NCBI GenBank assembly: GCA_051294905.1
Contig: CM119371.1
Coordinates: 16,680,001-16,744,000 of the forward strand
Direction: 5' to 3'
DNA from: Botryllus schlosseri
Lineage: Eukaryota
Length of the DNA stretch: 64,000 bases
Position numbers and translations under genes: made by a program
The notes under the pieces: model-generated
What the model was told of the DNA's origin: nothing
Seen by the model: only the letters and a program-made list of their open reading frames with translations
The model's database searches: none
In this document: positions 1 through 64,000 of the stretch, in pieces
How the letters are laid out: each line of letters begins with the position of its first letter
Position numbering within the stretch: position 1 is the stretch's first letter

Positions 1-378
1 ATTGGCATTGTGACGCAACATTGGTATCTGGCTATTTTTCTCTTGAGCTACTCTCTCGTTTCCCCAGACAGCATTGTTACGTCTGAGCTACTCTCTCGTT
101 TCGCCAGACAGCATTGTTGCGTCTCAATGCCAATCTCCATAACAATGAAAAATTCGAGGCTGATTGTGGGAGTTCCAGGGCCACGAGCGGAATAAAATTT
201 ATATTTTCGTAATCAATGGAGAGTCAGCTTTCGATTGATACCTGTTTTACCAAATTTAATGCTCGGCAAGCCGGTCAAAAATGACCGTCAAATTGCCTGT
301 AGCCAAATAGAAATTGTGACGTGATACAATTTTACTGAGGCGTGAGATTTGCCTGTGTCGACACCACATAGGACACTA
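1..378. mobile_element. Right half of a foldback (long inverted-arm) MITE, same family as 62378-62815
   Basis: About 120-378 is the reverse complement of 62378-62640 (ends GGACACTA). The internal 37-bp duplication TGAGCTACTCTCTCGTTTC..CAGACAGC is also shared. The left arm lies before the window. Confidence 0.85.
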
Positions 379-777
379 TGGTCCAACCATTGGCCATTTG
401 AACAGTTTGGTACAAAGCGAATTTCTATTGATGAGGTCGTGATATCCGTCCATATTGCTCTTACTACAGTTACAGTTGAATAATAATCGCACATTTAAAG
501 ATTGAATTGAGCTGTATGGCTTAATGTTAACGAGTGCAGTGCCAGTGTTAAAACACCGCGTCAGAATTTTATTGCTGTACACAGCAATGGCATGGAGTAA
601 AGTGCGTTCTAGTGAAACTATTATGTTATCGACAATTGACAAGTATTCATAATGACGTCACAAGCCGGCACGGTGGCACCTATGTCTTCGTTGCTGCATT
701 CGATGTTACTGGCGGCTGACATACTCTTGATTACTATAGATAACTAACCTACGGGTAAATTAGTAATCTATATAGAC

Positions 778-1471
778 CAGGGGGCCAACCTTTTCGGCTA
801 AAGGACCACATGAAATCGACGAACGAGTGTGCTTCCCACTAGCCACGCCATCAGGCGCGTAAAAATTTCAAAGTATATATTATTATTACTTGGGTATATC
901 GCGGGTCGACTGTATACCGCTTGCTGGGCTCAGTTTGCAAGGACAGGACTATTCGGCATCTGGACATATCGATATCGAAGATTTCCGCTAATATACGACA
1001 ATGATTTTTTGCCTCCATTTCATCGTCGACGATCTTTCTGCGAGCGCAAACGCGAAAAGACTTTTCCTCGTAATTGCGAATATATAGTTAGACTCAATCT
1101 GCTGAATCATGCGTTTTTTCTATTTTCAGGAGGCGGTAGGCTCCAAAGAAAGAAATCGTGGGACAATTAAACACGCGAAGAAAAATTTTACTACTTTTTT
1201 AGTTTATTGTAAAGTAAAACGATTTACTAAAAATGTGACTGGACCCTGGATCTGCCAATGCGTCGTAACTGATATTTTAGTCATCAACATCCCAAGTGTC
1301 GCGGCCAGACAAATCCTATTTTTGGTTGGCCTTGCAAGCTCACCATCTGAGAAATTCAATTTCGATAATATAATATAATTTCGATAATATAATGGTAAGT
1401 TAGCTCGCGGGCTACTCAAAACCTTCTCGCGGGCCACATATGACCCGGAGGCCGCGGGTTACCCACCCCTG
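778..1471. mobile_element. hAT-type (Buster/Charlie-like) MITE
   Basis: Termini CAGGGG...CCCCTG; flanks ATATAGAC/AAATAGAC (7/8 TSD); internal similarity to 56619-57463. Confidence 0.8.
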
Positions 1472-1499
1472 AAATAGACAGACCCCTTCGATAGTTTTC

Positions 1500-1637
1500 A
1501 GAGCCGGAGCCAGAGCTGGAGCAGGAGCAGTGGTAACAATGCGGCTCCGGAGCTGGAGCCGGAGCTATTGTATGATAAAAGAAAGCTCCAGAGCCGGAGC
1601 TGGAGCAATGCAAATTTACGGCTGCTCCAAAGCCCTG
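1500..1637. repeat. GGAGCC/GGAGCT-rich MITE end
   Basis: Degenerate (GGAGCY)n ending AGCCCTG; it produces the low-complexity part of ORF 1416-1976. Confidence 0.55.
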
Positions 1638-2003
1638 GTTGTACATGCATTTTAGTGTGTGTTCATACCCCATTTGAGGTTGCAACCACACCAGAGTCGC
1701 GCTGACCCATCGTCTTCCCTTAGTGTTTCTAGAACCCCTTGAGCTGTCATGAAATGTCTCTGTACTCCCTATCCACGATCGAAATAGCACTTTGCCAAGC
1801 CGCCCCAAACGCTGGTATGGGATGGCTCTCATAATATTCTCAACACAACTTATTTGAATTTCATGGACAAAAGCCATTTCAGCGACTGGAGATAAAAAAT
1901 ATAGAAGGTTTCGCCCATATGCTGTGATTTTAGAGTACAAATGTTGATCACCACCGGCGGTGTATCTAAATATCAAAGGTTTTGGCGTGTTCTGCGGTGG
2001 AAG

Positions 2004-3526
2004 TTACGGCGAGCACCGAAATGTTTGATTTGGCAGTCCATCATCCCTGGACTGAAGGAATCTGACGGCCTTAAGGCATCGTTCCCTCATAATTGCGAAA
2101 ACGTCGCGTATCTTTTCTGTGACTTATGTTGTATTTTTAATATCAGCTACTATTATTTTGTCGAAGGAAATGGCAGGCCCAAATTTAAAGCAAGAATACG
2201 TATGAAAGGGAATCGCGCAAAGAGCAAGAAAAATATTCAGTGGAAGAAATCTCGCCAATTATATTCCACGTTATGTTAATTTGCAAAATAATGTAGGTAA
2301 TTAAATAGCGTGTAGTTGAACACTGAATCTCGTCCCCCTAATCGGATGCTTCGTACCCCCAAGGGGCCCGTGGACCCTAGTTTAAGCACCACTGGTCTAG
2401 GCGTTACCTCTACAATTGGCAATGCTGTCTGTGGTCCCAGCAAGGGTTCGACACAATGATCCAAGTAGGCCTACTTGATATCTGAATTGAAATACCAGAG
2501 TGACGGTTTTAGCCATATGGATTAAGAGAGCTGGATTCCGTATCAGGCATTCAATAACGAAATTATTTAAATATGAATAAGTGAACTCTTAACGACCATA
2601 CTATTAATCATGCTGTTCTATGAATTTCATTACCCAGAGGTATGTGATGATTCTTGCAATAAATCGTTATTGCTTTATCGCGACCTCTATGGTCGGTTAC
2701 TTCTGAATAAAAATATTTACTATGGGCCAATCCCTTATTGGATGTCCGTAAACATAGTTGATATAATAGCCACTAGCTTTAAATTTGATAGCGATACCTC
2801 ACGGGTCTACAGAGGATTTTGAGCAAGGTTTATTTAACGGTCAAATATGAACTTTTATCCCGTAGCTCTTCAAAGTACATATTGTTCGGAGCAGTTACCT
2901 AGTTTTTGCATACTTGCTTAAGTGACTATGTTTTATCTATGACATAATTCAACGTCTACATAAAAATTTCCCAATAAATTTGAAGAATATTTGCACTTTA
3001 AATCAAAAAAAGCGGAAATGTCCTTTTGATAGAGCTAGCATCAATTCTACGAAAATAATTATCATGAAAACGTTCTAGGCTCCCCCTCGCCATCGCATCA
3101 GTGTAAATGATGTTATATTGAAGCCTAGAAGTGGGTCGTGCTATAAGTTGGCAGTCATGGAATAAAAATGATGAAAAGAACCATAACAGTCGACAATCAC
3201 CATGAACACCACAAACTACAGCATGCAAAAAGTGTGGAACACCCCGACCATCATCCGTTTGTTTTGAAACTATATATGCTTACTTGAGTACTCTCCTGAC
3301 ATTTCATGTTCTACTTTCACTTTAGTAGGTTTTGGAAAGCCCTGGAGATTGCCAAGCAAATTATTCACGGAATAGCGTATAAATTTGTTGTGTTAGGTAC
3401 ACTTTACATTGAGCAGCAACGGGGACTTATTTGACTATATAGTTGCAGATTCTTACCTCTATAGGTAAATGCCAAGTTTTTGCATTCCTCTCTAAGCGTA
3501 TTGCTCCATAATAACCAGTTCCACAA
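2004..3526 (-). CDS. Candidate 3' end of a spliced minus-strand gene of unknown product (exons about 3526-3457, 3341-3284, 2702-2634, 2470/2481-2408, 2116-2004)
   Basis: GT-AG-bounded open segments with mostly compatible phases, ending ...LCRTLAGTTDSIANCR/EKIRDVFAIMRERCLKAVRFLQSRDDGLPNQTFRCSP*. One acceptor is ambiguous and no domain is recognisable. Confidence 0.3.
3072..3220 (+). mobile_element. tRNA-derived SINE family 1, 5'-truncated diverged copy
   Basis: Matches body and tail of 25201-25479 (CTAGGCTCC...AGCCTAG...GTGCTATAAGT...GTCGACAA.CACCATGAA). Confidence 0.75.
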
Positions 3527-5034
3527 CTAACGCACCCCAAATCCCCCGATTTAGGGGGAACCGAGTTCGAAAGGGGCCCATGATTTATTTCGTAAATAAG
3601 CGTAAGTTATGGAGTATTTTGGGGGGAAATCGTCGAAACCTATAAATCTTATTCGCGCCCCGCGCATTTCAATCTCGCTACATGTCTTGATATCCATAAG
3701 AGTATCTAAGCCCACTCTAAGACCTATAGAATACTTCGGCCGACATGAGACTCCGTATTCGTGGCGAGACAATAACCGCCTCATGTTGGCCGAAACCTTG
3801 ATATATGTATGTAGGTATATATGTCCATTGACAAATTGTCAAATGTTCATATAAACACCTAAATGGCAATCTGAGGACAAAATTATGCAACAAATGTCAA
3901 CCCGTGCGTCTCGAAAAATAGGATTTTCTTTTAGTCATCAATAGGCGGATGCAATATTTTATGAATATGTAGCAGGCTGGAGGTCACTCAATTACAAAAT
4001 TCGTACCCCGTACGTATGTAATAAACGCTCGTTTATCATTAACATGCCCTAAGTTTTCCAAGGCACCACTTCGTTTGGCTCGACACGGTAATCTGATCAC
4101 GCGAGCTGAAAAAAATCCGAAAGATCTGTAATTACAGATATTACTAAAAATAACTTAACTATGAAATTCAAATATTTTCGCACATACACAGGTAACGCAG
4201 ACGCTGTGCTGCACTACACCAATATAATATTTTGAAGTCGAGTAGCAAACCTGTAAAACGGTGGTTTGGCGATAGGGTAGAGGCCCTCAAACGTTTGTTT
4301 GATTGCCCAAGAGCAACTTTTTACGGGGAGGGGGGTCGTGGCGAAGTGATTTGATGATTACATGGCAGCAATCTATTGGCGGTGGGAGAAATCATCATAC
4401 AAATTAATCTTGCGTTGACGATGCCGCGTTAATAAAGCGATTGGTTACTTTTAATAAGTTACTCATTTGCCGAAATTTGACAGTGTGTTTTTCTGTAACC
4501 GACAAATAAATGAGGAATGTATGTTTCGAGGCTGGCCTTTCCAACTCGAAAGCGATGTCGAGATTACATTCCAGCTTCAATAACGCCACGGATCGCATCA
4601 TTCGAATACAGTTTTTTGCAGAAATACCGTAAGACATGGCCGTCCTTGCGAGGTATTACGCATTAATGAAAATGCGGAAATGGGCGTCTAAGGTACGAGA
4701 TGCCAAAAATGTTGGTTGGTCAATATAGGTTCCTAGTCATTTTAAAGTAGACCGCGCGGGGCGTTACTTCTTCAACAGTAATGGTCTAAATGTCTACACA
4801 CGTACTAATATGCCACCAATAATGACCGTTGCCCAACTTGTATACATCTTTAATTATACGTCCGAATATCCAGGCGCATTAATATGGATGGAAACGAAAT
4901 CATATTGACATTTAGTGGCATATAGACATATATATATATAGTCTAATATCGTCCAACACCATTCAATAAATTCCATCATGCATTGGTAATGCTCGTTATG
5001 ATAAACAGTCCACGCATGCTCGCGTAAAACTTGC

Positions 5035-5298
5035 TAGAGCGGGGAGTGGATAGTCCATGGATTGGATATATACCGGATCGGAGGGGAAATCATAGTGTGG
5101 CGGATACGTCCGAATCCGGATCAGATCCAAATTCGTGCTTTTTATGATACGGTCGGTGTACAAGGGAGTATTGTGCTGGATTTAGCCAGATCCTGATAGA
5201 TATTGGCATTTTTAAAAATTTTTGGTCGGAGCCGGATTCCATTGTCAAGAGACCTGATCGGACTCGGACTCAGGAATTTGTCCGTCAGCGCCGCACTA
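5035..5298. mobile_element. MITE with CCGGAT/GGATCGG subterminal motifs
   Basis: Ends TAGAGCGG...CCGCACTA; motif content resembles 24664-25058; no clean TSD. Confidence 0.55.
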
Positions 5299-7576
5299 CT
5301 TGTTGTCCGTTAAAAGTGGCGGGTAATAGTTAGGCCTATACTATGCTATTCGGTAATTCGGATGAAACGGTTAGTTGAATTATCGGTTGTTATATTCAGG
5401 ATTGAATATTTTGCAACGACTACATGAACTTCAGTGAAGAATAAAGCATGGATAGGTTAGCAGAATCTGATCGCGATTCCCGTGATACCTATCTCTCAAA
5501 GTGTTTCAGATATCTGATTACTATGCTATCACTAACTATTCAAAACACAATATGGCGATAAAAACGCAATGGGCATAGTTTGCATCATTTTATATTGTAT
5601 CAATGACGTACAGTGAACTGACTACGCCTAGTTTGAAACACCCAACTCGTGTGACTGGATGGTCCGGATACATTGACATTGGCATTGTAGAATGAACTAC
5701 TTGATTGGGAAATTCCGTCCTGTAATTTGACGGCCGTGTGGAGTATTGTTACCGATATGTTATGGATGCTACTAGTTCGGAACTACTTGACTGCCGGAAT
5801 GAATATGATGTTTAGAATTGTATATTTAAATCTCGTTCATACTTTTATGACAATCGTATCCAACGAGGTGCATTTTTACATAGGCTACTACCTCTCTCTG
5901 GACTACCGTATCCAACGTAGAATTAGAACGTTCAATTACACATGCATTTTTGTAATATCTATGTATAATCGTATATTTCTTGTCACATGGGATGATTATA
6001 ATCAAATTTCTGAGCTTACCTCCAACTGCGGTGCCGTGGAGGTTGCCGAATTCATCGCAGCTAAATGAAATAGATTTCTGATTATTTTGGTTTCGTTAAT
6101 TTAGAGGAATATATTGCACTACTTGAAAAGACGACAGCAGACCAATTTTTATACTCACACAGTTGAGTGTCTGTTAAAATGACTAATCGCCGATAAAAAG
6201 CAAATGTTTTAATTCGACAGAAATCGACAGTTTCATAGTAGAAAAATGTAAACTTCAACGAATCAGAGGCGATGTTTAGTCTCTATACATTTGTTCAATA
6301 TTTTAACGACCACTTATTTATGCAATCGAAAGTTACTAGGATTTAAAATAAAATATATGTCATGGAAGACCTAGATATGTAAGATTCGGATTAGATTGGT
6401 TTTAAATTTTCATTGTCAATAATTGCAACAGTATATCGCTAGCCGTCCTGTTGCGTCGCTGCTGAATTTCTTCCGTTAAATATATTCATTCCAATGGCAT
6501 ATTAGTGGGTTTTGTGCAGCTCAACCCATTATTAGTTCCAAAATGACCTAAATACCAAACAAAGCAATAACTTCGAAGCATACATAAATGACACAAACAC
6601 GGTATGATTTCTATTTGCTATTATAACGCGATAATATAGTCAGCAGTTAGGAACATCCAATGGGAATTAAATGATGCAGCGGGGCTGATCACACTGTCGG
6701 ATTTGGTACATTGTTTGGTGTTTAATAGGGTGAATCATTATTCTCAAAGATATCGCAAATATCTGCATATGGTTAATATTGGTCGCTGATGAAATGTAAT
6801 CCTGTGCAAATCATTCTGAGAAACGAGAAATTACCACCCAATCGAATTATTGTAAAACCAGCATTTGTTAAAAAATATTCGGTAATCTTTTGGAACAGAA
6901 AAGCATTACGGAATATATTAAATATATGATGTCATGTTCCAACTTACAGGACATCTGTCTAATAATTTTCGGCTTCGGTTTTAATGGTGGAGGTCGCCTC
7001 TTTTCGCGCGGCTGTAGAAAGAGAATTTCAAACAGTTATATCTCGATTCAAATGCTAAGACCGACCCTGACTAGTAGCATACCTTGGGTGTTTCGGTGTT
7101 TCTATTGACGTGGGACATTTTGCCGCGTAAAGTATTGACCAGTTAGTGTCTTGGCAAAATGGCCACTTCTACATCAACAATTACAGGTTGGAATCTAAAA
7201 TGAAAACCTATAAATCTGATCAATGACCGTTAAAAATGCACTTTTATGAAGGACACATCAATTCGAAATGTATCGATGAAAATCTGACTGAAACGGAAAG
7301 TCTAGATTTTATACAACTATTAAATGTAAACATAAAATGGGCCAATAGTAAGCAGCTGAATTATATTGTGCACAAGCGCGTATAAACCCTAGATGAAGTT
7401 TTACCGACCTTGCATCCATTGTACATCTACAAAACCACGCACTCATCACTTAATCATGAATATGCAGTTCGACCTATAATTATGTCGGAGAGACCGCATT
7501 TCGTATGTTTTTTTACATATAATATAAACATTTTTGCTTCCCTCTTTTCGTTTGCCGCTGTATCATAGGTTTTCGG

Positions 7577-7980
7577 TAGGGTTATCGTACATCGTCTATT
7601 AGTAAGATATTTCCTCTTTTTTAACTTTTTTGAAAATATCCTCGGACGACGGACAAATGTCCTCTGTTTGGAGAATTTGTCCTCTTTTTTGAAAATTTTG
7701 GTTAAAAGGATTGGGAAAATTCAACTGGCGCATAGGAAATCAGTACTCAAGTAACGGTTCGGTGGGAATTTCGGGAGTTGACGCAGAAAAATGCCCTTTT
7801 TTATTTTTTAGTCAACACCATAACATTTTAACGGAAAAAGTGGATAAATCGGTAGTCGAATCAAAGTGATTAGCTTTTTCTAGCCAACCAACTACAAACT
7901 AAGAATATACTCTTGTATTGTAAGTCTGAATTTTTTTAAAAAGTTTCTTCTTTTCAGATTCCCAAAATATGGTAACCCTA
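7577..7980. mobile_element. hAT-type (Ac-like) MITE
   Basis: TIR TAGGGTTA...TAACCCTA; exact 8-bp TSD GTTTTCGG on both sides. Confidence 0.9.
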
Positions 7981-9931
7981 GTTTTCGGTAAATATCACAA
8001 TCATTCCTTGAGTAAATTTCAGCCTAGAAATATTTTATATATAAGTACCGGAGAGGGCGCAGGAAGTTTCCAAACTATGTAAACATACATTTTATGTTAA
8101 TTTTTTATTCCCATCTAATTGAATGTTAGTCGAGTGTAGACAGGTATTCTAGATCCTTGCATCGCTTCGCGTCTATTTACTGTAACCATAACGATCTCTG
8201 TACCGATACTATGCTCATATGTTAACATTTACCATGATTTGCAAAATCAAAACTCAAGTAACCGGAATACGCTCAGAGTTCCCACAATTTTTCTCGTGAC
8301 GCATTGGTCTAAAAGGGCAACGACATTGTCAAACGTCTAAAACGTGTTTTAGTGCATCTTGAGAGTATCAAATGCAGCAAATCAATATCCCGGTCAGTAT
8401 TTTCTGCAAATATTATCTGAAGCATGACAGCCAACACAATATTGTTATGGCAATTAATAATGTGTGATATATCATGCATGCAGGGAGAATGCATGCAAAA
8501 ATGATTGTCCGCTGTATTGAACACACGTGCAAGGTACAAACATAATTTAATAACCTATTTCTAATGTTATTTTTTATCAGCAGCAGCAAAAAAACAGCAA
8601 ATCCATGACACGCATATATGCATATTTCCGTACAAATCTTTTTTTCGCAAACTTTTCATGTCCCTAATTTTTAGGCAATTATTCTATTGAAACAATAATT
8701 TGTTGCTGTGTCGCTATTGGTATTAGCTGGCGCTTCCTCGATAGCATATCGGCTTCAGATCTACCTAAACGAACTAGCCCATGGTATGATGCGAATATTT
8801 TGTTACTTCCATCTCACAGGAGCTGTAGCGCCCGTATTAAAAGACTGCCATGCTATATCAGATGTGAGCTCAGCTCGGAAATCATAGAAATAATTTTTAT
8901 GGGCTCTGCGTAAAATACCCATTAGGTGTCAAAACAACACGAATACTAGACGACAACGTTTCAAGTTTATAAAGTTCTGACTCGAATTGAAGAAGTTTAA
9001 AGTTGATACGCATGACTATATAGCTCCACAAACCAAATCATGACAACGCTCATTCCCGTCTTGTTTGGACAGCGGCATTTCGCAGTTACTATTGAAACTT
9101 TGGCCCCGGACATTTTTATGACTATCTGTTTGAGTTTCGAAAATGTACTTACTTTAACAGGGGAAAACGAATGCAAAACATTCCACAAGATCGTAAACAA
9201 CTTATCGTATTAACCTCCGGGTCACTATAGGCAAGCAAACAAATTCACGCCTGTCATATTTGTTCGAGCGAAAACGCCGGCATACTATCAACGATGTTTA
9301 AATCCGAAATCGTAAATACTATAGCTTTCCTTGGAGGCTTTATTTTCGTTGTCAAAGTCGGCTATACCATATTTTCGATGATGGATGGACAGACCGTACA
9401 ATTTTTGGTATTTTGGGAACCAAATTCCAAAACTGCCAAAAATAAAAATTGTAAAATGCTATTTTTGGCATATACCAAAATGTAGATTTTTATGAAAGTT
9501 AAGAAAGAAATGTGAACAAGTATTGAAATGAGTCTGCATGAAGCGACAAAACAAGTGTTTAACGCTAAATTCCTAAATTGAGGCCCCTAAACCCTTCGCA
9601 AGGCTGCGGTCTACCGTCCGAGGGATCCATGTCACGAGAATGAGAATCTTAGCGTCAAAGCAAAATAGTTGAGTACTGAAATCTGGATTTACGATATACT
9701 GTTGATTAATCTGCCAGATTAGCAAGTGGTATCCATTAATTAGAGGGATGTAGCTCAATGCCAAAGAATGCTCTTATTGTCACCTCTCGTGCATTTTTGC
9801 TACATCGTGAAGCCGACACGTGCGAACCATGCTGCATTCAAGTCGAGGCGTATATAATTCCATTTACTTTCAACTTGTTAATGAAAATGTCACCATATCG
9901 TGCAATCACGTGCAATCTCGTTGGACAGTAG

Positions 9932-10149
9932 CAGGGTTACCAGACGTCGTCCTTTAGGAGGATTTGTCCTCCTTTTTGAAGAAATGTCCCCTTCGCCTAA
10001 ATTTTTAAAAGGTGGGGAATTCGGGAGTCGAGTCAAAGTGATGACCTTTATTTTAGTAAACACAACAAGATTTCCAGTAAATATTTTAAAATCAATTGTT
10101 TTCGATTACGGTAAACTAACTTTCCCGAAACCAAAATATGGTAGCCCTA
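9932..10149. mobile_element. Short MITE related to 7577-7980
   Basis: CAGGGTTACCA...TGGTAGCCCTA; shares TTTGTCCTC..TTTTGAA, GGGAATTCGGGAGT and CCAAAATATGGTA motifs. Confidence 0.75.
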
Positions 10150-10152
10150 GAC

Positions 10153-10603
10153 CAGCGATTCCCAACCTGTGGTACGTGTAACACTAGCGGTAAGCGAAAG
10201 TCATTCAGGTGGTACGCGAGTAGATTCTGTTGTTGTTGTTTTTTCGACCGAAAAGAGTTATTAGCTCAGGTTGGGTTGATTTTGAGTTATTTGATGCCGT
10301 CGTTGTCGTGGATAGGGTCAATCCCACCAATGGCGGCCTACGGGGAAGAGATCTAATCGTAAATCATTGGGATTCTTACCTAACCAAATTCCGTTTGAAT
10401 ATACTTGACCGCAAGAATTACAAATGGATCCACTATAAAAATCATATACTGCACCTTAAAATAGGCAGTTTATTTTATGTTTCGCTGCCTTCGGTGGAAA
10501 TGTTTTTGATCGCTGTCGGCGCGCGTAACTCATGTATGTGGTATGCGAGCACTGCATAAAACCTCGAAATGGTACGTGGGTGGAAAAAGGTTGGGAATCA
10601 CTG
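10153..10603. mobile_element. hAT-type (Buster-like) MITE
   Basis: TIR CAGCGATTCCCAACCT / AGGTTGGGAATCACTG; exact TSD CCCTAGAC. Confidence 0.92.
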
Positions 10604-10611
10604 CCCTAGAC

Positions 10612-10744
10612 CAGTGGTTCTCAACCTTTTTCACCTCGCGGACCGGTAAAATTTCAAAAAATGTCTGGCGGACCGGTGAACTTTCAAAATTGAAATGAAG
10701 CCAAAATGTAAAGCATACAACCGATTTTTGCAATTATATGGTGC
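10612..10744. mobile_element. Left end of a hAT MITE interrupted by the EnSpm-like element
   Basis: CAGTGGTTCTCAACCTTTT plus repeated GCGGACCGG; the matching right end was not identified. Confidence 0.65.
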
Positions 10745-13233
10745 TACCCAGCAAACACTCGATTTCCAGTTGACTTCCTGCGGAATAGCCGCAGGGCGCC
10801 CAGTGTAACTTCCCTGGAGTGGATTTGTCGACTACTAGAAGCGTCCTAAACACTTTCTGAGTTGGCCTACTATGGACGTAAAGCGACTCCATATGGACTC
10901 ATTGGATCTGCTGTGAACGTGACTTGACTCCCTATGGATGCGTCAGACCTACTGTGGACGTGACGTGACTCCCTATGGATATGTCATTTACCACCTGTTC
11001 TATTCCTCGGGATTTCCATATCAGGACTCCCCTCCACACCTGGTGCAATTACATGGAATTCAACATCACATAAACTAACGAACTGTTTATATTGGGTTAC
11101 TGGAAAACAACGACAATTGCAAAATACAAGTACAACATTACCTAATGAACTATTACTTGTTAACAAAGTCCAGGCTTACGTGAAAAATCGATCAGGAAAT
11201 CACTACAAATAAATGTGTCAGTGGGATTTTGTTTATAACAGCAAGTTCTAAGTCAATTTTATATTACCATTACAAACATTTCAATTGAAGTGCATCATGA
11301 AATTAGAAATAAACGTGTCACATGAATTTGAAAAAGTTAAACTGCAAATACAACTAAAACATGGAAAAGCATGAAGCAATCATAAGTAATAATTTACATT
11401 GCATATGATAAAATAATGCATCATTTGCACCGCATCATGTTAAGAGCGCGAGCGCGTATTCTCAATAAACTTGGTTGCAACAACAGTTTTCTTCTTGGTC
11501 TTTGTTTTGCCTGAAACATATACAACAATGTCAGCAGATCATTTGGAATTTGCGTCAGGGCTTCAATTTCTATTTCCTCATGCATTAATTGTGATATGTC
11601 TTGTTATCCGCTACTTCTACTTGTGCTGAGTGATAATTTATGACGATACTACCATATCTACTCGAGTGCGGGAAGCTTCTGACGTTGTGATATGGAGTAT
11701 GCAACCCGTCAATCAAATTAAATTGTGGAAACACCTCAAGTACATACTTCAGTACTTTCCAGAACTTCTACTTTACCTAAAATAGTTTTGATAAGCCGTG
11801 TATATTGCTGCTTGAGTGCTTGAAACCGAGTAGAAATACATTGCGTTATTCTTACTTGTACTAGACTACTGACGCTACAAATATTTCTAATTGAGTGCTG
11901 AAAATGATTACTTTCCTTATCTCTGTTTAAAAGCATACAACTACGACATTCCTCAAGTCTCCATATTTTGACCGTGTCGACACTTGGAAATAGTTTGATG
12001 TCATGTAAATCGCTATTTATACTATTTAGTACGGTACTAACGATGAATACTTTGACGACCTTCATTTCGAACTTACCACCTACTACAACTAGGGTTTGCC
12101 ACGGATCTGAATAGAGTAACGATAAGTCGAAACAGATGATCTTTTAGGGTACATAAATTGTACTCAACAAGAATTAGAATTCCGATTCTATGTACCACTG
12201 CGAGGCCTAAAAACATCGATTGGCCATATCGCAGAACACGGCACATGTAGGACGTAGCTACGCACGATCGTGTCAATGACAAATGTATTGTCTCAAAGTA
12301 CAATGAAATAGGAATTATGTTATATCTGAAAAACTTTCTTCGATGTGATGTAGAGCCGGTATTCATTTTCTTTGAAGTCGCATAGGAGATAGATATTTCA
12401 ACTTTTCCTTGTTCTTAATGTTGTCACATCATATATAGCAGAGGCTTCAAATTCAAATGTGGTCGCAGGTCATTTTCCGGAATTTTGACGACGCAGCAAG
12501 ATAAGGATACTCAATGTATAATTTCCATGTAGGCCTTTTTTGACGGGAGCTTGCAGACAAGAATTCCACAAACATCTCGAGAATGTAATTTACTATTGTA
12601 TCATTCACGTTTGACACGAAAAAAAATCACTGTTTTTAATATTTCAATAAAATTATTTTTGTGCTGGGCATAATTTGTTAAAATAATGAGTTATAGAGAT
12701 AATGCAATATGATGCATCATGATATCGTCAAACTCTGGGTTATAATACTGTAGTTGGTGGACCTTTGACGTGTCACAGTTTTTTGTAGGGTATTTTAAAA
12801 TCTACTGAAATTTGATCTGGTATTAGAGCATTTGAGCGATGTAGCCTAATCCGGGTTTTGATATAGTCGTGATAAGTAGGCTGTTGCTACTGTCATTACC
12901 GAAGTCAAAATTAGATGTTGCCTTCGATTATTATTGGAACATATCAATAACAACTTTAGCCATAGTAATAGCATTGTTTCTTAGCCTTAGCGATCGCACC
13001 CTTTATGCTACTTAAAAGATTTCTAGCAGCCCACAATTTCTGATGGTACCTATATTAAAATCAGATAGTCAATTCACATGAAATTGAGCATAGCACGAGA
13101 ACCACAGCATATAGGTCTAATTCCACGATGAATATCGTATCCTTCTGATGTGGTGCTTCGTACCACGAAAGGGTCTACGGGCCCTGGTTAAGAACCCTTG
13201 GGATAGAATTGAGCACAAAATTTTCTTTTAGAA

Positions 13234-13604
13234 CAGTGGTTCCCAACGTGGGCGATATCGCCCCCCAGGGGGCGATTTGGCGATCTAGGGCGGCGAAAAT
13301 GACGAAGGGGGCGATAGGGGGGCGAAAATGGACAAAGGGGGCGAAATAGCGAAGGGGGCGATGACGCGTCAAAACGGCTGACCTTTTTTTTATTTTTATT
13401 TTTTAGTCATCCACCGACCAATTCGGAGAGAAAAAACGTTATTTTCAGCTCTGAGCGGAGAAAGATGACCTTTTTTTTTTTTTTAGTCAACCCGCCGGTG
13501 ATTACAGTCTGTATGCCCAATTACCGGTGCACAAAATTTGGGGGGCGATGATCGGTGTTGACCTTGAAAAGTGGTGATGGGTCGAAAAAGGTTGGGAACC
13601 ACTG
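13234..13604. mobile_element. hAT (Buster-like) MITE nested in the EnSpm-like element
   Basis: TIR CAGTGGTTCCCAAC / GTTGGGAACCACTG; exact TSD TTTTAGAA; GGGGCGA subterminal repeats. Confidence 0.93.
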
Positions 13605-13799
13605 TTTTAGAACTTTTTAATTCATTTTGAAGTGAATTTTACAAGCTTGGTAAATGGCTAATTGTACAGCAGTAGAAATTCAAGGCATTGCAATTGCAAC
13701 TATTTCAACTCCAGTGCAAACAATAATTACTTTGACCACCAGCTATGATTAAACGCTAAGAAGGCCTACGCAACACCTCAACCAAATATACTTTTTAAA

Positions 13800-15100
13800 A
13801 CTTATTATTTGCAGACTTTCCAGAACTGCATTAACTACTTCCATTTCGGGTAGATCTAACGCAACTTTAAAGTTGTTACCTCTAGGTGTGTATAAATCCA
13901 TAACATTACATCTACTTTAGTTCAAAAGATGATTACTTTCACAGCCTCTGGTTTCCATGAAGTGTATTCAATGTTTTATACCTTTCGACTTTTTCTTGAG
14001 GATGACGCAGCACCGATTTACAGCAACGCTTGTTCCATGTGGCAGTAGTTCTTCCGAATGTTTTTGGTTCCAGTCATCAAGACATTCTTTGTACGGTGTT
14101 CTTGGCGTTGTTGAACACTATCAATTGAAGACATTGCCGATCTAAATAATCAAAATTATTATAATGTTTGTAGTGAAGCCATTTGTCAAGAAGCCAAGCC
14201 AGGAATCTAGAATATCCTGTAAAAAAAACAAAGACAATGAAGTTCAAGCTGGACCATTCCCACATTCTACTCACTATAATGACTAATCAGTAGGGCTGAC
14301 CACATTGGTATGGTTACTCAAATCTCGAACGAGTATCAATTCTTATGATTCGAGCCAAGTATGTGACTATTTTCAAGACAGCCTACTGAAATTACACGCT
14401 CTATGCCACTATAAGAATGCAGTTTATAATAAAATTATAGTTCCACCCAGCACGTTTTAGCAGCCCGATTGCGAACCACCGTAAATAGTATATTCCCGTA
14501 TCATCGATGGCACTTTTTTCAGGGTAATAAATTGCTAATTATTGAACAATCATAATCATCATATATAGTTCGTAACTTCAACTTACATAATTCAACATCT
14601 TGATCCATGAACAATGCACCACTGCGGCGCCTTCCTCTGAAGTTTAGAACTACATAACATTGCCTGTTCAATATCTAGTCTCCTGGTAGAAATGAAGTAA
14701 CTTTGTATACACAAACACAGATATGTCCCATCCATATATAGTAAGAATCCATTGATAATAAGGTTGTGTTTTCTTATCGACGGCAAGATGACCATCGAGC
14801 AATCAGCCTTCCTTAAGGCCAATCCATAGCCTACTTTTTTAATACTGCTGCAATGTAGGCAATGTTTCCGTGTAGATATACTAATATCGAAAGTTATAAT
14901 CAAGCTTTAAAAGTATGCACAGAGGCCGTGCCAATATTGCGGTAACATTGTGCCAACAACCCGTCTGCACCAGACCATGAACATGTTAAGTTTATAGAGT
15001 TTATAATTGGTTTAGTGTTGGAGTATCCTTTGATTAGAGCGATGTTAAAGATGGGCTAACTAACTAATATAATGTTGTTCCTAAAATACCCTAAATACAA
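13800..15100 (-). pseudogene. Heavily disrupted EnSpm-like transposase remnant
   Basis: In order, across frameshifts and stops: INLT..DG, (W>R)PLCILL, LWIG, NFRG..(C>R)SWC, TPR...W....EELL. These resemble the animal EnSpm motifs DG..WP, GLWxG, FNGxxGCxxC and PR..WKAxE. Confidence 0.45.
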
Positions 15101-17649
15101 ACCAATATTGCCATAAATTCTTACATGTTCACTGAAAGCCTCAATTATTTTATTAACGCTATTATAGATGGTTATATACTGTCGTGGACACAAAAATACG
15201 AAAATGGATGTTAATGTGATGCTACAATCTTCATGCATCCACATATTCAGCACTCTCACATTCCATAAATGAACATTCCACATTTCTATTAGCCTGCATA
15301 ACATTTCAAAATTCAGTATATACCGATATGTTATAAAATACCGGTACATTACTTTATGCGGCATCTGGTTTGCTGATTGGGTCCTGCAGTCCTAAGAAAT
15401 CCTTGTAAAACATGTCACAGGATGCACATGAAATGTCAAGTTATTGCTTGTGAGACATTATGCAACAGAGCACAATAAATCAGACTTCTATGATCAATAC
15501 ATTATCATAAAGTATCAAATGTACTACAATAATTATCGGCTTGCATGAGTTACCGATTAGCAGCGGGTCGATCAATTTCGTCTGTATAGGTGATATTACA
15601 GCCGTGTCACTATAATCATATAGTCAAATTCACTATATCGCATCAGCAGTTCATGATGGTCGAGAGTCGAGACTGTTGCTGTTTATTAAATATAGCACTC
15701 AAATACCAAGCTTCCTGCCCTTCCGGTACTCATGATAGAGACATCTCACAATCCACGCTGTTAACGTTTCCAATTAAGAACTAAACCATTACTGTGATAA
15801 TTCGTCCCTCCGCCATTGCTACAAACGCTGATCAACTTGAATTACACGCGCATGCGCGATGCTTGCCAAATAGAAGAAGGCAGGCTTCTGGTTTTATGGT
15901 TGGATGAATTTGTAGCGACAGGCGTGTTCGACTCCATTATCGAAATAGCCGAGAGGATTGCTTACTGCGTTGTTCCGTGATTGGAATAGTCATGACAATC
16001 CCATCATGACGATTATCAAGTTCTGATGTCGGAAGATTTCACATGCATTTCGAGTATTTGCCCCTGATGTGGGTATTTTCCTCTCAGTAATGTCACAGTA
16101 AAATAAGCTACTGTGTCTCTGTATCGAACATTAAATCGAGCCTCTTTAGCACTGTGCGACCACAATGATCGATAGCCGGGCTTGTGAAATTCCACGCGAT
16201 GGGAAAGTCATCACCATATCAACATTCACGGCTTCACTCCACTAGATTTCATTTGTATCATGAGTGTATTCAACACAACTTATTTAGCATTGACTGCAGA
16301 ATAATGCACATTTGAGTTCATAGAAACGATTTTCCAGTAAGGACATCCAAATCAACTACTGTGTAGGTGGCATCCAGGCATCACACTATTATGGCATCCA
16401 CTGGGATGGTCATTGGTAACTGGCATAGGCGCACTCTAAAAGTTACTTCGTCTGGGGGTCACTTGGAGTTACATAATTGGACGTCAATTTGTGACTCACT
16501 GAGCAAGTCCTCAGTCACTAAAAGTGGGACGTGGGACGATTGGGCACAATTGTGGACGTACCCGTAAGTCCGTGGGAGATCGGGTGTTTGCTGGGTAGAG
16601 AGTGACATTTAAGAGGTTTGATCGCAATTAATTATCTTCATGATGCCATCCATGTGATTTTATGGTAGTCAGTCTGTTTAGTCGATGTATAAAATTGGCT
16701 TGGCCAGAAAGAACGTGCTACCGTCGAGAGTAGTCGTTTACAGTCTTTCGCACCGAAGGCCGTGAGTTTAACCGACCACGCCAGCTCGAATTATATTCTT
16801 CTTTTTGACAATATCGAGACAAGAAGCGTTTCTGAGCGAACCAAGCACCTTGTTGTGCTGCCTTGCTCCTTGCCCACTGCCACCGGACGCATAGTCTACT
16901 CTGGCAACTACGAATACAATGCATGACGCAAGAAAACACCTTACAGCAACTATACCGGCCATACCTACCGAGAAAGCACTTCGTCAGCCCAGCCCCAAAA
17001 GTGTTGGTCTTGGGCTCCATATGGCGATAAGCCAAACTTCTGAAGGCTTCGCCCCAGACCCTACAGTTGGGCCTATGTATTTCGTACCTCAACATACCCC
17101 GAATCAATTCTAAATCATAATCTGTCAACCTACATACAATGCGCTTTCAGAATCGCCGCCGGTAGCAGACTCCTTGATCACCTAATCAGCAAGCTGCTGC
17201 TGTCGTGGTCATTGAAGCATAGAAGATTAGCCAATCAAGAGCCGTGGTTTCGTGATTACTAGTCTTCTCGCCGTTCTATGGTCGGTGGCACGCCCATTCT
17301 TCAGCAGCTACTTTCAAACGCTTTGCACGAAATCTTAACGGCGTCCTTGTGAGCTTCTTTTAGGCCTAATGTCGTTTTTTATCAATAATCTATAGAAAAA
17401 GACATTACAACGGAGGATTTGTAAGATTTTCCAAATTTTGGACAACCCTAATGCCTATCATACACAGGACTACAGACATTGAGTAATTTACCTTTTTTTG
17501 TTTGCCGTTGTCTATCTTTTCCTATTATATTGAATATTAAAGCCCCTCGTGATTTCTAACCATTGGTTAGGAAGTGAAGGGCTGTGATTCAAATGTATCA
17601 GCAACGATTTTGAATTTTTATCATAAGTGATTCTGATTCCGAAAATGTC

Positions 17650-18250
17650 ACTCGGCAATGTAAACAGAAACACGCATCAAAATCCTAATCGTACAGCCTA
17701 GTGCTGGCACGCAGTTCTTCAATTGGCCAGCATTTGATCGACAACGCGTCTTGCGCCTCAAACTATTCAGACGACATGTTTTCAGTTTTATCCAAGGGTA
17801 GATCCATATTTCATTTAACAGCTTTGGAATCCACTTTTATCAAACTAAACAACCCGGTCCTTTTTCACCAGAAAGAATTTTTGTATAATCTTAAAATCTC
17901 ACACTAGTCGTTGCTTAGCTGTTCGTCCGTATTTCTGTACATTTATTTTTCTTTGTTGCTGCATTGTCTCATTGTATTTGTATGTTATTCCTCACGGGCA
18001 CTACTTCTTCAAGTAGCTTGTTGCTATAGACGCCGCATTGTTGCTATGGTTAAATTTCCATTCATATTATTTATAAATTTTTATTATTGCGTCACAATAC
18101 GCCATTTGGTTTTGAATCCATCTCTGTTCTGTATCCGTTATCGTGTCGGTTGCTCTTGATAAGAGGCACGCGAAAAGTCCTTCGAGTCAATAAATATGAA
18201 TTTACTGTTAAAAGCCGTGTTCAAGTTTTGTACCACCAATCTGTTATATA
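17650..18250 (+). mobile_element. Penelope-like retroelement 3' fragment (GIY-YIG endonuclease C-terminus plus 3' UTR/pLTR)
   Basis: ORF 17701-17907 SSIGQHLIDN..CA..Y....FSVL...RS.FHL.ALES.FI....PVL..QKEF is typical of the PLE GIY-YIG C-terminus. It is followed by a degenerate hammerhead-like motif and AATAAA at 18189. Boundaries approximate. Confidence 0.8.
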
Positions 18251-18834
18251 AGTGATATTGTGAAAAATCGTTGCGATGCTAGTGAAAAATGACCATATGA
18301 TCTTCGTCCATATATTCAGCAGTTCCTCAGACAGGTATTTCACGCGATTGGTATGACGATTTCACACAATAAAATGATGCATACATATTCCAAAACTATA
18401 CTTTTTACTGTTCGAATTCCAAAGTGTAGAAGGTGAACAGATTTGTCTACAAACCATTCAAGTAGAAGTTGAAGTAGTCTAACGTAAATCACCTGAGTGA
18501 GCAGTAAGCCTACTGGGATACTTTGAAAATGTAGAGAGTAAATACGAAAGTTTTCTCCGTCACTATAGCTGATCTAAGCGTGCTGCAAATGAGTTGAATG
18601 AAACAAAATGTATTTACCTATGCGTTGGATGAAGACATTAATTAAATCGAAAAAATAGGTTACCGATTTGTGAAAACTATAATTTTTGCTTAACAAGAAA
18701 TGTCTTTAATGCGTATCACCCGATATGACTTCGCCCACTAATAGTAGCACGCGTACCACAGGTTTTGAACCACTGCCTTTAACCATGAAGCGGATCAAGA
18801 ATGAATACCATGGGCGTGGGGGATCATGGCTGAA

Positions 18835-19419
18835 GTTGTTGTTGTTGTTGTTGGTATTGAGTTTTTAGTGCTCGGCAGCTATGGCCTTGTGCACCAGGTC
18901 TATTAGTTAAGTATTCATTATTCCATTATATCTCTCTTCCGGACAACAAAACGAATTCTATTGCCGAGGAAATCGTGGCGGGATGGGTCAGTATGTTATC
19001 TATCAAGAAAGGCACGCCGTGTTCCCGGGCTATGCCTTCCAGGTATTCCTGTTCGCATGAATATTTTGGGCAATGAATGAGGAAATGTTCAACCGTTTCT
19101 TGTCGTTGACAAGTACGACAAAGCCCATCTTCGTGGCTTCCAATTCGAAGTAGGTGGTTGGCAAGTCGGCAATGGGCTGTTTGTAGACGTACGAGGATTG
19201 ACGATCGGATTCGTGACGATAGTGAGAAAACTGGGATTTCATTGTGCTGTGAGAAAATCCGCTTGAATTGGGAATCGTCCGTATGCTCCCTGAACTTTTC
19301 AAACCATTTCTCACGACAGTGTTTGGAGACTCGAACTTTGGCTTCCTTCAGCGACAAAGGGGTGGCTAGGATCTCGACGTCGGGGTAACTTGCAGCATGC
19401 TTGGCCAATTTGTCCGCCC
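18835..19419 (-). mobile_element. 5'-truncated I-group LINE (I/Nimb/Loner-like): end of RNase H, C-terminal CCHC region, 3' UTR, (CAA)n tail
   Basis: ADKLAK (RNase H C-end), LVRLQTAHCRL..HL.RIG, CRTC..QETVEHFLIHCP; stop at 18926; (CAA)6 tail at 18835-18852. Confidence 0.88.
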
Positions 19420-19577
19420 GTTTGTTTGTTTGTTTCGGGGTATTCATGGTGTTTATCGACTACTATGATCATTTACACCAGGCCGATATTCTTCTTATTT
19501 TTCCGTATCTGCCGACTTATAGCACGGCCCACCTCTAAGCTTTTTGTAAGACACCGCTGACGCGGATGTGGTGGCGA
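19420..19577 (-). mobile_element. SINE family 1, 3' half
   Basis: Near-identical reverse complement of 20241-20397; (CAAA)n tail. Confidence 0.9.
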
Positions 19578-20130
19578 CTTATATTAACACGACACAAGAA
19601 ACTCATAACAGCGCTGCTCACGGACACATACATATAACGGAACACAGACGATCTATATAACTCTTATACGATACACAGTGCTCAGTAAACTGTAACGAAG
19701 CTCCAAGCTAACCCCGCGCACACATACCCATCAGCCTAAACCTATCCCAGCAGCAGCCTTGTCATCTACAAGCGAGTACGGACTACCAATGGTGCAACAT
19801 CACTCCCTAGGTGCTAGCGTAGCACCGTCAGTGACTAAGCCGTGCCCCAGCCAGAGACTCCGACCGGTACATCCAACTCAAGCCTAGTAATACAAACCCA
19901 ACTACCTACCACTTCACGCCCTAACTGCCTAATACCACCACTACTTCACGCTGCTGCTCCCAACTACTGATACTTTACGCTACCAAACTCAGAGACATAT
20001 TCACTCGCATCCATCTTCACAGCCACACTCTCAGCCAACTCTTTTTTTTCCGGCTCGCCGTATCCGCCGGCGTTCGGCGTTCGCCCTCTCTTAAATATAG
20101 GGCTGCCTCCCGCTCGGGGTCTCCATTACA
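19578..20130 (-). mobile_element. Possible truncated solo-LTR-like segment
   Basis: The minus strand begins TGTAATGG with TATATTTAAG about 30 nt in; the segment is GC-richer and strand-skewed. No terminal CA or TSD is visible. Confidence 0.3.
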
Positions 20131-20174
20131 CAGTTTTGTTGTTTTTAATTTGATTTTTCAATTTTCCAACTAAG

Positions 20175-20397
20175 GGGTTCGACCGAGGTCGACTTCTGAA
20201 TTCCGATACCTAAGTGTTGGAGGTTTACCTAGGCTCCGCCTCGCCACCTCATCCGCGTCAGCGGTGTCTTACAAAAGCCTAGAGGTGGGCCCTGCTATAA
20301 GTCGGCAGTTACGAAAAATAAGAAGAATATCGGCCTGGTGTAAATGACCATAGTAGTCGACAAACACCATGAATACCCAAAAAACAAACAAACAAAC
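20175..20397 (+). mobile_element. SINE family 1 (from B-box region to tail)
   Basis: GGTTCGA...GGAGGTTTACCTAGGCTCC...AAATGACCATAGTAGTCGACAAACACCATGAATAC(CAAA)n. Confidence 0.9.
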
Positions 20398-20399
20398 AC

Positions 20400-21205
20400 T
20401 CTGTGATTGCTATGCCTCCTGTTCTTGTGTTCAATATATATTTTTCCTTCCTCTTTGCTCCGAAGAGGTAGCCTTCATTTGCGATTCGGTAGCTAGTTAC
20501 TTTTTCTTTATTGTTAAGTAAATCATTGAGGTTTTGGAAAAGTGTATTTGCATCCAATTTGCTTCTATTGCCACTTTGGTATGCTTCGCCTCGAAGAGTT
20601 TTTTCGTCGCTAGGTATATTTCCTTGTGCGTTGCTTCTTTCCATTTTTCAATTTCCTATTCCATGTTTTCATACATTCCTATCATACTTCTCCATTCGTC
20701 TGTTAGTTCGGTTTTGTGTGGCATATTATTTGTGAAAAGATTTTTGTTCCATTTCCTTATAGTCGGTCCCAATAGGTATAATTCGTGGTGGTGCCAAAAT
20801 TATGTTGGTTCGTCCAATTTCGCCAGTATTCCAATTTTTTCCAGTTTACATGTTTTAGTTTTTGCCTCTAGATGTGGTATTTCCATCTCTCCTTCTTTTT
20901 TTTGTTTGGTCAGTTTCTTTCTAGCTATTATTTCAATCTTTTCAGGCTGCCACACAAAGTTGAAGTACAGTTTGTTCAGAGTCGCTATCATCTTGTTGCT
21001 GAGTGTGCTTGTCTTCGCTTGGTGTATGATCTTAGGCGTTAGCACGGTGTTGAGTATTAGCTGTTTGCCATACCAGCTGAGGTCTCTTTTACTGTAGTCA
21101 TATAGTTTCCTTCTTATTGTTTGCGTAGTTTTGGACCAGATTTCTTCTTTTTGGTTTTCTCCGGTGTACTGTAAATACTTTTATTCCTGGCTTAATTTGA
21201 TTTTT
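20400..21205 (-). pseudogene. L1/Tx1-clade LINE ORF2 fragment (region C-terminal to RT)
   Basis: KRDLSWYGKQLILN, FNFVWQ...RKKL...K.EG.MEIPHL, and NL...NKEKVTSYRIAN; frameshifted. Confidence 0.8.
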
Positions 21206-21339
21206 CAGGTTTTCGCTCGCCTTTTCGCTCTCAGCCAACTCCCAACTCAACTCAGTCAACATGCGGTCTCCAGCCATACCACGCGCAACAATATTCTAAA
21301 CGGCAAATACAGAACATTCTGGAAACCTCGGGTTTCCAG

Positions 21340-21536
21340 TTTCCACGTACAATTTAGCCGATTTTATATAGGTTCATTACCGCGAAAACGGGAGATTTTG
21401 GTCAAAATGGCCCCATGGGTGATCTCAACAACAAGAGCCAATTTGAAAAAACTAAGGTCATATTCGGAATCAGTGCCCTTCAGAACCCCCAAAACCACTC
21501 TTACTCGGTCTGCCTATAAATATGTGTTGACCAGTG
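21340..21536. mobile_element. Isolated terminus of a Chapaev3-like element
   Basis: Reverse complement of 40821-41010; ends TGTTGACCAGTG followed by TTA. Confidence 0.8.
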
Positions 21537-21570
21537 TTATAGTTCCAGGCATCCTTGCTTCATTATCTGC

Positions 21571-22551
21571 TAGGGATGGTGTGAACCTCTGAAAGGTTCT
21601 GGTTCGTGTGAACGCGAACCTTTTTGAAAGGTTCTGTGTGAACGCGAACGTGAACCTCGTGACGTCACGTGACGTCATATTGCTAATTGCAACCCTATCT
21701 TTCAATGAAGTGATAGCCTATATTAATGTACACGATACCTAGCGACGACTCGGGCCACATAATGTCACAATGCTGAAGTACATTTTGGCGTTTTAAACGT
21801 CGCTAAATATATCAACTGAGGCAATCAAATGATATATAATACTCCCATAAAATCAATATCATCCGTCGCCCTGCCAATAATTTCGAAGAGGAGTTGCCGG
21901 GGAATTGACCAGACCAGGCAATGTATTCGGTGTACGAGTATTGCCTCATTGATATTGGGCAGAGTGTAAAACGGGTTTTTATACTTGCTACCGATATTAG
22001 GCTACCCCAAAAGTTATACAGCTGTAGCCAACACCTCAATCGCACGGATTTGGTTTTAACGATACAGTAAACATATGAAGTGAAGATAGAGCCCGTACGC
22101 TAGCTAGATTTGTTACATCAAAAACGATATCAATCTCATTGATTGGTTAAATAAGCATCATTCGCTCTGTACATGTTATGTATGTCGCTCGTGATGTTGT
22201 GTGATTGCGGGTCAGCTCACAGCGGAGAGTCACTAAATATTCACAAACGGAAACTTGGATATTTCGAGCAAAATTTTTGTAACAAATCAAGTAAAATCTT
22301 TGAGATTGTCAAAGTGCGTGCTCGGCGTTTTGAGTTTGTTTTTTTATGCTGCCGGCGTCATTCATAGAGTGGCCCGCAGTTGAAATGCAGTAAATCCGAA
22401 CCAAAGGTGTCATTATGAAGTGAAAATTGTAATATATGAAAAAGGTTCACAGTGCAGAACCTACCAAGGTTCTGTTGTGAACGCGAACCTCCAAATTCTC
22501 GAGGTTCGCACACAGAACGCGAACGTGAACCTCGCGTTCACACCATCCCTA
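21571..22551. mobile_element. 981-bp hAT (Ac-like) non-autonomous element, copy 1
   Basis: TIR TAGGGATGGTGTGAA; exact TSD TTATCTGC; GTGAACGCGAAC subterminal repeats; colinear with 27332-28312. Confidence 0.95.
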
Positions 22552-22809
22552 TTATCTGCCTTATGCATGATGATAGAATGAATATGTGAAGAGCACATGG
22601 GGATATGGATTTGAATCTTGTACATCCTAAACTGTTGATGATAATTAACGATAATGTTTTGATAATATGCAATCCATAGACATATCGTCAAACTGATTAT
22701 TCTACTCTGGCCGGATATGAAATCAAACATCCCAAAAACGCTGTCGGTGGATGGCGCTGTTGTGCAGCATGCAGAGTGCAGTAAAGTATATGTAAAGCTG
22801 CGTCACCAA

Positions 22810-23295
22810 CAGAGATGAGCATTGAGCATGGATTAGGATTAGGAATTGAAAATCAGAATTTGTGAAATTTTGTCGGATTTGGATTGGATTAGGATAAGAG
22901 ATTTTTTCTAAACGGATTAGGATTTCGATTGGATTTACCGATTTTCTGGGATATTGATCATGGCGAATGGCGACACACTTTATTATGATCAGTTATTAAT
23001 GTACTTATGGTACATTACAGTCTGGTACACTCGGTGCCAATGAACATGAGAGGTGCAGCTCAATGCTAAGTTATCTCAAATCTAGAGAATCGTTGGTTGT
23101 GAAAGAAAAAATTCCACTTCCTGCCTTGCATAAATTAGCATTTTTTCTGAATTTCAAAGTGTGAATCGGATTAGGATTGGACAATGGACATGGACATGAA
23201 TTTATAAAAGTTCTGGATTAGAATTTGGATTAGGATTTGATGTTTCGGATTTGGATTGGATTAGGACATAGAAATTCCAAATCCGCTCATCTCTG
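22810..23295. mobile_element. hAT MITE with GGATT repeats
   Basis: TIR CAGAGATGAGC / GCTCATCTCTG; exact TSD GTCACCAA. Confidence 0.92.
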
Positions 23296-23639
23296 GTCAC
23301 CAACACGGGCCCGCCCGGTCACATTTCGATGCCTGCAACCTGGTTTGAGATTCCTGTAGTACAGGGCCGGGCAACATACGGCCCGCGGGCCGGATCCGGC
23401 CCGCGACGGCATTTTGTCCGGCCCGCGGGCAGCTTCCCGTCTTACATGATAATGTAGCCCGCGGTCGATCAGTCTGCCGCTATTCCCCACTACTTGCTTA
23501 CTACGTCAAATTTTAGTGACTGTATGTTTATGTATCCGTGTGTGCGCACTGCCCAGCGTGCCAGAGTGAAGCTTACGGGTAAGTTCGTCGAAGCGAGAAG
23601 ACTTGCATTGTCAGCATTTACTATGTACTTAACCCTAAT

Positions 23640-23912
23640 GTTGTTTGTGGTAATCATGGTGTTTGTCGACTGCAATGGTCATTTACGCCAAGCCGATATT
23701 TCTTATTTTTGATTCCGTAACTGCCAACTGGTAGCACGGCACACGTCCAGGCTTTTGTGAGACACCGCTTAATAGTTATGCCGATGAGATGGCGAGGAGG
23801 AGCCTAGATAAACCTCCAACACTTAAGTAGCAATTCTGGAGTCGAACTCGAACCCGTAACACATTGGGTTTTGTAGCTGTGGATTATACCACTACACTAT
23901 CTTTCCGCCTAC
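23640..23912 (-). mobile_element. SINE family 1, near full length
   Basis: Minus strand carries A box TAGTGTAGTGG, B box GGTTCGAG, and the shared body and tail. Confidence 0.88.
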
Positions 23913-24042
23913 TGAACCCTAATGAATTGATATCTTGGTAAATTCGGGGTACCGGGCTTATCGAACATCTTAAATTCTTATTTAAGGATTGCACCTTGTG
24001 TTGATTCATCAGAGAGAAGCAGACATGGCGGTTCATGTATGA

Positions 24043-24346
24043 CAGTGGTTCTCAAACTGAGGGGGTGCGTGAAAGCATCTGAAGGGGCGCGAAGTCACAG
24101 TTACCTGAAAAATTTTTCGCGCTTCGCGCGATTTACCTCAAGCTCACTCTATCAATTGTCCAAATTTCATGTTTTAGAATTCTCTCATCAATAGCCATGC
24201 ATAACCTTTAAACGCAATCAAACTATCCGTTGGGATGGCTAGCATTCTGATTCACCTCTTTAATATTTGTGATATCACGATAAGGGGGCGCGGAATCTTC
24301 CACTATCAAAAAAGGGGGCGTATTTAAAAAGGTTTGAGAACCACTG
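24043..24346. mobile_element. hAT MITE
   Basis: TIR CAGTGGTTCTCAAAC / GTTTGAGAACCACTG; TSD ATGTATGA/CTGTATGA. Confidence 0.9.
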
Positions 24347-24663
24347 CTGTATGACAATGCTGTTCTCAAATCAACATTCGCTTCGTCATTATCAGCGAGA
24401 AATTGCTTTGAAATAATATTGCTTCGTTAAAATACATTATTTAAATACGATTTATTCCATGTATATGTGAATAAATGGGCAAATAATGTATCGATTCAGC
24501 AATCCGGCCCGCCAAGTACTTAATTTTCCTATATCCGGCCCGCCGACTGGATAAGTTACCCACCCCTGCTGTAGTAGCATTCTGAAATGCTGAAATTGAT
24601 TTCAGTTTGAAAATATTATTGTTGTTGTTGTTCAAACAAGGCTATTCTGCTGTGCCCAACAAT

Positions 24664-25058
24664 TACTGCGGAGCATGGACCAGAGCCGGATTGGATATCC
24701 GGCCAGACTTTTTCAATTTTGGCAGGACCGAATCGGAGCCGGATCAGTACTTTTTTGATAAGGCCAGAATATTTATGGATAAGCATGACGTTTGTAACTT
24801 AATAACTACCAACCAACAACACGCAAGTAACCGCCAAGCCAGTGCAAAAAGAAACGAACCATATTTTTAAATTCACGGATCCACCGTACCGTGTTTGGCC
24901 GGATTTCCGGAAGGACTTTTTGATTTTTGGCCGGAGCAGGATCGGAGCCAGATCAGTACTTTTACCTCATACGGCCGGAGCCGGATCGGAGCCGGACCAG
25001 AGAATTGGCAAACCGGATCGGAGCCAGACCAGAGAATTTGTCGATCCGCTTCGCACTA
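24664..25058. mobile_element. MITE with GGATCGGAGCC repeats
   Basis: Ends TACTGCG..GC / GCTTCGCACTA; flanks CCAACAAT/CCTACAAT. Confidence 0.75.
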
Positions 25059-25200
25059 CCTACAATTTTTATCTATTCATCTCTAACCGATTCCACTTCG
25101 GCGACGGTAATAGTATTCCAGGAATGATGAATTAGCTGATATGAATGGGCATATTCCCTTGTCGTGCAATGGCCCAGACACTGTCACGACCGGGACGCTT

Positions 25201-25479
25201 AGTGGCGAGATAGCGCAGTGGTAGCATAATCCACAGCTGCAACACCAATGGGTTGCGGGTTCGAGTACGACCGAGGTTGACTCTAGAATTCCTACCTAAG
25301 TGTTGGAGGTTTATCCAGGTTCCTCTTCGCCATACATCCGTGTAAGCGGTGTCGTATAAAAAGCCTATAGAAGTGAGCCGTTCTACAGGTCTGCAGCTAC
25401 GCAATAAAATGAAGTGAATTGGCCTGGTCTAAATGACCATAGTAGTCGACAAACACCATGATACCACAATCGAGCAAAC
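25201..25479 (+). mobile_element. SINE family 1, full length (tRNA-derived head, Pol III A/B boxes)
   Basis: A box TAGCGCAGTGG, B box GGTTCGAGTAC, conserved body and 3' stem-loop tail; eight copies or fragments in the window. Confidence 0.9.
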
Positions 25480-25756
25480 TATTTTGATAGTAAATGGAGT
25501 GACCCGTGTGTACCAGGGCTTTCGCGTCATTAAATAAGACAGAATTTCAGTATTTATTTATTCGCTAATGCTGCAAATCAAAGCGTGATCTTATCGATTG
25601 ATTTATCGATCGTTTTCGGAATGCGTGTTTGTTTGCCCTCTTGGAACTATAGGCAAAGTTTTCACAGCTAAACACAATAAGTCATCAGCTCATGACTCAT
25701 CAAACATGCAATACATCAGAACCAATACGACAGAACCAAGCTTGGAACGTCACCAC

Positions 25757-26276
25757 TAGGGCTGGGCAAAATCGAGTACCTGAGTGATTCGATTCTGAAT
25801 CACGTAATATGCTTCGAGTCGAGTCGAGTAACCGAGTATCACCGTTTATGACGTCATACCAGAATGTAAAACGCAAAAGTTCAAATATGTACAGTTAATG
25901 CCACCACAAAGATTATAATGCCTGTAATCCATCTCATAAATGATACTTTGGTATTTTTCCGACCATAACGATTTCATTCCACGTGGTGACAATGTTGTGG
26001 GATAATCGTGACTTCGGAAATGTGTTGTTATGTCCAGTAACCTTCGTAGCTTTGTACTATATGTTTCGTATGCTACGATACCGCCAATCAAGGTTTCAAG
26101 AATTCAACAGCGAAAATTAGTATGGACACTATAATTCTCGTTGCTAAATTAACTCTCAGTGGCGAGGAGCGTATAATGTCAGTACTCGAAACAATCGTCT
26201 TTTACTACTCGACTCGAATCATTAAAATTAATACTCGATTCAGATTCGAGTACTCGAATCATTATGCCCAGCCCTA
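25757..26276. mobile_element. hAT (Ac-like) MITE with CGAGT/ACTCG motifs
   Basis: TIR TAGGGCTGGGCA; TSD GTCACCAC/GTCACAAC; inverted copy at 33992-34477. Confidence 0.9.
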
Positions 26277-26963
26277 GTCACAACACCGCATAATCTGAGT
26301 GAGTAGTTAGCAGAGCATCGAATTCGATTTCCATTGCCGCAGGCGCGAAGTGTTGACCTAGGGAAGGCACACGCCCGGCAAGAGTTGGCCTAAGTAGATC
26401 AATAAATCAAAATATCTGTAGAAAAGTGACTTAGTTGTTTGCTTTTCACTTGCACAACTTAGATAAGACATAAGCAGCGGTATAGTCAATAAAGTTGTCA
26501 TCGTCGGTACTCAAGTAGTATTAGAGTAGCGATTCACAAGTAAGTATTTTAGGCCTAGATTTTCCTAAAAAGCGGAAAGCAGTCAAGTAGAAGAATAAGT
26601 AGTCTAAATCATAACCTTCTGCGAAAGTATTTAAAGTAGGCAAAAGCTATTCAAGGTACCTCGAAAAGTTGCAGAATTTCGTTACTGAGCTCCTCTGGGA
26701 CTAGGACAAAATTGTTTAACAGCCTGCTTCCTGAATGATGCGACGCTTAATTCGGACACTCTTGTTCCGCTCACTTTTGGTCGAGTTAAGCGTGGAAACG
26801 GCTGTGTCAGAATTATTCAATTGTTTGTTTCGGGGCCATACCTAAAGGCACACAATGCTAGAAAAACTGGATGCTGGCTAATTAATGGATTATAGCTGCG
26901 CTGCATTGCAGTAAGCGGCACTGATAAAACGCACACTAGTTATGCCATCATGTCAGTTGCATC

Positions 26964-28520
26964 TAGGGTTGTAATTGAAACAAATGGTTGTTCAACAAAC
27001 TTTGTCTAAAACATGTTTAAACAGTGTTTTAAACATTATCTATTAATTTTTTTTTTAGTTGTATGATTATGCCATAATTGTATAAATACTTTAAAAAACG
27101 ATACTGTATGAGCCCAAGGACGATTGCCATCCGATATAACTGTCGTAAATGATATGGGATGATATGGTTGGAACCCTCGAAATTGTCGGTTAAACAGCTA
27201 TAGTACATAGATACAGAACATTGATACGGATGAATGTTCTGATGATGATAACCGCCGACCGTAAAACATGCTGCATGACGATGTAGTCCTGGTTACAGAT
27301 ATTTTGGTCCGTATATGAAAGGTGTTGGAAGTAATGATGGTGTGAACCTCTGTAAGGTTCAAGTTCATGTGAACGCGAACCTTTTTGAAAGGTCCTGTGT
27401 GAACGCGAACGTGAACCTCATGACGCCACGTGACGTCCTATTGCTAATCCCAACCCTATCTTTCAATGAAGTAATAGCCTATATTAATGTGCACGATACC
27501 CAGCGACGACTCGGGCCACATAATGCCACAATGCTGAAGTACATATTGGCGTTTTAGGTCGCTAAATGTATCAACCTATAGGCAATCAGATGATACAATA
27601 CTCCCATAAACTCAATATCATCCGTCGCTTTCCCAACAATTTCGACGAGAACTTATCCAGGGAATATAAGCTTACGCCTTAACGGTCTTGGCCATACCGG
27701 ACAATGTATTCGGCGTCATAGTGTTGCTGCATTGATATTGAACAGAGTGTAAAACAGGTTTCTATAGGCCTACTTGCTACCGATATTAGACTGCCCCACA
27801 AGTTATACGGCGGTAGCCAATACCTCAATCGCACGGATTTGGTTTCAATGATACAGTTAACATATGAAGTCAAGATTGACCCCGTACGCCTGCTAGGTTT
27901 GTTACATCAAAAAACGATATCAATCTCATTGATTGGTTGAATAAGCATATCATTCGCTGACTACATGTAGTGTATTTTGCTCTTGATGTTGTGTGATTGC
28001 GGGAGAGTCACTAAATATTCACAAACGGAAAGCTGGATATTTCGAGTAAACTTTTGTAACGAAGCAAGTAAAATTTTTAGGATTGTCAAGGTGCCTGCTC
28101 GTTTTGTGTTGATTTTTCTATACATAGAGTAACCCACAGTTAAAATGCAATAAATTCGAACCAAAGATGTCATAATGAAATGAAAATTGTAATATATGAA
28201 AAAAGTTCCACAGTGCAGAACCTACCAAGGTTCTGTTGTGAACGCGAACCTCCAAATTTCCGAGGTTCACACACAGAACGCGAACGTGAACCTCACCTTC
28301 ACACCATCCCTAGTTGGAAGCTTATTTAGTCAAAGGACCTATATTTACCCTATCTTTGCAATTGGTAATGTCAATCCGCTACAACGTCACAATTGAATAT
28401 TCGTGACGCCATGACTGAAAAAAAGCAAAAATAAAACAAACAATAAATACTTGTTTTAAACAGGGGCCTTGTTTTAAACATGTTAGTCTTAAATAGATTT
28501 TTGTTTCAAATGCATCCCTA
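26964..28520. mobile_element. hAT MITE (AAACA/TGTTT-rich ends) split by the nested 981-bp element
   Basis: TAGGGTTG.A.TTGAAACAAA ... TTTGTTTCAAATGCATCCCTA; uninterrupted relatives at 37214-37636 and 51740-52125. Confidence 0.82.
27332..28312. mobile_element. 981-bp hAT non-autonomous element, copy 2
   Basis: Colinear with 21571-22551; exact TSD GTTGGAAG. Confidence 0.95.
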
Positions 28521-28682
28521 TAGTTGCACCGACCAATAATGCGATGCGAATGGAATCTACTCTATACTGTATTGCTGTTTAACAGACACATATTAAAGGT
28601 CAAAATCGAACAGTAATGCATCGAACAAAGTTTTTTTCTGGGTTCTCACTTGGTGGAGCGGGTTTAGTGAGCCGTGGACCCC

Positions 28683-28848
28683 ATCTCATCCGTGTAAGCA
28701 GTGTCTTATAAGAGCTTAGAAGAAGGCCGTGCTACAAGTCGGGAGCTACGGAATAAAAACATGTCGAAAAATTGGCCCGTTGTAAATGACCATATAGTAG
28801 TCAACAAACACCATGAATACTACAAACAACAACAACAACAACAACAAC
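28683..28848 (+). mobile_element. SINE family 1, 3' half with (CAA)n tail
   Basis: ATCTCATCCGTGTAAGC...GTGCTACAAGTCGG...AAATGACCAT.TAGTAGTC..CAAACACCATGAATAC(CAA)n. Confidence 0.85.
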
Positions 28849-29892
28849 ACACGTATAAAGGGTTAAAATCTAACAGTACAATTCGTCGAATACAGTTTTT
28901 TCCTGAGTTCTCACATGGAGGGGTGGATTTAGTTTTGAAATTGAAATCACGCGAGTCTGATCTCTATGTTTTTCGAGATACATTACCGGTCTCTCCTTGC
29001 TGGACTTCCCTAATGACACAGACGCGTGGACGCTCATGTTTCATAAAATCCTATCACAATGACCGAAAGTAGTATTGCGGCACTACAACTAAAATATTGG
29101 ATCATCAGATTCATCACACGACTATTTACGCTTCCGAAAGCCTTGGCAATAAAGAGAATTCTTTTGAAAATAACTTGTGAGCAGAATGTAATCGTGTATT
29201 CGAAGATTTATTGAGCAAATTGATGGTAGTCAAGTACCCGACGGATGCATCGCTACAGTGACATATAAGTATGCCATTGATAGATACACGTCCAACCATA
29301 TGCATCAAATGATTTATATCTAGAACCGGGATTCGTGGTCCCGGAGATTAACATTTATTGGTATAAGATGAATAGGATGCGCCAAATTGGGTGTAGCCTA
29401 ATAATTTTTTTGCCCCGTCATGCGACAGGCGCGTATGACGTCACGCGGTGGTGAAGATGATGATATTTGCTCAGTTTGCTCAGTGTAGTACGGTAAACAT
29501 ATTTATTAAGATTCGTAGCAATAAATTGCGGCAAAGGAGCATCAAGAATGTTTACTCTCCATATCAAAATCAAGCGAGACGTGCTAACTTTGAAACACTT
29601 AACGTTTTACCTGCGAATAGCTCAGTAAGGAACAATTGCTGCGGCACCGACGTGGGCCTATTAGCAATTTGGTTAATCAGCATTGAAAACTAGTGGAATT
29701 TTCATCCCCTTGCAATGATATGTGATGAGTAAACTTTTGATTCGGTGGAAGGAGCGCTATATGATAGTGAAGGATTTTAGATATAGATGCTGGTGTGTCC
29801 GATATAATTTGATGGATTCAAAATTATGCGAGTTTGATTTATAAGTACCTAATTACATTTTTGTTTGGATTACTTTATCAATTGCTAGTTTC

Positions 29893-30906
29893 CAGTGTTG
29901 GGATGACTCGAGTCATGACTTGACGCGAGTCAGACTCGAGTCGGACTCGAGTCAGCTTTTTCGTATGACTTGACTTGAATCGAGTCACTTTGCTAAAATG
30001 ACTTGACTTGACTTGACTCGGCCTATCAGAAATGTGGATTGACTCGTGACTCGGAGCAAAATTCACGAGTCAATTTCAAGTCATCAAGTAGTCGGTGTCA
30101 ATCAAAATCTCTGTATATTGCATATGTTCGAACTGTTCGCCAAACGCTGGGGAACCCGTGAGAGCGACCAATCATTCAATTCATACTGAACCTCCCTTGT
30201 TCTCTCACAAATAAATTGACCGCAAACGAAGTGATCGAAGCTTACAGCTTACGTTGTCGTAAACTAGCACAGTAAAGAAATTCTGTTCTCTGTTTGTACC
30301 TTAACCAAACCTATTGTTTTATTGAAACTGAATTCTAATATAGTTTATATAGCCTTCAATCATTGGCCCAGGCTCGAATTGTATCATATCGATTTGTGAA
30401 TGCGTAATGTATTACATTTTATCAATTCGTATCTATTCTCTATCTGGGCTGGTAACAATAAACAGAGGTTTAGCAGTCCTACTTATATGTGAGCGATACA
30501 GCGCCTTCTTGCGTATATATTTAACTTTATATTCGTCCATCGGTTCAAAATCAATGACCACTCAACCTGTATTTCAGACAGCTAGTTAAATGCAATGACT
30601 TAATCATGCCTCATACTTCGAAAAGGCAACTTGACTTGAATTGTGACTTGACTCTTGACTTGACTCGACTTGACTCGACTTGACTCGACTTGACTCGACT
30701 TGACTCGACTTGACTCGACTTGACTCGACTTGACTCGACTTGACTCGACTTGACTCGACTTGACTCGAGTCACCTCCAAAAATCGAGTGACTTGACTTGA
30801 CTCGAGTCACCTTTGAAAATCGATTGACTTAACTTGACTCGAGTCAAAATATGCAATGACTCGAAATGACTCGTGACTCGAAGGTAGTGACGTGATCCCA
30901 ACACTG
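29893..30906. mobile_element. hAT MITE with GACTC/GACTT arrays
   Basis: TIR CAGTGTTGGGAT / ATCCCAACACTG; exact TSD CTAGTTTC. Confidence 0.93.
30661..30767. repeat. Perfect tandem array (TGACTCGACT)n, about 10.5 units
   Basis: Read directly; lies within the subterminal region of the MITE. Confidence 0.97.
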
Positions 30907-31051
30907 CTAGTTTCATATAGCGTTGTTTGCTGCGTAGACATCATGGTAGACAGCTTACAGTTACCGCTTGCGTTATTATTTTGCCTTCTTCCCCATTATT
31001 CCAAATTGATTGCCTCTCCTCAGTCTCGATATAATACCTTATGTATTAGCC

Positions 31052-32185
31052 CAGGGGTTCTCAGTCCTTTCTTGGCCGTGGCCCATTTTCCGGTTTGAAA
31101 ATGTGCTGTGGCCCACCTCTAATCTTAAAGTCATTAATCCTGTTCAATGCGTGGTAATAGACGGCGCCGATATGCCTATTTCTCTAAAATATGCGCATTT
31201 TTCTCCTTATTTACTGATGAAATAGAAATATATACATGTCGTGGCATGAAGTCGCACGAAGCGCGACGAAAATTTTCAAGTTGAATGAATATGTTCCAAC
31301 AAACGACCAACGAAATTATCTTGGGCCCCTTCTAGCTCCCCCAATTGGTGGTTTGGGTGCGGCAGTTACGGCTTTTGGTAGATCATATGCTAAAACTTCT
31401 GAGGATTTTATGATCGTCCGCTGCTCCATTCGCTTCGCGAAACACAATGATCGAATTCCTGCATACAGTGTGTGATTTGGATTTTAGTTCCACTATTGAG
31501 GGGAATAGTATAATCATTATGGGTCGGTTCAAACAATTCATTGGTGAATGGGGTACTACAGAGGAGTGGAGAAAGATTTTGTTATTATGCATGCTGTACA
31601 ATGTACATTGTATGTCACGTGCTGAACCAACTGAAGTTGTGATGTCGGAATATTCAATCCAGTGATACTATCAATTCATGTGACTCAAACTCCAAATACT
31701 AATGCGCTCCGCTGAATCCGCAATCCATTACTCTTCGCTGCGGAGGTGCAGTATATCTCCACCAGAAGTTGCTAATAATTTGCAATTATAGCCATTTTTA
31801 ACTTGCAATAATACGACCTGGCGAAGTGCAGTAAATCTATACATCAATTACACTTCATTCCGAGTTTATTGCACACCCTTTCAACGACATATGACCCTAC
31901 TTGGATACTTCAGCATTACCTCCCAGGTATTATATACGTGAAATTATTTTAGTTCCTGTTAGCCATAGGTAGTCATAGCCAGAGGAAAAAGCCGCCATTT
32001 CTGCCTCCCATTTTCGACTTGAAATGCTGACTCCATACGTACCACTACGTCTCATCAGAGTCGGATGAAAAGCTTTCTGTAGCCTACTTACATTATTTCT
32101 AAAATTTTCCAAATAACTCTCTGGCCCACCTCAAATGCTGTTGTGGCCCGGCAGTGGGCCATGGCCCACCCTTTGAGAACCCCTG
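31052..32185. mobile_element. hAT (Buster-like) non-autonomous element
   Basis: TIR CAGGGGTTCTCA / TGAGAACCCCTG; exact TSD TATTAGCC; TGGCCCA subterminal motifs. Confidence 0.93.
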
Positions 32186-33765
32186 TATTAGCCCTAATGC
32201 ACAAACACCATAACGATGAAAATAATATAGTGTTTTAATTCCACGATCAGATCTACTTTTTTCAGCGTTCCGGGTAATCAAGGATGCATCCTAACTCCCT
32301 GACTTTTGGGATTGATAGGGATCTTGAATATATCACGTGTGATGTACATTAATCGTGTGTTCAGATTGTACGATTCAGATACACACTGGTATCATTGGCA
32401 TAACAGCAAGAATATTGTAAAGATAAATAGCGGACAGAGCGTGATAGGGCAGAATGTCGGATGTCACTCAATCAACATCTAAGGTATGCTGTAGACCGCG
32501 AAACCATGCAGCCGAAATCGAGTATATTAAACTCTCGTTATAGCCATCCACAGCCGAACGGAAAAATGGACCTCCGCCCTTACCACCAAAACCGAAAATC
32601 AGAGGGCTGTCAGGCAAGTCTGCTTATTTCAAAAAGTTTCAAGAACTTCGCATGGGAATTGAACCTTAATTGCTTGCTAATAACTCATCCTTACAGAAAT
32701 TTTTGCATACACAATAAGTTTTGATTTGTTCAACATCTGGGTTCGACCTCATGTAGATATTTCGTTGATGTAATGGGAATGCTTTCCTCGTAATCAACAC
32801 TAATACTCCCAATCATGTTGAATCTTTATATTGTCAATCGTGTACATTCAAGTTCCCGTTCCAATATTATATTTTTTGAATCCCCGTTTGACAATATATT
32901 CAATTGGTTGCGCAAATATGTGAAAATATATGCAGCATGTTATTCTCGTTTATGGTCACTCTTTACTTCACGAGAAAACCTGCGACAGCAGTTCTTCATC
33001 GATGAATAGTAGGGCAAATTTCTGTTGCACTAAAAACGCGAGAGAGCTGCACTTCATTTTAGCAAAAGTTGCAGTAAGAAGTTGCATTTATATTTTATTT
33101 GAATTATTGGCGAGACCGCAGAAAAATACATTATTTGCAAGTACTCAGCAAGGAAATAATAATACAAGTACCAAGCCAAAAGTCACGCAGCAAATCGGTA
33201 ACCTATAAAACAACTCAAGTACCGCACCCCAAGCCCCAAGGGATTGCAAAACTAAGCGTTGGTGAATTTTTCAAAATGAATAGCATGGAAATGGGGGACC
33301 AAGTGAAAATATAATTTAAATAAATTTAAATAAAAGGCCTTTAAACGACAGTTGACCAATCAATCGCTCTACTTACAGCTAGTTCGGGCACAGTCGTGCT
33401 TGGCTGGAGTTGTTGAATTTCTAGCTTGAACCATTGCGTCAAATATAACATTGAGATGCAGCTAATCCATCGCATAGCTCTTTGTTAAGCAAACCAAAGA
33501 GAAAACCATACTTGAATCAGTCTATAGCGGCTTTTTAAATCACACCTTTGCATTTCGCGCAATACTTGATAAAGGTTGCAGTAAAATATTGCATGAAAAA
33601 ATGAAAAAAATAAAGTGAAAAAAGTGTCAATGTAAAATTTCTACAAACAGCTTAAAACATCGTACTACAAAAATTCCGAGTATTTAGGAGGCTAAATTCC
33701 GAGTATTTAGGAGGCTCCCGGAAGCGGGAAAAAGTTGCAAAAGTTGGAAAAGCCTGCCCCAGTAC

Positions 33766-35020
33766 TGGAGCGATTTTTTAACATGTCAAAAAAGTCAAAA
33801 TTAGGTCAAAATTGTAACGTTAGGTCAAAAAATGTTTAAATTGTTTACAAAGTTCAAACTTTTTGCAACCTGCATTGCGTTTGTATCGTAGATTTTGCAC
33901 TTTCGGTGAACTTATCATTTGACATTATACAGCTTGTAGCCTACGTTATAGGCCTACCGCGGTAGACAGCCCACTGTCTGCTTATTTTGAATAGGGGCGG
34001 GCACTATGATACGATAAATCGAATCTGAATCGAGTAATAATTCTAATGATTCGAGTCGAGTAGTAAAGTACAATTTTTTGAGTTCTTAAATTATACGCAC
34101 CTCGCAACTAAAAGTTAATATACTATCGAGAATTATAGTTTCGATACTATATTCCACAGAGGAAGCCTTGAAACCTTGATTGGCCGTGTTGCAGCATGCC
34201 AAACAACGTACAAAGCTACGAACGTTACTGGAAACGTTACTGAAAATAATACATGTCCGAAGTCATGATAATCCCAAAACATTGTAAAGAAGTGCAATGA
34301 AATAGGTATGGTCGAAAAAATACCAAAAGTATCTCTAACTGTGATGGATAACAGGCATTATGTTCTTTGTGGTGGCGTAAATGGCACATATTTGAACTTA
34401 GACACAGTACATTCAATTGAGACGTCTTAACGAGTGATACTCGATTACTCGACTCGACTAAATTTTGCGCAGTCCTAATTGTGAATCATGAACATTTAAA
34501 TGAAACAAATAGGTTGACATGGTGTTATAATCAACGTATCGAAATATCCTAACTGAGACAAGGCTGCGTGTGGATTGCATAGATCTTATATCAAGAAGCG
34601 CATGATGAAAAATTGTGATGTAAGCACCATTGCCAGAATGAAGCTACACGGTTTGTAACCAGCAGTGTACGCACAACGTCAGTGTTTTCAGCCAACAACT
34701 GCTGCTGTTGAACGTTATTCTCCATTCTTAGTAAGGACAGACACTCTCTACGCGAGAATGTAGGAAAGTATCTTTCGTTGTACTGCAAAATATTTTAATT
34801 ATATCTACCGTAATGCGTAATTTAAATGCTGGCATTCTTCATATGACCAGATTTCGTTAAAATAAAGTTTTTTTCATGTAAAATTTTGTCAGTTTTTGAT
34901 GCAAAAAATTTTGATGAGTATAAGTAGTAAAATTCCAACATTTTGAGGGAAAACACCTAATTTGCATACGCTAGGTCACATTTGGTCAAAATCTTCCATC
35001 TTTAGGTAAAAAACGCCCTA
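33766..35020 (+). mobile_element. hAT deletion derivative with a C-terminal transposase remnant, containing a nested MITE
   Basis: Inverted homologue of 60091-60868; GTCAAAA repeats; remnant QPTTAAVER near 34690. Confidence 0.78.
33992..34477. mobile_element. MITE, inverted copy of 25757-26276
   Basis: Colinear reverse complement; TSD ATTTTGAA/ATTGTGAA. Confidence 0.88.
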
Positions 35021-37213
35021 CTAATTACTGATCACTAAATAGTTACCACACTAATTATATTATTGTATTATATATACTATTGATAAGCGTTCATATCCAA
35101 CCAATGCTTATATTGTTTCGTACATTTCAATCATCTAAAATTATTGACATTTTTGTTATTCAGTTTCGATCAATTCACCGGACACCAATTCATCGCAGTC
35201 ACAGGTATAGGATCAATTATTGTTTTTTTCTTCGACCTATATAATATTATAGATTGGCGTTTATTCGGAATATGTATAAGAAGTAGTTTTGTACGCAACT
35301 TTTATTTTGAATGGGATATTATTTTGATGAAGAGCTATGCTGAAATAATGCAGTAATCGTAATTTTATCATATGCATATTCGTTGGGCGCATTAGTATCT
35401 ATATTTATGGAAATTCTACTTAGATTGTAAATGCCAACTACGAATCTCGGATAAACTGGAGATACAAATCACAACTTCGTATTTTTGTCACAAGATTTAA
35501 TTTCAAATTGGGTACCTCCACACAAAAAAAACAAAAACATGTGATTGTGAAAATCATCCTGAAACCATGTAATATGCTGATGTCATAGCACAATGCCGAA
35601 TGTATGCAATGTCGGAGCAGACAGATGAGTCAGCTAAATTGACTGCATTGACTACGTGCATTTCCTGTATTAGCGTACGGATAGCGAGTTTTTCTTATCC
35701 AATACAAACGTTTTTCTCAATGTTTATATCTGGTTACTTATTGCATTCTTATGATGCGGTAGCTTTCCACCGCAGTCATCCCGGTAATAACAATTTATTA
35801 CTTTTGAGGCTTCGCGTGTGCAAATATTTATTAAAAGCAAACAGTCAACCTGTACAATAGTGTATAGCTTGGTGATAGCACACGTGCATCTTATATTCTT
35901 GGAATGGCGAGGCGAATAAATTATGAGGTGTGTCATGACGTCGGACCAATGGTGTAATTTTTTGCCACGAAATAATGTGCCGACATGTGAAGACACCACT
36001 AACAGTTGGGTAATCCATGTTCTCCCAATCACAGTTAGTAACTCCATTCAGGCAATTTAAATTGGAGGATATTATCAGGGATAACCTAATCGGAATTTAG
36101 TCTCATATCCAGCATACCATTTGGATAGAATGATCATAGGTATGTGATTGGCCAGTGTGTGGTATGTATCACACCGGTGATTAACCTAACTGATTGCCTT
36201 TGGCTCTTGCTTGCAAGCAATAAATATCTTTATTTTTGGTTCCATCCTAATTTAAAGTCCATGCGCATCATCAATATTTTCCATCGAATAGGAAAAGTGA
36301 CATTTGAATCAAAATTGTATCAACTGTTCTTCGGGTCCATGCTCGCATCGCAGTAGCGCATCCTTTATTCGTCCTATCTGCCGCATGCAATAGGTGATTT
36401 ATTCAATGCAAGCCTAAGCTGATCGCTGATGGTAGGTTCACAACGATGTGATTTATCCTGGAACTAATGATAGTCTTCAGTTTCAGCCGCCGAGGGCGTT
36501 CGTTGATCCAATCTGGAACCATCCGCCCGCGTCTTCAAATTATTCCCAACCAGGTGATGTTTACAACATTAACTCATTTCGATGTCGTCATATTCGATTA
36601 GTGACATTGTGCGGTTGATATGGCTATTACTCCAAATCTGAGGTGGTCAGTAACGAAGTACTTCTACGTTTTTGGATTGGTCAAGTAGGTTTAGCTCACT
36701 TGCCGTACTTACCTAAATAGTTCTATTCATGAATAACTGCAATTCTACTTAACACCATTTTAGGCAGAACTTATTCAGACTTTGGATTTCGCCTATAGTA
36801 GAAAATAGTTCTAGGTACATTTCCATCAAGTTTACGAGTGAACTTGTCACTATGGCTTGGTTACAAAACCCTATATCCCAGTAGCTGAAAATTGAAACAA
36901 TTTCAAGTGTCATTGATCATTTTGCGTTAGTCGAAGAAGCACCTGGTAATTTAGAAAGCAGCCGCACCTTCGATTGACAACGAAAAGTATTCAATCCTCT
37001 ACCAAATTAACTTTTCGCAACTATGTAGTCGAGTAGCTTTTCTACTTCAATTTGAAATAATTTTGACGTGCTTTAATCCCGTTTCAGAAATGATTGACTG
37101 GCAAGTATAACTCAGTTAATGATACGAATTTCATAGCAAACGCAAATAGTGATTAGCCTTGACCTTTATTAATGACATATAAATATATATTCGCACTTCT
37201 TTCGCACGACATC

Positions 37214-37636
37214 TAGGGTTGCATTTAAAGCAAATGATTGTTTAAAACACTTTGTTTAAAACTTGTTTTAAACTGTGTTTTAAACAATGGCCTTTTTGAT
37301 TTTTTTTCTTCAAGTTGGTGAATTATGCCATAATTGTTTAATTTAAATGCTTACAAAAAGATATGTTTTATGAGCATGTGGACAACTACCGCCATATATT
37401 GTCGGCGTATACGATATGGGATGGTCGGAACCCTCACAGTAGTCGGTTCAACGGCTATAGTATACGCAGATATTTCGTCAAATAAGGTATATTTACCCTG
37501 TATTTTCAATTGTCAATGCCAATTCACTATGGCGGCACAATTGAATATTCATGACGTCATGGCTTGAAAATGTTTTAAACAAGGACCTTGTTTTATGCAT
37601 GTTTGTTTTGAATTTATTTTTTAAAATGCAACCCTA
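37214..37636. mobile_element. hAT MITE (family of 26964-28520)
   Basis: TIR TAGGGTTGCATTT / AAATGCAACCCTA. Confidence 0.88.
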
Positions 37637-37871
37637 GGCATATCTCTACCGAAAAAAAGGATATTTTAACCTTCCTTGCTAGTTGGCAGCCTTTTTACGA
37701 AGTGATCTGGCTTTCGGTGAAGTCAGTTACAACCCCGTATTTAATGTTATACTAAACAGTGCGACCGAATTACAGTGTTAATACTATGCTTTTTATCTAA
37801 TCGTTGTATGATTTTTGTTCTGTCCGAGTTGTGTCTTCCAACAGCTATGTTTTAAAATATATGCTGACCAG

Positions 37872-38092
37872 GAATGATGTTCTATTCAGATAAAGCCCCC
37901 ACAAGTCCAATACCGCCTCGCAGTCCCAGACATACCAGCATACCAGCATCCGACTGTTTTTACGAGCCAGGTATTATCACTTTAATACTTTACAACGAAA
38001 CCGTTGTGACACTGTCATACAAACAGAAACACCGAAGCGAAAACAAAAGGTCGACTCTTACGAAAATTGGAACGTTTCTTCAGGGATAAAAG
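37872..38092 (+). CDS. Two candidate N-terminal exons of the NACHT gene (37872-37970, 38027-38092)
   Basis: AG/GT-bounded, both phase 1-1 and open (MMFYSDKAPTSPIPPRSPRH...; TPKRKQKVDSYENW...); phase-compatible with the acceptor at 39463. Confidence 0.5.
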
Positions 38093-38637
38093 GTATCGTG
38101 CCGATCTAGTCTTTTCCATTCATAGTGATGGACTTACCAGACTAAAGCTCTATCGCCGATATTATCTAGCAATCGTGTAGCCACACTTCTCAGTATGGCG
38201 TCAAAACTGGATACGCATAAGTCAGATCACTACAAGACAGACGCTGCTAGGTGATTTGCCAAAATCAATATATCCGCCTCTATATGACCCATGACGTCTG
38301 ATCGATTTTAGACGTACGCCCATCACATCAACTGTCTCACTGCAATTACCTTTTCTGTACGGGTTGCGCCTACAAAAGTAGAGTAAACCAGAAGTAGATA
38401 CTTCTCTTCGGTAGCGCACGTTGTATTGCTTTACTAATTGCAATACATTATTGTCACTTGTCTCAATGGTTCTGTGTTCTTTATGGCTCATCATTCGCCA
38501 CTTGGAGTTCTTGGGAGTGCATGTGCGTGAGTGATGCGGTCACAATCGGCTTATTTATTTTGTTGTTGTTGTTTTAGTTCGTTTATTAGTTATCACAGCA
38601 ACTTGGTTTATCTTCATTAGGATATTACCAGTGAATC

Positions 38638-38692
38638 AGGTGACGAGATAGCGCAGTGGTGTGATCCACAGCTGCAACGCTTATGAGTCGTG
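38638..38692 (+). mobile_element. SINE family 1 head fragment, truncated at the family 2 SINE
   Basis: GTGACGAGATAGCGCAGTGGT..ATCCACAGCTGCAAC matches 25202-25243. Confidence 0.75.
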
Positions 38693-38696
38693 TAAT

Positions 38697-39072
38697 AGAG
38701 GAAGCGACTGGCGCAGTTGGTTAAGCGCCAGCGTCACGACACCGAGAGTAGTGGTTCGAATCCCGATTCGGACCAACTTTTATGTGTCGGAGGTTTCTCT
38801 GGGCTCCTCGTCGTCGACCTCACTGCAGTTGCAGTGCATTGAAAAGCCCAGACTGAGAGTGAGCCGTGCTACAAGTCGGCAGCAAAGACCACGAAGGGGA
38901 CGCATGGGTGTGAGAGAGACTGACATCTGAATGAGCGAAAAATTGAAGAAGTCGTCTCCAAGATTACCAAAGACGAAGAAATATGAACATTACAAAAATT
39001 ACTGTCGTGGTGCACATAGCCTGGAAAAGGCGAGAAGCACCACTGTAAAATGCCAATAATAATAATAATAAT
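38697..39072 (+). mobile_element. tRNA-derived SINE family 2 with (AAT)n tail
   Basis: A box TGGCGCAGTTGG, B box GGTTCGAATCC, central body homologous to family 1, a different 3' region, and an (AAT)6 tail. Confidence 0.82.
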
Positions 39073-39462
39073 GTGCGACTAATTTCTACAAACAATGATC
39101 TGAGTTGATCAATTACGCTAGTAATATACAAATAAATTACGTGATTACGTACGTTTCCACAACTTTCACGGGAATGTCGCCGATAATATTACTTACAAGA
39201 GCCAACGGCATTAAACTGTAGTCCGGAGAAAAGTGTCGTAGTATCATAAATATATTTAATAGATAGTTTCAATAAGATAGAGATGGGACATAAATTATAC
39301 GGTTACGAATGGTTACTCCGTCAATCCCTGTATGTTTAATACTTGAAATATGAACATGAGCATTTCATTTATCATGGACAGGGAATAGAGCGTTCAATTT
39401 TTAGTGACCTGCCCCCGAACTAGGCAATGGAACAGAATGTACAGAGTGTTATTTCAAAACAG

Positions 39463-40616
39463 ATGTCGTGTACCAGATAAATGAAGAGACGAAGATGACA
39501 GCTGAAGAACTAAATGAGCAGAATGACCTTGCAGAAATGGATCTCGCACCGCTAAAGACTGAATACGACACTCGTTATAGCCGCCTGTTACTCGGCAGAT
39601 CAGTGAGACGCTACGATAAAAAAGTGAATGCTAAAGAAAGAGAATCCCATAACGCAGTCACTCTGGAGACAGTACACCAATGCCCGATAAACGTATTCTC
39701 CACAACAGTGTTACTTGTTGGCGGACCAGGCGAAGGAAAGACCACGTCTGCAATAAAGTATATTAACAGAGCTTTAAAAAGGGAAATTATCGGACCCTCA
39801 GATGTTAAACTCATCGTCTTCATTAAAGGAGAAGACATAGACTGGGAGAGCCAATGCAGACCTTTTGAATTGTTATTCAAAGATCAATTCGCCAATATTT
39901 TTACAAGTGAGGAAGACTCAAAACCGCTTGAGGAATGGATAGCAAAAAATCCATCTGAAGTTTTAGTGATTATTGACGGCATCGACGTAGCCAAAACTGA
40001 TTCAATTAGCCCCGCAAAGACAGCTTTGAACAAAGTAGTATACCCTATTTCCATAATATTGAGTCTTCTGCGACGCGATATTTATAGAGGGATGTGGATA
40101 ATGTGTACTGCGACTCCTCAGTGGCTTTGGAAATTGCCGTATGTTCTGGATATACAAATTGTCAATATCGGCGGCTTCGAAGAAATCGACGTGCTAGATA
40201 TACTCGTACAGCTCACGGGCAAGCGAAAGCGTGTTGGTCTTTTACTACATTATTATCCATCTATAAAAGACATGTGCAAGACACCAGCTATGCTGATACA
40301 CATGGCTGATCAAATCAAAAAGAAGAAACCGATGACTGATATAAAAATTCTTCTTGATGCGATAAACTTTTTCGAGGCAAACCATGCCGGCAATGAGAAG
40401 ATCGGAAACAAGGAGATGGAGTTTATAATGGCCGCCGCACACAAGGCAGCAGCATTGGGAAGGATGGAGTTAGGAATGGAAGATTCCGATAAGAACACGG
40501 CTTATGCATTGGCTCATTACATTTCGGTTACGTATCGCCCTATGGACGGCAGAAATACAATAAAGACCATACAGAATCACGATCTTCGTTACAGATTTAT
40601 TAGCAAAGCAATTCGA
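39463..40616 (+). CDS. NACHT (STAND) NTPase exon of an NLR-like gene
   Basis: Walker A GGPGEGKTT, Walker B VLVIIDGID, sensor-1 region IMCTATP, IGGF, CKTP, and YRF at the exon end; acceptor ACAG at 39459-39462 and donor GTGAGT at 40617. Confidence 0.92.
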
Positions 40617-41173
40617 GTGAGTATGCATTATTATGACGCGTACAGTTGAACTTGAATTACATTTCGCACATGCAACTGGTCAAAAAAAATCCTCCAACGT
40701 TCAAAATTAAAATACGTTTCCATTCTTCATCGCTCTGCTCCGATATACATCAAGGTGTTAGGAAATACATTTCACCCGAACCCCCTCGACAATACATGAC
40801 TATCCTATAAATATCAATTACACTGGTCAACATATATTTTTAGGCAGACAAAGTAAGTGGTTTTGGGGGTTCTGAAAGGCAATGATTCCGAATATGACCT
40901 TAGTTTTTTTCGAATTTGCTCTTGTTGAGGAGATAACCCATGGGGCTATTTTGACCAGAATCCCCCATTTTCGAGGTAATGACTAGATAATAAAAAAATC
41001 GGCTCAGTAGTACTCTAAAGTTTGGAAATTCAATCTACTTGTTATTCTTACACACAGAAGACTCTTTTAAATCAAAATATAGGAACAGCACTATATTTAG
41101 GAACATTAGATTTATCATAATTACAGACTTTCACGGATATCATGAATTGAACAGTATATTCATATTGAAATGA

Positions 41174-41217
41174 GCCCGAATATTTTCGGCTGACACTCGT
41201 CAGGGGTAATCGTCAGC
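41174..41217 (-). ncRNA. Candidate minimal type I hammerhead ribozyme in a short repeat (about 41147-41285)
   Basis: Minus strand CCC-CUGACGA-GUGUCAGCC-GAAA-AUAU-UC-GGG: complete core, 3-bp stem I, palindromic loop 3; stem II has only one pair. Confidence 0.5.
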
Positions 41218-41530
41218 AACTAGCAGAGAATTGGAAAGAACATTGTATATCAACAATCGTATCACAAAATATGACGTCACCAGCATGAAAATTCGAAAAT
41301 GAGAGAGCGTTCAATGTACTATTTTTAGGATATCATGAACATAAATAAACTCCAGTCATGTATATAAGTATTTACCTAGATTATGTGGCATTAATTCAAT
41401 AAGTGTTACGTCAACCACCTATTGTAAATTTGATGTAATTAGTTGGAATATAATAATATTGATATATTTTAAATAATAATTGGTTTTTCGACGATTTTCG
41501 CCTGTAATCTAGATAGTGCAGTTTCTCGAA

Positions 41531-41757
41531 AGGTTCCGGCAATGGTCTGACATAATATGTTCAATTCTTCATCTCATCTGCCCTGATATCATTCTTTTGT
41601 CGTTCTGATGTTTTAGTAGAACCTCTCCCCTTGCTAATTAACAAGGAAATCAGGAAATATATCAAGATGAGTGAGCAGGAAGTGAACTTTCATGCTCATG
41701 TTTGAGCTCCAGTTTTCGATATGCAGATACGAATTTTCGGACCAACTTTTTGTAGTT
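41531..41757 (-). pseudogene. Chapaev3-type transposase C-terminal remnant
   Basis: NYKKLV..F..AYRKL..NMSMKVHFLLTHLDIFP...QGERF...I...YQGR...SDHC, with stops and frameshifts. Confidence 0.8.
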
Positions 41758-43371
41758 GAGTGCTTTGTGATCATCAATTTTTTTTTATTTACTACATCTT
41801 AGGAGAAATTACATGCAGTGAACTCCTTGCAAATGTGCAAATGGAATCTTTAATCGGTATTCAAATATACCAGATACCAGATATAAGCTTCTCGTTTGAT
41901 AGGGTTACTGGGTATACCCACTTTGTTGACTCAGCGGAAAATTATAAATTTACCAGTCGAAAGAAATGAGACGCATAAGAGTATTATAGGTAAGCCTTTC
42001 AAGGACCAATTTTACAGCTTTATTCTCCTCTTTAATATTGGTAGAATGACCAATAGATACGGGAGAATACGTATTTCCATGGTGCAAAAGTACTATTTTT
42101 AGACTTGACAGACTGCTTTTTTGACAAAAAAAATTTCGCATCGTGTCATGTTGATATTGACAGAATGACTGAGAATGACATGAGGGTTCTTCATAGTGAA
42201 TTAGCTATTTATGCGCAGTATAAAATTAGAAAAAAACTACGATTATCTGCCAACCGAGTGAAATATTCAAGAGTAAATACAGTAATTTTGGGCTTTTTTA
42301 GGGGTATAAATATCTTCTGACAAAGAGCCAATCTGACAAAACTAATGTAATATTCGTAATCAGCAACCTCAAAAACCTCAGAAACGGCTCTCAGATGGCC
42401 TGTCTAAAAAATAATCATTTTGTTGCCCAGTGTTATCAATTACGCACGAGGACCAACTTGGAATATATGTACTGTGGAGCAGTGATCCAAAACCCTTTTC
42501 AGTTCGTACCAAATTTTTAATCCAAGTCCCCTCGCGGGAATAACAATTAGATATGACCAAGGGAAACAGTACGCAATTCAACGCACAATGCGTCATATGA
42601 GTATAACGTATGATTACTAGTGTGAAAGCGCTTATGCATTCAATAAATCGTCTTTTACGCTGATTGGGGCTCTGAGTAGCTTGCGTCGCGGCAACCGTTT
42701 GCCGAATATAACATCAAATCGGGCTACGTTGCTGCATTCCCCAATTAACCTTCACAAAGCCTTCTCGAGGAGGGATTGATTCTCATTTCTCAGGCATACA
42801 CAATATCACACTTTCCACTTCCGTGCTCCAATCAAAATGACTGTCACGAAAATCGGACTCACGATTTATCTAGAGCACGGAAATGTGGTTTCCAGCGCTT
42901 CTGGGCATAACAAAATGTAAGGGCGAAGAACATGTGTTTTCAAGACCAATTGTGTAAAGATGAAGTTTTTGACAAATTTAGTAAAAAAGTTGAACATTAA
43001 AAAATTCATCACGGCCCACCTGAAATAGCTTCGCGACCTAGTGGTTGGGAAGCTCTGCAACAGAGTCATAGCAAAGGGCTTGCGAATGAACAATCAATAA
43101 AGATTATTAATTGCATAGTAAACATTTCGTCTAGAATGGAAAATATTAGCTTTAAAAGGTGTATAGTGAACCGTCAAACTCCATGGATATAAAATTGTAT
43201 GTTTCATGGTTTCACAGTTGCGGCTCGGGCATCTCCCTTAGCACTTTTATACAGTGGAGATTCACCGCATTTGTGATTGTCCTATGGTAGCAGCCGCAAG
43301 ATATCCCAAAAAATATTTGGAATCATATGCCGTCAATCCTAAATCAACTTGTGTATTTGAACTTCATTCAG

Positions 43372-43916
43372 GATCTCCTGGCTGCATTTCATTGGCTTTC
43401 AATCAACAATAACACAAATTACCGGAATTTACAAGAAACTCTATCCTCCACTGACATTCCCAATTTCATTCTTCTTGGAGTTGCAATCATCGCGGACGAA
43501 GACACTTGGCGAGTTGTAATTTCGCTATCAAAAACAAGTCAGTTCACGCCGTAATCTGTCTTATCCGCGTATACTGCATCCACAGAAGTAAATTATTAAT
43601 GGCTCATTTATACTACATAGGTGAAGAGACGTTGAGGCATTTACAGCAAGTACTGCGGAAGTTTCTAGAATCAAAGAATACAAGAACAACGATAAGCGAT
43701 GTGAAAGATCTTCGAATACTGCGTCAATGCGCCCCTCTTCTAAAACGTGGAGTGATAACTAGAGTTACCTCGATAAAAATCAAAACGGATTGTGACGCAG
43801 CCGATGTAGTAGCCGTTGCAGAATCCATTTATTCAGTCTCTAAAATAAGGGCGTATAGCAATATGAAGATATATGCGTCGTCGCTGTCGTTATTAGAAAC
43901 AAAAGTTGCTGTGGAG
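43372..43916 (+). CDS. NLR-like gene exons 43372-43537 and 43621-43916 (winged-helix/HD2 region)
   Basis: Splicing gives YRFISKAIR/DLLAAFHW, aligning to the NLR motif YxFxHxxxQEFxAAxY; phases 0-1 and 1-0 are consistent. Confidence 0.85.
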
Positions 43917-44266
43917 GTGAGAAAATGAACCATGATAATAGTGACATTTTCTGCATAACATTGCGATTACGTTCCACTGAATGTAATCAACCTTTAGTTA
44001 GAAGATCAGTCAATATTTATTCGTCACTCATGACTGCAAATCATATACATGCAATAGTTAAGAGCGAAAACGGTTTAGAATTTTAATGCGATGCCGATTT
44101 CAATAATCTTGTTATTTTGCATATCATTAGCATCAAAACATCATCGAGATTATGTTACATAGGTCAAAACCAGTAAATGCATGCGCCAGAGCGATTAATT
44201 GGAAAATATATTATTTTAAATTTTGTAATCAAGTCGTTGGTATTTACAAGTGTATATTAAATTAAG

Positions 44267-47200
44267 ATAAACAACTTGAAAATCGCGGGAGATATGCAGG
44301 AAGATGCTCAGGAGTTGTCGAAGCTGCTTGAAACGTGCTCCTGCTCCGAAAAGCCAGGTTCTATCACATTTCAAATGCAATCCGTTGAGCTATCGGATGA
44401 TAATATGAAATACGATGTTCAGGTATGTCAACTTGTATATACCGAATACTATCGCTGCGGGGATTAACGAATTTCATAGTCCGGCTCAGATCCTAATACT
44501 TAAAAATGAAGACCGGATCCCATTCCACTCCAGCCATCTATAAAATGTATGAATCCAGCTTTCAGGCGAAGAATGGATATGGCAAAATTCCTCGGTCTAA
44601 TCACTAGTACCCCGGGTCGTATGCCGAAAAGTAGGCATGTGGATTCGATCCGTAACCGGTTTTATCAGAACCGCTGAAGTATGGCAGCAGTCATAAACCA
44701 TCGTAAATCTCTCGTCCTTTGGTAGAAATCGTTACTTAATGAATGTTCATGTCTATTTATTGATGTTCGAAACCATGTCGATGTTGATAGTTATCATATG
44801 GCAATAGAAATGGTCTCGAGCGAACGTGTTGTATTTATTCCGCAGCGCAAGCTCCTGCAGGTGAAAGAATTGAAGGAAACCACAATAAGCATCATAAACA
44901 ACCTATTCCATTTCACGAGCGGGGGCGCGGATATACAAGTGCAAACTGTAAACATGAAGACGTTACCTAGACAAAGGATGCGCGCGCTCCTTGAGAAAAT
45001 AACCACGATGCCGGAAGATGCCAACAACTCTAAATTGAAGGTAAATCGACTTTGGATAGTTGGTCATCATTATGGCTTAGCAGCATTTCCATTCCTCGGT
45101 AAATAAATACTGATTGTTTGTTTGTGAAATGATCACAATCTATTCAGATACAACGACGCTGCTAATTTTAAAGAATACGAAACTCTCGGCATGAGACTAT
45201 TGCTTCTGACGGCTTTTTTGTGTGGTAAAACAGTGAACCGGTGGTTCCGAAACTACTGAGTGTTTCTTTTCACACATTGTTGAACACAATGTCATTATCT
45301 TCAAAGATTCTTTATTGTTAAATTTGCCGGATCGAGTAACACTTTTTGTCTTACGAATATACTTGGTGGCCAAAGTAATATTTCATACAACGAAACAACA
45401 ACAACAACGACGACGACAAAAACAACAATAAATAAACAAACATTAACAATTTTCGAGCGTAATCAATCCATGTGATACGCATGCTTCATTTGATGTCCAG
45501 GTGAAGGAATTGATTTGCTCTGAGCAGACACATTTGCCAAGAGAAATAGCGGATCTGATGACGAACACCGAATCCCTTCAAGTTGAGGTTTTGAAGTATG
45601 GAGATGTAACGGTTCTATCACGAACCGAATCGGTAAGGTTTTTGTAATTGAAAATAGAAAGTGATCAAACGTACGAATTTATATCGGTTATGAATGTTTG
45701 TGTGACGTGATTTATCAACTATGTCACGTGTTTGATTTGACATCTTCTATTGCGTCATGATTTGAAATTTATCTCTCTACACCAGCCACGAATAGTTTCA
45801 CAAAATGCCATGTTATTCAGAGATGTGTACGAGCTCTGCATTCAGATTCTCAATCGAAATAGTGGAATATGAGTATCTTAACATTTAGATGTCGATTATA
45901 TCTTTTGTTCCACAATTTCTTTAATCAAGTGGCACAATGAACAACATAAAATGTTGCAATATTGTCACATTCCTTGATCATCAACGTTTCCTGCTACTAA
46001 TCTTTGCAAGATATAATTTATTCGGAAATATAACTATGCGGATGTTCACATATCGTCAAGCATCACAGAAATATGGATAGAAAACTGAGTACATATTTAT
46101 ACGATAAATATTTGCAAAGCAAATACGTATCACTTTCAGTGTAGATTTTAGTAACTATCGATGATAAAGTTAATGTGTTGTTGACGCTATTTCATACACG
46201 TACGAACGACATGAACCTGCTTCGAAACCCGTTAAAAGTGGAGTCGATCCCAGCATTGAATATAATTTGTTCATTGTAAACGTGTACGATACATCTGGAA
46301 TGAAGATTATTGTTGCGAATCGTGCGTCAGACGTTTGTTTGCCCTATGTGTGTATTTTTTTACTTTCAATTCTACACGTTCAAAATATGTAGCCTAGTAT
46401 AGATATCGAACACACTCCGTTGTAATAATGCGAAGGTCTACAATTTATTCATATCTTGACACGTGTCTTCCAGAGTGTCTATGTCAATAAAATTTCATGC
46501 CTCACAACGGACGCAGTGTTAACAGCCTCCACGGGTTTGCTATCTCTTCTGAAGACCGGTTCTTGGAATAAATTGTGCACAAGAGATTTCAACATATTCG
46601 TAGAATTCGAAACCGATAAGGTAATGGAAGTTTTTCCCGAATTCTCATCTTTTGATTTCAATCTTAGTTCGTAGAAAATATGTCGGATATTCAAGTTTTA
46701 AATATTTTCAGAACAAGCAACGACATCCAGCCAACCTGCGAGTACAACGCAGTTTACAGGGAAGCATTAATAACGAAGCATATGACCAGCTCATTCCTCT
46801 CATGCTCAAACTAGGGTGTGGAAATATGGAATTTTGTGACATGTTGTTAACGGCACAATACATCTGCAAGAACGGAAAGAAAAACGTGTGTGTATTTTGA
46901 CGGCCAATTATATTGCATTTGATTATGATGTTCTCGACAGGTGGATAAAATTACGCTTTCGCGAATTTCACACGAGTATTTACGAGTGAATTCAGCTCCA
47001 GATTTCAAGATCGCGAAGTCTTTGTTTCAAAAAGCGGGCGCACGCTTAATTCAAATCGAATCGTTACTGTTTCATAGAATCTCCACTGATAATTACTCGG
47101 TAACTCATATTTTGTACCTACGAATACACTGAAGGATAATCTGAAGCTACTGTCTTCTTCAGCGAGCAACGGAATGGAATTATAAGGTATTGGATCTACA

Positions 47201-50200
47201 ATACGAGGCATTCGGATTTTTGAAGGATCTCCTATTCTTATTGAAAGCTCCGCCGACGAAAGTCGATCGTTGCTCACTGCTGAGTCTGAGTGAGCTATCG
47301 TCATTACAACTACTGGCGTCTAATATATCCCAGGTGGTATTCAGAAGCATTCTAAAAATGTAACATCATTCACATTTTCTTATTCAATATTACAGATCGG
47401 GAATTTAGAAATAACTGTCGAAGACATTGACGCGTTGAGTAATCTACATGAATTGATTCGAGGGATATGTTGGATTAATATCATTCTGAATCTTGAATCG
47501 CTTCGTATAGTCATCGATAAGGATACGGTAGACTAATTAGTTTATATCACAACTCAGTTTTTTTTAAATGCATTTTCATACGTTGTATTATTTAGGAGAG
47601 TCATATTTCTATATCAGAAATGACTGTGGACCGATTCAGTAGGTTATACGGAAGTCTGCTCCCTCATCTCCATAAAAATTCCATTTTTCGGGTGGAGAGA
47701 CTGATCACGTCGCTAGAGAAGCACAGAAAATGCAGGGAAGTGTTCGAGTGTTTTACCAACGGCGAGAAGAACAAGAAAATTATTACATTGCAAGTGTGTA
47801 CAGTTTCTCATATGACTAGTGCATGCGACATTATCAGAGGCAGTCAGAAGGGATTTTTTACTATTTTACCAGTAGTCGGGTTATTCGTTTCTTATTCTTT
47901 TACAGCTTCCTCGTGGTTTTTGACGTTTCCAACTTCTACTTCAACAGCTGTTTTATAACCCAAATTATTTCATACGGTAATGTCAGTGTTAAGTGTCACA
48001 AAGTATAACGGAAGTTACCCATTGCGACGACAGAATTGTGTGAGGTATACACGCCCGAGCTCGCTCGCGCGGCGGGGGGGCACAAAATTATTTCATAAAT
48101 CGACATGGATTATAGAATATTTTGTGGAAGATTTCGTACAACTTTTTAGTTTTCCTATTTGGTATAATAAAATGTCTACTTTTCGATATGCATCATTATT
48201 AAAAAAAACATGTCAACGTCGGTTACTCTCTCTCCACGACCTACCAATACTTCTGGAATGTGATTTCGCGAGTTGTGTTACCAAATGACACTTACATATA
48301 ACCTATTGCCAACAGTCCATAGGCACAGAATAGTCCTGCTCTTGTAATCTGAAGTCACAAACTTCCTCATCTCTACTAGTAGATCTGACCACATGAACCG
48401 GGAGACGATAGAAAATTATCAGAAATATATGCAATTGCCACTATTATAGACATAATTCAATACTTGTCCCGAAATACTTTCACGAATCGCGCAACTACGC
48501 ACACATGTAGACGTTTCCATAAAAGAGTAAAACTAAAGCCTGTCGTGAAGGGTGGTTAATGATCTCATGGGCGGAACAAACGTTTTTTTGGGCGGGGGTG
48601 GGGTGGGGGTATCAAAGTACTGTGGCGACCCTGGATTTGCGGATTAATGTTGACATCACGGATCAAGGGATGATTGTTAAGGCCTGAGATGTAGATAGTT
48701 TTAACTGTGAATGTACCTGCGTATATTAACGATCCTAGTAGGCTATATCGCAGGAAATGGAAGCATATAGGAAAATCATTTTTCCGTTGATTTGTGAGTG
48801 CAAGTGTTGCTTCCTTTGACAGGTGGACGAGCTTGTGAGCAACGGCGGCGTCATTGATTTGTTACAATTACGCTTGGAGAACGAATCGCGATTTTTGATT
48901 GTTTCAAAGATTCAAACCGATTGCGAAACGGTTATCAATTTTAAAAATAATCAAAACAACACGGTAAGCTATTAATCTAATTACTAAGCACTCGTCAGTA
49001 ACTGGATAATTGGTTATTAGGTTATCCTGCAATATAAATTTGAAGTTGAGCCAAGTAGGCTTGAGTTGAAACTGAACGGCAACAAAGCGTGAAACACTCG
49101 ATTACATGTTAATTCACGAATTGACTTCGCACGATGTCTGAGCGAATCCAAACATTTATAGCTTTCATCTTCTTTAGACAATTCAGCATAATCCCATGAA
49201 CTCAGCAGGATAAAGAAAAAACTAAATAGGTGTATTCTGGCTTCTAGAATATTCCCAAGATTCTCATATGACAAAATGGGCCATTATTATATAGCGTGGT
49301 AGAGATGGTCGAATGATTTTTTCAACGCATGTTTTCCGTCCAGATTGACACAGTCTCAATCAACGTTCTGACCGTGGAATCACTGATTGATATATATACC
49401 CGTGTAAACGGAAACGGAATGAGAGCTCACAGATCGAATTGGATCTTCGTGATCGATATGTGTTATTTTGAAGAAGTTGGAGCTGTCGAATTAAAGAATC
49501 GTGCGTATGGATTGAATCGTCAAATGACTTATAGCGCCATGATCTCGAACGTAAGAATGGGGGTTGCGAACTACGTTCAATATTCATATCAGATCGGGTT
49601 CAGTCGGTGACTATCGCCGATTCCCTGCCTTCGCTTCAATATATATTGTATTTAGCGGCGGCGATCGACATAATTGGCACAGTAACAGCAGCAGACTTGT
49701 ACAAACTAACATTTTTCTCAAAATTTGAAAATATAATTTGGTTTAGAACTACTCCTTCTTTAAAATTCACTATTCGAACTAAAATTCGATCTATTTATTC
49801 ACAACTCGAACTGGAACCAACTACTTTGAAACCCCCGCAACTAACTAAAACTCAAGTAACTGATATAACAAATTATACTGAATTAAGAATCAGCGAAAGG
49901 ACTGAGTTTCGATATAAACATGAGAGGGGCTCCTACACCCAAAACCGGACCCTTCCTACGACACTGTAGTAATGATTCTGAGCTAGCAATGGCTGCAAGA
50001 ACATGATGCAAGAGAACGCCGATATCACGATTCGCGCTAAATTACGACACGTGTAGGCTATTCTAGTTTTTTCACAACTCAATTATTTTTTAAATGCGGT
50101 TCTGGAATCACACACATTTGTAAATCCGAAACTGGACTAGAATTAGAAATACACCAAAAAACGTTGGTCAGTAGACCGTCAATTATCTAGATTCTAGATT

Positions 50201-50588
50201 GTTAGTATGTACAATTCTGAACAGCAAGTTGGGATAAATAAGAATGGTGTCTATCATAGCAAGCTAGTTCTAATTGATTATATGGTAGGGTATTCAAGTA
50301 GCCTATTCTGTAATTCAAATCGCAAGATCAGATCTAATCTTTAAGTATTTGCGAAATATGCATGTCGTTTAAACATATAATCACGCAAACATGACTTTGA
50401 CGATTCCAATGCTTGAGTCTTTGAAGACTTGAGATTTTTTTCAGATATCATCACTGAAGTTTCCAGGACGTTTCGACGTCGAAGTATTTAATTGCTACAA
50501 CAACCTGCTTCGCAGTGGTCAGGTTAGAGAGATGGTGTTTCAGAAGGACTTCGAATTCAGAACGGGGCGATGTTCTGGCGAGCACAAT
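44267..50588 (+). CDS. NLR-like gene: 12 consecutive phase-0 exons (44267-44422, 44861-45040, 45501-45632, 46474-46620, 46712-46885, 46941-47099, 47163-47333, 47396-47527, 47596-47793, 48823-48963, 49344-49550, 50445-50588)
   Basis: Each exon is AG/GT-bounded, stop-free and a multiple of 3 (132-207 nt). Alternative acceptor possible at 44846 and alternative donor at 47336. Confidence 0.78.
48015..48559. mobile_element. Possible piggyBac-like MITE (intronic)
   Basis: TTACCC..CGACAG at left and CTGTCGTG..GGGTGGTTAA at right; imperfect. Confidence 0.35.
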
Positions 50589-50658
50589 GTAAGACTGTAT
50601 CCGCAATTACTTCGGAAATCATCGTAGACGTTCAAATCCAAAACCTATACCTCTAATG

Positions 50659-51458
50659 CAGAGGTGGTCAACGGCCGTAGAAGGGAACTTGTGCGGCTGT
50701 CGACACGTAATTCAATTAGTATGTGTTGTCGGCCGTCGACATGCGATTTGACTCCCGAATTTTCGAGATATTTTAATTAGTCTCGAAATTTTCTTCGCTC
50801 TGTTCGCGACTCAATGTGTCTCCATTTTTTCAATTTAATATAGTAGCACCCTTTGCAATCTCAGCCCCACAGTTGACGCATAGAGCAGAGGAAAATGATG
50901 CGCACCATATACAAATATCAACTTGGAATCTTGTCCTCCTCACGAAGGAAATTTGCTTCTGGTACGTTTGGGAAATTCCAGTATGCCCGCAATCCTGATT
51001 GGAGGTCAAGAAATAACAGTATGCAACAAAGTGACCAATAACAATTCGACCACCCGAAGATGCATCATCATTTATAACTTGGCCTAAATTTTCGAAAACA
51101 CCCCTCCCCTCAACTCTACTGGTGAATCGGGTCACAGGGGCAGGGGAGAGATAAATATTTGATCGTAATATGCGAAATTACTAATATTATTTACAAAATT
51201 GATTCGTAAAACTGGAACACTTTTTGTCATAACGAATCCCAGTAACTATTCATAACATGACCACATCCGACTTCGGTGAGTATAGTAAGCCGATATGAGA
51301 ACGTAGATTAGTCCGGAGTTCACCCGAAATGGACAAGGACAGTTTAACAGGGGTATTTGTGTCCAGTTAGTTCATTACGGCCATGTCCTGGAATGCGGCC
51401 GTAAGCTACATAAGTAGTAGAAATGCGGCCGTGAATAGCAAAAAGGTTGCTCATCTGG
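50659..51458. mobile_element. hAT (Buster-like) MITE
   Basis: CAGAGGTGGTCAAC...GTTGCTCATCTGG; CGGCCGT repeats; TSD CTCTAATG/CTGTAATG. Confidence 0.75.
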
Positions 51459-51739
51459 CTGTAATGTATTCCCAATTCACAGACATATCCGAGGTCTTTT
51501 ACAATTCAGTGCCTAAGTCACATCCAGTTTGCAAAACATTATCGATCGATATTGTATAGGAATGGTGGGGTTGGCTTGGCTGCTTGTTGTTTGTTGCTTT
51601 GGTATTCACACTGTTTCGGCTTCGTTGCTCATTTTGTACCAAGTCTATATTCTTTAGCTATGTTTTCATATCTGACAACATGCAGAACGGCCCTGATACG
51701 TCCTACGCCTTGTAAGTCAAAGTTTTCGAGGGTCAGATA

Positions 51740-52125
51740 TAGGGATGCCTTCAAAACAAAATTTGTTCAAAACAAACATATGGAAAACAAGGCCCTTGTT
51801 TATAAAATGTTTTTTTATTTATTTCAAAGCCATGACGTCACGAATATCAAATTGGGACGTCATCGTGGATTGACATTGACAACTAAAAATATAGGGTAAA
51901 GATAGCTCATTTGACGAAATATCTGTACTATCGTTGTTGAACCGACTGTTTTTACGGTTCCACCACCCCATATCGTTATAAGCCGGCTATATCGGGTGTT
52001 AATTTTCCTTGGTCTAATGCAACATGTGTTTTGGTAAGTATTTACACAATCATGGCATAAATTCACAACTTAAAAAAATAAAAAATACCAAAATGTTTCA
52101 AAACACCTTTTTTAATGCACCGCTA
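51740..52125. mobile_element. hAT MITE, inverted relative of 37214-37636
   Basis: Colinear reverse complement; exact TSD GTCAGATA. Confidence 0.88.
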
Positions 52126-53046
52126 GTCAGATAACGAGGCATGTAGTTGGTTAATCTACAGCCACCGGCGCGAAATCTCGTTTCGATTCTCGTCAGTAGC
52201 ACGTTTTGAAAAGTGGAAGGTAAGTTTGGTACAGATACTGGTGATTCTTACAGTCAAGAGTCCAATTAAATTGGCCGAAATCTGTTCAACTTTTGATTAA
52301 ATTAGGCATGTCTCGTGTTCATCTGGGAGCCGTAATGTCATAGTAGTTTGTAAATTTTGTGACTCTTTCCCGGTCGAAGCAAAGTTTGCAGCCGATGTAT
52401 GTCTAACTGCGAGCATATTGCTATCATAAATACCTTCATGTCTGTATTTCCCGACTATCCATCGCAGTTATGTGACATGTGTTTTGATGACCCTACTCGA
52501 TTTTCAAAAATTATATAACAACGCCTTATATCAATATGACACCGGAAAAATTTATAATGTACTTGAATTCACACAATTTGTCTTCCAATTGTCGAAAGCT
52601 GTTTACGATCCAATATTCTATTCAAATAAAGATTATCGTCGCCCTGGTAATCGTAATCAAAATGTCAAGCACTCTTCTAGCAACGTTTAACCACCCGTCA
52701 GTTTACTTGAGGAATAATACAAATAAGCCGGCAATAAATTGATGGATATGGGTCAATATCCCGCCACACTGGATTCAAGAGAGCATAGTAAACAAATGTA
52801 ATCGCTTTTTCTTTACAATGTCCATCAGCTCAAATATAAGCAGTAGAGATTTGATAACATTGATTTCATAAAAGCCTCCTTAGCCTTTTAGGTCTGCAAA
52901 ATTGTAACACATATATGAAGAGGTATTGTTTATATCGGTACTAGATTATCGTAATCGAAATCTTTTGACGCGTCTGTTGAAACAATTGCTACAAAACAAG
53001 TACCCTGGTGAGTGGTGATATGCATATCAATATTTACTATCCAATA

Positions 53047-53414
53047 GAGTGATTCTCACCCTTTTTCGGTGGATCGCCCCCTTATCAATCACGACACAAA
53101 TTTTCGGCCGCCATATTTATGGATTCGAAAAAGAGGACATATAATTGTGGTATTTATTCACCTGACTCTGATCGACAGCGAATTTACCAAAAAAGGTCAT
53201 TTTTCCGAGGTGGTAGGTACTTGGAAAACCGGTTTCCCCGTCTGCTTTAAGTTGAGTGGACCTTTTTACGATTCATATGCAGAATAAGCCGTCTTCACGC
53301 GCATTTTTGACCGTGTTAGCTAAATATATATCACTGTACGTTCGAACGTTTTCGCCCCCTTGTTTCCCCAAATCGCCTACTGCGTGGCTATATCGCCCAC
53401 GTTGAGAACCACTG
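53047..53414. mobile_element. Diverged hAT MITE related to 13234-13604 (inverted)
   Basis: Ends TATCGCCCACGTTGAGAACCACTG; TCGCCCC motifs. Confidence 0.7.
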
Positions 53415-53663
53415 ATCTCCTTTAGCTCCCATTTGTTCATGTTAGGAGGAATCGCTGACGGGCCGCAAACAGATGGATCACCAAAAATCTGCCAGTGTCT
53501 CCCGAAGCGAATATCTTTCCTAAGTGTTTTAGTTTTAATCGCATCATCGCCTGATGTTACAAATATGATTCAGGATTTGACCATTTGAACACTGATTTCC
53601 ACTGAGGAGCATCCGTGGTTTTAACTAGAACAAATCTATTCCATCGTCAATTTGAAATTTCAG

Positions 53664-56600
53664 GGAGAATTATTCGGTAATATCGACTATATTACGGTAA
53701 GGGACCTGAAAAGCTTCTTGGATACCCTTGGGGGTAAATGTCCAAAGATTGTGGAAGTGAAGCAATGTGAAATCACAGTTGACCAGAACGATATTCGCAA
53801 ACGACTCACGGGAATGGACGAAGATATGTACAAAATATTGATGGTAGGATACACGCTCAATATGATTCCTGAGTTGCTATATATGGCATACAGCGAGCTG
53901 AAATAAAATAATTGGAATAATTGGAGGGAAATCTGACGGAATTTTAACAAACAAGTGATGGCGGTAGTAGGACATCGCTATTATTTTGATATCAAGCCCT
54001 GTATTCGAGATTAGTGTTGCGCGTTCGGATATCTTGTAATTGGCTTTTTAGCATGCATGATACAAAATACACGCATGTGAAGATATCAGGTTTCTTATCA
54101 ACATTCCCTTCGAATCAGATGAACACCCTATCAAAGCAAGTGGTATGAGAATTCAATGCGTACCGACATGGTCAAACTATTCAGCGTTGGTACTCAAGTA
54201 GAACCAGAAGTAAAGTTTTAAATTTCTTTTCAATTACAAGGGAAGTAGTGATTTACAGGGCTCGTCAAAAATACTTCTAGGATAAGAAGAAAATTGAGGG
54301 GGTCGCATAACAGAAGACACTACCATTAAAGTTGCATTTCGATATTGCATTCAGTTATCTTGATACCTGGGACGTTTCTCGTAGTTGGTATTACGATTTC
54401 GCGCAACAAAGTGATCAAAGCCACACCCCAAAACTACTTAACACTTAAAATTAAACGTTTACAAAGTAAGTAGTATAGCCTTAAAAACTGTAGAAGTCGC
54501 AGTTGTCAAAAACATAACCACTTGACCAAGCAGTGAAATAGAAACACGTACGTCAGTACTCAAAAAAGTAAATGTACTTCGGTAGTGAAAATCCCATGAT
54601 TGAATATTCAATGAGGTCTTTCGGAGATGACTATTTGCATGCAGTGTGCAAACGCGAACCACACGATAGGTTAACCGTTTACCTCATCCAGCAATATGTA
54701 TTTAATGAAATATATTGAAATGTATCAAAGAATGCGGCTCTGGAGGCGACACGTCAGAAGATGAAAGAGCAACTCGACATGTTTACAGCTATCACACGTC
54801 AATTTAAGGTCAGCAACAGAACCGAACTAGTTGCGAAGGCTTATTCACTTTATGCGTTCAAGTAAATTTCATTCTGAATATTTCATTTGCAATTGCAATA
54901 AAATTATTATAGCTGTTAGCGTCGTTACTCAAAGGTCATCAATTCGACATTTTCCAAGATCCTATATAGAATAGGCTACACTGTAAATCTAAGGGTGGAA
55001 AATATGTGTACTATCTCATAGTGGATACCAAGTTGTGCTTTCACACCAATTCAAATGAGCGAAAATGTTCCAAATACACAAATCGTCATGTAAACATATC
55101 TGAGGGGTGTAAAGTAAATTGTCTTTTGGCTATACCACAGTTCTTGAATTTATTGGGGTTACTAGCAACAAAACTCTCTACACCCCAGAGATATATCTCC
55201 ATCGGAATTGATGCATTGAACTATAATTTCCATCCATTGGAAAGGCGTGAAAGCACAATTTGGGACATGGAAGCGTTTTTTATTTCATTTGCATCACCGA
55301 TTTTCCTCTCGAGAGCCATACGCCACCACCAAAAGAGCCACATATGGTTTGAGCTCATAGGCCCCGACACCTGGTATAAATATTCTGAAGGAATTCTTCT
55401 GATAATAATTATTAATAGGATCTTCGCATAGAGACATTGACAATAAAAGGAGGGGGGCAAGATGTCGAAGCAATCGCCACAGATGTAATTGCGGGAAACG
55501 GAAATGATGAACTCTTGTTTGAGGTATGGCCTTTTCAGGTTAAGCACTCACATTATAGAGGTTTCTGATTATAGTCATTGCATAATTACCGATATAGGTG
55601 ACGGCGCGTATTTACTGAGTGAGGTTTGCGCAATGTATGATCTCGTTGAATTTTTATTATTGTAAAGCCTGAGTCTGATATCAATTGATCGTAATTTGAG
55701 AGGATCCGTTCGGGCTGTGGAGTCGGTAAATTTTTCCACCGACTCCGGCTCCGACTCCGACTCCACACATTTTCAATATACCGACTCCGACTCCTGAGTC
55801 TTTAAATGTACCAACTCCGACTCCGACTCCTGGGTCTTTAAACGTACCGACTCCGACTCCGACTCCCGACTCCGACTCCAGCATTATTACCAATTTACTT
55901 CGAAAATTATATGCCACATTAAACACATGCAAACATATGATTAACTGTGGCATGCTAAATTGTTTCATTGTGGCACAGCTCGAATTATCCACTATGCAAT
56001 TAACATGAAATAAAGATGTGCTAAATATCCTTCCTTATTCAAGCTTTTATAACATGGACTCTCCAATATCCTGAAATGTATGGATCATTCCAATATGGCA
56101 GATATCCAATCATGTATAATAAAAATGTAGATAAAATCCAAGTGTAGCTCTTGTGTATGACTCAGCAACTAATAAAGAGATTGAACTTACTAATTTTGTC
56201 ATTGCACACTATCCTGGTTACAAGCACAAACACTCTTACTACTAATAATAGACATTGGTCGTAAATGGAATTTAGTTAAGTAGTCAAAGACCATAGCCTA
56301 TGTCTATAGTCTACATGTACTTAATCAAGTATTCAAGGATTGGGATTTGCAGTCTTTCTTAATCATTTGTTCGACCCAAACAGCTAAGCTACACTACAAA
56401 TATTTTTAATTTTGTAACGTGGGAAGCATCGTTTGGTCATATTTACATTATTTTTACAATTTTACAATACCAGCCGATGCATTTTCTCTGTCCCAGTATC
56501 ATGGTATAATTCCACAAATTACATCAATTTTGACTGCATCGCGAAAACGGATCTTGCGATTTTCTTCCCCTCTGCAACTGAGTTGTAATTTGCAAGAAAT

Positions 56601-59600
56601 GTTTAATTTTATCTATATCAGGGGTGGGCAACTTTTTCGGCGAAAGGGACACCTGAGATTTACGAACCATTGCACGGGCAACTGGAATGTGGATAACCTT
56701 TTTTTAGTCGTCGATATAGGAGCGAACCGAATTAGGTAACATTGCAAACAAGACTTATATTAATACGCTCTAAAATTGATAACAAAATGTCATGCAACTG
56801 TGCAGTGCGCAATCAGGCCATGGTCGCGCGAAGCGCGAAATTTTTTTGCAAGATAACGACTGAATTAGGCTATAGCTATATTAATAAATATGTCGCTAAC
56901 ATACATTGGGGGTCGCATCTGTATACTACTGGGCTCATTTGGCAAGGACAGGATTATTCGACGTTTAGACATACCAAAATCGACGGTATCAGCTAGTGAA
57001 TATGCCTCTATCATTTTGTGCAAATGTTTTGTCGACGATCTCGCTGCGAGTGCACAAGCGAAGCCGTATCTCCTAATTGCGAATATAGTTAGACTCTATT
57101 CCGTGAATAATATGTATTTATAATTTTCAGAAGGGGCTCAAATACTGAATGCAAGAAATCTAGTGACAATGAATCATGCGAAGTACCTAGAAAAATTTCT
57201 AGTCAAATAAATATGATATGGAATATTCTTCTTCATGGTCATATACGAAGATCTGGGATAAATGTGGCTGACCCCTGGATACGTCAATGCATCAGAACTG
57301 TTGTTTTAGTCATCATCAAATTTCGCGTTCATGCTAATCAAATTTTGGTTGGCCTTACAATTGTACCTGATGTCATAAATAATTTCGAGAATTACCTCGC
57401 AGGCCACACCTAACCTTCTCGTAGGCCAAATTTTGCCTGCGTGCCACTTGCTTGCCGCACCTGATCTGCATCGTTACTAATAACAGTGATAGGTGGTACA
57501 TAAAAATTCTATTGAAAATTCCTAGAAAGCAAATGTTTTCATGATAGAGAAGTTGGAGTCGGAGTCGGAGTCGAAGTCATAGTCATTCTCACAAACTCCG
57601 ACTCCGACTCCATCCAGTATTTTCCCACCGACTCCGACTCCATCAAGCGAAAATCACCCTGACTCCGACTCCGACTCCACCGACTCCGACTCCGACTCCA
57701 CAGCCCTGATCCGTTGTCGTTTTATTTACTGTGTATTCTATTTGACCGTGTTGCAAAAGTCCGTCAGGCTACAATCACCACATGTTTATGTTAAATAAAG
57801 AATAACAGTAACTAAGTGAGCAAAGTTGAACTTCCAATTTTTCATGACCCACGTTGCTTGAACAATAGGATGTATTTCATCTTAGCTGTACCCCACATTT
57901 GAGCATGCCACACAATGGAAAACAACAATTGATCATGGGACACTTTAGCATGCGTCACTTCAGTATGCGACTTTATTACCCAACACTAACCCTAAACCGA
58001 AACATAACACCGATATAAACCCCTATATTAATCCTAACCCCAAGCCTTACCCTAACACAACCCTAAATCAAACCCTGACCAGACCATAGCCCTTATCTAA
58101 CCCACATGCTCATGTGTCGCATGCCGAAGTATCGCATGCTATACTGTCGAGTGCTCTTATTTCGATGAACCCCATCACGCGGCTTCCATAATCCTGCACG
58201 ACGGGAATGCGATTCTGGCAATTATAATTTTAAAAACCACTGCTCTAAGTCGTAAAGTCAATACGAGAATGAACTGGGTACCCGCCTGGCACATATGACC
58301 TCAATGTGACAACAGATTAAAGAACAACGATATACATATCATTGAATTGTTTCAGGTCGCGAATGTAAAGTTTGACACATTGACGCTGGAAAACCATCAG
58401 TTGATGCTGAAAGTTCTCAATTCTGGCGTTGGCTTGGAAGCGAACGTCTTGCTTGTCAACGAACCGAAAGAGAAACTTGGAGATTGGACAACAACAATGA
58501 ATATGATCAACAACAATAACTTCAAGGTATAGCTAGCCCTGTTGCTTATAAAGTCACAATATACTGTTACCTTTTAAAACAAGTTCATGCTGAATCTAGT
58601 GTCTCTTAGTCACCAATGATTCTCGTATGCGAAAGTTATTATTTGAATTTAGATGACGTTAAAACCGAGGGTGGAATTCATTGCAGGTACTTTCAATCAA
58701 AACAAAGCATAACCTGGATGATGTACTCGGAATAATTTCTGAGATATCACCGATTATAAAACCTACCTCTATCCTGGCCGAAGATGCAAACTTACAGATC
58801 ATGAATCATTCTATAAATAAAACCGTGAGTTCAGTATTATCGTTTTAGGCAAAATATCGCATTGTCTTATATGTACCATATCAGTGTTCGGGAATTCATG
58901 GCTCGCGACCCACACATGGGTATTTTCAGTCGTGAAGAATAGATCTGGGGGGAAAAACTTGACAATAATCCAGTAGCACGAATATGACAAATTAAATATC
59001 CATAGGACTACCTTATTTATGATTTTTCAAAAGAAGCTTATATTTGTGGTGAATTTTGGACTTGTTACAACGCCTTTAATTGTTAAGTGAACAATAATTA
59101 ACTTGACGATCAGTGTAAGCTCAGGGGTCGAGACTAGGGACCCGCTAAAATGGTGTGGCACATGGTTAGCCTTTGATAACACTTGATTCGCATTGACGCA
59201 TATTCCGAAATTATTCACTGATCATCAGTACGTTCGAGGCGCGTTTGCGAGGCGCGAATTAGTAACGATCTCGCAGTTACAAGAGATTGGTATCAGGGGG
59301 AAGTTGGAACTGTGATAATGAGGTTTGGCACGCGGTGGAACAAATTTTGACTGCATTCCGCGATCAGTGGGAGTGTTATTACATCGCATCACTTTTGAAT
59401 ACATAAATCCAACGGTGACGTCACATTTGATTTACGTTGTTGTATGGCTCTTTGGGAATCACAATTAAAAATATAGGACCAACATGACTCCTTTGGCGAC
59501 AAAGGTTCCCGGCAATTCTGCTATAATGACAAAGTCGTATTTCAATAGTATATTAATATTGAAATGAACCCAATCTGTTTCGGCTGACACTCGTCAGCGG

Positions 59601-60029
59601 TAATCGTCAGCAACTAGTAGAGAATGGAGAAGAGCATTGTATATAAGCACTCGCATCCAGAATATGATATCACCATACCCCTACCCCTGAACAATGTCGG
59701 CCGAAAATATTCAGGTTCATTTCCATATGAATATACTATTCAACGGTATATTGAAGTTCTGTTCCTCAAAGAAGCTCTTCAAGGTCGTATTTAATATAGA
59801 TATATCGTCTACATAGAGACCATATATGTCGTAGGTTATCTGGAAATTCGAGACATAGGCCTACCGTAGTCTTCGAAGTCCTCCGACCAGGGCGAATCCG
59901 AATTGTGTACCCGTTTTCCTTATTAGAAACTGCTGGTAGCTGTAGAAGGAAATGCGCAATCAAAATCAATAAGAGAACTTGGCGGGTCACTTAAGATGGG
60001 TGTGACTACAAAGAATGAATATGACAAAG
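53664..60029 (+). CDS. Further NLR-like gene exons: 53664-53843, 58356-58526, 58687-58824 (phase 0) and possibly 59927-60029
   Basis: TTTCAG/TTGCAG acceptors, GTAGGA/GTATAG/GTGAGT/GTAAGC donors, open frames and the same repeat-like peptides. The stop codon was not located. Confidence 0.65.
55711..57708. mobile_element. hAT MITE with (GACTCC)n subterminal arrays, containing a nested MITE
   Basis: GGGCTGTGGAGTCGG / CCGACTCCACAGCCCTG; ATCCGTT on both flanks. Confidence 0.88.
56619..57463. mobile_element. hAT MITE, relative of 778-1471
   Basis: CAGGGGTGGGCAA...TTGCCGCACCTG; flanks ATCTATAT/ATCTGCAT; shared internal blocks such as TAATTGCGAATATA.GTTAGACTC. Confidence 0.8.
57937..58150. repeat. 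Small inverted-repeat element with a degenerate (CCTAAC)n core
   Basis: TAGCATGCG..ACTTC.G.ATGCGAC and its reverse complement flank telomere-like degenerate repeats. Confidence 0.6.
59544..59741. repeat. Inverted pair of the hammerhead-like repeat seen at 41147-41285
   Basis: 59544-59675 is colinear with 41150-41283; 59683-59741 is an inverted partial copy. Confidence 0.8.
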
Positions 60030-60090
60030 GTAAGCGTATAAAGCCATAGATATGCATTGTATGCATGGAACCCATAATTATACTTATAAC

Positions 60091-60868
60091 TAGGGCGATG
60101 TTTTTTGACGTAAAAAACGGAAGATTTTGACCTAAAAGGTTATTTCGCACGTAATGTTAAAATTGTACTACTTATCTTCATTTCTGGTTGGAACTGTCTG
60201 TCCTTACAAAGTAGATTGGCTCAAAAACTGACAAATGTTTACATGAAAAAACTAGTGTTTTAACGAAATCTGTCCCTATGAAGAATACCAGTAGTTACAT
60301 CACGTATTATGGTGCAAATAATTAAAATTTGTTGTAGTACAACGAACGAAAGATACTTTCCTATATTCTCGGGTAAAATTGTCTGTCCTTACTAAGTAGC
60401 TTGCCAAGAATGGAGAAAGAACGTTTAACAACAGCAGTTGTTCGCTGACAACACTGAAGTTGTGTGCACACTGCTGGTGACACACGGTGTTGTTTCATTC
60501 TGACAATGTTGTCTATATCACAATTTTTCAGCTTTCGCTTCTTGATATAACAATCATGCAATGTCCAAGCAGTCTTGCTTCAGTTAGGATATTGCGGTAC
60601 GTTGACCATAAAACCATGTCACTATTTGTTTCATTTGACCGTTTATGATTCAGAATGAGCAGACGATGGGCCGTCTACAACGGTAGGCCTATAAAGTAGG
60701 CTACAAGCTGTAAAATATCAAATGATAGGTTCACCGACAGCGCAAAATCTACGATACAAACGAAATGCAGAGGTCAAAAAATATTTGACTTTGTAAACAA
60801 TTTTGACAAATTTTGACCGAACGCTACAATTTTGACTTGTTTTGACATGTCAAAAAAAAATCGCCCTA
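60091..60868 (-). mobile_element. hAT deletion derivative with a dimerisation-domain-like remnant
   Basis: TIR TAGGGCGAT / ATCGCCCTA; TSD CTTATAAC/CTTATTAC; minus-strand TTAVVKRSFSILGKLLSKDRQF resembles the hAT SxxxERxFS motif. Confidence 0.85.
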
Positions 60869-60874
60869 CTTATT

Positions 60875-61110
60875 ACCAATGGGATGTGGGTTGGAGTCTC
60901 ACCGAGGTCGACTCTAGAATTCCTAACTAACTGTTGGAGGTTTATCTTGGCTCCTCCTCGCCATCTCATCCGCGTAAGCGGTGTCTTATAAAAGCTTAGA
61001 AGTTGGCCGAAGAAGTCGGCAGTTACGGAATCAAAAATAAGTAATATCGCCCTGGTGTAAATGACTATTGTAGTCGACAAACACCATAAATACCCCAAAA
61101 CAACAACAAC
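60875..61110 (+). mobile_element. SINE family 1, lacking the A box
   Basis: ACCAATGGG...CCGAGGTCGACTCTAGAATTCC...GTCGACAAACACCAT..(CAA)n. Confidence 0.88.
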
Positions 61111-61729
61111 TACCGTATTTCGTGTAACCGAGAGAACGATACCGTCAATCTTCTATCCCTGCAAAAAAATTAATAGCGAGCGGATCAACACGGAATGCAC
61201 CAATCGGTCTTTGACAATTCACAATCAACTTGAATTCAGACCATTTGTATTCCTAGACCCTATATCATAGATCGAATCACCCATAGTTCCCATTTGATGA
61301 TATATATAAGGGATGGTGCGAACATTAGGTTCACGTTATTGCTGGGCATGCGACCTTTGGTGATCCGCAAACGAGCCTCATTGAGCTCTACCATGTAAAA
61401 GTGTGCGTTAAATAGTATTTTTCCTATGACACTGGTCTACACGATTTTTGCCCCAGGATTTCTTTGAATCATTCTTACCTGATTTGGGGGCGATGAATCA
61501 AAATCGGGCGTTATTTTTGTTCTATGACATCAGTTATTTGAGATAATATGTATGTTTATTATCACTACTTTTTATGGTTACTCAAGTAGATTTTGCATGC
61601 TTGCAGTACTTGAAGTGGTTATATATTCAGACCACATCCATTCCTGAAAACCATTTTGGATAAACTATATACATTTTCAATTGATATTATGAAAAGTAGA
61701 GAGTAGTTTTAGGATAGGATTGTACTACT

Positions 61730-61965
61730 CAGACTTGGACAACTAGATAATTCTAGTTGTCTAATTTCACTAAATTAGAGCGAAATGACAGTAATTTAAT
61801 TCTAATCTAATTTGGAAAAGCTGAAATTTTTCTAGTTGTCCAAGTATATGCTTGGATAACTAGATATTTCTAGTTGTCTAATTTCACTAAATTAGAGCGA
61901 AATGCCGGTAATCTAATTCTAATCTAATTTGGAAAAGCTGAAAATTTTCTAGTTGTCCAAGTCTG
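61730..61965. mobile_element. hAT-like MITE built from two tandem units of about 117 bp
   Basis: Perfect 18-bp TIR CAGACTTGGACAACTAGA; TSD GTACTACT/GTACCACT; internal direct duplication. Confidence 0.88.
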
Positions 61966-62377
61966 GTACCACTCTCATGACATGAGTTAAATTTTCGTTC
62001 GAACTGCGTGAAATAGCCACTGTATCATTGTCACTGAATATAATTTCGAATATTACACTGATGTAGTGCCAATGTAGGCATTTTGCGCCAGCCGTTACGA
62101 TACATCTTGCGATGTCGAATGTAGCCACCTCCAAGAAACCGCTAAGAGGATGCGGCCCGACTAAGTATACTTAGACACATTCATCTTCCTCTTCCACTTG
62201 AAGTAGTTTTGACATGTCTCAGAAATTACAAATTATACTTGTAATTGATCAGAAATTTAAGGTGTTACTTGTTCTAGCAACGTTGTTTACTTCGTTCACC
62301 TCTGGTTCATATTAAATCAGAAACCGCTTTGTAAATGTTAAGGTTATTATAAACAGAACTGTCGAAACGTGTAATCA

Positions 62378-62815
62378 TAGTGTCCTATATGGTGTCGACA
62401 CAGGCAAATCTCACGCCTCAGTTAAATTGTATCACGTCACATTTTCCATTTGGCTACAGGCAATTTGACGGTCATTTTAGACCGGCTTGCCGAGCATTAA
62501 ATTTGACAAATCGGGTATCAAACGAAAGCTGACTCTGCACTGATTACGAAAATATAAATTTTATTCCGCTTGTGGCCCTGGAACTCCCACAATCATCCTC
62601 GAATTTTTCATTGTTATGGAGATTGGCATTGGGACGCAAAATGCTTTCTGGCTCTTTTTCTCTTGAGCTACTCTCTCGTTTCGCCAGACAGCATTGTTGC
62701 GTCCTGAGCTACTCTCTCGTTTCGCCAGACAGCCTGTAGCCAAATGGAAATTGTGACGTGATACAATTTCACTGATGCCTGAGATTTGCCTGTGTCGACA
62801 CCATATAGGACACTA
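62378..62815. mobile_element. Foldback MITE with an internally deleted right arm
   Basis: About 85-bp near-perfect inverted termini TAGTGTCCTATATGGTGTCGACACAGGCAAATCTCA...; same family as 1-378. Confidence 0.92.
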
Positions 62816-64000
62816 TATGGTGCTATCATGCAAAACACAAACACGAAGCCCTGAAATCATTTAAAAATCACTAAAAATTAACCAATGCTTATCTTTGGCT
62901 CTGTTATAGTAATGAAAACAGGCTATATATTGTGTATATAAAACTATAACCAACCATGTTCTGCGAACAGAAAGTTCATGATTTCTATGTCTACGTATTA
63001 TCGCCAAAAATGATCAACGTATACAATAGTGTACTCGAGTGTTTCCAATGCATCCTCTATGTTTCAATACGTCTTTTCGAGTTTAACAGAATGTAAGAGA
63101 ATCGGAAGTCCTAGAATCGAAGCTTCAGGGTTCCTTTTGAACAGTCAATAAACAGTCTCCATTCCTCTGTTTGTCTATGTTAGACGATGCAAACAAGGCC
63201 TTCATATTTTTGTAATGAATCCAAAACCTTTACGGAGAAAATAGTTCAGAAACAGCTTGCGTCGATTCCAACAAAATGTGAAGGAATAACTGGAATAAAA
63301 TTAGCACGATAAGCACACACATTGAAGTTATCATAATAAGCAGTTTATTTTGGAAAATCAGTCCGCATTTTATTGTTTCAAAGCAAGCTTATAGGACCAT
63401 ATCTTGTGTCAGAGTTCACAATTCTCTTCTACATTATATTGTACAATGTACAATGGAGCTACTGTGCACAATCTTTAAAACGTCAGCGATGTATAAAGTT
63501 ACCAACTGCTATCAACTAATATGGCTGCGTCCACCTATATTTTCAAAAGTCGAAAAGAGGTCCTGATTGAAAGAAGATTGATTGGAGTTCACCGAAAACT
63601 CAGTCCTTCTATTCTATAACCGCACAAGTTGCATCATAGAATAATATTATTAATATAATTTCAGTTACAATGTTTGACCTGTTCCTGCTGCTGTAATGTC
63701 ACTAACGAAAGTCGAAATTTGATATATTTATGAGCTTGAGCAAAATTCATGGCAAACAACTCTGACGTAATAGAGCAATCAATTCTGAGCAAAGAATCGG
63801 ATTCAGCAACCCAAAAATTTACCCAATTCAATGATCAACGAATTTGGTCCATTTTTTCAAATTGTGGACCTGTGTTATGGTTATTCAGAGCCCCACGTCG
63901 GCTTAGTTCAGCAACCACCGAATAAGTGCAAGCGTCATCATGTTACAATACGCATGTTACGTGGCAGAATAGGAGTAGAGGGGTATGTTGAATTTAGAAT

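Follow-up and report, generated by a model that had tools for sequence, protein, structure and literature searches.

What occupies the sensor position of a NACHT gene in which no LRR can be recognized? Many invertebrate NACHT genes are reported without LRRs, and the content of their sensor position is usually left unannotated. We analyzed one such gene in a 64,000-nucleotide window of the Botryllus schlosseri genome (contig CM119371.1, positions 16,680,001 to 16,744,000). The gene has 21 exons at 39463-60049 on the + strand: a 1.15-kb NACHT exon, two putative winged-helix or helical exons, and 18 further coding exons (Table 1). These 18 tail exons (E4-E21) measure 78-207 nt and encode ~926 aa, and the introns between them are all phase 0, making 18 consecutive phase-0 introns. 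All 21 exons of the window copy (W) are open with intact splice sites, and the called exons total ~1463 aa (384 + 153 + 926). A previous sequence-only reading had listed 15 tail exons of 132-207 nt and ~1350 aa in all; the listed exons do lie on the + strand, free of stops, bounded by AG and GT and in phase 0, but two short exons (E17 and E18) and the terminal exon had been overlooked, and the conserved acceptor of E5 places its start at 44846 rather than at the VKEL of 44861. The joining of E4-E21 to the NACHT exon is predicted from paralog colinearity and motif continuity.

Table 1. Exons of the NACHT gene in the window (positions are those of the window)
Exon	Position	Strand	Feature	Basis or remark
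E1	39463..40616	+	Pre-NACHT linker, NACHT NTPase domain, winged-helix start	Pfam NACHT E 3.8e-11
E2	43375..43537	+	Putative winged-helix part (DLLAAFHW...)	Present in 5 paralogs; boundaries less certain than E4-E20
E3	43621..43916	+	Putative helical domain (HD2-like) after winged helix, entry phase 1, exit phase 0	Paralog identity
E4	44267..44434	+	Phase 0-0, alternative donor at 44422	Paralog colinearity
E5	44846..45040	+	Phase 0-0, 195 nt in 6/6 copies	Acceptor kept in 5/5 paralogs
E6	45501..45632	+	Phase 0-0	Paralog colinearity
E7	46474..46620	+	Phase 0-0, 147 nt in 6/6 copies	Paralog colinearity
E8	46712..46891	+	Phase 0-0	Paralog colinearity
E9	46941..47099	+	Phase 0-0	Paralog colinearity
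E10	47163..47336	+	Phase 0-0	Paralog colinearity
E11	47396..47527	+	Phase 0-0, 132 nt in 6/6 copies (pE copy located by eye)	Paralog colinearity
E12	47596..47793	+	Phase 0-0	7 genomic matches, all in cluster
E13	48823..48963	+	Phase 0-0	Paralog colinearity
E14	49344..49550	+	Phase 0-0	Paralog colinearity
E15	50445..50588	+	Phase 0-0	Paralog colinearity
E16	53664..53843	+	Phase 0-0	Boundaries set from paralogs
E17	54731..54808	+	Phase 0-0, 78 nt	Exact splice sites kept in pA, pB, pE
E18	55419..55523	+	Phase 0-0, 105 nt	Paralog colinearity
E19	58356..58526	+	Phase 0-0	Identity 68% to pB, 44% to pE
E20	58687..58824	+	Phase 0-0, donor GTGAGT at 58824 (alternative 58833)	138-nt length as in pB, pE
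E21	59927..60049	+	Terminal coding exon, stop TAG at 60047-60049	Stops of pB, pE 0-4 codons away

The reading of the gene from its sequence as a NACHT gene of the NLR type, resembling immune receptors, is confirmed: ORF 39408-40649 matches Pfam NACHT (PF05729) over residues 100-265 with 43.5 bits (cut-off 26.7) and E 3.8e-11. Walker A is defined as GxxxxGK[ST] and Walker B as hhhhD[GE], and both are intact when read directly from the ORF translation (GGPGEGKT and VLVIIDGID). The motif at the end of E1 (...YRFISKAIR) runs on across the join into the start of E2 (DLLAAFHW), and the joined sequence resembles what we take to be the NLR winged-helix motif. E2 and E3 had no Pfam match in single-exon scans, and their profiles gave weak matches downstream of NACHT in NACHT relatives, at the place expected for WH and HD2 (E 0.0011-0.007 in a 36-protein set). 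That of E2 falls ~130-170 residues beyond the end of the region matched by Pfam NACHT and, in P0004, lies at 380-398, adjoining a Pfam NOD2_WH match at 328-373; that of E3 falls on residues 459-538 of P0012 (E 0.0011, same set). The E1 donor, GTGAGT at 40616, is kept in 4/5 paralogs and is GTAAGT in pC, while the E1 acceptor at 39463 is phase 1, and therefore at least one exon is missing upstream. No upstream exon was found in the 13.5 kb 5' of E1, and no effector domain (PYD, CARD, Death, TIR, or BIR) in 73 + strand ORFs of at least 40 aa between 25.9 and 39.2 kb.

We identified seven clustered copies of the gene, W and six paralogs within 0.85 Mb of the same chromosome (C1 16.43-17.28 Mb), with NACHT exons 44-69% identical between W and the six others. 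E12 has exactly seven matches genome-wide, all inside the cluster, and tblastn with pieces of the window ORFs recovered the same exon blocks in colinear order at five paralogous loci. E3 is 57-68% identical to its counterparts in pA, pB, and pD, 54% in pC, and 35% in pE. When the splice sites of E4-E20 are projected onto the paralogs, an exact AG acceptor is present in 66/70 cases and an exact GT donor in 60/70; the remaining 14 sites are displaced without loss of frame, in 13 cases by 3-15 nt, the exception being pE E10, whose nearest in-frame acceptor is 75 nt off. W, pB, and pE, the three copies followed through to their last exon, each contain all 18 tail exons at near-identical lengths, and the array is therefore old and fixed. 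With this constant count, the earlier proposal of receptor diversification through exon skipping or duplication finds no support. E17-E21 were not detected in the 14 kb downstream of E16 in pC, nor E13 or later in the 10 kb downstream of E12 in pD. The E4-E21 region is under purifying selection, with no stop codon in any copy and dN/dS of 0.31-0.39 between W and its paralogs at dS 0.86-1.02 (0.31-0.58 across pairs).

No tail exon gave a match to LRR, WD40, TPR, or ankyrin repeats or to another Pfam family, which confirms exon by exon the initial impression that no canonical consensus is visible. LRR models matched none of 20 W exons (E up to 10), none of 35 pB and pE exons (E up to 1), and none of 48 exon-start units (E up to 10), and a profile of these 48 units found no match among PDB sequences at E up to 10; the Pfam, PDB, and fold searches took single exons only, so that a known multi-exon domain could have been missed. 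The sole feature that the exons share is a strand motif at their starts, h-x-x-h-x-h, of alternately buried and exposed positions, with 9 of the 18 opening on [VI]xx[LIVM] (background 0.061, binomial p = 3.3e-7); the exon-start motif of the sequence-only reading thus stands, but its count of 10 in 15 for [VI]xx[LIV] does not survive the revised boundaries. The hydrophobic fraction is 0.54, 0.82, 0.64, and 0.56 at exon positions 1, 4, 6, and 9, and 0.10-0.21 at positions 2, 3, 5, and 8. In most tail exons, a second strand (h-x-h-x-x-h) lies 25-40 residues further on. An LxxLxLxxN/CxL core does not recur every 20-30 residues, only its hydrophobic positions 1, 4, and 6 being found at exon starts, and Asn occupies position 9 in 1/9 motif-bearing W exon starts (by eye).

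The repeat that had been claimed for these exons is not evident at the sequence level. Exon-versus-exon hhalign of 153 pairs gave a mean score of 9.16, barely above the 8.71 of reversed controls, the best real score (15.5) was lower than the best reversed one (17.8), and the probability reached at most 3.7% across 190 pairs. Neither autocorrelation nor the power spectrum revealed a 20-30-residue hydrophobic period in the 926 aa. In 11 real exon pairs, against 1 reversed pair, the best profile alignment begins no later than residue 3 in both exons.

In the two foldable fragments, structure prediction gives alternating strand and helix, at about two units per exon, as supposed beforehand. The AlphaFold model of E11-intron-E12 from pD (pLDDT 70.6) has strand-helix-strand-strand in E11 and strand-helix-strand-helix-strand in E12, and that of E5 alone, at low confidence (pLDDT 55.5), has strand-helix-strand-helix; the units in these models are spaced ~25-33 residues apart. 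The pD model includes 29 intron-encoded residues and was built with 10 partial alignment rows; the way it packs in three dimensions therefore carries little weight in either direction. Foldseek and VIA-align returned generic beta/alpha pieces, Rossmann or TIM-like beta-alpha-beta, with no LRR chain among the 50 matches listed. WD40, TPR, and ankyrin repeats were rejected, as the fragment models mix strand and helix, being neither all-beta nor all-alpha, and Pfam gave no match to single exons. For one fragment, language-model features placed the nematode FBA_2/FTH F-box substrate domains nearest among named families (score 0.94, recognition 2006, below the 2300 mark); we rejected these families (PF07735 and PF01827), as neither P0037 nor any exon matched their HMMs and a second fragment failed to reproduce the lead.

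The gene resembles animal NLRs (NLRP and NLRC) in several respects: the P-loop and Walker B of its NACHT domain are intact, putative winged-helix and helical parts come next, the sensor position is occupied by a long C-terminal region, and the genes form a tandem cluster. As in those genes, this region is built of short same-phase exons that could be dropped in frame; for NLRP3, PMC11398476 indicates that the frame survives the skipping of several LRR exons. It differs from them in lacking an LRR signature in any exon, an Asn ladder, and a regular period, in having mutually different tail exons in place of near-identical repeat exons, and in that the upstream ORFs yielded no PYD, CARD, or Death exon. 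Among 1.84 billion cluster representatives, the best NACHT matches are ascidian Death-NACHT proteins (Styela clava XP_077976001, XP_077966284, and XP_039248824; Ciona "NLRP14-like" XP_078494019) at 26-29% identity and E 8e-18 to 3e-11; none is more than 29% identical to the NACHT exon, and 0/36 matches cover E4-E21. In two of the Death-NACHT proteins, P0001 and P0004, a long C-terminus likewise lacks a confident Pfam match. These proteins differ in having Death domains, and their C-termini are unlike E4-E21: tblastn matches the NACHT exon only, and the top hhalign probability is 0.8%. The best identity of P0002 in the genome of the window is 34%. Irregular, Asn-poor LRR classes exist. Like these classes and the FTH/FBA_2 domains, the tail has a hydrophobic residue where the ladder Asn would stand, units of strand and helix that span ~25-30 residues, and the character of rapidly evolving recognition modules, although FBA_2, FTH, and LRR models have no HMM match in its exons.

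We regard the locus as a member of an NLR-like, lineage-specific family whose alpha/beta C-terminal region is orphan and exon-modular and might be a degenerate LRR-like solenoid. The reading that we favor, at a probability of roughly 0.55, is of one of seven tandem, lineage-specific NACHT (STAND) NTPases with NLR architecture, in which a pre-NACHT linker, NACHT, putative winged helix, and helical domain would precede a ~926-aa region placed where NLRs bear their LRR sensor. This array would have arisen long ago by exon duplication of a strand-helix module, the copies having since diverged beyond sequence recognition, and would now build up an alpha/beta stack of irregular shape, for which an open-faced LRR-like superhelix is the most likely form. 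If NLRs are a guide, the stack may restrain the NACHT module, and binding of a ligand or guarded host protein would lift this restraint. An undescribed alpha/beta repeat class outside the LRR superfamily, arisen by the same phase-0 strand-helix exon duplication and having replaced LRRs as the sensor, is a tentative variant that we consider rather doubtful.

It is rather unlikely that the tail, instead of being a solenoid, consists of successive globular alpha/beta domains or adopts a new nonrepetitive fold, its phase-0 exons being a historical accident or the product of domain shuffling. Each exon is indeed conserved across paralogs yet dissimilar to the others, periodicity is absent, and one fragment model has long strands that match Rossmann or TIM-like pieces; however, this account must accommodate 18 consecutive phase-0 introns and, in half of the exons, a strand motif fixed at the exon start, for which an explanation other than a modular repeat origin is hard to find, and the alternating h-p-h-p strands suggest a sheet with one solvent-exposed face, unlike the buried central strands of Rossmann folds. 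Slightly less probable again is a conventional NLR whose tail is a homologous, extremely diverged LRR domain. The position after NACHT-WH-HD2, the same-phase exons resembling the skippable ones of NLRP3, exon starts that fit L1xxL4xL6 with a hydrophobic residue at 9/10, the internal h-x-h-x-x-h strand, the unit spacing, and the weak FBA_2/FTH lead all point that way, but no LRR model matched a scanned exon or exon-start unit, no LRR chain was among the listed fold matches, the position-9 Asn is nearly lost, no regular period exists, and that lead was not reproduced. Least probable is a transcriptionally silent or decaying state of the gene, or of the entire cluster, with a conserved structure that reflects past function. 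Across four RNA-seq runs every exon has zero depth, no read supports the joining of the tail to the NACHT exon, the start exon was not found, pC and pD lack detected 3' exons, and no representative protein is close to the NACHT exon; against this, just 6-13% of each run was read, low or challenge-only expression is common among NLR-type genes, all 21 W exons are open with intact splice sites, and E4-E21 combine the absence of stops in every copy with dN/dS of 0.31-0.58 across pairs.

The seven copies provide a clean example, validated by comparison, of an orphan region in the sensor position: its 18 phase-0 exons are conserved, it is under purifying selection, and its signature of modular origin is clear, yet a recognizable repeat is absent. 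A new alpha/beta solenoid would widen the set of recognition scaffolds for STAND immune receptors, while a degenerate LRR would gauge how much drift an LRR tolerates, with Asn ladder and period lost, while being retained; either outcome is a lineage-specific detail and changes no principle.

At the 3' end, the last residues of E21 in W (...GKRIKP) align with ...GAKIYP in pB. The gene had earlier been ended at 60029, upstream of the ORF stop; that position adjoins a donor-like GTAAGC, which begins at 60030, inside E21.

The window gene is a member of a lineage-specific NLR-like family in which an orphan region of phase-0 strand-helix exons occupies the sensor position. The NACHT domain lies in an ORF at 39408-40649 on the plus strand, where Pfam PF05729 scores 43.5 bits (E 3.8e-11; cut-off 26.7), with a Walker A motif GGPGEGKT and a Walker B motif VLVIIDGID. 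The window spans G000:C1:16680001-16744000 and has a GC content of 0.35-0.43; the assembly comprises 219 contigs and 495.5 Mb. All exons listed in the sequence-only reading are present, free of stops, bordered by AG and GT and in phase 0, and the called exons total about 1463 aa. The phase of the E1 acceptor means that at least one exon upstream of E1 is missing from the model. Pfam found no effector domain upstream in 73 plus-strand ORFs between 25.9 and 39.2 kb, and tblastn and blastn against the upstream regions of paralogs returned dispersed repeats and one 78-bp match, with no convincing conserved exon. Joined, the end of E1 (...YRFISKAIR) and the start of E2 (DLLAAFHW) form one continuous string, which we take to resemble the NLR winged-helix motif, and in NACHT relatives the profiles of E2 and E3 give weak matches 3' of the NACHT match, at the expected location of the WH/HD2 region.

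Main features of the window gene and of repeats in the window (window positions)
Feature	Position	Strand	Remark
E1 (NACHT exon)	39463-40616	+	acceptor phase 1
E2	about 43375-43537	+	
E3	43621-43916	+	E2/E3 intron phase 1
Short-intron block, E8 to E12	46892-47595		introns of 49, 63, 59 and 68 nt
Donor-like site	60030-60035		GTAAGC (GTAAGT in pE)
Stop codon	60047-60049		
Dispersed repeat, intron 1	about 41145-41300		
Related repeat copy	about 59600-59780		near the 3' end of the gene
Tandem arrays	55751-55879, 57661-57701		(CCGACT)n and related 30-36-nt units
Non-LTR retrotransposon remnant	18926-21180	-	

From the E3/E4 junction on, every intron (18/18) is in phase 0. The very short introns between E8 and E12 are common to all paralogs examined; other introns of the window gene reach 2.8-3.1 kb and contain repeats. 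We take E21 as the terminal exon because the stops of paralogs pB and pE fall 0-4 codons from the equivalent place and the C-terminus ...GKRIKP matches ...GAKIYP of pB in the alignment. The donor-like site 17-20 nt ahead of this stop could serve an alternative 3' splice route; protein similarity with pB continues past it, which argues, at the level of sequence, that it would not be the main one.

A six-frame search of the genome with the NACHT exon gave at least 85 matches at E up to 0.001, a large genome-wide NACHT repertoire, including six near paralogs (44-69% identity) that all lie at 16.43-17.25 Mb of the same contig, C1. E12 has exactly seven matches in the genome, all inside this cluster, and the family therefore has seven members. 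We compared 40-60 kb of DNA around each of five paralog loci (pA-pE) and 2 kb of the sixth. Pieces of the window ORFs aligned to these loci by tblastn as colinear blocks on the strand of the gene only, the remaining multi-frame matches being dispersed repeats. When E4-E20 are projected onto the paralogs, AG stands at the exact acceptor in 66/70 cases and GT at the exact donor in 60/70; the 14 exceptions all keep the reading frame, with shifts of 3-15 nt in 13 of these cases, and the closest in-frame acceptor for E10 of pE is 75 nt away. Exon lengths are almost invariant, E5, E7 and E11 measuring 195, 147 and 132 nt in every copy, and E11 of pE, missed by tblastn, is nonetheless at the expected place with the identical length.

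The complete tail of 18 exons (E4-E21) is found in the window gene, pB and pE, and the pA DNA compared stops after E18. E17-E21 were not found in the 14 kb downstream of E16 in pC, nor E13 or any later exon in the 10 kb downstream of E12 in pD; these may be truncated copies, or copies with longer introns. The seventh member (G000:C1:16664301-16674458, minus strand) lies some 5.5 kb outside the window on its upstream side, in head-to-head orientation to the window gene at a distance of about 45 kb; its NACHT match is limited to query residues 16-254, and its E7-E12 are present in a region without open read-through. No copy has a stop codon in E4-E21. Nei-Gojobori dN/dS of the tail between the window gene and its paralogs is 0.31-0.39 at dS 0.86-1.02, similar to that of the NACHT exon (0.30-0.38), and reaches 0.58 in other pairs. 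In NLRP3, one source indicates that several LRR exons can be skipped without loss of frame (PMC11398476). The paralogs here, with their fixed exon sets, lend no support to the proposal that in-frame skipping or duplication of exons diversifies the receptor.

The absence of a known repeat family from the tail, suggested from the sequence, is borne out by empty exon-by-exon Pfam scans: 20 exons of the window gene gave no family at E up to 10 (three chance-level rows, E about 0.1), nor did 35 exons of pB and pE and two read-through ORFs at E up to 1. Scans of 48 exon-start units, again with E up to 10, were likewise empty. PDB sequences gave no match to a profile of the exon-start unit (A2) and two chance-level matches (E 0.12 and 4) to a profile of E11+E12 (A1). 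These Pfam, PDB and fold searches used unspliced translations, so that a known domain spread across several exons could escape them. A protein database search found no relatives of the tail. At E up to 0.001, the NACHT exon has 36 matches in a set of 1.84 billion representatives (best identity 29%), the nearest being ascidian Death-NACHT proteins, whose likeness is limited to this exon. E4-E21 had no tblastn match in these 36 relatives; exon HMMs reached a best E of 0.038 over short stretches of the same set, giving no link to the relatives' C-termini, and hhalign of the concatenated family alignment against those C-termini gave a top probability of 0.8%. General full-text searching met no published description of this NLR-like family, which is not proof of absence.

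The tail is not borne out as a repeat at the sequence level. In 190 exon pairs, hhalign probabilities reach 3.7% at most; the 153 pairs within E4-E21 have a mean score of 9.16 and their reversed controls one of 8.71 (Mann-Whitney p = 0.033), the best real score of 15.5 being lower than the reversed 17.8, and neither autocorrelation nor FFT finds a 20-30-residue peak in family-averaged hydrophobicity over 926 aa. One feature is tied to the exon starts. The pattern [VI]xx[LIVM] opens 9/18 exons of the window gene (background 0.061, p = 3.3e-7) and from 4/9 to 9/18 exons in the other five copies (p 1.7e-7 to 9e-4). With all copies pooled, exon positions 1, 4, 6 and 9 have hydrophobic fractions of 0.54, 0.82, 0.64 and 0.56, compared with 0.10-0.21 for positions 2, 3, 5 and 8. 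The best exon-exon alignment starts within three residues of both exon starts in 11 real pairs vs 1 reversed pair, and alignments are in register in 26/153 real vs 12/153 reversed pairs. The exon-start motif and the 18 consecutive phase-0 introns suggest that the tail arose when a single strand-first exon was duplicated and the copies then diverged.

Our best guess at the fold of the tail, put at about 45%, is an open-faced alpha/beta superhelix that is LRR-like but irregular and lacks the Asn, and that would serve in autoinhibition and recognition. An alpha/beta architecture other than a solenoid competes seriously with this reading. Two introns are open in frame, between E11 and E12 of pD and between E8 and E9 of pE. 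The former (87 nt) gives a 138-residue unspliced translation, which we folded with AlphaFold on A1, a 10-row alignment of partial rows (pLDDT 70.6, pTM 0.51); the intron-coded part is mostly low, with values <50 at residues 45-60 and block means of 41-58 at residues 41-70. In this model E11 forms strand-helix-strand-strand and E12 strand-helix-strand-helix-strand, with a strand-to-strand spacing of 25-33 residues, and E5 folded alone from six sequences is strand-helix-strand-helix (pLDDT 55.5, too weak for a fold search). Both fragments are consistent with the predicted two or so strand-helix units per exon; the solenoid that was proposed with them is not established by these models, and Foldseek found nothing for the pD model in the PDB at E up to 0.001. 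The ESM Atlas gave for the pD fragment a weak pointer to FBA_2/FTH clusters of nematodes, with a score of 0.94 and a recognition value of 2006, under the 2300 mark. It was not reproduced, the pE E8-E9 fragment having no usable match; one source describes FTH as the domain with which nematode F-box proteins bind their substrates, and as being under positive selection (PMC12062965).

Four RNA-seq runs (X3, X5, X6 and X7, 6-13% of each sampled) were mapped to 40301-60300. Depth was zero in all four runs in the exon-bearing bins at 43636-49638, 52307-55641 and 58310-58976, and reads fell only at repeats (about 41.0-41.6, 55.6-57.6 and 59.6-60.3 kb), so they carry no junction evidence for or against the model. 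The short dispersed repeat in intron 1 is heavily covered; in X3 and X7 the depth is about 24x on each strand. These reads show many loose ends as well as fixed differences, and probably stem from other genomic copies. This repeat and the related copy near the 3' end appear inverted, since reads link 41155 on one strand with 59746 on the other.

The tandem arrays, both inside the 2.8-kb E18/E19 intron, produce long spurious ORFs on both strands (TPTPTP, DSDSDS, GVGVGV). Within the retrotransposon remnant, the ORF at 18926-19459 has a zf-RVT match (PF13966, E 2.3e-4) under the curated cut-off, and the adjoining ORFs have no Pfam match. Searched against the genome of the window at E up to 1e-20, a Styela Death-NACHT protein gives at least 41 matches. 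This genome is not that of Styela clava: identity to P0002 is 34% at best. Dense NACHT clusters occur on C3 (about 1.4-1.9, 6.0-7.2 and 33.0-33.4 Mb), on C1 at 23.4-24.8 Mb and on C9 at 3.9-4.2 Mb.
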